Below are positions 1-64,000 of a DNA stretch of 64,000 nt, one piece after another; positions within the stretch are counted from its first letter, which is position 1; every line of letters begins with the position of its first letter. This DNA comes from Podarcis muralis. Taxonomy: Eukaryota. The translations under genes and the position numbers were made by a program. The notes beneath the pieces are model-generated. The model ran no database searches and was not told where the DNA came from. It was given only the letters and a program-made list of their open reading frames with translations. The stretch covers positions 82,894,001 to 82,958,000 of the forward strand of contig NC_135655.1 of NCBI RefSeq assembly GCF_964188315.1. The letters run 5' to 3'.

Positions 1-34
1 CAGCCCCTTTTCTGCTATTTCATTCTGGATGCAG

Positions 35-3000
35 ATGTGGAGAAGCGGCAGAACCCAGTGTGCAGTTTTGTGACCCCACTAGAGTGCAGTGATGTAGATG
101 TGCACCGCAAGCCCGAGGTGAGCAAAGGTTATTTGGGCCTTTCTTACTTAGTACAAAGAAGACAGACTATGCATTTCTGTATGTGACCCCTGGCTGCACC
201 TTTGTTTGGCAGGCTGTCATCATGGAAGGAAAGTACTGGAAACGCCAAGTTGGGGTGGTCATCAGGGAATATCACAAATGGAGGTTGTTTTCCTATACCC
301 AGGTAAGTGTCTTCTCCAGCAAGATGTGTTGTACTTCATATAGCTCCCCTTCACCCCTAGATGACATGTTCCACCCAAGCTCATACAGTCCTTTTTAGTG
401 TCAACCAAGGAAATCAGGTAGCCAATCCAGAAGCACCTTGGAACTCCATTGTAAGAAGGTGGATTTTCTAGATGCTTCTTGCCAGGCTACCATAGACTGC
501 ATCTGGTGGTTATGAGGTGATCTGGTACTAGACTGGCAAGGCTATGTTTCCATCTTACTCCGATGGGTGCCTTGGCCTATAGACTCATTTCCGCAGCTGC
601 CAAAGGCTCTCATTCTCTTGCCCTCTCTCATTTCCACAAAGACACACACTGGTCACCCAGCTATCCCTGTGTGATTATTGTGGTCTGCAATGGCTTGGCT
701 GAGGCCTCATGTGTTCATTGTTGTTGTAGCCGTAGTAGTAATAATAATAGTACATTATACCTAGCCCTTCCTCCCAAATGTGTCCAGGGCAGCAATAAGC
801 CAGATAGGATTTTATTTAGCTACCTATGGTTTTCCTCTAGCTAAGTATTGTAATTGTAGTACTTTCAGTGGCCTAATCCTAAACATTCTGTGCATTTTGT
901 TATAGGCTTCAAAGAAGATGGATAAACCCGTCTATGGTTCTGCTCAGGTGCTATTTTAATGCCTTGTTCCTATACTGCACCCTCCAGATTCCCCTTTCCC
1001 CATGGCAGAGGGTGGAATTAAAAAAGCTTGGGGGTTGTCTGCAGCCATTCAGCATTCCAGCCCCTCATTTGAGTTTGCCTAAAGTTGGAGTTCACAGCTC
1101 TTTCTCTTCCATTCTGGACAGGAAGTAGCTGATGATGTTCCAAGGGCAGAGCTGAAAACGGATGGAACAGATGCATGCCCCATGGACCTTGACCCCTTGC
1201 ATGACCTGGATGCACTTCTGGACACCTTCATTTCTAGCCGCAACCCTTATGGTGGCCCCAACCTCCGTGGCCTTGGTGAGAGGCCTTGCTTTGTGCTCAT
1301 TCCATCTATCTCTGGATCTGTCCCTTTCTACCAAGAAACCCTTTAAGTTTTCTCCACTGTCCCCAGAGGCTGGTACAGATGCCTCTAAAGGGTGGAGAGA
1401 GCTTTTGAAGTATCTCCATGTGAGAGCCAGTCCCTTGCTTGTGCACCAGAGAACAATTGCTATGGAACAAAGTAGTGAGCGAGTGATATTATTTCTCATT
1501 TTGTGTCTTCAGCTCACCAGGGAAATGCGGATATGATCCAGCCCACCCTGACCCAACTGCACCCCATCTTTGGGGAGGAGTTTATGGACTTGGACCCCAT
1601 TCAAGGTAACAGCAGAGGTTTTATGGCTGTACTTAGTGGTAAGGTGGTGCATCTCAAAGCTGAAAGACATCCTCTGAAGCACTTTATATGGCTTCTTAAG
1701 ACCACTTCAGACTGTGTTTAAATTATTTATCCATACTGTACACACTTAAAAGAAATGTGTTTGTTTATAGATGCTACTGGGTACATGCTGCTAGGATCTC
1801 CTGATCAGCAGCAATTCCCTTCAATGCTTATCTGTAAAAGAGCCCTTGGATTCCTCAGAATTGCAGCTTGCATATTTACTAAACTCACTGTTAGGGAGAA
1901 AACAGAACAAAATATGAAAAGCGTGTCATCAAGGCCCAAAAATCAAATAGAAACATGTATTATTATTATTTTAAGCCCACAAGTTAATCACCAGTTTTGA
2001 AAGATTAACTTGTGACCTCAAGAGTAAATAACATCTGAGTCTGGGTCACCAAAGTGGGCTGAAAGCTATCACTGGTGAGAGGAGACTATTTCCAACCTGA
2101 CATTGATGAAATTCTAGTTCACTCAAGGCCAGAGCAGAATGTTGCTGAGCAAACATGATACGTCCTGGTAAGACTAGACATTATTTAAATCAGTCAGCAT
2201 GCACATAAAAATCCTCTTTTGGGCATCCAATGCTCTAATAGAAGACTCATTCTCCATATAATCACATGCATACTGTGCTTTAGATATTGTTTGTCCCCTC
2301 TCCCATTTTCTGAATCAGCCAGGACAAATTCTTCAGAGCCACTGTATATCCCCTTTTCACAGGAAGAATAAAGTAGGCAAATTAATCTTGTATGAATTCT
2401 TAATTTGAAAAATCTTAAACTTACGAGTTTGTCATCTCAAAATTTCTACTTGCAAGTATAGCATCTACATATAGAGCCTATTTCAGTCTCATTCCTGCCA
2501 CTCCGTCACATAACTCTGAAATCAGCAGTCCCCACCTGCAGATTGCTCCTGTTCTTGACTTGAGTTTCTCTACCAGTTGACATATCCTGGATTTTAGGTC
2601 TCATCTTTCTTCGAAACCACTAACTGATGTCTGCTTGTATGGTGGATGTGAATGAATGAATGTTTATTATTATGACCAAACAGCCAGCATACTACCTGTA
2701 TGGTGAAATCCTGATGATTCCTTGCTTAATTGATTCAGACACACCAGCCAGTTATCTTCTACCAGTTGCTTTTTATCTCCTCCCAGCCTTTTAAATCTTT
2801 GCTTTCTTTTCACAGAATTCATCACTTCCTGTCGTTCTCAGCCCACGATCCAGGTAAGGATAATAAATTTATCTGATAGCTTACAAACTCCTTGGGCTTC
2901 TGCAGCCCCTGATGCTTATTGCAGATACTGGTCTGTGCTTGATTTTGATTTTGGAAAGGCAATAGCCTTTTCTCAGCATTGCAAAAAAACTGAGCAGTGG

Positions 3001-6000
3001 GAGTTCTCCCACTTGTATGATTTTCAGTGCAGACATCTCCAGCCTGGACTCAGGAGTTGTGTTTGATTTGCACTCTCTTCTCCCCCCTCTTAGGCTTCTG
3101 CAGTAACAGATGCTAGTGCTTTGAACCAGTGCAACCCAGATACACCTCTCATTGCCCCTGGGACCAAGGATCTCCCACCACCTGGAGACTCTCTCAATCC
3201 CATTCCCATCTCACTGGATGTGGAGCCGCCTGTACCTTTGAATGGACAGCAGACCTTCCTGCCATTCTTCCCCACCTCCCCACTGAGGATCAGCCCGCCG
3301 CCTGTCTCTCCCATCTTGCGCATGCAGCCTCAAACCACTTTGGTCTTCTCTGTCATCACGCACACAGGATCAGAAACAAATTCTCCGTCTGTATTTCGGG
3401 ACACTTTTGCTGTGCCAGTCTCTGCTCCTCCACCCAAGGATGGGAAATGCAGACACCTGCAACGGATTGCTCCAGCACCCTCCTCTAGCCAGCAGCCAGC
3501 CCTTCCCGGTGCTCCGCTCCCTTGCCTGCTTGCAACTGGTATGTCCCTGCAAGGACAGGCTCTCTGCAGGGGAAATTGAGGCATTGCTGACCTAGACTAC
3601 AATGCTTCTCTAGATCCATTTGGAGTATTAAGTCATACTGCAGAATTCTCCTTTCTTTTTGGTGGTTGTTTTCTCAAGCAAATCTCAACAGGACCAACTT
3701 TTGGAATCCCTAATTTAAACAACTGCATGCATTATTAGTGTTTATTTTGATATAATTATCTGAAGCTGGAGTTTAGCTTCATACTTGGGAATCACTGGAA
3801 GCAAAAGCATTTTTCCGTACTGGAAAAATAAAATATGTGGTCCAGGGAGATAGTTTTTTTGTGTTACTGCAGAATTTAAAAATGATATACATTGGTGCCT
3901 CGATTTTCGAATGTAATCCATTCCAGAAGACCGTTCGAGTTCTGAAACGTTCGAAAACCGAAAACTCAGTATGGAACTGAGTATGGAAAACTCAGTGCAG
4001 GAGCCGAGTGACATGTTCGACTTCTGAGGCGTGTTTGAAAACTGAAGCATTTATTTTTGGGTTTCCAGCGTTCAAAAACTGAAATGTTTGTCAATGGAGA
4101 CGTTCAAAAACCAAGGTACCACTGTATCTGACTTGAGCTGATAGGCATTACCTAACAGTGCCTGTATCTCCTTCAGTGGATTTAGGGTTTAGCCTTGCAG
4201 AAATTGTGTGTCAAAACTATGTACTGACTAGTCTGTAGAATAGCAAAATGGTTAGTCCACAGGTATTGGAGACGGATTTAAGGTGGCAATCTTACTTGCA
4301 ACTATAATACATATGTGTAAAGATGTCTGGGAGCTGCTGTTTGGAAAGGGAAAGAAAAAGTCCTCTATAGAGAGCCAGTGTGGTGTAGTGGTTAAGAGCA
4401 TTAGTCTCATAATCTGGGGAACCGGGTTCATGTCTCCGCTCCTCCACATGCAGCTGCTGGTTGACCTTGGGTCAGTCACACTTCTTTGAAGTCTCTCAGC
4501 CCCACACACCTCACAGAGTGTTTGTTGTGGGGGAGGAAGGGAAAGGAGAATGTTAGCCGCTTTGAGACTCCTGAAGGGGAGTGAAAGGCGGGATATCAAA
4601 TCCAAACTCTTCTTCTTCTATGCCCAAATTCCTGCATTGATCCCCTTCTTGCTTCTCTGGAGTGTAGTTAAGCTTTTTGTTTCGATGCAGCCAGCAGTTT
4701 GAGCCAGGTAAATCAAGCAAAACTACAAATGTCAACATTCGTCCAAATGCTTCATAGTTAAACAGAAAACCTTCAACTCATTAGTAGAAGTGAAATGACA
4801 GCTCATTAATATAACTCTGCATATTTACTAGCTTTTTAAAGTTATATTTTAATTTCTCTTAAATCTACAAGTGAGCACAGATTTTCTTGACCCAATTCAG
4901 AACAAGGCTCTTGTGCCTTGTAGCTTTTTTGAATGGGGAAAGTTGTCAAGAACTGTAGAGTCTTCTAATGTGCAAGCATTATGAAGAGAATCTGTAACTA
5001 TGAAACTTTCCTCTCTACCCCATTTAAAACTCACACATAAAGGTCCAGAATTCCTATCCTCGTGTGTCTGATGGCAAAGTGGGTACCAAACAGTTGGTGT
5101 CAGATTGGCTGGTGGTACATGCAGGAATTTTATGAGACGCTAATGGTTATGGGGAAACCAGGTCTAGGTATGTTTTGGAAGGGATCCCTGAGGCAAGAAT
5201 GCTCATTGGCCTCTCTGTTGGGTAGGGTGCCATGCATTTAAGTAGAGATCATTAGCCCGAATTGTATTTTCAGTTGTGGTGGGTGGGATTTCATAAAGCA
5301 GCAGACTCCTTTTCATTAAATAAATTCTGCCACATTCAAAAACTTGGTCTACTGGTGAGCAGCTAAACTGAAGCTGTGTAGTTACAAGGAGTGAGTGATG
5401 CTGCTTCAGCCAGCCAAGTTTTGTACATGCATTGGGGGTTAATACATAGAGGCTGGGAAAATAAGAACATCTCTTTCATCTCTAGGTCCTGCCCCACTGC
5501 CCCTCACTCCAGTCATGAACTCTGTGCAGGTAAGGATGCTCTCCTCTGCCACCTTCCTTCTGCGAGGCCTCCTATCTGTGTTCTGCTTTTTGCCTCCTTG
5601 GAGTTGACAGGCGGTGTATTTTTCTATCTTTCTGTTTGGCTGCTCTCTCTCTCTCTCAACCCTGCTTTTCCTCTCCCACAGGTGTGTGGCGTCCCAAAGC
5701 CCCCTGTGAATATGCTGAACTCATTCTCGGCAACGGTGAAGTCTCCTCCACTAGCATCTGCTGCTGCTTCCCCTGACACTGGTAAGCTGGCTCAGGAGGG
5801 TGCAAAGTCACTCGGCCTCTCTTCTTAGCAATATCTCATCTGCTTTCACTGGATTGGTCTATATGCCGTGCCAAAGTAGAAATTGAATACACACCTTAAG
5901 AAATTGAATACACACTCACCTACCCCAGTATTTTTGGGATTATTTCAGGTGCCAAAACCAAGGAGAGAGCTGAGGACAACACACACTGCAAACCCCAGGA

Positions 6001-7714
6001 AGTGGACAAATGCTGTACTGCCAAGGTAATAAGGATACCCACACCACTGTACCCCATCTTGTTGGCTTGAGTATTGTGGGAGAAGACATCTTTTCTCAAA
6101 GACGATAGCCAAAGGGGTAGTCGCCTGGCAGTGTCTCAAATCATGGCTTGATTGGCTCTTGCAGGGAAGTCGCAGATCAACACTTACCTCGGCTGACTAT
6201 GCCCGTCGTAGGGTCATCAGCTCCGGCTTCAACACTCTTGCCACTCTGGTGTTGACAGGACCTGATCAAAGCAGCACTAAGGTAAGCATCCCCCACTGTA
6301 CCAGAGGGTGGAAGGGCACATATTCTCTGCTGTTTGTCCAGTCCTCCCAATTTGCTTTGTGAACCATTCTTGTGGTCTTTGCCCTCCCAATCCATTTTAC
6401 ACCTTTACTCCACCCCCTCACCTCCCCAGTTCAGCAAAGCGATGCTCCTGCAGAAAAGTGCGGCACATGTGGAAAGACTGCAGCAAGAGCGCCGACAAGC
6501 TCAGGAGACAGTTGAAAGACTACGTGGGGAAATCAAAGAGCTGAGCACTGCCATTGAGTGAGTTGGGGGGCTGGCTTAAGGGGTTGAATTTTCATTGGAT
6601 CAGGGATACAAGTTAAAAGGTGAGAGGGGAACTCCTGTCAACAAGTTGCGGCTTTTCTCTTCCCTGCAGTGACTTTCAGCGCCAGCTTCCACCTACGGGA
6701 GCTCCTGTGCTGCCACCACAGTCAGATCAGGCTTCTCAACTCTATGAAGAGTATGTGCGCAAGCGCACCCTGCAGGACTGGCGCTTCTGGCTTGTATCCA
6801 CCACCAAGCATGTGGGATGGGATGGGACAGGTTAGAGTGCAAGAAAGCAAGCAAGGGGAGGTATTTGGCATGGCATCAGTGGCCTGCTGGGTGCTTAAGG
6901 GGAGCAGGGAGACTTGGCTGCATAGGCTCCTTAACCTCTTCCAACCTGCAGTTCAGCATGGTGATTAAGCCACTCTTTGAGAGCTACACCAGGACAGTGA
7001 GCACAGGCAACGTCAAGGAATTCTGCGACTCAGTGTTGAGCTGGTTGGAGCAGCACTGCACCCTGCCCATCTTGCGCCCTGGTATGGATCAACAGGGAAA
7101 TCTAGAAATGTCTTTCCCTTCACTGACCCATCTCTTTCCCCCCCATGGCTTTCAATGATCCTTGCCTACCTTCTGCTCTGAAATCTAGCACGTGCTTGTG
7201 TATCATTCACCCATCCTACTCCTGCTTGAAGTACTCTTACCTTCACACATAACTAAGAGAGTGGAACCATGGCTTACCAATTATACTCCACATTCCCGAT
7301 TCCCTTTTCATGCCTTGCTAAGTTACTAGACACAATTGCCCATCACTATGATCCTTTCCTTGCCCTGAAGCAAGATTATTGGGCACTGCCTTAAAGCAAG
7401 GCCCAGATGTGACCTTAGGAGTTACCTGGCTTTGTGGTGTTTAGGAAAAAATCTAGCTGGAGATGCCAGCTGTTCTCACAAGTCTTCTATTCCTGATACT
7501 TCCAGAAGACTTGAAAGGATTTTCTTTCTAGGAATTAGGAGAAAGTGTCTGCATTGAGTTCATTGTTACTGTTTTGGTTTTTTGTCCCACAGCTATCTCT
7601 GGCTCCCTCCTGCAGCTAAGCAAGATCACATCCATACTGACTCGGCCAACCCAGTTGCGTGAACAAGCCCTGCAAGCGGTAGCTGGCCCTCCACACTACA
7701 AGAGCAACAGCTAG
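35..7714 (+). CDS. Mondo-family (MLXIP/MondoA / MLXIPL/ChREBP-like) bHLH-ZIP transcription factor, 5'-partial, 15 coding exons in window
   Basis: Phase-consistent GT-AG exons: 35-117, 213-302, 906-947, 1122-1275, 1513-1605, 2816-2853, 3094-3538, 5486-5529, 5682-5781, 5949-6025, 6165-6281, 6430-6557, 6670-6793, 6952-7081, 7593-7714 (TAG). Peptides match Mondo motifs: PVCSFVTPL, EGKYWKRQVGVVIREYHKWR, GNADMIQP, SKAMLLQKS...LQQER, QLPPTG...RTLQDWRFWL, FSMVIKPLFES...WLEQHCTLPILRP. Small middle exons (906-947, 2816-2853) are less certain. Confidence 0.9.
3890..4124. mobile_element. Tc1/mariner (Tigger-like) MITE
   Basis: TIRs cattggtgcctcg...ccaaggtaccactg, flanked by TA on both sides. Confidence 0.75.
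4371..4620 (+). mobile_element. tRNA-derived squamate SINE with (TCT)n tail
   Basis: A-box tggtgtagtgg, B-box-like ggttcatgtc, body typical of squamate SINEs, tail tcttcttcttct. Confidence 0.7.
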
Positions 7715-10576
7715 GATGAAGACCAGGTCCAGTGCTATATGGACATCCTCACACACTACCAGGAAAGCCACCAACAGGGACCTCTATCTCAGGAATTCAT
7801 TTGCCATGCAACAAAGAAGCTTATGTTAGACAGTATTGGGGTTTAGATTGCCAGAGCAGAGAATCTCTGAGTATTCATTTTGGTGCTGGACACCTCTTAA
7901 TACTCTCTCTCTTTTTGCAGAACTTCAGGTAGTAGAGTGGGGGATGTGGGGAATAAGGCTAGAATGCAGATTTAATTGCCAGATGTAGGATGCCGGCCAT
8001 TGCTTTAGCCTCTTTCAGAACTGGGGTGAAAGATTAGCCGCATAATAATTAGTGTGGCCTCCATTTCCTGTGTTTTCCCACCAGAGGGCAGTGAAAGTGA
8101 TTCTTGCAGGCCTTCTCAATACATAGAGAAATACTTCCTCTGTATGATTCATGGCTTTGTTCCTCACTAAATTTGAGTGTTTGTGGCTAAGTGTTCGCCG
8201 CCCCCCCCCCCCAATATGGAGTATATGTTGGTGGCAGATTTTACCTATGCAACCATACCCATGAACCCTTTCAGGGGTGTAGAGGATCAATTTCTCCAAT
8301 CTTTCATTTTAGCTCGGAGACCTTTTGTAGGACTGTGTATTTTTTGTAGATCTGCTGAATTTTTACAGGGGGTGGAATCTGACTTCAGCTCAGTATTTGA
8401 TGGTACAATCCATTCTCCATCCCCTATGCTCATGTTTCTTTTCTCAAGTTACATATTAGCTTGGCGTGGAATCTGGAGTTTATTTATGCACAACACATCC
8501 TGTACTATGTTTGCCAAACTTTGTTCTAGGCTCCCAGCTAATGTACAACAACTCCTGACATCTGACCACACGGAGGTTGTGTGATGGGGAAGACACCACC
8601 TAACCACTGATAGGCAACCTGTTCTGTCTCCACTACTGTAACTGTATGATTGCATAACCTTCTGCACATGGCAATACCTCATTCAAAACTCCCAAGTTAG
8701 TAATAAAGCTAATGCCTACAGGAACAGGAGCCTAGCTGACTAAACTAGGGAAAAGGCTTTTTTACCATTTCCAGAGTTTTGAGTAATATCTGAAGTAGCT
8801 CTGGACATTTTGGCACCTGATAACAGAGAATCCAAATGTCAGACCTCTATCCCCCCACCCTCCCCCAGTTAACAGGTACAACCATTGAAACTAGCAGGAA
8901 CTGTGGGGGTGCATAGATCCTTTTCGTTCCTGATGGGTAAGCTCTACAGCTTTATCTTTCATTACCAGATGAAAGCCTTTGATGATTGGAAATTGTTCTA
9001 GCTGTTTGCATACAAGATATTCTAATACTTATGTGTCCAGAAATACACAAGAGAAAGAGTTGGAAGGGACCACGAGGATCATCTAGTCCAACCCCTTGCA
9101 ATGCAGGAATCTTTCACCCAACGTGGAGCTCGTTGTTGAGATCTGGCCTAGGTGTGTGTGGTTTTCTTTTCTTTTTACTGATTTATTATTTCTTCATTCT
9201 GCTACAGGCCCAAAATTTTCAGCAACAAAACCAAAAAAGCTATTCTATTATCATATAGGAATATAGTACTAGTACTAGTTTTCCATCAGCCACTTTAACC
9301 AAGGAATGGGCAACTGATTGATTCCCATGGGAGACTCACCTCAGTATACAAAATCTACTTCAAGCCCAGGTGTGCTTTCAGTCTGTGGGATGTTCTATGT
9401 CCCTTTTCTGTACCTCTTTTACTCATGAATGATGGTGGTGCTTTTTAAGAGTCTGCATTAGCTGAAGGTAACCACTCTGCATTTATGTGAAGCTAATGCA
9501 CAATACAGCTGACCCTTTCACTGTTCAGCATGGGAGGTTTACTGCAGAAAAGACTTCCAGTGCTTGCTCACCTAGATGTAATTACTGATAGCACTTTACT
9601 TCCTCCAGTCCTGGAGTTCTTTAGTTAACGTGTATTAAAAAAAGAATGAGAGCACACATGAATTATGAATTCTATCTTGAAAATATTCAGTGGACCATTT
9701 GAGATTTCTTGTGTTTCTATATCATTTTGTAATTTTAGCACTATTTCTGTATGTTCCACATATGTCACTAAAATACATTTGAGTAATCTTTAAGCGTTGT
9801 TTTCCTTTTTCACAATTCAGCAACTCCACTCTTTTCATACATGTAGGCAGCTGCCAGCCTTTGGCCAAACTGCAAAAGCACCTGCTGGGCTTTGCAGTTC
9901 CATCTTTCAAAAGCATCCCACAACCAACTTCTGCCCAGCCATCCCCACTGCTCAGCTGCTAAGGCCTAGGAATAGCCAAATAGCACTTCAGTTGGGGGGG
10001 CACACTATTCAGTTATTCATAGTGCTACTCAGCTGGGCAGCAGGCAGGGAGGTATGCAATAGATCTCTCTGTTGGTGATGGAGTTGAAGAGTCTGTACAT
10101 CTTCCTTGAGCAGGGTGGGGAGAATAATGTGTCACAAACTATTCAGATGTGGCCCCATTGACACATGTAGCTGTTAGATGTGCAAGTGTTTTATTTCTCA
10201 GTCAATTAACTTGAAAGCCAATTCAACAAACCAAGCAAGTTTGCAAAGAGCACACAACAGTAAAATAAACAGGATGCAGTGCTATACTAAGCTTGGCTTC
10301 CAAGAACTAGTCACTCAGTTTTGGGGATTCTTTTCCCCAGCACAGCATATTGATCCAAATCAATCCTCACCTTCATTTGACCTCAGCCTTCTAAGTACTC
10401 CCTAAGAAACTTTGATTAGGGCCAGAACCCATAAGTGGAGACCAGCTAGTAGACCTTGGCATCTTTTTAGGGCTGTTACATCCAAGCACAGAATCTCCAT
10501 GATAGGAATGAAGAAGTTATCCAATAATGTCAAAACTCAGGGACTTCTCAGGCTGAGATACCATCACATTTTCCTC

Positions 10577-13500
10577 TCAGAGGCAATATCCATGCCACAG
10601 GCTGCAAGGGAAGCATATGGAACATGGTTACTGTCTGGAAGAATCCTGACTTGGCATCTTACATGCCTCCTCCACCTACTGTGCCAAACAGCAGGCATGG
10701 GCAGCACAACAGCAGCAATGGTGCCTGTTTTACAGTCAGTATAAGCAAATGATCTGTGGGGAGGCCGCAGCTCTCAGCTTTCAATTCTAGGAAGTCATTG
10801 GCCAGAGAGAAGGTGGCGAGTAGGAAAAGGAATACATAGGAAGGAAGTGGGGGAAAGGATAAGTGGGAATACCTGCTACTGAATGTGTCCACATTTCTTA
10901 CATGTAAGCCTTTTTAACCCTTTAAAAATTTTGTTGGGCCCTGAGCTGCTTTCAGAGACTCTAGTGAGCATAAGAATGATGGACCAAAGTCATGTCTGGA
11001 TGTGAGACAAGGAAGCCCCATGTAAGCTACTCTGTGCTTCCTAAAGCAAGTAAACTGTAAATACATACTAAGGCTTCAGTGCTCAATGCTTCAAATGGAG
11101 TCATAGTAAATGCTGTGGGTTGGAAGTACAGCAAAGGTGAAGCAAAAATCTCATTCTTCAGCAAGGTTCTCACACAACATGCAAGCTGACTGCCAAATGT
11201 CAACTTCGTAAGCGCCTCTGCTTCTGACAATCTCAGCCACTAGGACTTCCTACCATGAAATGGCCAGGACGGTCTACCAAACACCCTGGCGGAAGCTGCA
11301 AATAAAGGAGAACTGCTTGTTCTTGGCTTCTGATCTCTTTCCTATTCTAATCCCCAATAGGTGAGTTATGGATTTTACTTGACCTTTGCTGAGCTCATAC
11401 TTCCATTTGCCCAGTTCATTTTGTGTATTACCTCTTGCGATACAGTTACTCCTCATTCATACAGTTGTGAATAAAAGATGCCCAGAGCTTAGCCAAATTA
11501 TCATGTGACCTGCTTAGCACTGCCATGGCCTTGCACCACCAAGCCCAACCTCAATAGTCTTCCTCTTCCAGATCTCATTACCCTAGAACAGATGCTTCCA
11601 TCCAGTGCCTGAGAAGGACAGAGCAGCTTTTCCATACTAACCTGTATGTAACGAGAGGGTCCTTGTTGTGCTTCTCTAGCAATTCCCGCACCATAGCAGG
11701 GGGGTTGAGACCCAGTAACTCTGCCCTCTCCCAGCGCTGCAAACGGGTGATTCCTGTCAGGGGGAAAAAGGTCTCTCAAAGTGGCCTCTTCAACACCAGT
11801 GATCTTCAACCACCTTCCTTGCAAGTCTATTGCCACTAGATGAATTTGAGAATTAACTAGGAGTCCCCTTTTCCTGGTATGCTGCCACTTACTATAATGT
11901 AACACTTTAACAGAGCATAGGGAGACTGGTCCCTGCCCCATGGAGGTATATCTAAAATTGTGCATGGAGGGAGGCAGGGAAAACCTATGCTTTCATTGCA
12001 GTGATGTGTACTTTGGCTCAGTTGTAGTAGCAGCATGATTGGAAGTTCTTACCTGTACAGGGGCCGTACTGCCAGCTGAGGTCAAATTGCTTTAGTGTCT
12101 CCAGCTGGTCTGGATGTGCAGCATCTTGGACTGCCTGCACTGTCACTGCGTCTGATCAGAGAGAAATGGATGATTATCACCGCATTATGGAGAGCTCTTG
12201 TATGAAATGAGTGTGAGGAAAGGGTTAACATAATTCTTTAGCCAACACCATTACATTAGTTATCTCTCGTTTGCTCTACAACCCGTATAACTCTGCCTGT
12301 GTTTTTTTAGCATCTCTTCACCCACACTTCGATCTCATGTAAATATGAACACACACAACATGTGCTGACTGAAGGAAACAACACTAACATAATTAATCCA
12401 TTGCTCATTGAGAATGCTCCTCTTCTGTAGAGGGTTCCCCACCTTTTGGGAGTACCGGTATATGTTTCATATAATTTTAAGGTAAAGGTAAAGGGACCCC
12501 TGACCATTAGGTCCAGTCGTGACCGACTCTGGGGTTGCAGCACTCATCTCGTTTTATTGGCTGAGGGAGCCAGCGTGTGGCCAGCATGACTAAGCCGCTT
12601 CTGGTGAACCAGAGCAGCGCACGGAAACGCCGTTTACCTTTCCGCTGGAGCAGTACCTATTTATCTACTTGCAGTTTGTCGTGCTTTTGAACTGCTAGGT
12701 TGGCAAGAGCAGAGACCGAGCAACGGGAGATCACCCCGTCGCGGGATTCAAACCGCCGAACTTCTGATCGGCAAGTCCTAGGCTCTGTGGTTTAACCCAC
12801 AGCGCCACCCGTGTGCTTTTTACTTCCTGCTAAATGATTTTTCAAATACTTCACTTTCACAGAAATCCTGTGCAATAATTCATCACCACTGTCCTATAGC
12901 AACTTGCTAGCTAAGCAAGTGGCAAGTCTATTACTGATTAACCCTTGCTTGCATAACCGTGGTATTGAGTTATGTGCAGCTCCAACAAACAACCTAGGAG
13001 ACGACCAAAGCAAGAACATGCAGGGAAAGAGTTTGCAAGAACTGATGTCTTGCAAATCTCAAGGGCCACTCCATCTACTCCCCACCTAAAGCTGCTGCAT
13101 TTTCACCCTTCCCCCCTGTTCAGATTATCTACCTATTGGTAGCAGAGGTATCACCTTGTCGTGGTGAGTGGGCTTGCACATGCCTATGACCCTTGTGAGT
13201 GAAGCTGTCAGGAGTCTCGTACTCCCAACAGGGTCACCCAAGGTGGCAGGGTCAAAGTGGAGGAGCTAGACAAAGAATGATCCAAGAAGTCCTCAACAAC
13301 AGAACAGGTGGAAGATAACAAGTGGCATGTTACATCGGCTGTGAAGGCGGATGAAGGCTGCAGCAGATAAGATAGAGCCTTACCGCGAAGACTGCTTTGG
13401 TCAGCGTGCACTGATCTACACACATGAAACAAATTCACGCACAAGCATCTTCCAAAAACCCATACCAAACACAAACCCATAAAACTCCCATGGCGATCGG

Positions 13501-14331
13501 CAAATGGTAATATTATCTCCCAAAAATTTGACACATCACTTGGGAAGACAGGTGAACTAATGCCGGTGTACTGGAAGAAGCAAAGATCACCAGTGCTGAA
13601 GCAATGATTCTTCAGCATCAACTACATTGGACTGGTCATGTGCGGACGCCTGATTATCGTCTTCCAAAGCAACTACTCCATTCCGGACTTAAAATGGAAA
13701 GTGTAATGCTGGTGATCAAAAAAAGAGGTTTAAAGACACCCTCAAGGCAATTTTTAAAAAACGTAGTATAAAAACTGACAATTGGGAAACACTGGCCTGT
13801 GAGCGCTCCAATTGGAGAACAGCCTTTAGCAAAGGTGTCATGGACTTTGAAGATGCTTGAATTCAGGATGAAAGGGAGAAACACAGTAAGAGGAAGACAC
13901 ATTTGGCAAACCCTCACTATGATCAACTCCCACCTAGAAACCTATGTTTCCATTGTGGAAGGATGTGTGGATCCAGAATTGGCCTCACAGTCACTTACGG
14001 ACTCACTGTTAAGATTGTGTTCATGGAAGACAATCTTACTCGGCTACGCCAAAGAAGAAAAAGGATTTACGGGAGCATGACCAAATCGGTTGCACTGGGC
14101 ACGGAGACTTGGGGGTGCCACAGGGAACGCTGAAAGTATGATTTAAAATGAAGCGAGAGAGGTGAGGGGCGCTGAATTTTGGTGTTGCACCAGGTGCTGC
14201 TGAAATTCACGCATCCCTTCCTAGCAATACTCACCATGGAGTGGGCTCTGAGCCTTCTTTGTTTCCTTACTGTCTCTTTTCCTCTTCTTCACCACTTGGA
14301 AGGAGTCTGTGATTAGCCGTTTCCTGCCCAT
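10577..14331 (-). CDS. POLD4: DNA polymerase delta subunit 4 (p12), 110 aa, 4 exons
   Basis: Minus-strand exons 14235-14331, 12053-12151, 11642-11753, 10577-10601 with canonical splice sites give MGRKRLITDSFQVVKKRKRDSKETKKAQSPLHDAVTVQAVQDAAHPDQLETLKQFDLSWQYGPCTGITRLQRWERAELLGLNPPAMVRELLEKHNKDPLVTYSLWHGYCL*. It has the N-terminal PIP-degron KRLITDSF and the QFDLxWQYGPCTGITRLQRW signature. Candidate AATAAA on minus strand at 10190-10195. Confidence 0.96.
12481..12812 (-). mobile_element. Sauria SINE in POLD4 intron 1
   Basis: ggtaaaggtaaaggg tail (reverse of (ACCTTT)n), characteristic body ccagagcagcgcacggaaacgccgtttacc, and reversed tRNA-like head. Confidence 0.85.
13140..14050 (+). mobile_element. 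Internally deleted, decayed RTE-clade LINE
   Basis: RTE-type 5' end (caccttgtcgtggtgagtgggcttg) joined to a decayed ORF 3' end (SAEAMILQHQLHWTGHV..PDYRLPKQLL; C-x2-C cgrmcgsrig). Boundaries approximate. Confidence 0.6.
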
Positions 14332-14849
14332 GGTTCCATGTGGCAAGGCTCACAGAGCATTAACAGGTTGCTCTAAACAAGGAGCTGAGGAGAAGCAGAG
14401 ACTGTTAGACAAGCTGCTGACTAGGACCTTCAATCTCCAAACCTACTGTCCTAATACCAGCTACCAGTCAAAACGACTTTATTTCTGGGAGAAAAAACTA
14501 CGCAAAAAGGTGTTTGGACTCTCCTAGCTGGTGGCCTTCTCCCATGTGGAAGTTCTTTGCCTCCAAACACATTAAAGAGCCTAAGTTTATGTAAAGGAGA
14601 AGGAAGTATATTCTGTGCATGGTCAGAGACCCTACACCTTTGCATTTTCCAGGACTGTGTGTCGATACTGAAAAATTCTCAGCCCGACTCCAAGGCAGGG
14701 CAAAGTCCTTTCCCTGAGCGGGAGGCTATTCCTCTGTCAAGAAGTGCGTCAGAATCCCTTGCGGTCCCCATCCTGGACTCTGCTTCCTCCTGAAGCCTTC
14801 AAAGCAATGCACGACTCGTTCCTCTCTTCATCCAGACCTCGAAAACAGA

Positions 14850-15960
14850 CTCCCCGGTTCCTGCTCTAACCACTGGTTACTCTCCCCCACACCCAAGAGA
14901 CCTGGGGATCAAAACGATCCCCTCCCTCTCACCCCCCTGAACAGATAGATCCCTCTTGTTCCTTCTATAGCAGCCGCCTTCCAGCCTTTCCGAGTCGCCC
15001 CCTGGAGTTCCCTCCCCTAATGCCCAAACGCGGAAGGGCAGGGAGGATCTCTCTCCTCCTGTCACCCCGGAAAAAAGGCTCCGCGACATCTCTAGAAGCA
15101 GCTGAGTCCTTACCAGCAGCTGCGCCGGGGGCTGTCGGTGCTCCCCCCAATGTCTCTTGGGGGCGATGCGAGGACTGCGGGGTGGGAGCTGCTGGCACAA
15201 ACCGGTCCCGATTCTCCCCCCACCCCCGGAGCCGTTCTGGGTCTCCCCGGAGCAGCCGCTTGTTGTTTTTGCACGGATCGGCCAATGGCAGCGCTGCTTT
15301 CGCTTTGCGTTCAAGGCGGCGGCAGCGGAGGCAGCGCCCCTGGCGGCCGACCCGGGGAAGGACGGCGGCTTAAGGCGTCGCAGGTGGCGCCTCTTGCTCT
15401 TCGGGGCCCCGCTATTCTCCCGGCTGTTTCCTGCGCTCCCCGCACTCCATCCCTCAGTCCCGCATCTATGCGCTCTCTTCCTTTTGCTCGAGAGATTTTG
15501 CCGCGATCAGAGGAGCAGAAGCCACAGAACCGCCAGAGGTAGCAACGAGACGCCTGCCGATTAATAGTAAGGCATGGGACATGTCCGGGCCAAAACTCTG
15601 ATCCGGAGACGGACCAAGAAAGGAGCGGGGCGTCCAAACGAGGAAACGCCGCCATAGCAACTTGCCTGCTGCGCTAGCTTAGCCGCTGTTTGGGCAAGGA
15701 GTGGGGAACCGGAGCAGAAAATAAATGCTTTACCTGGAGACTGTTTTTCCCAAAATCACTGAACTAGAGAGCAGCTTTGTCTTCTCCAGCAGCAGTGGTC
15801 CTCTTCCTTACAGCTCCCTCGATCCCTGCTCCTCCGCGATCTCCTTCAGCACCACCTGGTGGGAGAGGCTTGCAGCCGGCAGAAGCTTCCCCTGAAGCAA
15901 GCACTCATCTCTCGTTCTATGGAAGCAGACTCGCCTCTTTTTCATTCGGAGAATCGGCCG
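14850..15960. promoter_or_regulatory. CpG island / probable POLD4 promoter and 5' UTR
   Basis: Dense CpG and GC content 0.5-1.6 kb upstream of the POLD4 ATG on the minus strand; CCAAT near 15282; RFX-like half site ccatagcaac at 15652-15661. The ORFs called here are low-complexity artefacts. Confidence 0.8.
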
Positions 15961-17054
15961 ATTACTCTGGATTATGCGGATCACATCCCACTGGGCCCGC
16001 GGCTGCAACCCAAGAAACAATTTTGTGGAGTGAATGAACCATTTAGTATAACATATACATAACACTACCATCTCTCACTCCCCGAAGCAAAGCACCCCGA
16101 CACACCAAGCTGGACACGACACACACAGTGGGTGGGTGTTCAGCTTTAGTTTCTCATTCCTAATCTGCTTTTATCAACAGGAAGACCACAATAGAGTAGC
16201 TGAAAGCATGGTGGAGCATCAGTAGCTCATATAAGACCATGTTAGAGCACTGAGCACTCCTATAAGCTCAGGAGCTGTGCCTTCTTGCACCTGTGTTGAA
16301 AATAAATCCCTAATTTCAGGTTGTGTAGACACACCAACATTTAAAGCCTATTCACACATACCAAGAATCCTGGGAACTTTAGTTTACCCATTGCAAAATT
16401 TGCTCAATATATTGTTGTGCATAGCATATAACTTTTGAGCAGAATAATAAAATACAAAGTTGATTGGAAAACAGAAGAATGCATAGCTTCGCAAGCTGCT
16501 GTGCATAAACAACAGTTTAAGCTGCCAAATATGTTTTGTCTGGTTCTTCAACAGTGGCAAATACTGATAAATTAATGTAGAATACACAGTGAACTAGTTC
16601 ACACATAACTTTAAACCACAGTTATGGTTCCTAAGAGTGGAAGCAGACCTGAGTAACAGCTTTCAAAGATAAGGAAGCTTCTACTGGCTTCTTTCAAAAT
16701 CAATTGCATTAAGCAAAGGATGAGTTCAGGAGTCACAACTGGGAAGCGTTAACCCCCCCCCCCCACACACACACATGTTAGCTGAAAATTTCCTCCATGC
16801 TGCTAGGCTTCAAAAAAGTGTCTATTGGTTGCAGTAGAAGGTATGAGGATTTTACGATCCTGTGCCAGGGTTTGGAATTTGTGTTTCAAACGTGAGTGCG
16901 GGTTCTGGGTCAAATTCTGGTTCATTTAAAAATCTTGGACTTTGGGGGACAGCCTGGAGCAGGAGTTCATTTCTACAGATAAATATAGTGACTGTTTCAC
17001 AGAACAACAATTACAAACAGCATACAGGCGTCTTTTATTTTTATGTTTCCTTAA

Positions 17055-17069
17055 ATAATAATAATAATA

Positions 17070-17102
<33 letters not shown>

Positions 17103-17105
17103 TAC
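17055..17105. repeat. (AAT)n/(TAT)n microsatellite
   Basis: ataataataataataattattattattattattattattattattat. Confidence 0.9.
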
Positions 17106-17935
17106 TGAATTTCTTAGTCACTTTATCTTACACAGGGCAACCCAAAGCAACTTAAAAATAAAAGAACAAGAGTGAGAACTAGTGCTTTAATGAAAAATTA
17201 TACATAATATATATGGGACAGCAAAGGATATAATAGATTCTTATAGAATAGTAATATATTGTAACCAGAATAGAAATTTAAAAGGGGAAGTAAATGAATT
17301 TTTACTATTTTTATTATTGTAATAGTTGTTATTATTTCTTATTGGTAGAAGGCAATGTTAATTTAGGCTTCTTTGTTTTGCTGTCTGTATAATTTTCTTA
17401 AGACAATAAAATAAATATGCAAAGTTTTTTTTTTTTTAAGAATTGAAGTTGCTGAGCTTTTTTAAGGGTGGAAGTTGCTGAGCTTTTTTGAGGATTTTAC
17501 CCCAGGAAATAAACTGCCACGGGGGCCGGATTAAACCGACTGGTGGGCCAAATTAGACCCCAAAGCAGACTTTGGATATGCCTGCATTAGGCCAACCAAA
17601 ATATCACATTATATTGCGCATGTTTTTGAGTTCTCCCCAAAGTCACAGGTTGGCAATGATTGCCAATCTTTTTTGGGACCATGGGCATATTTGCAAACCT
17701 GATAAAATGTCATTTACAACCGCTCAAATTTGCAATGCAGCTACACACTCACTCTAAACCCTACCCACCCGCAGTCCCACCAGGAATTGCACTTGAAAAA
17801 GGCATTTTCTGTTTTTTTAAAAAAATAATACCAGGGGCGCACTTTGTGGAGAGTGCACCAGCGGAAGAGTTAACCTTTCATCTTCCTGCAATTTCCAGGA
17901 AGATCATCCCACAACAATTACATTGGAGCCAGTAG

Positions 17936-18091
17936 CAATGGCGTAGCGTGGGTTGTCAGCACCCAGGGCAAGGCAAGTAATTTGCGCCCCCTAACCCGTG
18001 GATTTTAGCACTCGAGTGCGAGCGTGCCCCCCCCCCAGATGTTGTGCCCGGTGCAGCAGGCCCCCCCTGCACCCCCCACGCTACGCCACTG
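17936..18091. mobile_element. hAT (Tip100-like) MITE, unit 0 only
   Basis: TIR ca(a/g)tggcgtagcgtggg; 8-bp TSD gccagtag at 17928-17935 and 18092-18099; empty sites near 31468 and 49137. Confidence 0.9.
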
Positions 18092-18428
18092 GCCAGTAGT
18101 ATGCTTTGTTTCCAAATCTAGTTGTAACAGAAGAGGGGCAATTTTGGAAATCGCTTCTGGAGAGGGAAGAGTTAACCTTTTCTTCCTCAGCTATGCCCCC
18201 CCAACACCTCTTCCCATACCAGGTCAGCTTAATCACCTACTACGGAAGGCTTTCTCATCTCTAAAAGGGAAGGACTGGTTGTTACTCAGGTCTGCTTCCA
18301 TCCTTAGGTGAACATTAAATCATAGTTGAGTTTTAACTGTGGTTTAAAGTTACCGGTATGTATGAACCAGCTCACTGTGTACTCTGGATCAACTTATCAA
18401 AATTTGGCACCAAGACATAAGATATATA

Positions 18429-18653
18429 CAGTGGTACCTCGGGTTACATACGCTTCAGGTTATATACCCTTCAGGTTACACACTCCGCTAACCCAGAAAT
18501 AGTGCTTCAGGTTAAGAGAAACAGAAATCGGGCTCCAGCAGCACAGTGGCAGCAGGAGCCCCATTAGCTAAAGTGGTGCTTCAGGTTAAGAACAGTTTCA
18601 GGTTAAGAACGGACCTCCATAACAAATTGAGAACTTAACCTGGGGTACCAATG
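18429..18653. mobile_element. Tc1/mariner MITE (orthologous copy at 50099-50337)
   Basis: TIR cagtggtacctc, TA TSD; the site in unit 1 (~32640) is empty. Confidence 0.85.
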
Positions 18654-19760
18654 TATATATACCCCTGGTGTATAACTTGGAGTGCATTTTCTTGGATTCT
18701 TACTGAAACAGATTGAAAGGGAGCTTTTACCTCAATGGGGAGGTTGGGCATCCTGACTTTTGCATGTTGTCAGAGCTCATCCCATTACCACATTGCAGTG
18801 AAATGAGAAAGGGACCCTGGTGAATGAATACCTAGCTGTCCTGCTCTGAACTTGAAACAAAGTAGATCTGTGCAGGGTTGAGAAGACTTGGCCAAGTGTA
18901 AGCAGGGGCGTACCTAGGGATTGGTTAGGTTGGCCCCCGCTCCTAGGGGGGCGTCAATATCACGCCCCTCGACTCTGGCTTGGAGGGGTGGAGCGCCCAG
19001 CAGGGCGGCTTCAGAGTTGATGATACAGCTCCTTGCCAAGGGCGCATGGAAGCCTGGACATAAGTCATAGTATATGCCGAATCTCTCATGTTCTCTGGAC
19101 TTGTGACCATCTGAGTCAAGCAAAAGCATTTTGCAGCCAAACTTCCTTCTCTGTTGAGACACTGGGAAAAGGGCCAAGGCACCAGCCTGTTAATGGCTTA
19201 TTGCTTCAGGAATTAAAAAAAAAATGCTTAAGTGGATAAATTGTCTCAGCAAGGATGGCATTCCATATAATGCCAGTGGCCCTGCGATAGGCTGCTACCT
19301 TCTTCTCAAAGGCAGACGTGTCCCTTCAGGTAAGCACTGCAGCTGTCATTGTGGACCTCGGAAGGGGACAATCTAATCCCCCTGAATAAGTGGGACTCAA
19401 ATCTTCTTGCCTACCAATTCAGCTCTGCCTCAGTGCTAGAAAAATGAGGAAATGGTTTGACGAGCTGCAAAGGGGAGTTGGGGACTGTCTGAATGAGGGG
19501 CAGCCAGTGTCGATCTCCTCAGCCGGAATAGGAGTCAACTCCATATATCCCTGATCTACAGACATAATTAGTGAAGTAATTTGAGTACTAGAGATTTCGT
19601 GAGAAATGGCAAGTCATTCTGGTTGTGGGTTGTCCGGTAGCAGTGAGTGTAAGGGTCTGATGCATTTCTTTCTGCGTTTCGTCCCCTTCAAGGGCTTCCT
19701 TCCCCCCCACGTTATCTTGACTGGAACCTGACGTAGCCCCCAGCCCCTCTTTGGCCAGCC

Positions 19761-22432
19761 ATGCAGATCCTGACCTGCCCCTCCAAGTTGAAGCTGCTTG
19801 AGACTGTGCTGCAACGGCACCTGCCCCAGGCTCTTCCGGTAATCCTCGCTCCTCTACTGCCGCCCCCTTTCCCCATCAATTTAACAATTCCTACCATTTT
19901 CTCATGGAGCAACATGGATTTTTGCTCTAGCTAACTCCCCTCCTTTCCTTGGCAGGCCAACGGAGCTGTGATGCACATCAACCGCAGAAATCCAGCTCAG
20001 CACGAAGTGGTGGTGGACTCTTGGCCAGAGTTTAAAGTTGTCCTTACCCGCCCACGTAAGGAGGTGAGAATTCTCCCATAACCCGTCACCTGAACCTGTG
20101 AGAAAAAGCCCAAGAGACGGTAGCTTCTGAGGCTGGAAAACCATTGGAGACGCACTCCATGGTGGTGCCGGGCCTGTTCCTGCCTCCTTTGCCTTTTCTT
20201 GCTCCTGCTCTTAATAAGACCCAACCAACCCCCGCTACCTGCGTCCTGTCAATAGCCAAATGACTGTGCCACGTTCTGCAGGTAGTGAAAGACAAGCAGG
20301 ATTGCTACTCCAACTTTCATACTGCTTTCTACCGGGATGTAGACGCCTGGCGAACACTCTTGGAAAATGCAGAAGCAATTGACTGGGGAAAGGCCTTCCA
20401 GCTTAAAGGTAAAGCTCCTCACCCTCTACTTATTCCATTCCTGGAATAGCAAAACTAGCTTCCTGGTAAGGTGATGAGACATTGAGAGGTACAAAGGAAG
20501 TGGCTCTGTGTGAGATGGAAAATGGGTGGGTAGTTTGAAGGGCAAAGGCTGAGTTAAGAGCAGAGGATTGGAGTGATGTGAGCTAGAAGCACATTAGCAA
20601 GCTGGGAAGAGAGAAAGAGAGCAATGTTTGATTTCTGTTTAAATAGAAGGCTGTGAGCATGGGAGAAGCGAGTCCCTCTTGGGGTGTTAATACTGCTCAG
20701 GTTGTGTATATGTGTAAATAAACCACATGCCACAGAGACACCACAGTCTCTGCTATACCTCATTCCAAAGGAAACACCAACCCTGGGTAATCGCCTGGAA
20801 TCCTGGAATTTCGCACTGCTCAAAGACTGGCTGGCACACAACACTATAATCATACAATACCAAGAGAGGTGCAGACACCGAGCATTAGAAAATATAATTC
20901 CTCACCCCCAGGTTGACATCTCATTTTCATTGTGTGCAGGGCTCCAAGATGGCTTATATGAAGCTGCCAGAGAGATTGCAGCGTCCAGACGTGTCAGTCT
21001 TAAGCCATACTTCTACCAGACAACCCTGCATCCTGACCCATCTGCCTACTGTCAGAGCCGGTTAGTGAGTGCATATTATTTGTGGACTGAAAATAACAAC
21101 AGCAAATATTCAGTATTCATTGGACTGTTTTCTGTTCTGGAAAAGGGCTGACTAGCTCAACACCAGCAATTTCTGCTTCTGTTTTCATCAGAATTCTCAG
21201 ATGTTCCTCCGCATAATCAGTAAGCAGTGAATTGTAACCCAACACCAAGTTCCACATCTGATTGCTATGTCCTGGCTTAGTTCTGCCCACAAAACAGGAG
21301 GAGAAAGTCACAGAGTCACTTCCTGAGCTTTTTCTCTTGCAACTTCCTGTTCATTTGTTCCAGTTGATGGTGATGAAATACTTTTTAAGCTTTCAGTCTG
21401 CTCAACCGCCATCACTGTCGTGCAGCGGTAAATTAATCATAGCAGAGTCTTCTTTATAAACAGAATAAAACTTTACTGAAGAAAATAAATTTGTTCAGAA
21501 ACAGCATAGTTAAAGAGCATACACAGAGTGCTCATAGCAGCTATCTGACTCTTCACAGAGGTCCTGGAGCCACTGTGTCTACCTCAGCTTTACATGGCAA
21601 CAACAACAGCACTGTTCACAGACTACTCCATACACAATCCATACAGCTCTCTGACTGAGGCTCCTAGAGAGGCTGGCTACTTTTACAGAGAGAATGAGTC
21701 TTCACCCAAGATGAGTCACGAGTCACAGTGACTTAGCAGTTTGCTGTTAGCAGGCTTAGGCTTGAATGATTGTGTAGGCCTTACCAGTGGTGTAGCGTGG
21801 GTTGTCAGCACCTGGGGCAAGGCAAGTAATTTGTGCCCCCTAACCTGTGGATTTGCGCCCCTAACCCATGGATTTGCCCTAACCCCAGATGTTGCGCCCG
21901 GTGCGGCCGGCCCCCCCTGCACCCCCCACGCTACGCCACTGGGCCTTACTGCTTCTTCTGCTCTCAAGAACCTTTGTCTCATGACAATCACTGCCTCTCT
22001 TTGTATTTCAGGTACAGAAGTGGCCTCTTCCACTTCGGCAGCCTAAACTCCTCCCATTCAGCTCTGCTCAATGAAAACTGGAGTGTTGGGCGCAATGATT
22101 GGAGCCTACGCTATCTGGACAGCCTGATCCACAACTTCCCTAGTGCTTGCCTCCTGGACAAAGAAGAACAGCTGGTTTCCTGGTGCCTTAGTGATCCAAT
22201 GGGTTGTTTGACGCATGGCTACACTCTCCCTCAGTACCGAGGTCAAGGCTGTGTGGCAGCTGTGACAAGGGCAACAGCTGTGAAGTTGCACGCATGTGGG
22301 TTCCCCCTGTATGGTGGGGTTTTGGCAGACAACCAGCCTAGCAAACAGGCATTGAAGCGGCAAGGATTCCACATCTTGCCCTTGACGAATTATGCGCTTT
22401 TCTTTACACCAAGCCTTCAGCCCACAAGATAA
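19761..22432 (+). CDS. GLYATL3-like: Glycine N-acyltransferase-like 3-type protein G1a, 284 aa, intact
   Basis: Exons 19761-19838, 19956-20063, 20282-20408, 20940-21060, 22012-22432 (78/108/127/121/421 nt, GLYAT-family phases). [14 protein letters not shown]..., [38 protein letters not shown]. Confidence 0.93.
21785..21941. mobile_element. hAT (Tip100-like) MITE in G1a intron 4, same family as 17936-18091
   Basis: TIR cagtgg(t/c)gtagcgtggg; 8-bp TSD ggccttac at 21777-21784 and 21942-21949. Confidence 0.9.
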
Positions 22433-23136
22433 TACACTGCAACCTTTCGCTCCCAGAACTGTGCACTTCAGGGTTAGTTAACATCATGGCCAGATTTAGT
22501 AGCCTGCTCTGGACATATTTAAAATTAAATTGAAATACATAGCAAAGCAGCTATTGCGGCTACTTTTCATACCCAATAAGAATTAAGGTTAAAGTTAGTC
22601 CCGATGGATATTCAGTTAGTCTAAAACACATTTTCCCTTCTGTCTCTTTTAAGTCAATCTTAAGTGTTTTTTTAAGTCTCTTTGAGTCAATCCGACTAAT
22701 ATTCTGTACCACAGCATGTCAGGCAGAGCCCAACACTTTGGACACAAATATATCTTGTTTGGATGCCTTCACAAGAGGCACCTTTAGGCAGGGCTCGTCA
22801 TATTTATCTGTCCCACAGAGGTGCCCAGTTTCAGCAAACACATACAATGCATTTGAGACAGACATATATCAGTGACACAGAGGCTGGTTGAGTTGCCTGT
22901 CGCCCCCTGCCCAATGCTGCAGGTATTATTATTTACTAAAGCACCACATCCATTTAATCATTCATTCACTTGCCTCACGTAAAGAGGGTAAATACCTTGT
23001 AAAGCATTGTAACATTACTAGGGATCTTTCATTCGGAGAATCAGCCGATTACTCTGTATCACCTGGATTACATCCCACTGGGCCTGCGGCTGCAACCCAA
23101 GAAACAATTTTGTGGAGTGAACCATTCAGTATAACT

Positions 23137-23467
23137 CAGGGGTCTGCAACCTTTAAGACAAAAAGAGCCACTTGGACCTGTTTCCGAAGAAAAAAAAACC
23201 TGGGAGCCGCAAAACCACTGCGACATTTAAAGCATGTGCGCCGCTGCCCTCCGATCTGACAGTGGGTGGGAAGGTGACGTCGGGACGGTGCGTGACTAAC
23301 GCACGCACTGCCCCCATGCGACGTCACAGCCAGTACAGCGCCCGCCACAGTGGGGAGTGTCGCGGCGCACAATGCGCCTCCTCCCCTCGCTAGTATCCGC
23401 CCCGGAGCCACGGCAAAGGTGTAAAAGAGCCACATGCGGCTCCGGAGCCGCGGGTTGCAGACCCCTG
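23137..23467. mobile_element. hAT MITE with GC-rich core, unit 1 only
   Basis: Perfect 15-bp TIR caggggtctgcaacc; 8-bp TSD gtataact; empty sites near 16045 and 39750. Confidence 0.9.
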
Positions 23468-25117
23468 GTATAACTTATACATAACACCACCATCCCTTGT
23501 TCCCCGAAGCAAAGCACCACTTAGACACACCAAGCTGGACAAGACACACACAGTGGGTGGGTGTCAGCTTTGGTTTCTCATTCCTAATCGGCTTTTATCA
23601 ACAAGAAGACAACTGAGTAGCTGAAAGCATGGTGACTATTTCACCGAACAAAACTTACATACAGGAGTCTTTTATTATTTTTATGTTTCCTTAAATTGGA
23701 AATTATTATTTTTATTTACTGAATTTGTTAGTCACTTTATCTTACATAGGGCAACCCAAAGCAACTTACAAAGAAAAGAACAAGAGTGAGAACTGGTGCT
23801 TTAATGAAAAATTACACTGCATTTCCCCCCCCCCCATTCTCCATTAGTGATAAAACAAATTGCATTCAAAAATTGCAAAAAAGAGAAAAAAGTCAGAGAA
23901 ATCCTCATGGGTTGGATGCATTGTTTTTCTCTCCAATTGTTTTTTCCATTTAGTTTACTCTCTGTAGACCTTTCCTAATAAATATAAGAATTCTCTCATT
24001 ATTCCCCTTTACCACATTTTAAAATTTATCCCTCCAGAAATTGGAAGATCATAAAGATATCTAGTTTAATTATGCTTCACATAGAAACTAGAACATAAGA
24101 GCCCTCTGGATTGGTCAATCAAGTCCAGCATCCTGTTCTCATCATGGCCAACCAGATTATTTATATACATTTACCAAACAAAATATCTAAGATAATTCAT
24201 TCTATGTCAATATGTAAGTACAAGTCCATCCAATTTATCCACATATATTTCCTCACAAAATATCTTAGATACATCCTACAGACATAAAAATAAATTATTT
24301 CTCCAAGACAAAAAGACAGCCCAACATTGCAATTTGCTGGTCATTTCGCAATTGTTGGGTGTAGCCCCAATATTCTTCAAACCTGGTACAAGTACAGGTT
24401 TTTCCCCTGGCCTGCCGAAAGTTGATTTATTTAAAATTTGACATATTCTTAGAGTGTCAGTATCAGATTTGCTTTCCAATACTTTATGGAAACAATTCTA
24501 GCTGCCAATTCTAGCTGATGGAAGAGAAACGTATCTTTATCAGAGAAGCAAGTTGTTGGAAGTTTTGTAGCCATGGAGGGAAAACCAGCTTACTTCAATC
24601 CCAACCCCTACCAATACCCTCCCCAATGGTTCACGAATTGTAATTGACAACAGAACTATTTAAATAATCCCTGTAGTTCTGTTAGACTTGTTGCAGAATG
24701 ATTAAACCAATGACTGAACCCTCTTCTGAGTCCAACCTTCATGCCAACGCACAAGCACGCTAATAGTCAAGATCCGTTTTACGGATCATTTGAACAGCAT
24801 GACAGGGACTGTCAGTAAATCATATATTGCTCAGGTGATCATTAGCTGTTTACAGTGGACCCTCTGGTTACGAATTTAATTTGTTTTGGGGGTCCGTGCA
24901 GACCCCAAAGAATCCGTAACCAGAGGCGCCGCTTCTGCAGACGCAGAAAGCACGATAGAGCATATACACCCAGCGTGCAGAGTGCTTCTGCGCATGCGCA
25001 TGCAGCAAAAACTGGAAGAATACAAAAGGTCTGTGTTGCTATTTTGGACAGCAGGTGAGCAGTATGACAGGGACTGACAGTAAACCATATATTGCTCAGG
25101 TGATCATTAACTGTTTA

Positions 25118-25368
25118 CAGTGGACCCTCTGGTTACGGATTTAATTTGTTTCGGTGGTCCGTGTGGACCCCAAAAAATCCGCAACCAGAAGCGCCGCTTC
25201 TGCGGACACACACAGCATGATAGAGCGTTTCTGCCTATGCACCCGGCGTACAGAGCGCTTCTGCGCATGCGAAAGCAGCAAGAACTGGAAGAATACACTT
25301 CCGAGTTTGCCGCTTTCGCAACCCGAAGATTACATATTCAGAGCTGTATGTAACCGAAGGGTCTACCG
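25118..25368. mobile_element. Tc1/mariner MITE (partial duplicate at 24853-25023; paralog 41790-42032)
   Basis: TA-cagtggaccctctggttac ... gtaaccgaagggtctac(c/t)g-TA. Confidence 0.75.
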
Positions 25369-26060
25369 TAGTTTAAGTTGCCATTCTTCTTTAGCTGGGA
25401 GTTTGCTTGCTTTCCAAATCCTCCATTATTTCCTTCAACTCATCCTGGTGAAAGAAGCTGCAGCTAGCACTTCTCTCCCGATCTTTTGAAGCAAACCCAC
25501 CTCATTCTTATCCAGGAACACAGCCAATTCCTCTGCATCCGTGGGATCCAATCCCACAAGGCCTGTGGCTACAATCGCAAGGAACAGTTCTGTTAACGGT
25601 TCACTCACTCTAGTATAAATTTATGTAAATTACCCCTCCTAATCAAAGGGGTAAAGTTACCAAGTTACCAAGTTACCAAGCTGGAAAGAGGACTCCAACT
25701 GCAAAGGTCCGTGTTGCTGTTTTGGACAGCAGGTGAGCAGTATAAGAGAGCTTCTTCCTGTAGTTCACAAGAGGTTTTTGTTTATCAGAGTTGAGCTGGA
25801 AGGAAGGTGAGGGCTTTCCTGTTATAGTTAGAAGCTCAGGGGGAGCTGTGCCATCTGACACTGGGGTGTAGACATAGGGGTTAAATAAGTAATAAAAATA
25901 ATAATGCCCATCTGACTGGGTTGCCCCAGCCACTTCAATGACAAAAGACTTCTCAGTTTGGGGATTCTGGTGAGCAGCAAAGAACTGATCTCTCTCCCAG
26001 GTGCTTATCACAGGCATTGTTTCTGCTGGTACCAGCCCATCGGCTTTCACCTCCCAAGCT

Positions 26061-29000
26061 ATGTTGATCCTATCCTGTGCGTCCAAGTTGCAGTTGCTGG
26101 AGACGCTGCTGAAGAGAAACCTCCCTCAGACAGTTGCGGTAATCTTGATCTTTGTAATCTGGTTTAAGAGCTAGGAATGGGGACAGGTTCCTGACAACAT
26201 CTCTTGATCTTTCCAAAACTCTACATTTTGAATCTGAGAACACCATTATATGTTACATTTTTAGGTGCATGCCTTAAGAGTTTACGTTCAAAACGAAGGT
26301 GCTTGAAAATGTGTCTATCATGTTGATATGCTCAGCAGAGAGTTAGGATTTGTGAGAAATATGTGTAATATGTGACATGGCCTTGTGGGCTCCTAGATTT
26401 TGTTAATCAGCTGGTTAACAGGAAGTCCTCAGTCAAGGTAATACCATTCAAGGGCTAGTCACAAACAGTGGGGATTCATGCAGCAGATTAAATTCTGAAT
26501 TAGGGGCCACACCACCGATTCTCTCCTCAAATGTTTGTCCCAGGCTGCTTCTTTCAGCTGGAACACCAAGGGAAATTGACAGATTCTCCTGTCCCTTGTG
26601 CTCACTCAGATCAGGACACCCCACTCAAGGCATGCAGCAGATACAAGCCTGACACACCACACCACGTTTTCTCTCCCCGACCCCACACATTTCTCCCAGC
26701 CTGCCTCCTTCAACTGCAGCACCAACATCCTCTGACTTTTGACAGGTCTATGGTGCAGTCGTGAATATAAACCGTGGGAACCCAGTGGGCCATGAGGTGA
26801 TTGTGGATTCTTGGCCAGATTGCAAAGTGGTCCTGACTCGTCCACGGACAGAGGTAGTAGCCTTTGGGGATTTTGTGGGAGGTGCTTTGTGGGATGTCAG
26901 CAGGAAATGCTGCGTGTTCTGTGCTGGGACTCTGAGCCAGGCTCAAAATGAAAGGGGATGTTGGCTTTTGTTTAGGAGGCAGAGCCACCTTTCACCTTTG
27001 TGGTGCATTGCGCCAGGGCGCCGGCCTCTCAGGGCTGCCCCAGCAAGTGGGGGAGCTGCGTGGTTTTGCTGGCAGCCTCCCCTTTCCCTGCACGCCTGCC
27101 AGCTGTGCCCGCAGAGGCTTGGGATGGAAGCTGTGCCCCGCCAACAATATGGCTGGCGGGTACACAGCCTCTGTGGGGATTGCTCTCCTGCTGCAGCTTG
27201 TGGGAGAGTTAACCCCCCCTCAAGGCTGGCAGGGCGCACTCCCCCCCCCACTACCCGTGGTAATTTGGGGGCACGGGGAGGATATTTGAACCCTGGCGCT
27301 GCATCTGCTAAAGACAACCCTGTTAGGAGGGCACATTTGGCATTAGAGCAGGTCAAACTTCACCCATCATTTCATCTCAACATCAGGAAAAGCTTTACCT
27401 GTTAAAGTGTCAGGAATTTTAACAGAATAAATTTGGCAACCTGAGAAGAACTGGTTAGAGAAGGGCATGGCAGGGAGCCTATCCTAATGAGTTCCATCTC
27501 CCTCTCTTTTAGGCTGATACAGACAATACAGATTTGTATAAAAACATATACGCAGCCTTTTACTGGGATCTTGATGTGTACCGGAGACTGTTGCTGGACA
27601 CAGATGCTGTCAACTGGAAGCAAACCTTTCGTCTCTTTGGTAGAAGACATTCTTTCTAAGGGAAAAGTTATGAGATGAGAGAGTCCCCCCCCCTCATTAA
27701 TGTAAACTGTGGTGGCTGGTTCTCATTGGAACTGGTAGGGCAGAAGGCAGGGAGACCAACATAGGTGGATCCAGAACCCATAATAGGCAGCATTTGCCTT
27801 CTACGAGAGGCAAAACTGAGACTGAGGAGGAAGCTGATAGAAGTGCCTCCCCCCCCCCCCCCCAGATTTGATGAAAGTAAAAAGCAGGTGGGAGAAGCTG
27901 GCTGTGGGCATTCACCCTGAAAGACCAGCCTCCACTGAATATAAAGTGTAGGACCAGCACGGCCATCAGGCGGAGTGAGGCAGCGGATGCCCGAAGGTGG
28001 TACCCTCGCTTGCCCCAATAATAATAGTAATAGTAATAATATGAATGCTTTTAAAATGTCGATATCAGGTGTCAAATTGGAAGATGGGTAGGGGGCTTTA
28101 ACATTTTGCCCCCTACTGCGGGCCTGATGCACTGAACAACTTCTTGCCCTATCCTCAAAAAACATACACATATATCCTTCTCTTTGTTGTTGAATATTTA
28201 CAATTTTACAGGGAACCAGAATGGGATCTATGATGTCTCTAAAGATGCTGCTGCCGCCAAGAAAATACATCTGACTGCAACTCCCCACTTCACCTACCTG
28301 AACCCTAACCCAGATAAAATGCCTCAGCGCCAGTAAGTGTCCACCTTGCTCACCCCTTTCTTCCTTTCTGCTTGAGGCACTGGTTAACCTGTGGTGCTTC
28401 CAGTTGGAGAAAATGGTCAAACCTTGCATTCACTCTTTCCAAGTCTGCCTTCTCCTGGCTGGCACAGCAAAGTTTCCTAAAGATGTTTTGTCTATTAATG
28501 GCTATGTTGACACCATAAAGCAGCCCATGTGTGCAAAAGCAAAATGGTTTCCTGCTTGCGACTTACTCAGGTTGCTGGCCAGTGTTAACATGTGTTGGAC
28601 TAGATGATCTGAGCCAAAAAGGTGGTTCCTGGGTTCTCCTAACATCTCTGTCTATATTGTTCTTGCCTGTCATTTCTTCCAGGCTAGATCCCAGCTTCAC
28701 AATTTCCACCTTGAAAAGCTCCCATGTTGACATCCTAAATGAAACATGGCACCATGGGGGCAATGAACAAAGCCGACGGTACCTGGACAACATAGTGAAA
28801 TGCTTCCCCAATATCTGCATCCTGGACAGCAATGGTCATCCTATCAGCTGGGGCATCACAGATCCACTTGGTGCACAAATACATGGCTACACCCTTCCAT
28901 CCCACCGCCGAAGGGGCTACTTAGCTATAGTATTGAGGGCACTGTCCATGAAAAGCCATGTGGCAGGGTACCCTGTATATGGCCATACTGCCTTGAATAA

Positions 29001-29085
29001 TGTCCAAATGCAGAGGTTGCTGGAATATATGGGCTCCCAGAGATTATCTGAATTGTGTCATCTCTGCATACATTCTTCAGTTTAG
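26061..29085 (+). CDS. GLYATL3-like: Glycine N-acyltransferase-like 3-type protein G2a, 278 aa, intact
   Basis: Exons 26061-26138, 26746-26853, 27513-27639, 28212-28332, 28683-29085. [14 protein letters not shown]..., [30 protein letters not shown] probable 5' UTR intron at 25733-26000 is conserved in G2b and G3. Confidence 0.92.
26980..27322. mobile_element. hAT MITE in G2a intron 2
   Basis: 8-bp TSD ttaggagg at 26972-26979 and 27323-27330; degenerate CAG(G/A)G termini; absent from the G2b and G3 paralogous introns. Confidence 0.8.
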
Positions 29086-29497
29086 TAAAGGGAGGAGGAG
29101 AGAGTCCCAAAGTATCTCCTCTCTTTGACTTCAGTAGCTCTCTGAATGAAAGAGAAACAAACCCATCACTCCACCAATCCCGGAGTTTCCTGTCCCTCTC
29201 TTATACATATTGGTTTTAAAAAATATTTCACATAAGGTACCTTAAGCCATATATCTAGAATGGTCAACCAGCCAAGCAATGGTCTAATGATATAATAGTG
29301 AAGCACTAGCATTTCCAATGCTTTTGGGGGGGGTGGTATTGGTTTGTGTGTTTGTGTTTTGTTTGTTTGTTCTTGATTTTATTACGTATTTTGTGTTTTT
29401 ATATTGTATTTTTATGTTGTGAGCCGCCCTGAGATCTATGGATGAAGGGCAGGGTATACAAATTTAATAAAGAATGCATAAGTAAGTACCATTAGGC

Positions 29498-31126
29498 CAG
29501 CGGTGTCCAAAATTTTCAAAGAGGGCCAGATTTGATTAAGTGAGGAGCCATAAGGACCAACCAAAGTTGTTGATGGTGGGGATGCAGGGTGGTAAGACAA
29601 TTTTGGAATGAGACAAATGAGGAGATCCTCAGGAGCTCTATTTCAAAAAAAGCAGTCATACTTATTGAGTCTATTAACAAACAACATCCCCAAGGACAAA
29701 AGGAACATATTTTTGTATATAACTGCAGCCGCAAGAATACTTACGGCAAAATACCCTGCCCGAAGATTAAAGCCTACTGGGAAATGATCTATAATGAAAT
29801 TAAAAAGGTCCTTAAATGGACATTTTCTAAAAAACCAGAGGCTTTTCTCCTGGGCATGGTGGGCCAATTGGTGCCAAGGAAGGACAGATTTTTTTTCATG
29901 TATGCTACCACAGCAGCAAGAATTCTTCTAGCAAAGTATTGGAAGACGCAGCAGCTACCCACTCTGGAAGAATGGCAAGCGAAGGTGATCGACTACATGG
30001 GAATGGCAGAGATGACCGGCAGAATCCGTGACCAGGGGAGTGAGACAGTGGAAGAAGATTGGAAGAAATTTAAAATATACCTTAAAAATTGTTGTAACAT
30101 TGAGGAGTGCTGAGATGTTATGGTGTTAAGAAACAGAGAATTGCAGCTGTAAATCATGAATCTAAGGGAATTATAAAGAAGACGAGTTAATTAATTAAAT
30201 GGAGGGTTGCTGTTAAAAGGAAAAATAAGGATGCAGAAAAAGGGAGGTATGGGGAAGTCCGGGAAATAAGGTGAAGGAAAATGAGTTTATGAAATTATAC
30301 ATGTTTATTTGTTTGTATGTTTTATTCTGTTTTATTGTTTGTTGTTATTACATGTTTGGAAAATTAATAAAAATTATTTTTTTTAAAAAAAAGAATACTT
30401 ACGGCAAAATATAGGAAAACAGAAAAAGTACCACAACTGACAGAATGACAAATTAAGATTTGTGAGTTTGACGAGATAGCAAAAATGACTGCATCACTCA
30501 GGGGCTGCTCCAAACAAAAAACGTTATACAGAATGGGAATGCAGAGGGGAATACATGAAGAAATATGGTGTTAAAGCAGAACTTTTAATAGGCAATTGTT
30601 AAGCGTGTAAGGACAAAAGAAGTAATTCTAATTTAACAGTTTTCATGTTATTCTATCTTATTAAAGCAACTGAGGGGGGGAGGAAAACTTATGACGGGAA
30701 GAAGAGGGGAGGAGGGGAGGCTTAGGTTGAATTCAGGAAGTAAAATAATATATGGGACAGCAAAGGATATAATAGATTCTTATAGAATAGTAATATATGG
30801 TAACCAGAATAGAAATTTAAAAGGGGAAGTAAATGAATTTTTAGTATTTTTATTATTGTAATAGTTCTTATTATTTCTTATTGGTAGGAGGCAATGTTAA
30901 TTTAGGCTTCTTCGTTTTGCTGTCTGTATAATTTTCTTAAGAAAATAAAAATATATATGCAAAGTTGACCTTTTTTTAAGGGTGGAATTTCCTGAGCTTT
31001 TTTAAGGGTGGAAGTTGCTGAGCTTTTTTTCAGGATTTTACCCCAGGAAATAAACTGCCACGGGGGGCCAGATTAAACCGACTGGTGGGCCGGATTAGAC
31101 CCCGAAGCAGACTTTGGATATGCCTG
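29498..31126. mobile_element. hAT (Charlie-like) element swollen by nested L1 fragments
   Basis: Termini cagcggtgtccaaa / tttggatatgcctg; 8-bp TSD cattaggc (29490-29497, 31127-31134); empty site at 48796-48803; right arm also ends at 17584. Confidence 0.8.
29754..30390 (+). mobile_element. 5'-truncated L1 3' end inserted into an older L1
   Basis: ORF2 C-terminus (KKPEAFLLG...AARILLAKYWK...EEW), A-rich tail, 21-bp TSD aagaatacttacggcaaaata. Confidence 0.85.
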
Positions 31127-31514
31127 CATTAGGCCAACCAAAATATCACAATATATTGCGCATGTTTTTGAGTTCTCCCAAAAGTCACAGGTTGGCAATA
31201 GTGGCCAATCTTTTTTGGGACCATGGGCATATTTGCAAACCTGATAAAATGTCATTGACAACCGCTCACATTTGCACTGCAGCCACACACTCACTCTAAA
31301 CCCTACCCACCCGCAGTCTCACCAGCAATTACACTTGAAAAAGACATTTTCTGTTTTTAAAAATGTAACACCAGGGGTGCTCTTTTTGGAGAGCGCACCA
31401 GCGGAAGAGTTAACCTTTCATCTTCCTGCAATTTCCAGGAAGATCATCCCACAACAATTACATTGGAGCCAGTAGTATGCTTTGTTTCCAAATCTAGTTG
31501 TAACAGAAGAGGGG

Positions 31515-32135
31515 AGGGATAAGAATTTTAAGGACATATATAAAAAAAATTTCTCTGCAAGGTCAAAGTGGGAAACCTCCCCATTGTCTCTTTCCTCACA
31601 AATCCTGTCCTCACAAATCCTGTCTTAAGGGCACATTCAAGATATGAACAGGGTGTGAGCCTGTGACCAAGATTCAGGAATTAAGTAGTTATAATAACAA
31701 AAGAGTGGCTAAAACCCAGATAATGCAATCAGGTAACATGCCAGACAGGAGATAAACAACTCACTCAGATTTCTGTTGTAGACCGCCTTTTCTGTGATGT
31801 AGATATGATGTACCTGGCGGGTGGTCTTGGGCTACACCACTTCTGTGATGTATGCATGATGTTTCTGGGATTGGTCCTGGACTCCAGGGCAGGCCATTTA
31901 AAATGTCTATATAAGGGCTTGCGCACATTTCTTGGGTTCCTCCTCCTCTCTCCTACGTGTTGGGGAGCACCCTGTTGCAACAGTTAATAAAGATCAGGCT
32001 TACTAGCTGCTTTACTTCTCAATATTCTCTGGTCTCTGTTATTTTCTACTACCAATAGAGAACCAACTAAAGGACTCTATATGGGTTCTTGGGTACCCCA
32101 TAAGGGAAAAGGAGCAGGTTTTTTTGCTTATATCA
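31515..32135 (+). mobile_element. Solo LTR (paralogous copy 49184-49807)
   Basis: 5-bp TSD agggg; the unit 2 copy has tgttataag...cttatatca termini; internal TATATAAG and AATAAA; empty site near 18133. Confidence 0.85.
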
Positions 32136-32304
32136 AGGGGCAATTTTGGAAATCACACCTGGAGAGGGAAGAGTTAACCTTTTCTTCCTCAGCTATGCCC
32201 CCCATCACCTCTTCCCATACCAGGTCAGCTTAATCACCTACTATAGAAGGCTTTCTCATCTCTAAAAAGGAAGGACTGGTTGTTACTCAGGTCTGCTTCT
32301 ATCC

Positions 32305-32519
32305 TTTGTTGTTGTTTAGTTGTTTGGTCGTGTCCGACTCTTCGTGACCCCATGGACCAGAGCACGCCTGGCACTCCTATCTTCCACTGCCTCCAATACT
32401 TTGGTCACCTCATGAGAAGAGAAGACTTCCTGGAAAACACCCTGATGTTGGGAAAGATTAAGGGCACAAGGAGAAGGGGACGACAGAGGACGAGATGGTT
32501 GGATAGTGTTCTCGAAGCT
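32305..32519. mobile_element. Short BovB/RTE insertion with 5' inversion, unit 1 only
   Basis: Reverse-complemented BovB tail (ttgttgtttag...gtccgactcttcgtgaccccatgg) abuts a sense upstream BovB piece (gagaaggggacgacagaggacgagatggttgga); TSD gcttc(c/t)atcct; empty in units 0 and 2. Confidence 0.8.
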
Positions 32520-33751
32520 TCCATCCTTAGGTGAACATTAAATCATAGTTGAGTTTTAACTGTGGTTTAAAGTTATGTATGAACCAGCTCACTGTGTACT
32601 CTGGATCGACTTATCAAAATTTGGCACCAAGACAGAAGATATATATATATACCCCTGGTGTATAACTTGGAGTGCATTTTCTTGGATTCTTACTGAAACA
32701 GATTGAAAGGGAGCTTCTACCCCACAGAGGAGGTTGGGCATCCTGACTTTTGCATGTTGTCAGAGCTCATCCCATTACCACATTGCAGTGAAATGAGAAA
32801 GGGACCCTGGTGAATGAATACCTAGCTGTCCTGCTCTGAACTTGAAACAAAGTAGATCTGTGCAGGGTTGAGAAGACTTGGCCAAGTGTAAGCAGGGGCG
32901 TACCTAGGGATTGGTTAGGTTGGCCCCCGCTCCTAGGGGGGCGTCAATATCACGCCCCTCAACTCTGGCTTGGAGGGGTGGAGCGCCCAGCAGGGCGGCT
33001 TCAGAGTTGATGATACAGCTCCTTGCCAAGGGCGCATGGAAGCCTGGACATAAGTCATAGTATATGCCGAATCTCTCATGTTCTCTGGACTTGTGACCAT
33101 CTGAGTCAAGCAAAAGCATTTTGCAGCCAAACTTCCTTCTCTGTTGAGACACTGGGAAAAAGGCCAAGGCACCAGCCTGTTAATGGCTTATTGCTTCAGG
33201 AATTTTTTTTTTAAATGCTTAAGTGGATAAATTGTCTGAGCAAGGATGGCATTCCATATCATGCCAGTGGCCCAGCAATAGGCTGCTACCTTCTTCTCAA
33301 AGGCAGACGTGTCCCTTCAGGTAAGCACTGCAGCTGTCATTGTGGATCTCTGAAGGGGACAACCTAATCCCCGTGAATAAGAGGGACTCAAATCTTCTTG
33401 CCTACCAATTCAGCTCTGCCTCAGTGCTAGAAAAATGAGGAAATGGTTTGACGAGCTGCAAAGGGGAGTTGGGGACTGTCTGAATGAGGGGCAGCCAGTG
33501 TCGATCTCCTCAGCCGGAATAGGAGTCAACTCCATATATCCCTGATCTACAGACATAATTAGTGAAGTAATTTGAGTACTAGAGATTTCGTGAGAAATGG
33601 CAAGTCATTCTGGTTGTGGGTTGTCCGGTAGCAGTGAGTGTAAGGGTCTGATGCATTTCTTTCTGCGTTTCGTCCCCTTCAAGGGCTTCCTTCCCCCCCA
33701 CGTTATCTTGACTGGAACCTGACGTAGCCCCCAGCCCCTCTTTGGCCAGCC

Positions 33752-36274
33752 ATGCAGATCCTGACCTGCCCCTCCAAGTTGAAGCTGCTTGAGACTGTGC
33801 TGCAACGGCACCTGCCCCAGGCTCTTCCGGTAATCCTCGCTCCTCTACTGCCGCCCCCTTTCCCCATCAATTTAACAATTCCTACCATTTTCTCATGGAG
33901 CAACATGGATTTTTGCTCTAGCTAACTCCCCTCCTTTCCTTGGCAGGCCAACGGAGCTGTGATGCACATCAACCGCAGAAATCCAGCTCAGCACGAAGTG
34001 GTGGTGGACTCTTGGCCAGAGTTTAAAGTTGTCCTTACCCGCCCATGTAAGGAGGTGAGAATTCTCCCATAACCCGTCACCTGAACCTGTGAGAAAAAGC
34101 CCAAGAGACGGTAGCTTCTGAGGCTGGAAAACCATTGGAGACGCAGTCCGTGGTGATGCCGGGCCTGTTCCTGCCTCCTTTGCCTTTTCTTGCTCCTGCT
34201 CTCCCTTGTTAATAAGACCCAACCAACCCCCGCTACCTGCGTCCTGTCAATAGCCAAATGACTGTGCCACGTTCTGCAGGTAGTGAAAGACAAGCAAGAT
34301 TGCTACTCCAACTTTCATACTGCTTTCTACTGGGATGGAGACGCCTGGCGAACACTCTTGGAAAATGCAGACGCCATTGACTGGGGAAAGGCCTTTCAGC
34401 TTCAAGGTAAAGCTTCTCACCCTCTACTTATTCCATTCCTGGAATAGCAAAGCTAGCTTCCCGGTAAGGTGATGAGACATTGAGAGGTACAAAGGAAGTG
34501 GCTCTGTGTGGGATGGAAAATGGGTGGGTAGTTTGAAGGGCAAAGGCTGAGTTAAGAGCAGAGGATTGGAGTGATGTGAGCTAGAAGCACATTAGCAAGC
34601 TGGGAAGAGAGAAAGAGAGCAATGTTTGATTTCTGTTTAAATAGAAGGCTGTGAGCATGTTGAAAACGAGTCCCTCTTGGGGTGTTAATACTGCTCAGGT
34701 TGTGTATATGTGTAAATAAACCACATGCCACAGAGACACCACAGTCTCTGCTGTACCTCATTCCAAAGGAAACACCAACCTTGGGTAAGCGCCAGGAATC
34801 CTGGAATTTCTCACTGCTCAAAGACTGGCTGGCACACAACACTATAATCATACGATAGCAAGAGAGGTGCAGACACAGAGCATTAGAAAATATAATTCCT
34901 CACCCCCAGGTTGACATCTCATTTTCATTGTGTGCAGGGCTCCAAGATGGCTTATATGAAGCTGCCAGAGAGATTGCAGAATCCAGAAGTGTCAGTCTTA
35001 AGCCATACTTCTACCGGACATTCCTGCATCCTGACCCATCTGCCTACTGTCAGAGCCGGTTAGTGAGTGCATATTATTTGTGGACTGAAAATAACAACAG
35101 CAAATATTCAGTATTCATTGGACTGTTTTCTGTTCTGGAAAAGGGCTGACTAGCTGAACACCAGCAATTTCTGCTTCTATTTTCATCAGAATTCTCAAAC
35201 ATTCCTCCTCATAATCAGTAAGCAGTGAATTGTAACCCAACACCAAGTTCCACATCTGATTGCTATGTCCTGGCTTAGTTCTGCCCACAAAACAGGAGGA
35301 GAAAGTCACAGAGTCACTTCCTGAGCTTTCTCTTGCCACTTCCTGTTCATTTGTTCCAGTTGATGGTGATGAAATACTTTTTAAGCTTTCAGTCTGCTCA
35401 ACCGCCATCACTGTCGCGCAGCGGTAAATTAATCATAGCAGAGAGTCTTCTTTATAAACAGAATAAAACTTTACTGAAGAAAATAAACTTATTCAGAAAC
35501 CACATAGTTAAAGAGCATACACAGAGTGCTCATAGCAGCTATCTGACTCTTCACAGAGGTCCTGGAGCCACTGTGTCTGCCTCAGCTTTACATGGCAACA
35601 GCAACAGCACTGTTCACAGACTACTCCATACCCAATCCATACAGCTCTCTGACTGAGGCCCATAGAGAGGCTGGCTACTTTTACAGAGAGAATGAGTCTT
35701 CACCCAAGATGAGCCACAAGTCACAGTGACTTAGCAGTTTGCTGTTAGCAGGCTTAGGCTTGAATGATTGTGTAGGCCTTGTAGGCCTTACTGCTTCTTC
35801 TGCTCTCAAGAACCTTTGTCTCATGAAAATCACTGCTTCTCTTTGTATTTCAGGTACAGAAGTGGCCACTTCCACTTCGGCAGCCTAAACTCCTCTCATT
35901 CAGCTCTGCTCAATGAAAACTGGAGTGTTGGGCGCAATGATTGGAGCCTACGCTATCTGGACAGCCTGATCCACAACTTCCCTAGCGCTTGCCTCCTGGA
36001 CAAAGAAGACCAGCTGGTTTCCTGGTGCCTTAGTGATCCAATGGGAAGTTTGGCGCATGGCTACACTCTCCCTCAGTACCGAGGTCAAGGCTGTGTGGCA
36101 GCTGTGACAAGGGCAACAGCTGTGAAGTTGCACGCATATGGGTTCCCCCTGTTTGGTGGGGTTTTGGCAGACAACCAGCCTAGCAAACAGACATTGAAGC
36201 GGCAAGGATTCCACATCTTGCCCTTGGCGAAGTATGCGCTTTTCTTTACACCAAGCCTCCAGCCCACAAGATAA
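33752..36274 (+). CDS. GLYATL3-like: Glycine N-acyltransferase-like 3-type protein G1b, 284 aa, intact
   Basis: Exons 33752-33829, 33947-34054, 34280-34406, 34938-35058, 35854-36274; open frame, canonical splice sites. Confidence 0.93.
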
Positions 36275-36435
36275 TACACTGCAACCTTTCGCTCCCAGAA
36301 CTGTGCACTTCAGGGTTAGTTAACATCATGGCCATATTTAGTAGCCTGCTCTGGACATATTTAAAATTAAATTGAAATACATAGCAAAGCAGCTATTGCA
36401 GCTACTTTTCATACCCGATAAGAATTAAGGTTAAA

Positions 36436-39186
36436 AGTGGTTCCAAGGTGGCAATAAAAAGAAGTGGGGAGAGAGGGCACCCCTGTCTTGTCCCCCTTTC
36501 GATGCCGAACTCTTTGGTGATCTCGTTATTTATTAGCAATTTTGCTTTTTGGTTATCATATATCACCCTAATTCCATTAATTATTTTCTCTCCTATGTAC
36601 AGACCTTTGAAAGTTTCCATTAGGAAATTGCATGATACTCTATCAAAAGCTTTTTCTGCATCAACCAATAACATGGCCATCTTTTTACTTGGTTTCATTT
36701 CCACATATTCCAACAAGTCAATTATTATTCTTGTATTGTCTTTTATATGTCTATCCGGTAAAAAGCCCGCCTGGTCTCTGCTGATTATTTTGTTTAGAGT
36801 CTTTTTTAATCTATTAGCCATCACCCCAGCATAGATTTTATAGTCTGTATTCAACAGGGAGATTGGTCTATAATTTTTCATGTCTGTCAACTCCACTCCC
36901 TGTTTCGGGATTAGAGTGATCAGTGCTTCTTTCCATGATTGTGGTATATCTTTCCCTCCCAGTATATTATTCATTATTCTTTGTAATATAGGGAGGATTA
37001 CTTCTTCCAGGTTCTTATAGTACATTAGTGTGATTCCGTCAAGACCTGGCGATTTGCCACTTCATTTTTTTTTATTATTTGTGCTATTTCATCTATTACT
37101 TTTAATAGCAATAAGAAAGGATAAAAATATAAGAGGAATTAACCTTGGAACTCGATACTACAAAATTAAAGCCTTTGCCGATGATGTAATCGTAACCACT
37201 GAAAACCCAGTGGAAAGTATCCAAAAAACGCTTGCACAACTGGAAGAATTTGGGAAGGTCTCTGGGTTCAAACTGAATAAAGGAAAATCCAAATTATTAA
37301 CGAAAAATTTGCGTTAAGTTGGAACAAGAGGAACTGGAAAATACAACAGGTAGCCAATAAGGTAAATTATTTGGGGGTTTGGATCACCAATAAGAATATA
37401 AACTTATATAAGGACAATTATGAGAAGAAGTGGAAGGAAATAAAAAAAGAATTAGAGACTTGGTGAAAATTGAATTTGTCCCTGTGGGGGAGAATATCCA
37501 CAGTTAAAATGATGGTATTGTCAAAGATTATTTTTATGTTCCAAACAATACCTATAATTAGAGGCATAAAGTGTTTTAAGGAATGGCAGAAAGACCTTGC
37601 CAAGTTTATTTGGCAAGGGGAAAAACCACGCATAAAATTTAAGCTACTAACAGAGTTGAAGGAAAAAGGAGGCTTTGCGGTCGCTGACCTTAAACTGTAC
37701 TTTGAGGCAGCGTGCTGGACATGGATTAAGGACTGGATATTAATTAAAAACACGGAAGTCCTAGATCTGGAGGGATGGGATATTGTGTACGGGTGGCATG
37801 GCTACATAGGCTATGACAAGGTTAAATCCCACAAAGGATTTTTAAATCATATTGTGAGAAGGGCATTATATAAAGTATGGGAGAGAAGTAAAAAATCAGT
37901 AGTAACCAAAACACCATGGTGGCTGTCACCAATGGAATCTATGTTGGTTCACAGGATAAATATGAACAGCGATTGACTAACATATAAGGATTTAGTAGAG
38001 GAAACAAGTAAAGGACCTAAGCAAATTGAAACAGAAGGGAATAACCCGGCTGGAGTACTATCAATTAAAAGCCACCCTTGAAAAGGATAAAAGAACCAAA
38101 GGATTTGACAAAAAAATATCCTATCTGGAGAAGGATATTTTATATAATAATCAAAAGATACTTTCTAAAATGTACAAACTACTTTTGAATTGGCAAAGAA
38201 AGGAGGGAGATATCAAAGAAATTACAGTAAAATGGGAGAGGGAGCTGGGACATACGACCAAACCCAATATTTGGAATGAATTATGGACTAAAAATATAAA
38301 ATTCACGGCTTGTTTCCTTATAAGGGAAAATCTTATGAAAATGTACTATAGGTGGTATCTGACCCCTGTAAAACTTGCAAAAATAAATAAATCAAACAAT
38401 AACAAGTGCTGGCGATGTAAGGAACAGATAGGAACATACTACCATATGTGGTGGTCCTGTCTAGAGATACAAAGTTTTTGGAACATGATTTATGAAGAGA
38501 TAAAGAGATTGATAAAAACTACATTTAGCAAGAAACCAGAAGAATTTTTACTAGGAATGGTTTCAGTTAATATTCCCAAAAACAAAACTAGGCTATTTAT
38601 GTATGCAACGTCAGCAGCAAGGGTTATAGTGGCAAAACACTGGAAAGATAAAAATACACCCACTAAAGAGGAATGGGTAGTCAAATTGTGCCAGTACTTG
38701 GAGCTCGAAAAACTGACAAATGCAATAAGAGATAAACCTAAAAAATTGGTAAAAGAAGAATGGGAATGTTTAAATAATTATTTAGGGGACAAGAGCTCAG
38801 CAAGAAAGACCTTTCTATGTTTAGAATGACACCGCATAGAGAAATGTTCCCTGATACCAAGATGAGGGATTCCTTTGGAATGCAGATAGAGATAATAGAT
38901 AAGAATAATGATCTGTTGTGAGCTTGATGGAAGTGTACAATAGATGAGCTTTCCTGCTTTGGCTCATCTTCCTTTTTCTTTTTCTTTTTCTTTTTCCCCC
39001 TATTTTTCTTTTTTCTTTTCTTTTATCTTTTCCATAGTTGCTTATGTTCTGTGTCATGTACTTCGATATTTTTTGTAGTTTTTAAAGTTTTTCCCCACCA
39101 TTACTATTAAGGAATTTTCCTTTGTAATTTTGGTTGTCTATATTTATATGTACCTGTTTAAAGCAAAATAAAAGTTTTTTTAAAAA
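36436..39186. mobile_element. L1 insertion with inverted 5' segment (twin priming)
   Basis: RT N-half on minus strand (KSPGLDG...YRPISLLNTDYKI...RQGCPLSPLLF, ~36436-37075) and RT C-half to ORF2 end on plus strand (FADD..., CWRC..GTYYHMWWSC, ~37095-38829). TSD aagaattaaggttaaa at 36420-36435 and 39187-39202; empty at ~22577 and ~54577. Several stops and frameshifts. Confidence 0.92.
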
Positions 39187-42100
39187 AAGAATTAAGGTTA
39201 AAGTTAGTCCTGGTGTATATTCAGTTAGTCTAAAACACATTTCTCCTTCTGTCTCTTTTAAGTCAATCTTAAGTGTTTTTTTAAGTCTCTTTGAGTCAAT
39301 CCGACTAATATTCTGTACCGCAGCATGTCAGGCAGAGCCCAACACTTTGGACACAAATATATCTTGTTTGGATGCCTTCACAATCTAAGCATACCTTTAG
39401 AGGCACCTTTAGGCAGGGCTCGTCATATTTATCTGTCCCACAGAGGTGCCCTGTTTCACCAAACACATACAATGCATTTGAGACAGACATATATCAGTGA
39501 TGCAAATGCTGGTTGAGTTGCCTGTCGCCCCCTGCCCAATACCACAGATATTATTATTTACTAAAGCACCACATCCATTTAATCATTCATTCACTTGCCT
39601 CACGTAAAGAGGGTAAATACCTTGTAAAGCATTGTAACATTACTAGGGATCTTTCATTCGGAGAATCAGCCGATTATTCTGTATCATCTGAATTACATCC
39701 CACTGGGCCTGCGGCTGCAACCCAAGAAACAATTTTGTGGAGTGAACCATTCAGTATTACATATACATAACACCACCATCCCTTGCTCCCCGAAGCAAAG
39801 CACACACAGTAGGTGGGTGTTCAGCTTTGGTTTCTCATTGCTAATCTGCTTTTACCAACAGGAAGACCACAACAGAGTAGCTGAAAGCATGGTGGAGCAT
39901 CAGTAGCTCATATAAGACTATGTTTAAGGTCTATCGTGAGCACTGAGCTGTTACACCTTCTTGCACCTGTGTTAAATACGGTAAATCCCTAATTTCAGGC
40001 TGTGTACACACACCAACATTTAAAGTATATTCACACATACCAAGAATCCTGGGAACTGTAGTTTACCCATTGCAAATTTTGCTCAATATAGAAGAATGCA
40101 TAGCTTTGCAAACTGCTGTGCATAAACAACAGTTTAAATTGCCAAATATGTTTTGTCCGGTTCTTCATCAGTGGCAAATACTGATAAATTAATGTAGAGT
40201 ACACAATGAACTGGTTCACACATAACTTTAAACCATAGTTATGGTTCCTAAGACTGGAAGCAGACCGGAGTAACAGCTTTCAGAGATAAGGAAGCTTCTC
40301 TTGGCTTCTTTCAAAATCAATTGGAAGGATGAGTTCAGGAGTCACAACTGGGAAGCGTTAACCCCCCCCCCACACACACACGTTAGCTACACCCTATTGA
40401 AAATTTCCTCCATGCTGCTAGGCTTCAAAAAAAGTGTCTATTGGTTGCAGTAGAAGGTGTGACGATTTTACAATCCTGTGCCAGGGTTTGGAATTTGTGT
40501 TTCAAACGTGAGTGCGGGTTCTGGGTCAAATTCTGGTTCATTTAAAAATCTTGGACTTAGGGGGACAGCCTGGAGCAGGAGTTCATTTCTACAGATAAAT
40601 GTAGTGACTGTTTCACCGAACAACACTTACATACAGGAGTCTTTTATTATTTTTATGTTTCCTTAGATTGGAAATTATTATTATTATTTACTGAATTTGT
40701 TAGTAACTTTATCTTACACAGGGCAACCCAAAGAAACTTACAAAGAAAAGAACAAGAGTGAGAACTGGTGCTTTAATAAAAAATTACACTGCATTTTTCC
40801 CCCATTCTCCATTAGTGATAAAACAAATTGCAGAGAAATCCTCATGGGTTGGATGCATTGTTTTTCTCTCCAATTGTTTTTTCCATTTAGTTTACTCTCT
40901 GTAGACCTTTCCTAATAAATATAAGAATTCTCTCATTATTCCCCTTTACCTCATTTTAAAAATTATCCCTCCAGAAATTGGAAGATCATAAAGATATCTA
41001 GTTTAATTATGCTTCACATAGAAACTAGAACATAAGAGCCCTCTGGATTGGTCAATCAAGTCCAGCATCCTGTTCTCATCATGGCCAACCAGATTATTTA
41101 TATACATTTACCAAACAAAATATCTAAGATAATTCATTCTATGTCAATATGTAAGTACAAGTCCATCCAATTTATCCACATATATTTCCTCACAAAATAT
41201 CTTAGATACATCCTACAGACATAAGAATGAATTATTTCTCCAAGACAAAAAGGCAGCCCAACATTGCGATTTGCTGGTCATTTCGCAATTGTTGGGTGTA
41301 GCCCCAATATTCTTCAAACCTGGTACAAGTACAGTTTTTTCCCCTGGCCTGCCCAAAGTTGATTTATTTAAAATTTGACATATTCTTAGAGTGTCAGTAT
41401 CAGATTTGCTTTCCAATACTTTATGGAAACAATTCTAGCTGCCAATTTTAGCTGATGGAAGAGAAATGTATTTTTATCAGAGAAGCAAATTGTTGGAAGT
41501 TTTGTAGCCATGGAGGGAAAACCAGCTTACTTCAATCCCAACCCCTACCAATACCCTCCCCAATGGTTCACTAATTGTAATTGACAACAGAACTATTTAA
41601 ATAATCCCTGTAGTTCTGTTAGACTTGTTACAGAATGATTAAACCAATGACTGAACCCTCTTCTGAGTCCAACCTTCATGCCAACGCACAAGCACGCTAA
41701 TAGTCAAGATCCGTTTTACGGATCATTTGAACAGCATGACAGGGACTGTCAGTAAATCATATATTGCTCAGGTGATCATTAACTGTTTACAGTGGACCCT
41801 CTGGTTACGAATTTAATTTGTTTTGGGGGTCCGTGCAGACCCCAAAGAATCCGTAACCAGAGGCGCCGCTTCTGCGGACGCAGAAAGCACGATAGAGCAT
41901 ATACACCCAGCATGCAGAGTGCTTCTGCGCATGCGCAAGCAGCAAAAACTGGAAGAATACACTTCCGAGTTTGCCGCTTTCGCAACCTGAAGATTACATA
42001 TTCAGAGCGGTATGTAACCGAAGGGTCTACTGTAGTTTAAGTTGCCATTCTTCTTTAGCTGGGACTTGGCTTGCTTTCCAAATCCTCCATTATTTCCTTC

Positions 42101-42678
42101 AACTCATCCTAATGAAAGAAGCTGCAGCAAACCCACCTCATTCTTATCCAGGAACACCGCCAATTCCTCTGCATCCGTGGGATCCAATTCCACAAGGCCT
42201 GTGGCTACAATCGCAAGGAACGATTATGTTAATGGTTCACTCACTCTAGTATAAATTCCCCCTCCTAATCATAGCAGTCCCTAAAGTTACCAAGCTGGAA
42301 AGAGGACTCCAACTGAAAAGGTCTGTGTTACTGTTTTGGACAGCAGGTGAGCAGTAGAAGAGAGCTTCTTGCCTGTAGTTCACAAGAGAAGGTTTTTGTT
42401 TATCAGAATTGAGCTGGAAGGAAGGTGAGGGCTTTCCTGTTATAGTTAGAAGCTCAGGGGGAGCTGTGCCATCTGACACTGGGGTGTAGACATAGGGGTT
42501 AAATAAGTAATAAAAATAATAATGCCCATCTGACTGGGTTGCCCCAGCCACTTCAATGACAAGAGACTTCTCAGTTTGGGGATTCTGGTGAGCAGCAAAG
42601 AACTGATCTCTCTCCCAGGTGCTTATCACAGGCATTGTTTCTGCTGGTACCAGCCCATCGGCTTTCACCTCCCAAGCT

Positions 42679-45600
42679 ATGTTGATCCTATCCTGTGCGT
42701 CCAAGTTGCAGTTGCTGGAGACGCTGCTGAAGAGAAACCTCCCTCAGACAGTTGCGGTAATCTTGATCTTTGTAATCTGGTTTAAGAGCTAGGAATGGGG
42801 ACAGGTTCCTGACAACATCTCTTGATCTTTCCAAAACTCTACATTTTGAAGCTGAGAACATCATTATATGTTACATTTTTAGGTGCATGCCTTAAGTTTC
42901 TAAGTTCAACAAGCAGGTGCTTGAAAATGTGTGTATCATGTTGATATGCTCAGCAGAGAGCTAGGATTCGTGAGAAATAGTGTAATATGTGACATGGCCT
43001 TGTGGGCTCCTAGATTTTGTTAATCAGCTGGTTAACAGGAAGTCCTCAGTCAAGGTAATACCATTCAAGGGCTAGTCACTAACAGTGGGATTCATGCAGC
43101 AGATCAAAATCTGAATTAGGGGCCACACCACCGATTCTCTCCTCAAACGTTTTTCTTAGGCTGCCTCATTCAGCTGTAACACCAAGGGAAATTGACAGAT
43201 TCTCCTGTCCGTTGTGCTTGCTCAGATCAGGACACCCCACTCAAGGCATGCAGCAGAAACAAGCCTGACACACCAGACCCCACACATTTCTCCCAGGCTG
43301 CCTCCTTCAACTGCAGCACCAACATCCTATGACTTTTGACAGGTCTATGGTGCAGTCGTGAATATAAACCGTGGGAACCCAGTAGGCCATGAGGTGATTG
43401 TGGATTCTTGGCCGGATTGCAAAGCGGTCCTGACTCGTCCACGGACAGAGGTAGTAGCCTTTGGGGATTTTGTGGGAGGTGCTTTGTGGGATGTCAGCAG
43501 GAAATGCTGCGTGTTCTGTGCTTGGACTTCCTCTAAGCCAGGCTCAAACCGAAGGGGATGTTGGCTTTTGTTTAGGAGGGCATCTTTGGCAGGGGTCATT
43601 CCACATCAAATCCACGCAAAAAACAAGGGTTTCATCACCCACTGTCTTGAATTTTGATGAAACTTGGTGTACACCCTTCCCTTATGGTTGAAACAAACCC
43701 CCTTAAATTTCCCCCCTCTATCTCAAATGGTTTTAACTTTATAGCACTTCAAAGTTTTGTGAAATCTGCGCTGTCTGTCCCTCTTGAGACCCTCGGCACA
43801 TGTACATTTCATTTTTTCTCCATAACCAATGATCAGATCAGTTTTTCTAGTGTTGAAGTGGTTTTGATCAATTGTGTTTGATCTGTGCAAATCCATTGTG
43901 AAAATTCAATGGGATTACTTCCTGATAGCCAATTTTCACAACTTCATATTCAAATATCCCCAAATTAAAACAAGTATGCACTTTACTTTTGGGGGGAAAC
44001 TTATAATAACCAATATTATGTTAATTTTTATGAGGAACACCTTTCTTTCATTAATTTTTCCTATTACAGCTATGGATTGTAGGAAAGTTGTACCCAGTAG
44101 CCATTTCCACCCCCCACGATGTCCAAAAAACGTAAAATTTTCATTACAAGGAATAAAAAACCCATTAATTTCATTCTTTGTTAAGAAAGAACATGTCTTT
44201 GCAATAATTTTCAACATCACAAACTTTGAGTTCCATCATGGCCACACGCTGAAAATTGAGGTTTTCTAAACCTGGTTTTTCCAGCAAAAAAAATACATTT
44301 ATAATTTTTTTTAGGCATTTATAAAATCTTTTGAGTGCTGGTGTGTTTTTTTCCTGAAATCATCATCCTCTTATTGAGCTCTGTGTAAGATTTCAAAGAG
44401 ATCTGATCATTGGTTATGGAGAAAAAAAATTAAGTGTACAGATCCTGAGGGTCTCAAGAGGGACAGACAATGCAGATTTCATGAAACTTTGAAGTACTAT
44501 AAAATCAAAACCATTTGAGATAGAGGGGGGAAATTTAAGGGGGTTTCTTTCAACCATAAGGGAAGGGTGTAACACCAAGTTTCATCAAAGTCCGAGCCAG
44601 TGGATGACATGACTGCATTGACATGACGTGGAATGACCCACAGGTGAAAGTTCACTCATCATTTCATCTCAACATCAGGAAAAGCTTTATCTGATAAAGT
44701 GTCAGGAGGCAGTTAAAAGCGCAGGAATTTTACCAGAATAAAGTTGGCAACCTGAGAAGAATTGGTTAGAGAAGGGCATGGCAGGGAGCCTATCCTAATG
44801 AGTTCCATCTCTCTCTCTTTTAGGCCGATACAGACAATACAGATTTGTATAAAAACATATATGCAGCCTTTTACTGGGATCTTGATGTGTACCGGAGACT
44901 GTTGCTGGACACAGATGCTGTCAACTGGAAGCAAAACTTTCGTCTCTATGGTAAAAGGCAGTTCTTTCTAAGGGAAAAGTTATGAGATGAGAGAGTCCCC
45001 CCCGCCCCTTTAAAACGACATTACTGTAATTAATGTACCGTAAACTGTGGTGACTGGTTCTCATTGGAACTGGTAGGGCAGAAGGCAGGGAGACCATAAT
45101 AGGCAGCATTTGCCTTCTACGAGAGGCAAAACTGAGACTAAGGAGGAAGCTGATAGAAGTGCCCCCCCCCCCCGATTGGATGAAAGTAAAAAGCAGGTGG
45201 GAGGAGGTGGCTGTGGGCAGATAGCGCTTGAAGAAGCAGGCCCCATTCACCCTGAAAGACCAGCCTCCACTGAATATAAAGTGCAGGACCAGCACAGCCA
45301 TCAGGCGGAGTGAGGCAGCGGATGCCCGAAGGTGGTACCCTCGCTTGCCCCAGTGCTGATTTCCAGTGAGATGTTGTCAAAATTGCACGAAATCTTGTGG
45401 AGTGAGATCTCACCCCCATCAGCATGCTCTCACCCAAATTCAGTATCAATACCTGTGCCTCTTCTCTGCCAGTGGATGGTGGTGGCAGTGGCAAAGTGAC
45501 ACTTCCGGTTTCACCTCAGATGGCAAAACGAGATGTGGTGCCCCTGATAAAGTGTCTCATACACTTAAGTGCTGTTGAGAAATGCAGTCAAAAAGCGGAA

Positions 45601-48391
45601 GCCCATTGAGAAGGAGGGAGGGACTCAAAAGGAACGTGAAGAGGATAGAGAAAGTAGTGGTTAAAGATTTGGGAAGAGGGAGGCATTTTCACCTGCTACT
45701 TCAACATTTGCAAGGAAAGAGCAATGTGAATATTGAGAGGCCATGATGGTTTCCGGAGGAAATGTGAAGCAAGAGAGTGAAAAGCTGGAACTGTGAAATC
45801 AAGGAGTACGTGGAGTTTTAGCCAGGAGGTGAAGAATATCAGTGAGTGGAAATGAGAGGAAGGCAAAGGAAGAAAAAAGAAAGAGCTAAAGAGTGAAAAT
45901 ACTTTATGTGATCACTTCAAAGAGATCCTTTAACGAAAAGGAAGTCACTGGAGTGTAACCAAAAGGAAATGTAGGTAAACCAAAACATGGGAGGAAACCA
46001 CACAGGCAGCTGAATTAAGAATAGAAGTCTGGGTGAACAGGACAACAGGCAAAATAGAAAGAAGAGAACTGCAATAGTCAAGCATAGAAAAAATAAGATA
46101 ATAAACTTGGGATAGCTCAGTCGGTAGAGCATGAAACTCTTAATCTCAGGGTCATAAGTTCAAAGCTCCACGTTGGGCAAAAGATCCCTGCACTGCAGGC
46201 AGTTGGACTAGATTACCTATGTGGTCCCTTCTAACTGTCTTTTCGCACCTTGGCTGTGAATTTTTAAATGGCAAATAAAAGGTAGCTAAGCAGTGTGGTA
46301 ACATTTGAATATATTTTTATTTGATTTCTAGGGCTATACCCTGGATTAGACTGAAGCCAACCCAATCCACAATTAACATGTGCTCATTATGGCTATTCCA
46401 ATCCCTTTTCATCATATCTATCCCACATACAGACTGCAGGATGGGGAAATGGTCAGTATTCCTTGCTCCTTGTTGTTCAGGACTGCAGAGGCAGAGAGGG
46501 TGTAACTACACCTTAGGCCCAAACTAGGCATGAGTGACATTCACACAAATCAGCAATGGCATCACATGGCAACACGAGAACGGGCCTTCTTTGTAGTGGC
46601 TCCCTGTCTATGGAATCCTCTCCCCAGGGAAGTTTGCCTGGCACCATCATGATACACCTTTAGGCACAAGGCAAAAACGTTCCTTTTTAACCAGGGCTTT
46701 AGTTGATCTTATTGACATCCAACACCCTTTCAGAATGTGTCTTTTTTTTTGGGGGGGGGGTTTACTGGGTTATTGCTTTTGGTTTGATTTTATATGTTGT
46801 GGTCTTGTTGTGAACTGCCCTGAGACCTCCGGGTACAGGGTGGTGTATAAGTTGAATTATTATTATTATGGCTTTTAAAATGTCAATATCAGGTGTCAAA
46901 TTGGAAGATGGGTAGTGCCATCAGGGGACTGCCATCGGAAAGGGGGAGGGAGGCAGGGGGATACAGGGAGCCTCCGGCGCTTCTAAGAAGCAGCTCCTCG
47001 TCTGGCAGTGGAGAAAGCCACACCTCCAGGGAAGCAGGGGGAAGGGAAGGCTCAAAGATGCTACGGGGAGCCCAAGCGCCTCAGCTAGCCCGGCCGGCCA
47101 GGAGGCAAACACGCTGCTTCCGTCGCCCTGCTTGCGCACAGGGGTGAAACGCAAGGAGGGGAGGCGGAGATTTGGGGTGTCTAAGTTCCTATGCTGGTGG
47201 AGAAACTGGAAGGGGCCACTCCCGGAATCTGCAAGTGACTAAGACGGACATGAACTTTGGAGTTTTGCACCGTAAATAGTTTGCACCAATAAAACCTGAA
47301 AAAGAAAGGTCGGAGTCTTGCCTGGTTACTCACGAGCTTCCACCTGCACATCTGACAGGTAGGGGGCTTTAACATTTTGCCCCCTACTGCGGGCCTGATG
47401 CACTGAACAACTTCTTGCCCTATCCTCAAAACACACACACAATTATCCTTCATTGTTGAATATTTTACTATTTTACAGGGAACCAGAATGGGATCTATGA
47501 CGTCTCTAAAGATGCTGCTGCCACCAAGAAAATACATCTGACTGCAACTCCCCACTTCACCTACCTGAACCCTAACCCAAATAAAATGCCTCAGCGCCAG
47601 TAAGTGTCCACCTTGCTCCCCCCTTTCTTCCTTTGTGCTTGAGGCACTGGTTAACCTGTGATGCTTCCAGTTGGAGAATCTCCAGAACCAAAATACTATG
47701 GTCAAACCTTGCATTCACTCTTTCCAAGTCTGCCTTCTCCTGGCTGGCACAGCAAAGCACCAAACGTGGCACTACAAGTTTCCTAAAGATGTTTTGTCTA
47801 TTAATGGCTATGTTGACACCATAAAGCAGCCCATATGTACAAAAGCAAACTGGTTTCCTGCTTGCAACTTACTCAGGTTGCTGGCCAGTGTTAACATGTG
47901 TTGGACTAGATGATCTGAGCCAAAAAGGTGGTTCCTGGGTTCTCCTAACATCTCTGTCTATAGTGTTCTTGCCTGTCATTTCTTCCAGGCTAGATCCCAG
48001 CTTCACAATTTCCACCTTGAAAAGCTCCCATGTTGACATCCTAAATGAAACATGGCCCCATGGAGGCAACGAACAAAGCCGACGGTTCCTGGACAACATG
48101 GTGAAGTGCTTCCCCAGTATCAGCATCCTGGACAGCAATGGTCATCCTATCAGCTGGAGCATCATGGATCCTCTTGGTGCACAAATACATGGCTACACCC
48201 TTCCATCCCACCGCCGAAGGGGCTACTTAGCTATAGTGATGAGGGCACTGTCCATGCAAATCCATGCGGCAGGGTGCCCTGTATATGGCCATACTGCCCT
48301 GAATAATGTCCAAACGCAGAATTTGCTGGACTATATGGGCTCCCAGAGATTATCTGAATTGTGTCATATCTGCATACATTCTTCAACTTAG
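42679..48391 (+). CDS. GLYATL3-like: Glycine N-acyltransferase-like 3-type protein G2b, 278 aa, intact
   Basis: Exons 42679-42756, 43343-43450, 44824-44950, 47479-47599, 47989-48391; open frame. Confidence 0.92.
43593..44639. mobile_element. Non-autonomous DNA transposon with GGG termini and ~190-bp subterminal inverted repeats (Sola2-like, tentative)
   Basis: TIR gggtcattccac(a/g)tca; near-TSD gcag/acag; inverted pair ~43655-43840 / ~44395-44590; absent from G2a and G3. Confidence 0.7.
46109..46236 (+). mobile_element. tRNA-Lys(CTT)-derived SINE with CR1-type tail
   Basis: ggatagctcagtcggtagagcatgaaactcttaatctcagggtc...ccacgttgggc followed by a CR1-like 3' end ggactagattacctatgtggtcccttctaact. 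Confidence 0.75.
46916..47357 (+). mobile_element. Solo LTR in G2b intron 3
   Basis: TG...CA termini, 5-bp TSD ggtag (46911-46915, 47358-47362), internal AATAAA; empty site near 28087 in G2a. Confidence 0.8.
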
Positions 48392-51300
48392 TAAAGGGAG
48401 GAGGAGAGAGTCCCAAAGTATCTCCTCTCTTTGACTTCAGTAGCTCTCTGAATGAAAGAGAAACAAACCCATCACTACACCAATCCTGGAGTTTCCTGTT
48501 CCTCTATTATACGTATAGGTTTAAAAAAATATATCATGCAAGGTACCTTAAGCCATATATCTAGAATGGTCAACCAGCCAAGCAATGGTCTAATGATATA
48601 ATAGTGAAGCACTAGCATTTCCAATGCTTTTTGGGGGGGTGGTATTGGTTTGTGTGTTTGTGTTTTGTTTGTTTGTTCTTGATTTTATTACGTATTTTGT
48701 GTTTTTATATTGTATTTTTATGTTGTGAGCCGCCCTGAGATCTATGGATGAAGGGCAGGGTATACAAATTTAATAAAGAATGCATAAATAAATACCATTA
48801 GGCCAACCAAAATATCACAATATATTGCGCATGTTTTTGAGTTCTCCCAAAAGTCACGGGTTGACATTGGTGGCCAATCTTTTTTGGGACCATGGGCATA
48901 TTTGCAAACCTGATAAAATGTCATTTACAACCGCTCACATTTGCACTGCAGCCACACACTCACTCTAAACCCTACCCACCCGCAGTCCCACCAGCAATTA
49001 CACTTGAAAAAGGCATTTTCCGTTTTTTAAAACATAATACCAGGGGCGCTCTTTGTGAAGAGCACACCAGCGGAAAAGTTAACCTTTCATCTTCCTGCAA
49101 TTTCCAGGAAGATCATCCCACACCAATTACATTGGAGCCAGTAGTATGCTTTGTTTCCAAATCTAGTTGTAACAGAAGAGGGGTGTTATAAGAATTTTAA
49201 GGACATATACATATATAAAAATTCTCTGCAAGGTCAAAGTGGGAAACCTCCCCATTGTCTCTTTCCTCACAAATCCTGTCCTCACAAATCCTGTCTTAAG
49301 GGCACATTCAAGATATGAACAGGGTGTGAGCCTGTGACCTAGATTCAGGAATTAAGTAGTTATAATAACAAAAGAGTGGCTAAAACCCAGATAATGCAAT
49401 CAGGTAACTTGCCAGACAGGAGATAAACAACACACTCAGATTTCTGTTGTAGACCGCCTTTTCTGTGATGTAGGTATGATGTACCTTGGGGGGTGGTCTT
49501 GGGCTACACCACTTCTGTGATGTATGCATGATATTTCTGGGATTGGTCCTGGACTCCAGGGCGGGCCATTTAAAATGTCTATATAAGGGCTTGCACACAT
49601 GGCTTGGGGTCCTCCTCCTCTCTCCTGTGTGTTGGGGAGCACCCTGTTGCAACAGTTAATAAAGATCAGGCTTACTAGCTGCTTTACTTCTCAATATTCT
49701 CTGGTCTCTGTTATTTTCTCCTACCGATAGAGAACCAACAAAAGGACTCTGTGTGGGTTCTTGGGTACCCCATAAGGAAAATGGAGCAGGTTTTTTTGCT
49801 TATATCAAGGGGCAATTTTGGAAATCACACATGGAGAGGGAAGAGTTAACCCTTTCTTCCTCAGCTATACCCCCCATCACCTTTTCCCATACCAGGTCAG
49901 CTTAATCACCGTCTACTACGGAAGGCTTTCTCATCTCTAAAAAGGAAGGACTGGTCGTTACTCAGGTCTGCTTCCATCCTTAGGTGAACATTAAATCATA
50001 GTTGAGTTTTAACTGTGGTTTAAAGTTATGTATGAACCAGCTCACTGTGTACTCTGGATCGACTTATCAAAATTTGGCACCAAGACAGAAGATATATACA
50101 GTGGTGCCTCGGGTTACATACGCTTCACGTTACATACACTTCAGGATGCACACTCCGCTAACCCAGAAATAGTGCTTCAGGTTAAGAACTTTGCTTCACG
50201 ATAAGAACAGAAATCGGGCTCCGGTGGCGCAGTGGCAGCAGGCCCCATTAGCTAACGTGGTGCTTCAGGTTAAGAACAGTTTCAGGTTAAGAACGGACCT
50301 CCATAACAAATTAAGTACTTAACCTGAGGTACCACTGTATATATACCCCTGGTGTATAACTTGGAGTGCATTTTCTTGGATTCTTACTGAAACAAATTGA
50401 AAGGGAGCTTCTACACCACTGGGAGGTTGGGCATCCTGACTTTTGCATGTTGTCAGAGCTCATCCCATTACCACATTGCAGTGAAATGAGAAAGGGACCC
50501 TGGTGAATGAATACCTAGCTGTCCTGCTCTGAACTTGAAACAAAGTAGATCTGTGCAGGGTTGAGAAGACTTGGCCAAGTGTAAGCAGGGGCGTACCCAG
50601 GGATTGGTTAGGTTGGCCCCCGCTCCTAGGGGGGCGTCAATATCACGCCCCTCGACTCTGGCTTGGAGGGATTGGAGCGCCCAGCAGGGCGGCTTCAGAG
50701 TTGATGATACAGCTCCTTGCCAAGGGCGCATGGAAGCCTGGACATAAGTCATAGTATATGCCGAATCTCTCATGTTCTCTGGACTTGTGACCATCTGAGT
50801 CAAGCAAAAGCATTTTGCAGCCAAACTTCCTTCTCTGTTGAGACACTGGGAAAAAGGCCAAGGCACCAGCCTGTTAATGGCTTATTGCTTCAGGATTTTT
50901 TTTTAAAAAAATACTTAAGTGGGTAAATTGTCTCAGCAAGGATGGCATTCCATATAATGCCAGTGGCCCTGCGATAGGCTGCTACCTTCTTCTCAAAGGC
51001 AGACGTGTCCCTTCAGGTAAGCACTGCAGCTGTCATTGTGGACCTCGGAAGGGGACAATCTAATCCCCCTGAATAAGTGGGACTCAAATCTTCTTGCCTA
51101 CCAATTCAGCTCTGCCTCAGTGCTAGAAAAATGAGGAAATGGTTTGACGAGCTGCAAAGGGGAGTTGGGGACTGTCTGAATGAGGGGCAGCCAGTGTCGA
51201 TCTCCTCAGCCGGAATAGGAGTCAACTCCATATATCCCTGATCTACAGACATAATTAGTGAAGTAATTTGAGTACTAGAGATTTCGTGAGAAATGGCAAG

Positions 51301-51447
51301 TCATTCTGGTTGTGGGTTGTCCGGTAGCACTGAGTGTAAGGGTCTGATGCATTTCTTTCTGCGTTTCGTCCCCTTCAAGGGCTTCCTTCCCCCCCACGTT
51401 ATCTTGACTGGAACCTGACGTAGCCCCCAGCCCCTCTTTGGCCAGCC

Positions 51448-54431
51448 ATGCAGATCCTGACCTGCCCCTCCAAGTTGAAGCTGCTTGAGACTGTGCTGCA
51501 ACGGCACCTGCCCCAGGCTCTTCCGGTAATCCTCGCTCCTCTACTGCCGCCCCCTTTCCCCATCAATTTAACAATTCCTACCATTTTCTCATGGAGCAAC
51601 ATGGATTTTTGCTCTAGCTAACTCCCCTCCTTTCCTTGGCAGGCCAACGGAGCTGTGATGCACATCAACCGTAGAAATCCAGCTCAGCACGAAGTGGTGG
51701 TGGACTCTTGGCCAGAGTTTAAAGTTGTCCTTACCCGCCCACGTAAGGAGGTGAGAATTCTTCCATAAAAAAAGCCCAAGAGACGGTAGCTTCTGAGGCT
51801 GGAAAGCCATTGGAGAGGCACTCCATGGTGGTGCCGGGCCTGTTCCTGCTTCCTTTGCCTTTCTCTTGCTCCTGCTCTCCCTCGTTAATAAGACCCAACC
51901 AACCCCCGCTACCTGCGTCCTGTCAATAGCCAAATGACTGTGCCACATTCTGCAGGTAGTGAAAGACAAGCAGGATTGCTACTCCAACTTTCATACTGCT
52001 TTCTACTGGGATGTAGACGCCTGGTGAACACTCTTGGAAAATGCAGAAGCCATTGACTGGGGAAAGGCCTTTCAGCTTCAAGGTAAAGCTCCTCATGCTC
52101 TACCTATTCCATTCTTGGAATAGAAAGCTAGGTTCCTGGTAAGGTGATGAGACATTGAGAGGTACCAAGGAAGTGGCTCTGTGTGAGATGGAAAATGGGT
52201 GGGTAGTTAGAAAATGGGTGGGCAAAGGCTGAGTTGAGAGCTGTGACCATGGGGGAAGCAAGTCCCTCTTGGGGTGTTAATACTGCTCAGGTTGTGTATA
52301 TGTGTAAATAAACCACATGCCACAGAGACACCACAGTCTCTGCTGTACTTCATTCCAAAGGAAACACCAACCCTGGGTAAGCGCCTGGAACCCATGGAAT
52401 CTCACACCGCTCAAAGATTGGGCTGGCACACAACACTATAATCATACGATAGCAAGAGAGGTGCAGACACAGAGCATTAGAAAATATAATTCCTCACCCC
52501 CAGGTTGACATCTCATTTTCATTGTGTGCAGGGCTCCAAGATGGCTTATATGAAGCTGCCAGAGAGATTGCAGCGTCCAGACGTGTCAGTCTTAAGCCAT
52601 ACTTCTACCAGACAACCCTGCATCCTGACCCATCTGCCTACTGTCAGAGCCGGTTACTGAGTGCACTCTCACCCTGGGGTATCTAACTGATGGGGGTCTG
52701 TTGACTGGAGAGGGGGAGAAATTTAATTTAGTTCCCATTTAAAGGCAAACTTATTTAACTTGCACTTTCCTTAAATACAACCATCCTTTAAAATTTAGTT
52801 TAGAGAGGGGGGCCCTACCCATTTACCATCTCACACCAAGCCTCTTAATCCTTTGTTCTCTTAATGTCCAGGTGATCACGTCAGCACAGGAAGCTAGCCT
52901 GACTTATATTTTAACACTTCCTGGGTCCAGGGGAAAGGAGGGCCTCAGCTCTCCTCTGCAACTCTTAATAACATCAGCAAATATCCAGTATTCACTGGGC
53001 TGTATTCTGTTCGGGAAAAGGGCTGACTAGGCGAACACAAGCAATTTCTGCTTCTATTTTCATCAGAATTCTCAGACGTTCCTCCTCATAATCAGTAAGC
53101 AGTGATTGTAACCCAGCACAAAGTTCCACATCTGATTGCTATGTCCTGGCTTAGTCCTGCCCACAAAACAGGAGGAGAAAGTCACAGAGTCACTTCCTGA
53201 GTTTCTCTTGCAATTTCCTGTTCCTTTGTTCTGGTTGATAGTCACAAAATACTAAGGCAGTGTTTCCCAACCGGTGTTCCGCGGCACACTAGTGTGCCGC
53301 GAGACGTTGCCTGGTGTGCCGTGGGAGGGAGGCGGGCAAGTCGGGCGGCGAGAGGCGGGGCGGCGGCGGCGAGGATCCGCGTCGAGCCGGGGGCAGCTCC
53401 GCGGTGGTGGTGCCGAGGTTTCTCTCTCCATTCTCCCCTCACACACACACACAGGAAATAACACAGGATCAGCTGACAGGACCCGGCCAATGGGGCGGCG
53501 GCGGGGCAGCGCGCGCAAAAGGGAGGAGCGCGAGACAGCGGACGAGGAGGAGGCCGGCATGTCCGGGCAGCAGCAGCAACAGCAGCAGCAGCAACTCCCG
53601 GCGACGGCTCCTCAAGCCCCGGGCAACCCTACTCCCTCACCGGCCTCGGCCGCCCTCCTGCTCCACCCGCCGCCGCCTCCCCCGCTGCCGCCGCCGGCCA
53701 CCTCGGCCCCGCCGCCGCCCCCTCCTCCGCCCGCTATCGCCGCCACCACCACAACAGCCGCCACCGCCTCAGCTGGGCCCATGCCTGCCGGGAGCGGCGG
53801 CGGCAGCAGCAGCAGCAGCAGCAGCGCCCCGGCGCCCTTCCCTCCCGGCGAGACGCTGCGCGCTGACGTGACGGGGCTGTAATGGTGGTGTGCCTCAATA
53901 TTTTTTTCATCAAACAAGTGTGCCTTTGCCCAAAAAAGGTTGGGAAACACTGTACTAAGGGATGCTTTCAGTCTGCTCAACCGCCATCACTGCCTCTCTT
54001 TGTATTTCAGGTACAGAAGTGGCCACTTCCACTTCGGCAGCCTAAACTCCTCTCATTCAGCTCTTCTCAATGAAAACTGGAGTGCTGGGCGCAATGATTG
54101 GAGCCTGCTCTATCTGGACAGCCTGATCCACAACTTCCCTAGTGCTTGCCTCCTGGACAAAGGAGGCCAGCTGGTTTCCTGGTGCCTTACTGATCAAATG
54201 GGTTGTTTGACGCATGGCTACACTCTCCCTCAGTACCGAGGTGAAGGCTGTGTGGCAGCTGTGACAAAGGCAACAGCTGTGAAGTTGCACGCATGTGGGT
54301 TCCCCCTGTTTGGTGGGGTTTTGGCAGACAACCAGCCTAGCAAACGGACATTGAAGCGTCAAGGATTCCACATCTTGCCCTTGACGAATTATGCGCTTTT
54401 CTTTACACCAAGCCTTCAGCCCACAAGATAA
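51448..54431 (+). pseudogene. GLYATL3-like: GLYATL3-like G1c with premature stop (R86*)
   Basis: Exons 51448-51525, 51643-51750, 51956-52082, 52532-52652, 54011-54431. Codon 52025-52027 is TGA where G1a and G1b have CGA. Confidence 0.85.
53258..53952 (+). mobile_element. hAT non-autonomous element carrying a RANBP9-like 5' gene fragment
   Basis: Perfect TIR cagtgtttcccaacc; 8-bp TSD tactaagg (53250-53257, 53953-53960); internal ATG 53559 encodes MSGQQQQQQQQQL...AALLLHPPPPPPLPPPATSAPPPPPPPP...SSAPAPFPPG. Confidence 0.85.
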
Positions 54432-55089
54432 TACACTGCAACCTTTCACTCCCAGAACTGTGCACTTCAGGGTTAGTTAACATCATGGCCAGATTTAGTG
54501 GCCTGCTCTCGACATATTTAAAATTAAATTGAAATACATAGCAAAGCAGCTATTGCAGCTACTTTTCATACCCAATAAGAATTAAGGTTAAAGTTAGTCC
54601 CGATGGATATTCAGTTAGTCTAAAACACATTTTCCCTTCTGTCTCTTTTAAGTTAATCTTAAGTGTTTTTTTAAGTCTCTTTGAGTCAACCCGACTCATA
54701 TTCTGTACAACAGAACGTCAGTCAGAGCCCAACACTTTGGACACATCTTGTTTAGATGCCATCGCCATCTAAGCATACCTACAGAGGCACCTTTAGGCAG
54801 GGCTCGTCATATTTATCTCTCCCACATGGTGCCCAATTTCACCAAACACATACAATGCGTTTGAGACAGACATATATCAGTGATGCAAATGCTGGTTGAG
54901 TTGCCTGTCGCCCCCTGCCCAATACTGCAGATATTATTATTTACTAAAGCACCACATCCATTTAATCATTCATTCACTTGCCTCACATAAAGAGGGTAAA
55001 TACCTTGTAAAGCATTGTAACATTACTAGGCGTGTGTGATGGAGGTCTCCTTCTGATACAATAGGCAACAGTTTGTTTCTAGAGTCAGA

Positions 55090-55220
55090 ATATTAAAATT
55101 GTATCTGGGAAGGGACCCTGGGAATCATTAAGTCCAACCCTCTGCATTACAGGGATCTCAACTAGATCATACATGACAGATTGCCATCCAACCTCTGCTT
55201 AAAAGCCTCCAAGGAAGAAA
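55090..55220 (-). mobile_element. CR1-like 3' fragment
   Basis: tggaagggaccctgggaatcattaagtccaaccc motif typical of reversed CR1 3' ends; boundaries approximate. Confidence 0.5.
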
Positions 55221-58200
55221 ATCAAGATCAATGCTCAGTACATAGGTCATCAGGGGGATCCCTAAATATATATACAGCCAATATGTCACCATTTAATTAA
55301 AGGGCCAAATCATTACAAAGACAAACAAAACCAAAGAAAAGATGAAACCGCAACAATCTGTGTAGTGCTACTAGATGTAAGACTTCTCACATTGTTCCCT
55401 TTTACCACTTTTTCGATTTACTTCTCCATAAGCTGTTGATCAAGGTTTCTAGCCTTATACTACTTTACACAGGAACTCTATCTAACTAGCTATATATATG
55501 CCTACCTACCAAGGGGGTTGTATCCAATGTTATTCAAAGACCAATTGAAGTAGTTTTGGAGTAGACCAATTGAAATGAGTGGATCTGACTAGCTTAGGTC
55601 CATTCATTTCTACTGGTCTACTCTGAGTAGAAATAAGTTGTCTACAACACAAAATATCTAAGGTAATTCTTTCTGGGCCTATATTGGTGTTGTTTTACAA
55701 GACTATCTGATTTATTTTACAGCATTTCTTTTATGAAAAAAGAGATTTCCAAGCACTTCAGTTTGTTTGTCATTTCCAGATTGTTTGAGCTAGTTCCAAG
55801 CTTGTTTAAATCTAGCATGAGTATACTTTCCCTGGCTAAGATGGCCATGTTAATCTGAGGCCAATTTGAATAAAGGTTTTCACCTGCTACTGTAGCCTGT
55901 GAGTTCCACACACACCTCATGAAACATTAGCTAATCTATATGCCTCTGACAATTTCTGCCTTTTTATCCTCTGTATTTTCAAAGTTGTTTTACATTATGG
56001 GTTTTGTTTTTGTTATTCAGCTGTCCATGTGCAACTACTCATGGCATGCTGTAGCATCATGCTGCCTAAGCAGGGGGGAAACTTAGTTTTCAACTTATTT
56101 GCCCCACCTCCACTTTAAACTTTGAGTGGTGCTGGAAGTAGCCTTCTGGGCAGGAAATTATTATCCAGAACTTTCAATCCAGATCCTCTGTTTGGTGGCG
56201 TCTGGCAAGCAGTGAAGAAGGTAAAGCTCTTGGAATATCTCCTTTAACTTCATTCTTAATTGAGAGAACCCCAGCAGAGATTTAAAATCACAGAACACAT
56301 AGCAGAGTAAAGCATGGAAATATAGGTACAGTAGTTAGACCTTTAAAACTGAAGTTCCTTCCAAAGTTTCCCTGTTCCCCTAGCATAGAAAAAGACCACG
56401 TTTGGTAAGTCAAGAATGGTTTACTTACAAACCCTTCAAAGGTCAGATTTGTGTGCTTCAGAAAGTTGCACAGGCGATAAAACTTGGCTTAGTTGCAAAG
56501 TGGTGAAAGTTCCAAAATTACTGATATAGGAACATAAGAGTGGCTTGTGAGAGCCATGCAGTCTGAACTGGAGCAACCAGTTCACTCACTGAGCTTCTCA
56601 AGTAGACTGGGAGAGAACAAAGGCTTGATTACATAGTTCCTCCCAAGGTGAGAGGAAGTGGACATAGATAAGTTTGGTAGGATAGTTTATGGTATTAACC
56701 CCTTCATGCATTAATTAGACATAAGTGTTGTTGGTTATATGAGCCTGGTTATCCCACAACATTATCTCTTATGATCAAGCACTAATTCTAGTAAATCAAA
56801 AAATGTCCCCAGTTTAGTTTTTTCAACTAAGACACATAATCAAACTATTATTAATAAAACATGGAACACCATGCCTTGAAACTCCATTTGAAAACTCCAT
56901 TTGTTACAAGTCAACCAGAAATAAACAATACAAAATATATCTAATTCTGTCTGCACTGAAAAGAGAACAATTACAACCAACATATAAAAGGAAATGGGGA
57001 AGGGAGCTGATAAAATATAATCTTACAATGCAGCAAACTGAGTAGGAATAGTTGTTCAAATCTATACCATCAGTACCAATTAGGGCTAATTTGAAGGGAA
57101 ATTTATTCAATACAACCTATCAATGGTACCTTCTCCTACACAGACTGAGTAAAATACACCACCTTAATATGTTTTGTTGGAGGCACAAGAGAAGTAAAGC
57201 TGTGTTCTTGATGCCATCTAGGGATCAACTTTAAATAATAACTACTTTCCTTTGCCTTGGGGGATTCAATAAACTGGTCCAACTTCAGGTCAAGAAACAT
57301 GCATCATTTGGCTTTGGCTCTTTCCCCGTCTGGTCTTGGACCTCTCTGTAGTACATCCACAACAATAGTAAACAAAGCAGACATTTAGCTGCTGAAATAG
57401 CTAAAGGACACAGATAGCTCACAATTTTCACATGTTTATATAACAGGCTGCATCTCCAGCTCTAGTTGAGACCAAGGGGGATGATATACTCCCTAGGTGC
57501 AGGCAGAGAGGACCACTTCAGTTGTATTAACTCAGTCCTGAGCTAGCTCACTTGACGGTGGTACATGTTTCTCCCATGAGGTGGGTTATTCTAAGAGACA
57601 GTGTCTGGTTCATGGGCACCAAATGAACTTCATGGCTGAGTAGGGATTTCAAATCCTGTTTGCTCAAAAAAAGAAAAAAAAATTTGGGGTGTAGTTGTTA
57701 TTATTAATAAATAACCACAACAAATTAATACTCTACTTGCTTTCCCCCCTATTTAAATCTTGCTATCCGGTCATGAGCATCTGAACCGAATTGCTTAAAT
57801 CTTAAATCGCTTTTGACTCCCTCCATCCGCAATACTAGGTTGAGCTTGCGCTGAATGCAGTTTTGCTATCCTAAAATCAGGAGACGAAGACCTACAGTGA
57901 GATAACTAGTTTACAACTCATGAAACTTGATTTATTTGCATGGTTTGGGGCTGGCTGTGGAGGAGAGCAGTTCTCTCATGTCTTTACCAGCTATGTTGCA
58001 GAGGGATATTAAACAGAGCAAAGTTTTACTGGTATGGAACTACAATTATAGGGAAAGCTTCCCCTATTGATATTTTGTCCGTCAGACCTCTTATTTCTGT
58101 GTGTGATCCCTGATATGTTTCAGACCTACCTGCAAAAAGGGGTACAAATCTGCATATGATATACACTATATGCAAATTATGTTCACATATGTGTCTTCTT

Positions 58201-61200
58201 TTGCATGTGCAACAGAAGGCTGAATCCCCACACAGTATACTGGCCCCAGAAAATTTTGTTGGCATCCCTGTTCAGTAGTAAATCATCCCCTTGGACTATG
58301 CAGTTAATCAATTTACTTTATCACCAATAGCCATTGCAAAACCAAACAAGTTTTAAAGGCGCGTACAGTTCAAAAATAAACAGAATGGAATGCCACATAA
58401 AGCCTGGCTTTAAGAACTATTTATCCTGGTTGGTTGGTTTTGCAAAGCAAATTGGCACAAAGCAACTACCATGTTAACTGGGGCTAGACCACCTTGGTGC
58501 TCTAAACAAGCATTTATTCTTCCATCCAACTTGCAGAAGCTGTTTCTAGGAGAAGCCCTGGCCTGGGCAGACTGCAGACAAACTGGGGCCGGAACTGCAA
58601 GTGGAGACCAGCTGGTAGGCCTTGGCATCTGTCCAGAGTTCTTGCCTCCCACTACAGAACAGCGTCCACTATATGAATGAAGGAATTCTCCAAACGGCAA
58701 TGATGTCAAAGCAGCAGGGACTCCTCTTCAGTTGCTCTTCTCAGAGGCAATATTCATGCCACAGACTGAAAGGGAGGCATTTGAACCATGCCTACCCTCT
58801 AGGGAGTCCTAACTTGGCATCCTGCATGCCCTCTCCACCCACCGTGCCAAACAGCTGGAATGGGCTAGGCTCCCTCCAGCGCCACTATGGCGGCACTGGA
58901 GCAGACACAATTTTACGGTCAACTTAAGCAAATGATCCATCTGGAGGCGAGTCTGTCCCACGGCTCTCAGCTTTCAAGGCCAGCACGTTCTCAGCCAGAA
59001 GGAAAGAAGAAGAAAATGAACACAGAGAAAGGAAACAGGGGGATAGGATAAATGGGAATAACTGTTACTGAATTTATCTGCATTTCTTCTGCACTGACCT
59101 TTTCTCTCTCTCTCTCATTGCTGTAGAAGGACCTAACTGAGCATGGGAATGATGGATCAGCGCAGTGTCTGGAAGTAAGACCACTGGGATTCCCCCAAGG
59201 AAGCTACTCTGAACTTGCTAAAGGAAGAGCAGTACAAGGAAATATAAGAATTTGTTATATAATAAATGAAATTATATAATATTTAATGAAATATATATTA
59301 ATTGATAAGACTCCAGTGCTCAGTTATTCTTTAATCATGGCTGCAGTAAATGCACTGGGTTTAAACTTGTACAAGAGTGGGGGCAATCAACCAAAGAAAG
59401 GAGAACTGACTGTATTCATTTGCTAAGTGGAGTTGGACAAGTTACTGTCTCTTAATTTAATGTACCTCACAGGGTTGTTGTGGAAGAAAGAGAGAGAGGC
59501 TGGGTGGGCTTCCAGGTCACCTAAGAGGAAGTGTGAATTCATGTGGGGTTGGGGCATTGATAGTGCCACCCAGCAGCTAAAGCCTCTGCTTCTCCTCAGG
59601 CTCTTATTTGAAACATCCTATTAATTCTCCCTGAGAATCAAGCTACAGATGCAGTCATGGGCAAGTGGTGAAGAGCTACTCGCTTCTGGATAACCCTATG
59701 TGACAAATACTATTTCTATTTATCCAGAACACTGAGTACCCAAGGATTCCAAATCTCTCTCTCTCCAGGCAGTCTCGGGGGGCAGGAGATTGTATTCTTC
59801 TGCAACTCAGTTCAAACTGCCAGCTTTATTCAATTTGCTCCAGCAACTTTGACTTCATCTAGTTCACCATAATAACCTTGACTGAAATAACTTTTGATAT
59901 AGCTTGTGGGGAGATTAATGGTGTGTCTGGTTCAACCAATTCACAGGCTTTGTCAAATGTTACCTAAGAAATAATTCACACATACTAAATTCTGAATGTG
60001 AATTGGAGCCCATAGTCAGTTAATAGGGAAACACCTCCAGGTGAAGTTTGCAACAGGCCTATTTACATGTTGCAAAATAAGGTTGATTCAGTCACCACTT
60101 CTTCCGCCAAAAGGAAAGGAAAAAAAAGATAGGGGACTGACTGAGTACTGTTGGTCAGAATCAGGGATGGAGGGAAAATTTGATTCAGACTGCATTTTGC
60201 ACTTCCAAAACCAAAGATGAACTAAAACACAGCTGTCCTTTGAAATTTACCCTTTTCCAAATTTTTGCAAGGAAGTTTTCCAACCAATGTTTACAAAAGT
60301 GCATATAACTGTGAATAAATGAAGATATTAGTGAAAATAATATACAAAAATCCATTATAGGAAGGGAAATTGACTTGAGAAAATGGAACAATACCAACTT
60401 CACCATCTCAGACAATATAGCCATGTTCAAAAATGAACACCCTCCTAAAATTAATGTACCTATTTCCAAAACCTCCCAATCTGGATTCCCTCAACCCAAC
60501 TTCCTCCACAGGAAAAAACTACTCTTGTTTATTTTCTCACACAAGTCTTCTCCTTAAGCAGTTCTTTCTCTTCCATCACTTTTCCAACAAAAAAGACACT
60601 GGGACTCTTACACTTGGCTTTAAGAACAGAAAAGACGCTCCAATGGATTAGCGAGAGAGAGAAATCTAGTCCAGTATCCAGTTCTCACAGTGGCCAGCTA
60701 GATGTCTATGAGAAGCCCACAAGCAGGGCATGAGTTCAGAGTACCAGTACTCTTCCCACTCATGTTCCCTAGCAACTGGTGTTCAGAAGAATACTGCTTC
60801 TGCTACTAGCGTAGTACACACCGAGCCACCATGATCAGTAGCCATTAACAGTAAAATGTTAGGCATGTATATGTGGATGGGGAGACCAAGGGTGCACATG
60901 CAAGCTTCATCCCCAACAGCCATGCACACATGCTCCTCTATCAGTCCATGTCTTCCCCAGTGTTGAGTAGGAAAGATCTGTGTTGGGTTGTTCTTGAATT
61001 CACTTAAATATGAGTAGGACACCTCATGTGATTGGGGACCCTAATAAAGCAGTGTTCCTAATCACATGCAGAGTGTCTGCTCAGTTTTATTCCAGTCGCT
61101 ATGACGGTGCTGTGATTTAAGTGGTTTCATCATATGGAACTACATATGGTCATAATTCAATTTTATTTTTAATCAGGGGTAGAAAACTCTTCTTTATGTC

Positions 61201-61782
61201 CTGCCCCAACACAGTATTTGGAAAACGTGAAATGGCAGTGGAAGCGGGAGATAAATATTAATTGTGCTTTTACGCAACAGACATCACATGGCCATCTAAA
61301 GAGAGGGGTCTAGTCCATTAAGTCCAAAGTCTAACTATACGTAGAAGCACCACTGAATATTGGGAAGATGTATGTTAATGGTTCAACCATTCTAGTAAAT
61401 TTGCACATTCCCCCCACCTTGAAACAAAGCAGTCCAAAGATCTAGCTGGGTGGGCAAGACATTGAGTGAGTAGGTTTGTGTTGCTGCTTTGGTTCATGGA
61501 GGACCGTAAGTGAGCAGTTGACAATGTCACAACGCACCAGAAGTTAATAAGAGAATCTGTAACTTTCAACAGGACCACAGGTGAGCAGGTGACAGTGTAA
61601 CAGATCATCAGCGGCTCAAAAGAGAATATATTTTTTTCTGTCTGTTGAGCGGGAAGGAGGGGAAGGGATTCCTGTTACAATTAGAAGCTCAGTTGTGTCA
61701 GCACAGGGCTTTAAAAAAATCTGTAATTTCAGTCACATAGGAAGCTTTACAGAATGGGGCTTACAGTGAGGTGCAGAGAAAT

Positions 61783-61787
<5 letters not shown>

Positions 61788-61820
<33 letters not shown>

Positions 61821-61830
61821 TCTCTCTCAG
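61788..61830. repeat. (CT)n tract forming the polypyrimidine tract of the G3 5' UTR acceptor
   Basis: tctctctctc... ending in tctctcag|gtgctg. Confidence 0.8.
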
Positions 61831-61869
61831 GTGCTGTTTCTTCTGGTACCTGCATCAGTCTCCCACGCT

Positions 61870-63442
61870 ATGTTGATCCTATCCTGCTCTTCCAAGTTGC
61901 AGATCCTAGAGGGACTGCTGAAGAAAAGCCTCCCTCAGACACTTCAGGTGATCCTGAGCAATGTATTCTGGATTATTTAGCTCAGAATATGGGACCAAAT
62001 TCCTGCCAAAATCTTGCATCTTCCGAAAGATCCACATTTGGAGTCTGATAAGTCTGATAAGTTTCCGTGTGCTGCGCTGGCTCGCCAGATGCAGCTTGTC
62101 ACGCTGGCCACGTGACCCGGAAGTGTCTGCGGACAGCGCATGCCTATAGAGTGAGATGAGCGCACAACCCTAGAGTCTGGCAAGACTGGCCCGTACGGGC
62201 AGGGGTACCTTTACCTTTACCTTTAAGTTTGTTTAAGTCAATAAACAGGTGCTTGAAAATATGGGTATTATACAGATACACTGCACAGAGAGATAAGATT
62301 GGCCGCAGCTCCTTGTTGAGGGCACAGCTGATGTGAACTGAGTGTGTGATGTCTGAAATGGCCCTGTCAATTCCTACACTTGGTTTGTCAGGTGGGAGGT
62401 AGAATGCCCTCACTAGGGATGAGGGAGAAACTCAATTCAGTTTGCACGACCTAATTGCGCTTCCTGAAACAATACATGACAAAACACATTCTACGTTTTT
62501 CTGAATCTTGCAATGTTGTTCTTCACACAGTGGTGTAGCAACCACTGCCGGCACTATTGTCTCCATCCAAGTTACAATTACAAGATGCACATAGTAAAGG
62601 ATTCATAAAAAGGCACTGTACTGGAGAAATTGCTTTCTAAAAATATGTAAATTAGTTATAATCGTGCATATTAGGTGAAATTAACACCAAAAAGTACAAT
62701 TAATTTTTATGAGGACTTTTTATTTAATCCACACTAATGTGGAAATGAGGTGGACTGAAGATGGGGAAAATGGGGGGGGGGGGGCTGAGAGAAATGAAAA
62801 ATCAACAGATTTTCCTATCCCTAGTGCTCACTCAGGACACCCCAATCAAGGCATGCAGCAGATACAAGCCTACACAAACTACTAATTTTCTCTCCGACCC
62901 CAAACATTTCTCCCAGGCAGTCTCCTTCAACTGCAGCACCAACTCTGACATCATGTGACTCTTGACAGGTCTATGGTGCAGTCATGAACATAAACCGCGG
63001 GAACCCAGTGGGCCACGAGGTGATTGTGGATTCTTGGCCAGATTTCAAGGTGGTCCTGACTCGTCCACAGAGAGAGGTACTAGCCCTTGGGGATTTTGCA
63101 GGATACATTTTGTGGGATGTCAGCAGGAAACACTGCATGTTCTGTGCTGGGGCCTCCTCTAAGCCAGGCTCAAACTGAAAGGGGATGTTGGCTTTGGTCT
63201 AGGAGCGCACCTTTGGCATTAACAGCGGCCAAAGGGAGCAGGTGAAACTTCATCCATCATTTCATCTCAACATCAGGAAAAGGTTTACCTGTTCAATTGT
63301 ATGTCTCTCTTTTAGGCTGTTTCAGACAATGCGGATTTCTTGAGCAACATATATGCAGCATTTTATCGGGATCTTGATGTGTACCGGAAACTGTTGCTAG
63401 ACACAGATGCCATCAACTGGGACCAAACCTTTGCTCTCTGCG
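61870..63442 (+). CDS. GLYATL3-like: Glycine N-acyltransferase-like 3-type protein G3 (G2-related), 3'-partial
   Basis: Exons 61870-61947, 62969-63076, 63316-63442 ([26 protein letters not shown] / [36 protein letters not shown] / [25 protein letters not shown]...); the remaining exons presumably lie beyond 64000. Confidence 0.9.
62150..62225 (+). mobile_element. Sauria SINE 3' fragment
   Basis: gagcgcacaaccctagagtc...ggggtacctttacctttaccttt tail. Confidence 0.7.
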
Positions 63443-64000
63443 GTAGCAGGCTGTTATTTCTAAGGGAAGAGTTACGAGATGAGGAGACACGGTTTAGTTA
63501 CTTAATATGAATTTGATGAGGAAGTGACTGAAGTGAATGTAATAGAGAAATATGAGCAAAATAAAATACAAAACAATACATTGGGGAAGTAACATATGAG
63601 CTACGTTCCAGGTTTTACTACTGGTGTATAAAGCCCTACACAGGTTTGGTGGTAAAGCATGCTGTGATGTGAGCATGGGCTTTCTAGTATAGTAGTACCA
63701 GAATTTTCTGAAGTTTACTCGTCTTAAAAGCAAAGCAAGCCCCAACATTGATATGATTTTGATGGTTATTGAAACTTTTGTTTTGTCCCAAGCATTCCTG
63801 AATCAGTCCATTCTATTTGTGCTCTTTCAAATTCTGGTTGATTTTTATTTCTTAATGCTGTGTCGATAACCTATATAATGTTTAGTATACTGTTTCTCTA
63901 CACCTTTATTTGTACAGTATTTTGCATTTTTATAGCTAAATATTCAAGTGCAGTTGCTTTTTTATTGGAGACTTTGTGGAGGAAGCTCCTCAAAGAGTTG

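What the first reader, a model, noticed from the sequence alone, without database searches (positions are those of the whole stretch)
35..7714. Candidate third Mondo/ChREBP paralog (ohnolog) next to POLD4
Seen: an intact Mondo-type exon architecture, but the peptides differ strongly from human MLXIP and MLXIPL as I recall them (e.g. KWRLFSYTQ vs KWRIYYKKR), and the neighbour is POLD4. Known: human MLXIP is at 12q24 and MLXIPL at 7q11. POLD4 (11q13) and the GLYAT cluster (11q12) lie in a segment paralogous to 12q24 (PPP1CA/PPP1CC, SSH3/SSH1, CORO1B/CORO1C). Inference: this may be a whole-genome-duplication paralog lost in mammals but kept in squamates, i.e. an uncharacterised branch of the glucose-sensing MLX network.
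Basis: partly seen in the sequence, partly recalled or inferred. Interest (0 to 1): 0.8.

Follow-up and report, generated by a model that had tools for sequence, protein, structure and literature searches.

The report
Third Mondo/ChREBP-family gene in lizard
This stretch holds most of an intact, expressed third relative of the sugar-sensing regulators MondoA and ChREBP; lungfish, salamanders, caecilians, reptiles and ratite birds keep it and mammals lack it, although the papers I could read say vertebrates have only two.

Summary

- **Gene structure:** Window 35-7714 (+) carries the last 15 coding exons of a Mondo-type bHLH-zipper gene. All exons have AG/GT borders and none has a stop. The translation is 100% identical to RefSeq 'MLX-interacting protein-like' of Podarcis muralis.
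- **Activity:** Stranded RNA reads show all nine exon junctions in the stretch laid. dN/dS against P. raffonei is 0.115.
- **Phylogeny:** A mixture-model ML tree gives three fully supported jawed-vertebrate clades: MLXIP, MLXIPL and this third one. The third clade holds lungfish, caecilians, salamanders, tuatara, squamates, turtles, crocodiles and ratites. AU tests reject nesting it inside MLXIP or MLXIPL.
- **Separate canonical genes:** P. muralis has its own canonical ChREBP, and Anolis has a canonical MLXIP.
- **Position:** The gene lies between SSH3 and POLD4 in lizard and emu.
- **Protein:** The N-terminal glucose-sensing module, the HLH-zipper and the C-terminal dimerisation domain are conserved. 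In all tetrapod copies the basic region has lost the E-box-reading His and has Asp in place of Glu. Lungfish keep both.
- **Inferred only:** MLX partnering and altered or weakened DNA binding are inferred, not tested.

Databases annotate the gene automatically, but the papers found describe only two Mondo paralogues.

The parts
35..117 (+). coding exon (4th of the gene; first in window), end of MCR II / VEKRQNPVCSFVTPLE...
   Evidence: AG/GT borders and frame. Same alignment columns as a ChREBP exon of Podarcis. 100% match to P0506.
213..302 (+). coding exon, MCR III (EGKYWKRQVGVVIREYHKWRLFSYTQ)
906..947 (+). small coding exon (ASKKMDKPVYGSAQ)
   Evidence: Found by the gap against the P. raffonei protein. 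AG/GT borders conserved in P. raffonei.
1122..1275 (+). coding exon, MCR IV region
1513..1605 (+). coding exon, MCR V (NADMIQPTLTQLHP)
2816..2853 (+). small coding exon
   Evidence: Spliced RNA reads join 2853 to 3094.
3094..3538 (+). large proline-rich central exon
   Evidence: RNA depth 11-20 and the joint 3538|5486.
5486..5529 (+). coding exon
   Evidence: Joints 3538|5486 and 5529|5682.
5682..5781 (+). coding exon
   Evidence: Joints skipping 152 and 167 bases.
5949..6025 (+). coding exon before the bHLH
   Evidence: Joint 6025|6165.
6165..6281 (+). bHLH exon: remodelled basic region (SRRSTLTSADYARRRVIS), helix 1 and loop
   Evidence: Alignment with 52 Mondo proteins. Pfam HLH matches only profile positions 12-53. 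Joint 6281|6430.
6430..6557 (+). helix 2 and leucine zipper exon
6670..6793 (+). start of the C-terminal dimerisation/cytoplasmic-localisation domain (…RTLQDWRFWL)
   Evidence: Joints 6557|6670 and 6793|6952.
6952..7081 (+). core exon of the C-terminal domain (FSMVIKPLFESY…LPILRP)
   Evidence: 201 Mondo-family hits in 1.84 billion proteins. Same columns as a ChREBP exon.
7593..7714 (+). last coding exon with TAG stop at 7712-7714
   Evidence: Joint 7081|7593. 100% match to the end of P0506.
7715..8600 (+). 3' untranslated region (runs at least this far)
   Evidence: Continuous stranded RNA depth 3-19 up to the end of the stretch laid.

Best explanation
Window 35-7714 is the 3' four-fifths of a functional protein-coding gene of Podarcis muralis. 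It encodes a third jawed-vertebrate member of the Mondo family, the bHLH-zipper, MLX-partnered sugar sensors whose two known members are MondoA (MLXIP) and ChREBP (MLXIPL).

Shown here:
- The gene is intact, spliced as modelled, transcribed from the + strand and under purifying selection.
- Its orthologues form a separate clade that follows the species tree from lungfish through amphibians to reptiles and ratite birds.
- The clade branches outside both the MLXIP and the MLXIPL clades.
- The gene sits between SSH3 and POLD4.
- Species that carry it also carry canonical MLXIP and MLXIPL.

Inferred:
- It is a paralogue from the early vertebrate genome duplications. Its relation to MLXIP and MLXIPL is unresolved; sister to MLXIP is not rejected. 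It was later lost in mammals, and no copy was seen in frogs, ray-finned fishes, sharks or most neognath birds.
- The protein keeps the N-terminal glucose-sensing module, including the 14-3-3-binding helix, so it is probably held and released by metabolites in the way ChREBP and MondoA are.
- It keeps the HLH-zipper and the C-terminal dimerisation domain, so it probably pairs with MLX.
- In all tetrapod copies the basic region has lost the His and carries Asp for the Glu that read the E-box. The dimer should therefore contact carbohydrate-response elements weakly or with a changed preference. That would make it a modulator or competitor in the MLX network rather than a plain third activator.
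For: - Gene model: 15 exons, all AG/GT, no stop; 100% identical to XP_028595351.2 residues 164-757.
- Expression: nine predicted junctions seen in three stranded RNA-seq runs, with the RNA on the + strand.
- Selection: 24 synonymous against 9 nonsynonymous differences from P. raffonei, dN/dS 0.115; exons 98.2% identical against about 96% for introns.
- Phylogeny: IQ-TREE LG+C20 PMSF on 53 proteins gives the three clades at 100/100 each, and the internal order of the third clade follows the species tree. An N-terminal-only tree gives the same three clades.
- AU tests: the third clade joined with sarcopterygian MLXIP is rejected at p 2e-10, with bony-vertebrate MLXIP at p 1e-4, and with sarcopterygian MLXIPL at p 1e-68.
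- Lungfish members: P0233 and Protopterus P0406.
- Synteny: SSH3, then the gene, then POLD4 in P. raffonei; ANKRD13D-SSH3-gene-POLD4-GLYAT-CLCF1 in emu.
- Canonical ChREBP in P. muralis and P. raffonei lies on another chromosome beside a syntaxin gene and a DnaJ gene.
- Canonical MLXIP in Anolis comes from the sequence file of PMC4766361.
- Regulatory module: residues 105-218 match the solved ChREBP N-terminus in complex with 14-3-3 (5F74) at E 1.5e-61. The 14-3-3-binding helix is 19/21 identical. MCR I-V align across the family.
- Basic region: HISAEQKRRFNIK in every MLXIP, MLXIPL, lamprey and invertebrate Mondo examined. About 74 tetrapod third-clade proteins have x-[AST]-D-x-x-R-R instead. 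Lungfish keep H..E..RR.
- Pfam HLH: 23 bits over profile positions 12-53 only, against 40-50 bits over 1-53 for canonical proteins and for the lungfish copy.
Against: - No member of the clade was found in cartilaginous fishes, ray-finned fishes or coelacanth. A genome-duplication origin therefore needs several independent losses.
- The clade sits on a long stem, and the AU test shares the model's susceptibility to long-branch attraction.
- The branching order of the three clades is unresolved: sister to MLXIP is not rejected, p 0.46.
- MLX binding, metabolite sensing and DNA binding were not tested.
- Asp in place of Glu could still allow some DNA contact.
- The tissues of the RNA runs are unknown and depth is modest.
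Confidence: 0.8

Rival explanations
1. It is a lineage-specific duplicate of MLXIP. It arose in the lobe-finned ancestor of lungfish and tetrapods, landed between SSH3 and POLD4, and then evolved fast. Its position outside the MLXIP clade would be a long-branch artefact.
For: Members were found only in lungfish and tetrapods. It scores higher against MLXIP than against MLXIPL. It shares the YDFDTV...TCQTY motif with MLXIP. Its branches are two to three times longer than those of MLXIP.
Against: AU tests reject it inside sarcopterygian MLXIP (p 2e-10) and inside bony-vertebrate MLXIP (p 1e-4). The conserved N-terminal half alone still gives a 99-supported MLXIP clade that excludes it. The shared motif is ancestral, since lamprey and amphioxus have it too. 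The short-branched lungfish copy does not move the clade. Its flanking genes ANKRD13D and SSH3 have, from my knowledge of the human map, paralogues ANKRD13A and SSH1 on the MLXIP chromosome arm. Block duplication would produce that pattern; a single-gene copy would not.
Confidence: 0.15
2. It is simply the diverged, translocated orthologue of MLXIP or MLXIPL in squamates.
For: NCBI names some copies 'MLX-interacting protein' without '-like', for example in Pogona, Anolis carolinensis and Chelonia mydas.
Against: P. muralis and P. raffonei have a canonical ChREBP in the canonical neighbourhood. Anolis has a canonical MLXIP with HISAEQKRRFNIK. Chelonia mydas, Lissotriton helveticus, Microcaecilia unicolor and Struthio camelus each have all three genes on different contigs. 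The tree and AU tests also speak against it.
Confidence: 0.01
3. It is a decaying or non-functional relic; the odd basic region would be a sign of relaxed constraint.
For: The basic region departs from a motif that is otherwise invariant from brachiopods to mammals. The clade evolves faster than its paralogues. The one neognath copy found, from the king vulture, is flagged low quality.
Against: Open reading frames are intact in more than 70 proteins from six major groups. dN/dS is 0.115. The transcript is correctly spliced. The replacement Asp and the following Arg-Arg are fixed across all tetrapod copies, which indicates constraint on the new state.
Confidence: 0.04

Closest known systems
MLXIP (MondoA)
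   Same: Same domain order: MCR I-V glucose-sensing module, proline-rich centre, HLH-zipper and C-terminal dimerisation domain. It shares the YDFDTV...TCQTY block after MCR I. MLXIP is the best-scoring paralogue (about 40% identity over the full length).
   Different: It forms a separate clade at a different locus (SSH3-POLD4). It is shorter, about 757 aa against about 915. It has an acidic/glycine-rich insert after MCR I. In tetrapods the basic region has lost His and has Asp for Glu. It evolves two to three times faster.
MLXIPL (ChREBP / MondoB)
   Same: Intron positions coincide where compared. Residues 105-218 are about 75% identical to the solved ChREBP N-terminus bound to 14-3-3 (5F74), and the 14-3-3-binding helix is 19/21 identical. 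The loop length of the HLH is like that of ChREBP.
   Different: It forms a separate clade (p 1e-68 against nesting). The same genome holds a canonical ChREBP elsewhere. The basic region differs. No experimental data exist for it.
HLH proteins without a working basic region (Id / Emc type dominant negatives)
   Same: It keeps an HLH dimerisation surface while lacking the canonical E-box-reading His and Glu. That is the logic by which Id proteins titrate partners. This resemblance comes from established knowledge of the bHLH family and was not tested here.
   Different: The basic region is still present and still rich in Arg, with an RR pair conserved. The protein is a large Mondo protein with sensing and zipper domains, not a minimal HLH. 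Whether it blocks or redirects DNA binding is unknown.

Membership tests
Mondo family (MLX-interacting bHLH-zipper sugar sensors) | N-terminal Mondo conserved regions MCR I-V (glucose-sensing module) | tested here: met
   MCR III-V are encoded in the window. MCR I-II lie in the upstream exons of the same protein (P0506). The alignment is; the match to the solved ChREBP N-terminus has E 1.5e-61.
Mondo family (MLX-interacting bHLH-zipper sugar sensors) | 14-3-3-binding alpha-2 helix (RDKIRLNNAIWRAWYIQYV) | tested here: met
   19 of 21 residues are identical to the peptide in 4GNT/6YGJ. The helix is encoded just upstream of the window.
Mondo family (MLX-interacting bHLH-zipper sugar sensors) | Helix-loop-helix plus leucine zipper | tested here: met
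   Pfam HLH scores 23.3 bits against a cut-off of 20.7 for the window's protein. The zipper aligns across the family.
Mondo family (MLX-interacting bHLH-zipper sugar sensors) | Canonical basic region H-x3-E-x2-RR (HISAEQKRRFNIK), invariant in all other Mondo proteins examined | tested here: not met
   The window encodes LTSADYARRRVIS. All tetrapod third-clade proteins have Asp for Glu and no His, whereas lungfish copies keep both. The Pfam match starts only at profile position 12.
Mondo family (MLX-interacting bHLH-zipper sugar sensors) | C-terminal dimerisation and cytoplasmic-localisation domain shared with MLX | tested here: met
   Exon 6952-7080 finds 201 family members at E up to 1e-3, at 50-88% identity. 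The full C-terminus aligns.
Mondo family (MLX-interacting bHLH-zipper sugar sensors) | Heterodimerises with MLX and binds carbohydrate-response elements | not testable with these tools
DNA binding needs an experiment.
Mondo family (MLX-interacting bHLH-zipper sugar sensors) | Shared exon-intron architecture | tested here: met
   Exon borders fall in identical alignment columns in the window gene and in Podarcis ChREBP for three exons, and within a few columns for two more.
MLXIP orthologue group | Nests within the MLXIP clade | tested here: not met
   The MLXIP clade is 100/100 without it. AU gives p 2e-10 and 1e-4 against nesting.
MLXIPL orthologue group | Nests within the MLXIPL clade and is the only such gene in the genome | tested here: not met
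   AU gives p 1e-68. A canonical ChREBP exists in P. muralis and P. raffonei on another chromosome.

The most novel reading that the evidence does not exclude
Non-mammalian tetrapods run a three-member Mondo network. The third member senses sugar metabolites and pairs with MLX. Its basic region was remodelled in the tetrapod stem and has stayed fixed since (His lost, Glu to Asp). It would act either as a built-in, nutrient-gated antagonist that titrates MLX away from ChREBP and MondoA, or as a factor with a DNA target different from the carbohydrate-response element. Mammals, and apparently frogs, would then have simplified the network by losing it.
Probability: 0.35. Interest if true: 0.75.

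Novelty: new variant of a known kind. Interest (0 to 1): 0.62.

Why it matters
- **Gap in the literature:** ChREBP and MondoA are central to glucose sensing, lipogenesis and diabetes research. The evolutionary accounts I could read (PMC3177325, PMC4766361, PMC7003098) state that vertebrates have exactly two Mondo genes, and they build arguments on that about dosage balance with the single MLX partner.
- **What a third gene changes:** A conserved, expressed paralogue in lungfish, two amphibian orders, all reptile orders and ratites changes that picture. It also adds a case of an ancient duplicate lost in mammals.
- **A natural experiment:** The copy keeps the sensing and dimerisation parts, but the DNA-reading residues were replaced and then frozen.
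- **Models:** It can be studied in tractable animals that carry it, namely axolotl and Anolis.
- **Practical point:** It warns annotators that 'MLX-interacting protein(-like)' names in reptile and amphibian records cover two different genes.

Tried and rejected
- **Pfam and PDB on single exons:** these gave little. HLH scored 13 bits on the bHLH exon alone, and the C-terminal exon found no solved structure.
- **First tree attempt:** it timed out in MAFFT --auto. I realigned with faster settings.
- **Synteny look-ups:** the Struthio, Chelonia and Rhinatrema copies had no record. The Ambystoma and Microcaecilia genes are too long for DNA to be returned. There is therefore no amphibian synteny.
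- **Lungfish transcript:** its run accessions gave no paper. It is assigned to lungfish only through 73% identity to Protopterus.
- **Squamate MLXIP:** none appeared in the three capped protein searches, because birds and turtles fill the lists. I used the Anolis Mlxip coding sequence in the supplement of PMC4766361 instead. MLXIP of P. muralis itself was not seen.
- **Runs guessed as RNA:** X1-X14, held as contigs, contain intron words and are probably DNA, so they were not used.
- **Complex prediction with MLX:** not sent, because no MLX sequence turned up among 550 fetched proteins.
- **Branching order of the three clades:** it could not be resolved.
- **Literature:** five searches for a described third paralogue found none. 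The library lacks most subscription journals, so this is not proof of absence.
Full report
**What is in the window.** Reading 1-7900 shows short open frames with Mondo-type peptides separated by introns. I assembled 14 exons by hand. All have AG acceptors and GT donors, their phases fit, and the last ends in TAG at 7712-7714. Comparison with the closest database protein exposed one more 42-base exon at 906-947. The final 15-exon model gives 594 residues without a stop. It is 100% identical to residues 164-757 of XP_028595351.2, 'MLX-interacting protein-like [Podarcis muralis]'. The window is therefore wall-lizard DNA. It starts in the intron after the third coding exon, and my model equals the RefSeq model. 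Where they can be compared, exon borders fall in the same alignment columns as in the canonical ChREBP gene of Podarcis.

**Neighbours.** On the minus strand, 11632-11751 and 12051-12152 encode the conserved core of DNA polymerase delta subunit 4 (Pfam PF04081, E 1.4e-10 and 1e-3). A CpG-rich stretch lies at 14-16 kb. Five plus-strand last exons of glycine N-acyltransferase type follow between 21.8 and 54.4 kb.

**Is the gene alive?**
- Three stranded bulk RNA-seq runs of the same species label, laid on 2700-8600, cover the exons and not the introns.
- They show spliced reads for all nine predicted junctions from 2853|3094 to 7081|7593.
- First mates lie on the minus strand, which means the RNA is plus-strand. 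Depth continues through at least 900 bases of 3' UTR.
- Against P. raffonei the exons differ at 33 of 1787 sites, 24 synonymous and 9 nonsynonymous, giving dN/dS 0.115. Surrounding non-coding DNA is about 96% identical.
- The gene is transcribed, correctly spliced and under purifying selection.

**Who else has it?**
- A profile-free search of 1.84 billion representatives with the C-terminal exon found 201 Mondo-family proteins.
- The nearest full-length ones are an agamid lizard, axolotl and green turtle.
- A word-index search with the agamid protein listed orthologues at 530 to 1460 bits. They come from about 20 squamates, tuatara, about 15 turtles, a crocodile, ostrich and emu, three caecilians and two salamanders. 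Scores then drop to about 465 bits for canonical MLXIP.
- A 3.9-kb transcript contig from two RNA runs, 73% identical to a Protopterus annectens protein, adds lungfish.
- No mammal, frog, teleost, gar, sturgeon, bichir, coelacanth or shark protein fell in this group.
- A low-quality king-vulture protein is the only neognath bird.

**Is it just MLXIP or MLXIPL?** No.
- Canonical ChREBP exists in P. muralis and P. raffonei on a 45-Mb chromosome, flanked by a syntaxin gene and a DnaJ gene. The third gene lies on a 137-139-Mb chromosome.
- The Anolis Mlxip coding sequence published with PMC4766361 encodes the canonical EYHKWRTYFKKR and KHISAEQKRRFNIK, so squamates also have MLXIP.
- Chelonia mydas, Lissotriton helveticus, Microcaecilia unicolor and Struthio camelus each have all three genes on different contigs.

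**Phylogeny.**
- I built a careful IQ-TREE analysis (LG+C20+F+G4 by PMSF, 53 proteins, 705 columns) rooted on amphioxus and protostome Mondo proteins.
- It recovers three jawed-vertebrate clades, each at 100/100. MLXIP and MLXIPL both include sharks, ray-finned fish, coelacanth and tetrapods. The third clade includes lungfish and tetrapods.
- Inside the third clade the order follows the species tree.
- Constraining the third clade to join sarcopterygian MLXIP costs 79.5 log-likelihood units (AU p 2e-10).
- Joining bony-vertebrate MLXIP costs 59.7 units (p 1e-4).
- Joining sarcopterygian MLXIPL costs 87.6 units (p 1e-68).
- A tree from the well-conserved N-terminal 251 columns alone, which leaves out the odd bHLH, gives the same three clades at 98-99.
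- The order among the three is unresolved. Third plus MLXIP costs only 0.33 units (p 0.46).

**Synteny.**
- In P. raffonei the order is slingshot phosphatase (SSH3-type), then this gene, then POLD4.
- In emu it is ANKRD13D, SSH3, this gene, POLD4, a GLYAT-like gene, CLCF1.
- From my knowledge of the human map, ANKRD13D-SSH3-POLD4-CLCF1 is the order at 11q13.2 with nothing coding between SSH3 and POLD4. ANKRD13A and SSH1 lie on 12q24 with MLXIP.
I could not test it with the tools, and I did not examine human sequence.

**Protein anatomy.**
- The N-terminal module is strongly conserved. Residues 105-218 match the solved ChREBP fragment bound to 14-3-3 (5F74) at E 1.5e-61. The 14-3-3-binding helix is 19/21 identical. 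MCR I-V align with all family members.
- The zipper and the C-terminal dimerisation domain are conserved.
- The basic region is not. Every MLXIP, MLXIPL, lamprey, amphioxus and protostome sequence in the alignment has HISAEQKRRFNIK or a one-residue variant. The window encodes LTSADYARRRVIS.
- Among about 74 tetrapod third-clade proteins the Glu is always Asp and the His is Phe, Leu, Ser or Pro, while the Arg-Arg pair is kept. The lungfish copy still has H..E..RR.
- Pfam's HLH model matches the window's protein at 23 bits from profile position 12 onward. The lungfish copy and the canonical proteins score 40-50 bits from position 1.
- The change therefore happened on the tetrapod stem and has been held since.

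**How it most likely works.**
- Shown: an intact, expressed, constrained Mondo-family protein with a conserved sensing module, 14-3-3 helix, HLH-zipper and C-terminal domain.
- Inferred from the established biology of ChREBP and MondoA: cytoplasmic retention by 14-3-3, release by sugar phosphates, and pairing with MLX.
- Inferred from general bHLH knowledge (the His, Glu and Arg of the basic helix read CACGTG-type half-sites): the tetrapod protein contacts E-box/ChoRE DNA weakly or with changed preference.
- It would then modulate or compete within the MLX network rather than act as a plain third activator. I put this functional reading at about one in three.
- An earlier first-stage note on 6165-6281 (s1-152537) made the same observation. 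I confirmed the sequence part across the family, but not the antagonist idea.

[quoted passage not shown] Singh and Irwin 2016 (PMC4766361) found single-copy Mlxip and Mlxipl and no further duplicates. Erives and Fritzsch 2019 (PMC7003098) describe Mondo to MondoA + MondoB in stem gnathostomes. Five searches found no paper describing a third paralogue. The gene is, however, predicted automatically in RefSeq and UniProt for dozens of species, under names that confuse it with MLXIP or MLXIPL. I therefore class it as a new variant of a known kind: known to databases, uncharacterised, and with a distinctive basic region.

**Limits.**
- No fish copy outside lungfish was found, so an early-duplication origin implies several losses.
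- Long-branch effects cannot be fully excluded.
- Absence in mammals, frogs and most neognaths rests on annotated proteins only.
- MLXIP of P. muralis itself was not retrieved.
- The tissues of the RNA runs are hidden.
- No binding or DNA-contact test was possible.

Noticed in passing
window 11632-11751 (-), 12051-12152 (-), CpG-rich 14000-16000: POLD4 lies tail-to-tail with the Mondo gene. Two exons hit Pfam DNA_pol_delta_4, and the likely promoter is the GC-rich stretch at 14-16 kb. In the P. raffonei record the POLD4 gene range is drawn overlapping the Mondo gene on the opposite strand, but almost no antisense reads lie over the Mondo exons.
   Followed up: partly
window 21833-22432, 28531-29085, 35768-36274, 47888-48391, 53940-54431 (+): Five tandem last exons of glycine N-acyltransferase type (Pfam Gly_acyl_tr_N and Gly_acyl_tr_C), of two sequence subtypes, with duplicated flanking blocks. 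Emu has a single GLYAT-like gene in the same place, between POLD4 and CLCF1.
   Followed up: partly
window 4276-4669: An interspersed repeat in the long intron collects 150-230x RNA reads on both strands. These reads have many loose ends and variant letters, so they come from copies elsewhere and not from this gene.
   Followed up: no
window 1-36 and upstream: A 621-residue database isoform of this genome (P0510, names withheld) starts MPSGGPGICSLYCRLQPLFCYFILDAD. It reads from the intron straight into the exon at 35. It would lack MCR I-II, as the constitutively active beta isoform of ChREBP does. It was not checked with reads because the window begins there.
   Followed up: no
window 36402-38829: Reverse-transcriptase and C-terminal ORF fragments of a LINE-type retroelement lie on both strands between GLYAT copies.
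   Followed up: no
window 53274-53882 (+): A GC-rich ORF with poly-Gln, poly-Pro and poly-Ala runs lies just upstream of the fifth GLYAT exon. Another first-stage note (s1-152538) reads it as a captured RANBP9 N-terminus.
   Followed up: no
window 3180, 5707, 5746, 5756, 6206, 6772, 7701 and others: All RNA reads differ from the window at about 40 fixed positions in 5.9 kb. The RNA samples therefore come from another population or lineage under the same species label.
   Followed up: no
L001 943-3573 (Logan contig of SRR6291289): A lungfish-like transcript encodes an 876-residue third-clade protein with a canonical basic region. It is the least derived member of the clade and useful as an outgroup for the tetrapod change.
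   Followed up: partly

What the first reader, a model, noticed from the sequence alone, without database searches (positions are those of the whole stretch)
6165..6281. bHLH basic region lacks the E-box-reading His and Glu: possible Id-like MLX antagonist
Seen: RRSTLTSADYARRRVISSGFNTL aligns gap-free to ChREBP RRITHISAEQKRRFNIKLGFDTL, giving H->L, E->D, Q->Y, K->A. Helix 2, the zipper and the C-terminal DCD/WMC dimerisation domain stay well conserved and open. Known: the invariant basic-region Glu contacts the CA of CANNTG, and the H-E-R triad specifies CACGTG. Inference: the protein may still dimerise with MLX but fail to bind ChoREs (a natural dominant-negative or sink) or have novel specificity. 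This would be an undescribed regulatory layer in carbohydrate signalling.
Basis: partly seen in the sequence, partly recalled or inferred. Interest (0 to 1): 0.85.

Follow-up and report, generated by a model that had tools for sequence, protein, structure and literature searches.

The report
Third Mondo paralogue, altered DNA-reading head
This lizard exon belongs to an expressed, selectively maintained third relative of the sugar-sensing factors MondoA and ChREBP (absent from mammals), in which the residues that normally read the E-box DNA motif were replaced about 350 million years ago, so it probably reads DNA differently or damps the pathway.

Summary
Window 6165-6281 (+) is a canonical GT-AG exon encoding GSRRSTLTSADYARRRVISSGFNTL... 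At bHLH position 5 it has Leu where ChREBP has His, and at position 9 it has Asp where ChREBP has Glu.

It is neither a private mutation nor an error:
- RNA contigs from three studies and stranded raw reads confirm every splice junction and both codons.
- Of 44 tetrapod orthologue clusters, 43 carry Asp9 and one (emu) carries Asn. These span squamates, tuatara, turtles, crocodile, ostrich, emu, caecilians and salamanders.
- The lungfish orthologue keeps His5 and Glu9.
- All 263 MondoA and ChREBP clusters examined keep Glu9-Gln10-Lys11.

The gene is not ChREBP. It forms a third Mondo clade (100/99 support) lying between SSH3 and POLD4, and it coexists with MLXIP and MLXIPL in turtle, ostrich and caecilian. 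It has 17 intact coding exons, and dN/dS is 0.18-0.32.

Three points qualify it:
- A pure Id-like sink fits poorly with the invariant Asp9, Arg12 and Arg13.
- MLX pairing is untested.

The scan had already noted the third paralogue on this same window (s1-152586). I found no paper describing it.

The parts
33..117 (+). First exon of the gene inside the window (part of MCR III, ..YVEKRQNPVCSFVTPLE..). The two 5' coding exons lie upstream of the window.
   Evidence: tblastn with lacertid orthologues; acceptor gcag at 29-32
213..302 (+). Exon encoding MCR IV (EGKYWKRQ..REYHKWR)
   Evidence: GT-AG borders
906..947 (+). Small exon (ASKKMDKPVYGSAQ)
   Evidence: reproduces the orthologue sequence exactly
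1122..1275 (+). Exon (EVADD..NPYGGPNLRGL)
1513..1605 (+). Exon encoding MCR V (GNADMIQPTLTQLHP..)
2816..2853 (+). Small exon (EFITSCRSQPTIQ)
   Evidence: junction 2853/3094 seen in RNA
3094..3538 (+). Large proline-rich central exon
   Evidence: RNA contigs and reads
4365..4620 (.). Intronic tRNA-head SINE-like repeat. It is not part of the protein and explains the huge RNA depth in that bin.
   Evidence: no Rfam match
5486..5529 (+). Small exon, skipped in one RNA contig (alternative joint 3537>5681)
5682..5781 (+). Linker exon
5949..6025 (+). Linker exon directly before the bHLH exon
6165..6281 (+). bHLH exon of the finding: basic region, helix 1 and loop
6171..6209 (+). Basic region positions 1-13 (RRSTLTSADYARR): Leu5 at 6183-6185, Asp9 at 6195-6197, Arg12-Arg13 at 6204-6209
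6430..6557 (+). Helix 2 and leucine zipper exon
6670..6793 (+). First DCD/WMC exon (..YEEYVRKRTLQDWRFWL)
6952..7081 (+). Second DCD/WMC exon (FSMVIKPLFESY..WLEQHCTLPILRP)
7593..7711 (+). Last coding exon; stop codon TAG at 7709-7711, with 3' UTR beyond
10570..14350 (-). Approximate position of the neighbouring POLD4 gene (context only), inferred by colinearity with Lacerta agilis

Best explanation
The exon is the bHLH exon of a lacertid lizard's copy of an unnamed third vertebrate Mondo paralogue, here called clade C. Automatic pipelines annotate it as 'MLX-interacting protein-like'.

Shown:
- The gene sits between SSH3 and POLD4 and has the ancestral 17 coding exons.
- It is transcribed and correctly spliced, and it evolves under purifying selection.
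- It keeps the whole N-terminal sugar-sensing module (MCR I-V), an HLH-zipper and a DCD/WMC domain.
- Its DNA-reading head was remodelled on the tetrapod stem: Glu9 to Asp, His5 lost (Leu/Phe/Ser/Pro), Gln10 to His/Tyr/Cys, Lys11 to Ala/Thr/Val, Lys17 to Ser. Asp9, Arg12 and Arg13 have been frozen since then.

Inferred:
- The protein still dimerises through the HLH-zipper/DCD, most likely with MLX.
- It cannot read a CACGTG half-site in the canonical way.
- The dimer therefore binds ChoRE-type tandem E-boxes weakly or not at all, and probably prefers a shifted, asymmetric site.
- The protein thus acts as a sugar-responsive modulator that diverts MLX and output away from canonical ChREBP/MondoA targets. 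It would not be an inert Id-type sink.
For: - Sequence and splice sites.
- RNA: every junction from 2853/3094 to 7081/7593 is seen as GT..AG in contigs from three studies and in stranded raw reads. The only change in the exon is synonymous.
- Orthologues: 43 of 44 tetrapod clade-C clusters have Asp9, 0 of 44 have Lys11, 1 of 44 has His5 and 44 of 44 have Arg12-Arg13. The lungfish member keeps His5 and Glu9.
- MondoA (n=139) and ChREBP (n=124) keep Glu9-Gln10-Lys11-Arg12-Arg13 in 100% of clusters. Amphioxus and the invertebrate representatives whose basic region was extracted mostly read HxSAEQKRR too.
- Third clade: careful ML tree gives A 100/100, B 100/100, C 100/99. Clades A, B and C occur on different contigs in Carettochelys, Struthio and Microcaecilia.
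- Synteny: SSH3 - gene - POLD4 in five squamates and in emu; POLD4 lies downstream in Caretta. The window is colinear with Lacerta downstream of the gene.
- 17 exons in five squamates and emu.
- Selection: dN/dS is 0.18-0.32 overall, 0.05-0.23 for the HLH-zipper, 0.08-0.27 for the DCD and 0-0.34 for the 14 basic-region codons. Codon 9 is GAC in six squamates while neighbouring codons show synonymous turnover.
- Pfam HLH covers only profile positions 12-53.
- Literature: the conserved Glu makes the only base-specific contacts in SCL:E47 (PMC3714592). Pho4 E259D still binds and is hurt less on CACGTT than on CACGTG (bioRxiv 10.1101/2020.06.22.165571).
Against: - No binding, dimerisation or reporter data exist for any member of the clade.
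- The HLH (37-46% identity) and DCD (47-54%) are more diverged from MondoA/ChREBP than those two are from each other (64% and 74%), so MLX pairing is not assured.
- Positions 1-8 of the basic region vary freely. Identity between turtle and ostrich or caecilian is 45-54%, against 92-100% in clades A and B. That also fits a head that no longer touches DNA.
- The clade evolves faster than A and B everywhere, and it was lost in mammals and apparently in frogs and neognath birds, so its function is dispensable.
- The basic-region dN/dS rests on only 14 codons.
Confidence: 0.5

Rival explanations
1. Pure Id-like sink. The protein dimerises with MLX (or with MondoA/ChREBP through the DCD), and the dimer cannot bind DNA at all. 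It would titrate MLX and dampen ChoRE-driven transcription, possibly in a glucose-dependent way through its intact N-terminal module.
For: - Five positions are replaced together: 5, 9, 10, 11 and 17. Positions 9-11 are invariant in all MondoA and ChREBP clusters; position 17 is invariant in ChREBP.
- The N-terminal half of the basic region drifts freely.
- The Pfam HLH model does not recognise the basic part.
- Changing the equivalent Glu in TWIST2 has dominant-negative components (PMC7716464, which cites earlier work).
Against: - Asp9, Arg12 and Arg13 are invariant in 43-44 of 44 clusters over about 350 My, and Ser7 is kept in 39 of 44. Asp and Glu codons differ by one base, so this is active constraint on a supposedly useless segment.
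- The basic region keeps five Arg and, in lacertids, no helix-breaking Pro, unlike Id proteins.
- Pho4 E259D still binds DNA (bioRxiv 10.1101/2020.06.22.165571).
Confidence: 0.25
2. Functionally ordinary Mondo factor. Asp9 substitutes adequately for Glu9 within the heterotetramer with MLX, and the protein activates ChoRE targets much as ChREBP does.
For: - Asp keeps the carboxylate.
- Arg13, which reads the central CG in class B bHLH proteins (textbook knowledge), and Arg12 are kept.
- The whole activator architecture is kept.
Against: - Fixation is reciprocal: 0 of 263 MondoA/ChREBP clusters have Asp9 and 0 of 44 tetrapod clade-C clusters have Glu9, although the codons are one step apart. This argues that the two residues are not interchangeable.
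- His5, Lys11 and Lys17 are lost as well.
Confidence: 0.12
3. The protein has changed partner. It no longer uses MLX and instead homodimerises or pairs with another bHLHZ protein, so it is outside the MLX network.
For: The HLH, zipper and DCD are the regions most diverged from MondoA/ChREBP. They also evolve faster than in clades A and B between the same species pairs.
Against: The hydrophobic core positions Ile16, Phe20 and Leu23 and the DCD motifs (WRFWLFS..IKPLFESY, WLEQHC.LP) are conserved in the clade and shared with MondoA/ChREBP. No alternative partner is suggested by any data.
Confidence: 0.1
4. Artefact or decaying pseudogene: an assembly error or a private mutation in a dying gene copy.
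For: The clade was lost in several lineages. The emu copy has Asn9, and the paleognath copies sit on a long branch.
Against: - RNA from several individuals confirms the codons and the splicing.
- All 15 exons in the window are intact, and orthologues have 17 exons.
- dN/dS is about 0.2-0.3.
- The same residues occur in 40-odd species.
Confidence: 0.02

Closest known systems
MondoA (MLXIP)
   Same: N-terminal MCR I-V module at 61-74% identity, bHLH-zipper, DCD/WMC and a 17-coding-exon gene. By overall score it is the nearest named family to the basal (lungfish) member of the clade.
   Different: - Separate clade and separate locus: between SSH3 and POLD4 rather than the MLXIP locus.
- Long, ChREBP-type loop instead of MondoA's short loop.
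- Basic region LTSADYARR instead of the invariant HISAEQKRR.
- Evolves several times faster.
ChREBP / MondoB (MLXIPL)
   Same: Gap-free bHLH alignment with the same loop length and the same domain order.
   Different: It is not the orthologue. Bona fide ChREBP exists in the same species (Rhineura, Carettochelys, Struthio, Microcaecilia) and forms its own 100/100 clade. ChREBP's basic region is identical in 124 of 124 clusters at positions 5-13.
Id / Emc class HLH inhibitors
   Same: A dimerisation-competent HLH combined with a head that lacks the E-box-reading Glu. A possible dominant-negative effect on a shared partner.
   Different: Id proteins are small and lack a basic region altogether (general knowledge). 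This protein is about 755 aa with a sugar-sensing module. It keeps five Arg, including the invariant Arg12-Arg13, and an invariant Asp9.
Pho4 E259D (engineered Glu-to-Asp at the same bHLH position)
   Same: The identical substitution at the base-contacting Glu of a CACGTG-binding bHLH.
   Different: It is a single engineered change in a yeast homodimer. It still binds and is hurt less on CACGTT than on CACGTG (bioRxiv 10.1101/2020.06.22.165571). Here four further contact positions are changed and the partner is different.
Class I bHLH-PAS proteins (HIF-alpha, SIM, AHR)
   Same: From memory, not tested here: natural bHLH proteins without Glu9 that bind asymmetric sites as heterodimers with a Glu9-bearing partner (ARNT). 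They are a precedent for the 'novel half-site' reading.
   Different: An unrelated bHLH subfamily with PAS domains and no leucine zipper or DCD.

Membership tests
Mondo family (MLXIP/MLXIPL-type bHLHZ sugar sensors) | N-terminal Mondo conserved regions MCR I-V | tested here: met
   MCR III (part), IV and V are encoded in window exons 33-1605. MCR I-II are present in full-length orthologues. Identity to MondoA/ChREBP is 58-74%, about the same as MondoA versus ChREBP.
Mondo family (MLXIP/MLXIPL-type bHLHZ sugar sensors) | HLH-leucine zipper followed by a DCD/WMC domain | tested here: met
   Pfam HLH scores 24.4 bits (cut-off 20.7) on the Lacerta orthologue. The DCD exon hits Mondo proteins at 56-65% identity, and the alignment is colinear to the C terminus.
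Mondo family (MLXIP/MLXIPL-type bHLHZ sugar sensors) | Basic region HxSAEQKRR (His5-Glu9-Arg13 E-box reader) | tested here: not met
   The window has LTSADYARR. Of tetrapod orthologues, 43 of 44 have Asp9 and 1 of 44 has His5. Only Arg12 and Arg13 are kept.
Mondo family (MLXIP/MLXIPL-type bHLHZ sugar sensors) | Gene structure of 17 coding exons (ancestral state according to PMC4766361) | tested here: met
   Exact CDS reconstruction gives 17 exons in five squamates and emu. Fifteen of them lie in the window.
Mondo family (MLXIP/MLXIPL-type bHLHZ sugar sensors) | Phylogenetic placement inside vertebrate Mondo proteins | tested here: met
   It falls within the vertebrate group (100/98) as its own clade C (100/99). 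Clade C is sister to lamprey+A+B at 93/86, which is not decisive.
Mondo family (MLXIP/MLXIPL-type bHLHZ sugar sensors) | Obligate heterodimer with MLX | not testable with these tools
   Only single chains can be modelled here, and no interaction data were found.
ChREBP (MLXIPL) orthologue | Groups with ChREBP and is the only such gene in the species | tested here: not met
   It forms a separate clade. ChREBP proper lies on other contigs in Rhineura, Carettochelys, Struthio and Microcaecilia. The neighbours are SSH3 and POLD4.
Id-type (group D) HLH inhibitors | No basic region (few basic residues, often a proline) and a small HLH-only protein | tested here: not met
   Five Arg in the 16 residues before helix 1, Arg12-Arg13 invariant, no Pro in lacertids, and a protein of about 755 aa with extra domains.
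Id-type (group D) HLH inhibitors | Forms non-DNA-binding dimers that sequester a partner | not testable with these tools
   Requires EMSA and co-immunoprecipitation.
Class B E-box (CACGTG) binding bHLH | His5-Glu9-Arg13 triad | tested here: not met
   Leu5-Asp9-Arg13. Alignment to the Mad and USF2 chains of solved structures confirms the register.

The most novel reading that the evidence does not exclude
Non-mammalian tetrapods carry a third sugar-sensing Mondo protein that keeps the glucose-sensing module but has a disabled or re-aimed DNA-reading head. It would work as a natural, nutrient-responsive competitor of ChREBP and MondoA for MLX, which would be a built-in brake or re-router of carbohydrate-driven transcription. 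It was lost independently in mammals, neognath birds and frogs.
Probability: 0.3. Interest if true: 0.8.

Novelty: new variant of a known kind. Interest (0 to 1): 0.62.

Why it matters
Papers on the Mondo/MLX network state that vertebrates have two Mondo paralogues (PMC3177325, PMC4766361; PMC11900861 says so for mammals). A third paralogue, about 400 My old, with an intact sensor module but a remodelled DNA-reading head would add a node to that network in reptiles, paleognath birds, caecilians and salamanders.

It also offers a natural experiment on the invariant bHLH glutamate. Asp and Glu are reciprocally fixed in sister clades, which makes the specificity question directly testable by swapping one residue.

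It bears as well on how ectothermic tetrapods tune carbohydrate-driven lipogenesis, and on why mammals could lose the gene.

Tried and rejected
- Pfam and PDB searches with the 39-aa exon alone gave only a sub-threshold HLH hit (13.3 bits) and a spurious WD40 match. The full C-terminal region of the orthologue was needed.
- My first tblastn-based codon maps were incomplete and non-monotonic. I replaced them with an exact spliced mapper. That mapper failed for Caretta, so no turtle is included in the dN/dS.
- DNA could not be fetched for Dermochelys isoform X7 (not on record) or for Microcaecilia (gene range over 100 kb).
- The first automatic splice model mis-joined exons 213-302 and 1122-1275. 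I corrected it after finding the 42-nt exon at 906-947.
- A regex for a POLD4 motif in the window found nothing. POLD4 is placed only by colinearity with Lacerta.
- Rfam found nothing in the high-depth repeat.
- Paper searches for 'MondoC', 'third Mondo', 'MLXIPL2' and for MLXIP with ohnolog or sauropsid found no description of this paralogue. That is absence from this library only.
- The pseudogene, assembly-error and 'it is just lizard ChREBP' readings were considered and rejected.
Full report
**1. The observation**

Window 6165-6281 on the + strand translates to GSRRSTLTSADYARRRVISSGFNTLATLVLTGPDQSSTK. The stretch follows an acceptor (ttgcag) and is followed by a donor (gtaagc).

I number the basic region so that the Arg-Arg pair before helix 1 is positions 12-13. 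The window then reads R1 R2 S3 T4 L5 T6 S7 A8 D9 Y10 A11 R12 R13. This puts Leu5 at 6183-6185 and Asp9 at 6195-6197.

MAFFT alignments to ChREBP from bird, frog, coelacanth, shark and teleost are gap-free through the basic region, helix 1 and the loop.

The Pfam HLH model shows the same thing quantitatively. The Lacerta orthologue scores 24.4 bits and matches only profile positions 12-53. The lungfish orthologue (40.1 bits), a turtle MondoA (41.2) and a bird ChREBP (47.1) all match positions 1-53.

**2. The gene around it**

Fifteen exons with GT-AG borders and no stop or frameshift run from 33 to 7711. They encode part of MCR III, MCR IV and V, a proline-rich linker, the bHLH, the zipper and the DCD/WMC, and they end at TAG 7709-7711. 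The two 5' coding exons lie upstream of the window.

The product is 98% identical to the Podarcis raffonei protein P0162, so the window comes from a lacertid lizard.

Exact reconstruction of the CDS from genomic loci gives 17 coding exons in Lacerta, Tiliqua, Heteronotia, Python, Phrynocephalus and emu. Singh and Irwin infer 17 for the ancestral Mondo gene (PMC4766361).

**3. Expression and sequence accuracy**

I laid contigs of three RNA studies and stranded raw reads on 2750-7950. Every predicted junction appears as GT..AG: 2853/3094, 3538/5486, 5529/5682, 5781/5949, 6025/6165, 6281/6430, 6557/6670, 6793/6952 and 7081/7593.

Single contigs span the bHLH, zipper and DCD exons. Raw reads lie almost only with the first mate on the minus strand, as expected for a + strand RNA in a stranded library.

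The only difference inside the bHLH exon is 6206 T>C, a synonymous CGT>CGC change in Arg12. The Leu and Asp codons are therefore real, and the gene is transcribed and spliced. One contig skips exon 5486-5529.

**4. Not a private change, and not ChREBP**

A search of 1.8 billion cluster representatives with the DCD exon found a small set of closer relatives at 72-88% identity. The ordinary Mondo proteins sit at about 60%.

Searching with one of those relatives (Phrynocephalus, P0003) returned a compact group. Automatic pipelines annotate it as 'MLX-interacting protein-like'. It includes squamates, tuatara, turtles, a crocodile, ostrich, emu, three caecilians and two salamanders, all at E <= 1e-153. 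True MLXIP begins at about 1e-137.

A transcriptome protein, P0224, is the basal member of the group. Its nearest relative is a Protopterus annectens 'MLX-interacting protein-like' protein, so P0224 comes from a lungfish.

A search with coelacanth ChREBP returned bona fide ChREBP from species that also have the new gene. These are Rhineura, Carettochelys, Emydura, Chelonia, Dermochelys, Pelusios, Pelodiscus, Struthio, Rhinatrema and Microcaecilia, and in each the gene lies on a different contig.

A careful maximum-likelihood tree of 38 proteins gives MondoA 100/100, ChREBP 100/100 and the new clade C 100/99. Inside clade C the species tree is reproduced. Carettochelys, Struthio and Microcaecilia each appear once in all three clades. 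Clade C is placed outside lamprey+A+B with 93/86 support, which I do not regard as settled.

The neighbours are constant:
- A slingshot phosphatase (SSH) lies upstream and POLD4 lies downstream on the opposite strand in Lacerta, Tiliqua, Heteronotia, Python and Phrynocephalus.
- POLD4 lies downstream in Caretta.
- In emu the order is ANKRD13 - SSH - gene - POLD4 - GLYAT-like - CLCF1-like.

From memory, that is the gene order of human 11q13.2, which has no Mondo gene. The window is colinear with Lacerta downstream of the gene and carries four GLYAT-like terminal exons.

This agrees with the earlier scan note s1-152586 on the same window. The evolutionary papers I could read state that vertebrates have only two Mondo paralogues (PMC3177325; PMC4766361). 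A 2025 paper says the same for mammals (PMC11900861).

**5. The basic region across the family**

| Position | Clade C, tetrapods (44 clusters) | MondoA (139 clusters) | ChREBP (124 clusters) |
|---|---|---|---|
| 5 | Phe 29, Leu 7, Ser 4, Pro 3, His 1 | His in 95; His one place later in 32 neognath clusters | His in all |
| 9 | Asp 43, Asn 1 (emu) | Glu in all | Glu in all |
| 10 | His/Tyr/Cys/Arg; Gln only 2 | Gln in all | Gln in all |
| 11 | Ala/Thr/Val; never Lys | Lys in all | Lys in all |
| 12, 13 | Arg in all 44 | Arg in all | Arg in all |
| 14 | Met in 39 | Phe in 122 | Phe in 123 |
| 17 | Ser in 40 | Lys in 114 | Lys in all |

The clade C counts come and the MondoA and ChREBP counts. 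Amphioxus and the invertebrate representatives whose basic region was extracted mostly read HxSAEQKRR too.

The lungfish clade-C protein reads HVSAEHVRR. It has already changed positions 10 and 11 but keeps His5 and Glu9. The order of events is therefore positions 10 and 11 first, then His5 and Glu9 on the tetrapod stem. That stem is also the longest internal branch of the clade (0.43).

The fixation is reciprocal. There is no Asp9 in 263 A/B clusters and no Glu9 in 44 tetrapod C clusters, although the codons differ by one base.

**6. Selection**

| Region | Pairwise Nei-Gojobori dN/dS among six squamates |
|---|---|
| Whole protein | 0.18-0.32 |
| MCR part | 0.07-0.28 |
| Linker | 0.31-0.64 |
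| HLH-zipper | 0.05-0.23 |
| DCD | 0.08-0.27 |
| 14 basic-region codons | 0-0.34 (few sites, noisy) |

Codon 9 is GAC in all six species, while Ser7, Arg12 and Arg13 show synonymous turnover.

The clade nevertheless evolves faster than its paralogues. Between the same species pairs (turtle-ostrich, turtle-caecilian), basic-region identity is 100% and 92-100% in A and B but 45-54% in C. The HLH is 78-97% against 58-75%, and the DCD is 83-95% against 63-70%.

Against MondoA/ChREBP, the sensor module of clade C is as similar (61-74%) as those two are to each other. The HLH (37-46%) and DCD (47-54%) are clearly more diverged than A versus B (64% and 74%).

**7. Mechanism**

Established knowledge:
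- In bHLH-DNA complexes the conserved Glu makes the base-specific contacts to the CA of the E-box and is held by a neighbouring Arg (PMC3714592).
- In Pho4 the base-contacting residues are R252, H255, E259 and R263. They correspond to positions 2, 5, 9 and 13 here (bioRxiv 10.1101/2020.06.22.165571).
- The same study measured E259D. It still binds, and it is among the mutants hurt significantly less on CACGTT than on CACGTG. So Glu-to-Asp shifts preference rather than abolishing binding.

In clade C, two of the four base readers are gone (positions 5 and 9). Lys11 and Lys17 are gone as well; I take them to be backbone contacts by analogy, which is my inference.

I therefore infer that canonical CACGTG/ChoRE reading is lost or much weakened. 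I marginally prefer 'altered or attenuated DNA contact' over 'no DNA contact' for two reasons. Asp9, Arg12, Arg13 and largely Ser7 have been frozen for about 350 My. A head with no role should drift, as positions 1-6 do.

The protein keeps the complete sugar-sensing module, so whatever it does is probably nutrient-regulated. Pairing with MLX is plausible because the HLH core residues and the DCD motifs are kept, but it has not been shown.

**8. Rivals**

- A pure MLX sink (0.25).
- An ordinary ChoRE activator (0.12).
- A changed partner (0.10).
- An artefact or pseudogene (0.02, refuted for squamates).

None of these can be separated further without binding and interaction experiments.

**9. 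Novelty and verdict**

The gene models exist in public annotation under uninformative names. I found no paper that recognises a third Mondo paralogue or its non-canonical basic region, which shows absence from this library only.

I class it as a new variant of a known kind: a Mondo-family bHLHZ whose reading head departs from a motif invariant in both named paralogues. The finding is real, extends far beyond the window's species, and is directly testable. Its functional reading remains inference. Interest 0.62.

Noticed in passing
Proteins P0225, P0228-P0231, P0233, P0234, P0236, P0239, P0241 and others (neognath bird MLXIP; not in the window): In 32 MondoA clusters, all those listed from neognath birds, the basic region reads H-x-S-E-Q-K-R-R. 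It is one residue shorter than the otherwise invariant H-x-S-A-E-Q-K-R-R, so His sits three rather than four residues before Glu. Waterfowl additionally have Arg in place of that His. Ostrich and rhea MondoA keep the normal spacing. Neognaths are also the birds in which no clade-C gene was found.
   Followed up: partly
window 4365-4620: An intronic SINE-like repeat with a tRNA-like head (gccagtgtggtgtagtggttaagagc...). RNA runs show word depths of 10,000-130,000 here and many loose ends, which means transcripts from many genomic copies. There is no Rfam match.
   Followed up: partly
window 21830-22429, 28519-29082, 47825-48388, 53883-54428 (+): Four copies of the terminal exon of a glycine N-acyltransferase-like gene (Pfam Gly_acyl_tr_N and Gly_acyl_tr_C). 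They sit in two pairs of large near-identical duplicated blocks. Emu has a single GLYAT-like gene at the same place next to POLD4.
   Followed up: partly
window about 10570-14350 (-), with a CpG-rich stretch near 14900-15600: POLD4 lies here by colinearity with Lacerta agilis locus L003. I did not build its exons.
   Followed up: partly
window 5486-5529: This 44-nt exon is skipped in one RNA contig (joint 3537>5681). Skipping it would shift the reading frame, so this is probably a minor non-productive isoform.
   Followed up: no
L009 (emu), protein P0219; P0208 (ostrich): The paleognath copies of the clade-C gene sit on a long branch. The emu copy has Asn instead of Asp at position 9 (AAC versus GAC) and an oddly extended gene model around the bHLH exon. 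This suggests relaxed constraint in birds before loss in neognaths.
   Followed up: partly
Hit lists: No clade-C protein turned up from mammals, frogs, neognath birds, coelacanth, ray-finned fishes or sharks, although their MLXIP and ChREBP were found. The only non-tetrapod members are lungfish. Absence rests on annotated proteins and 120-row lists only.
   Followed up: no
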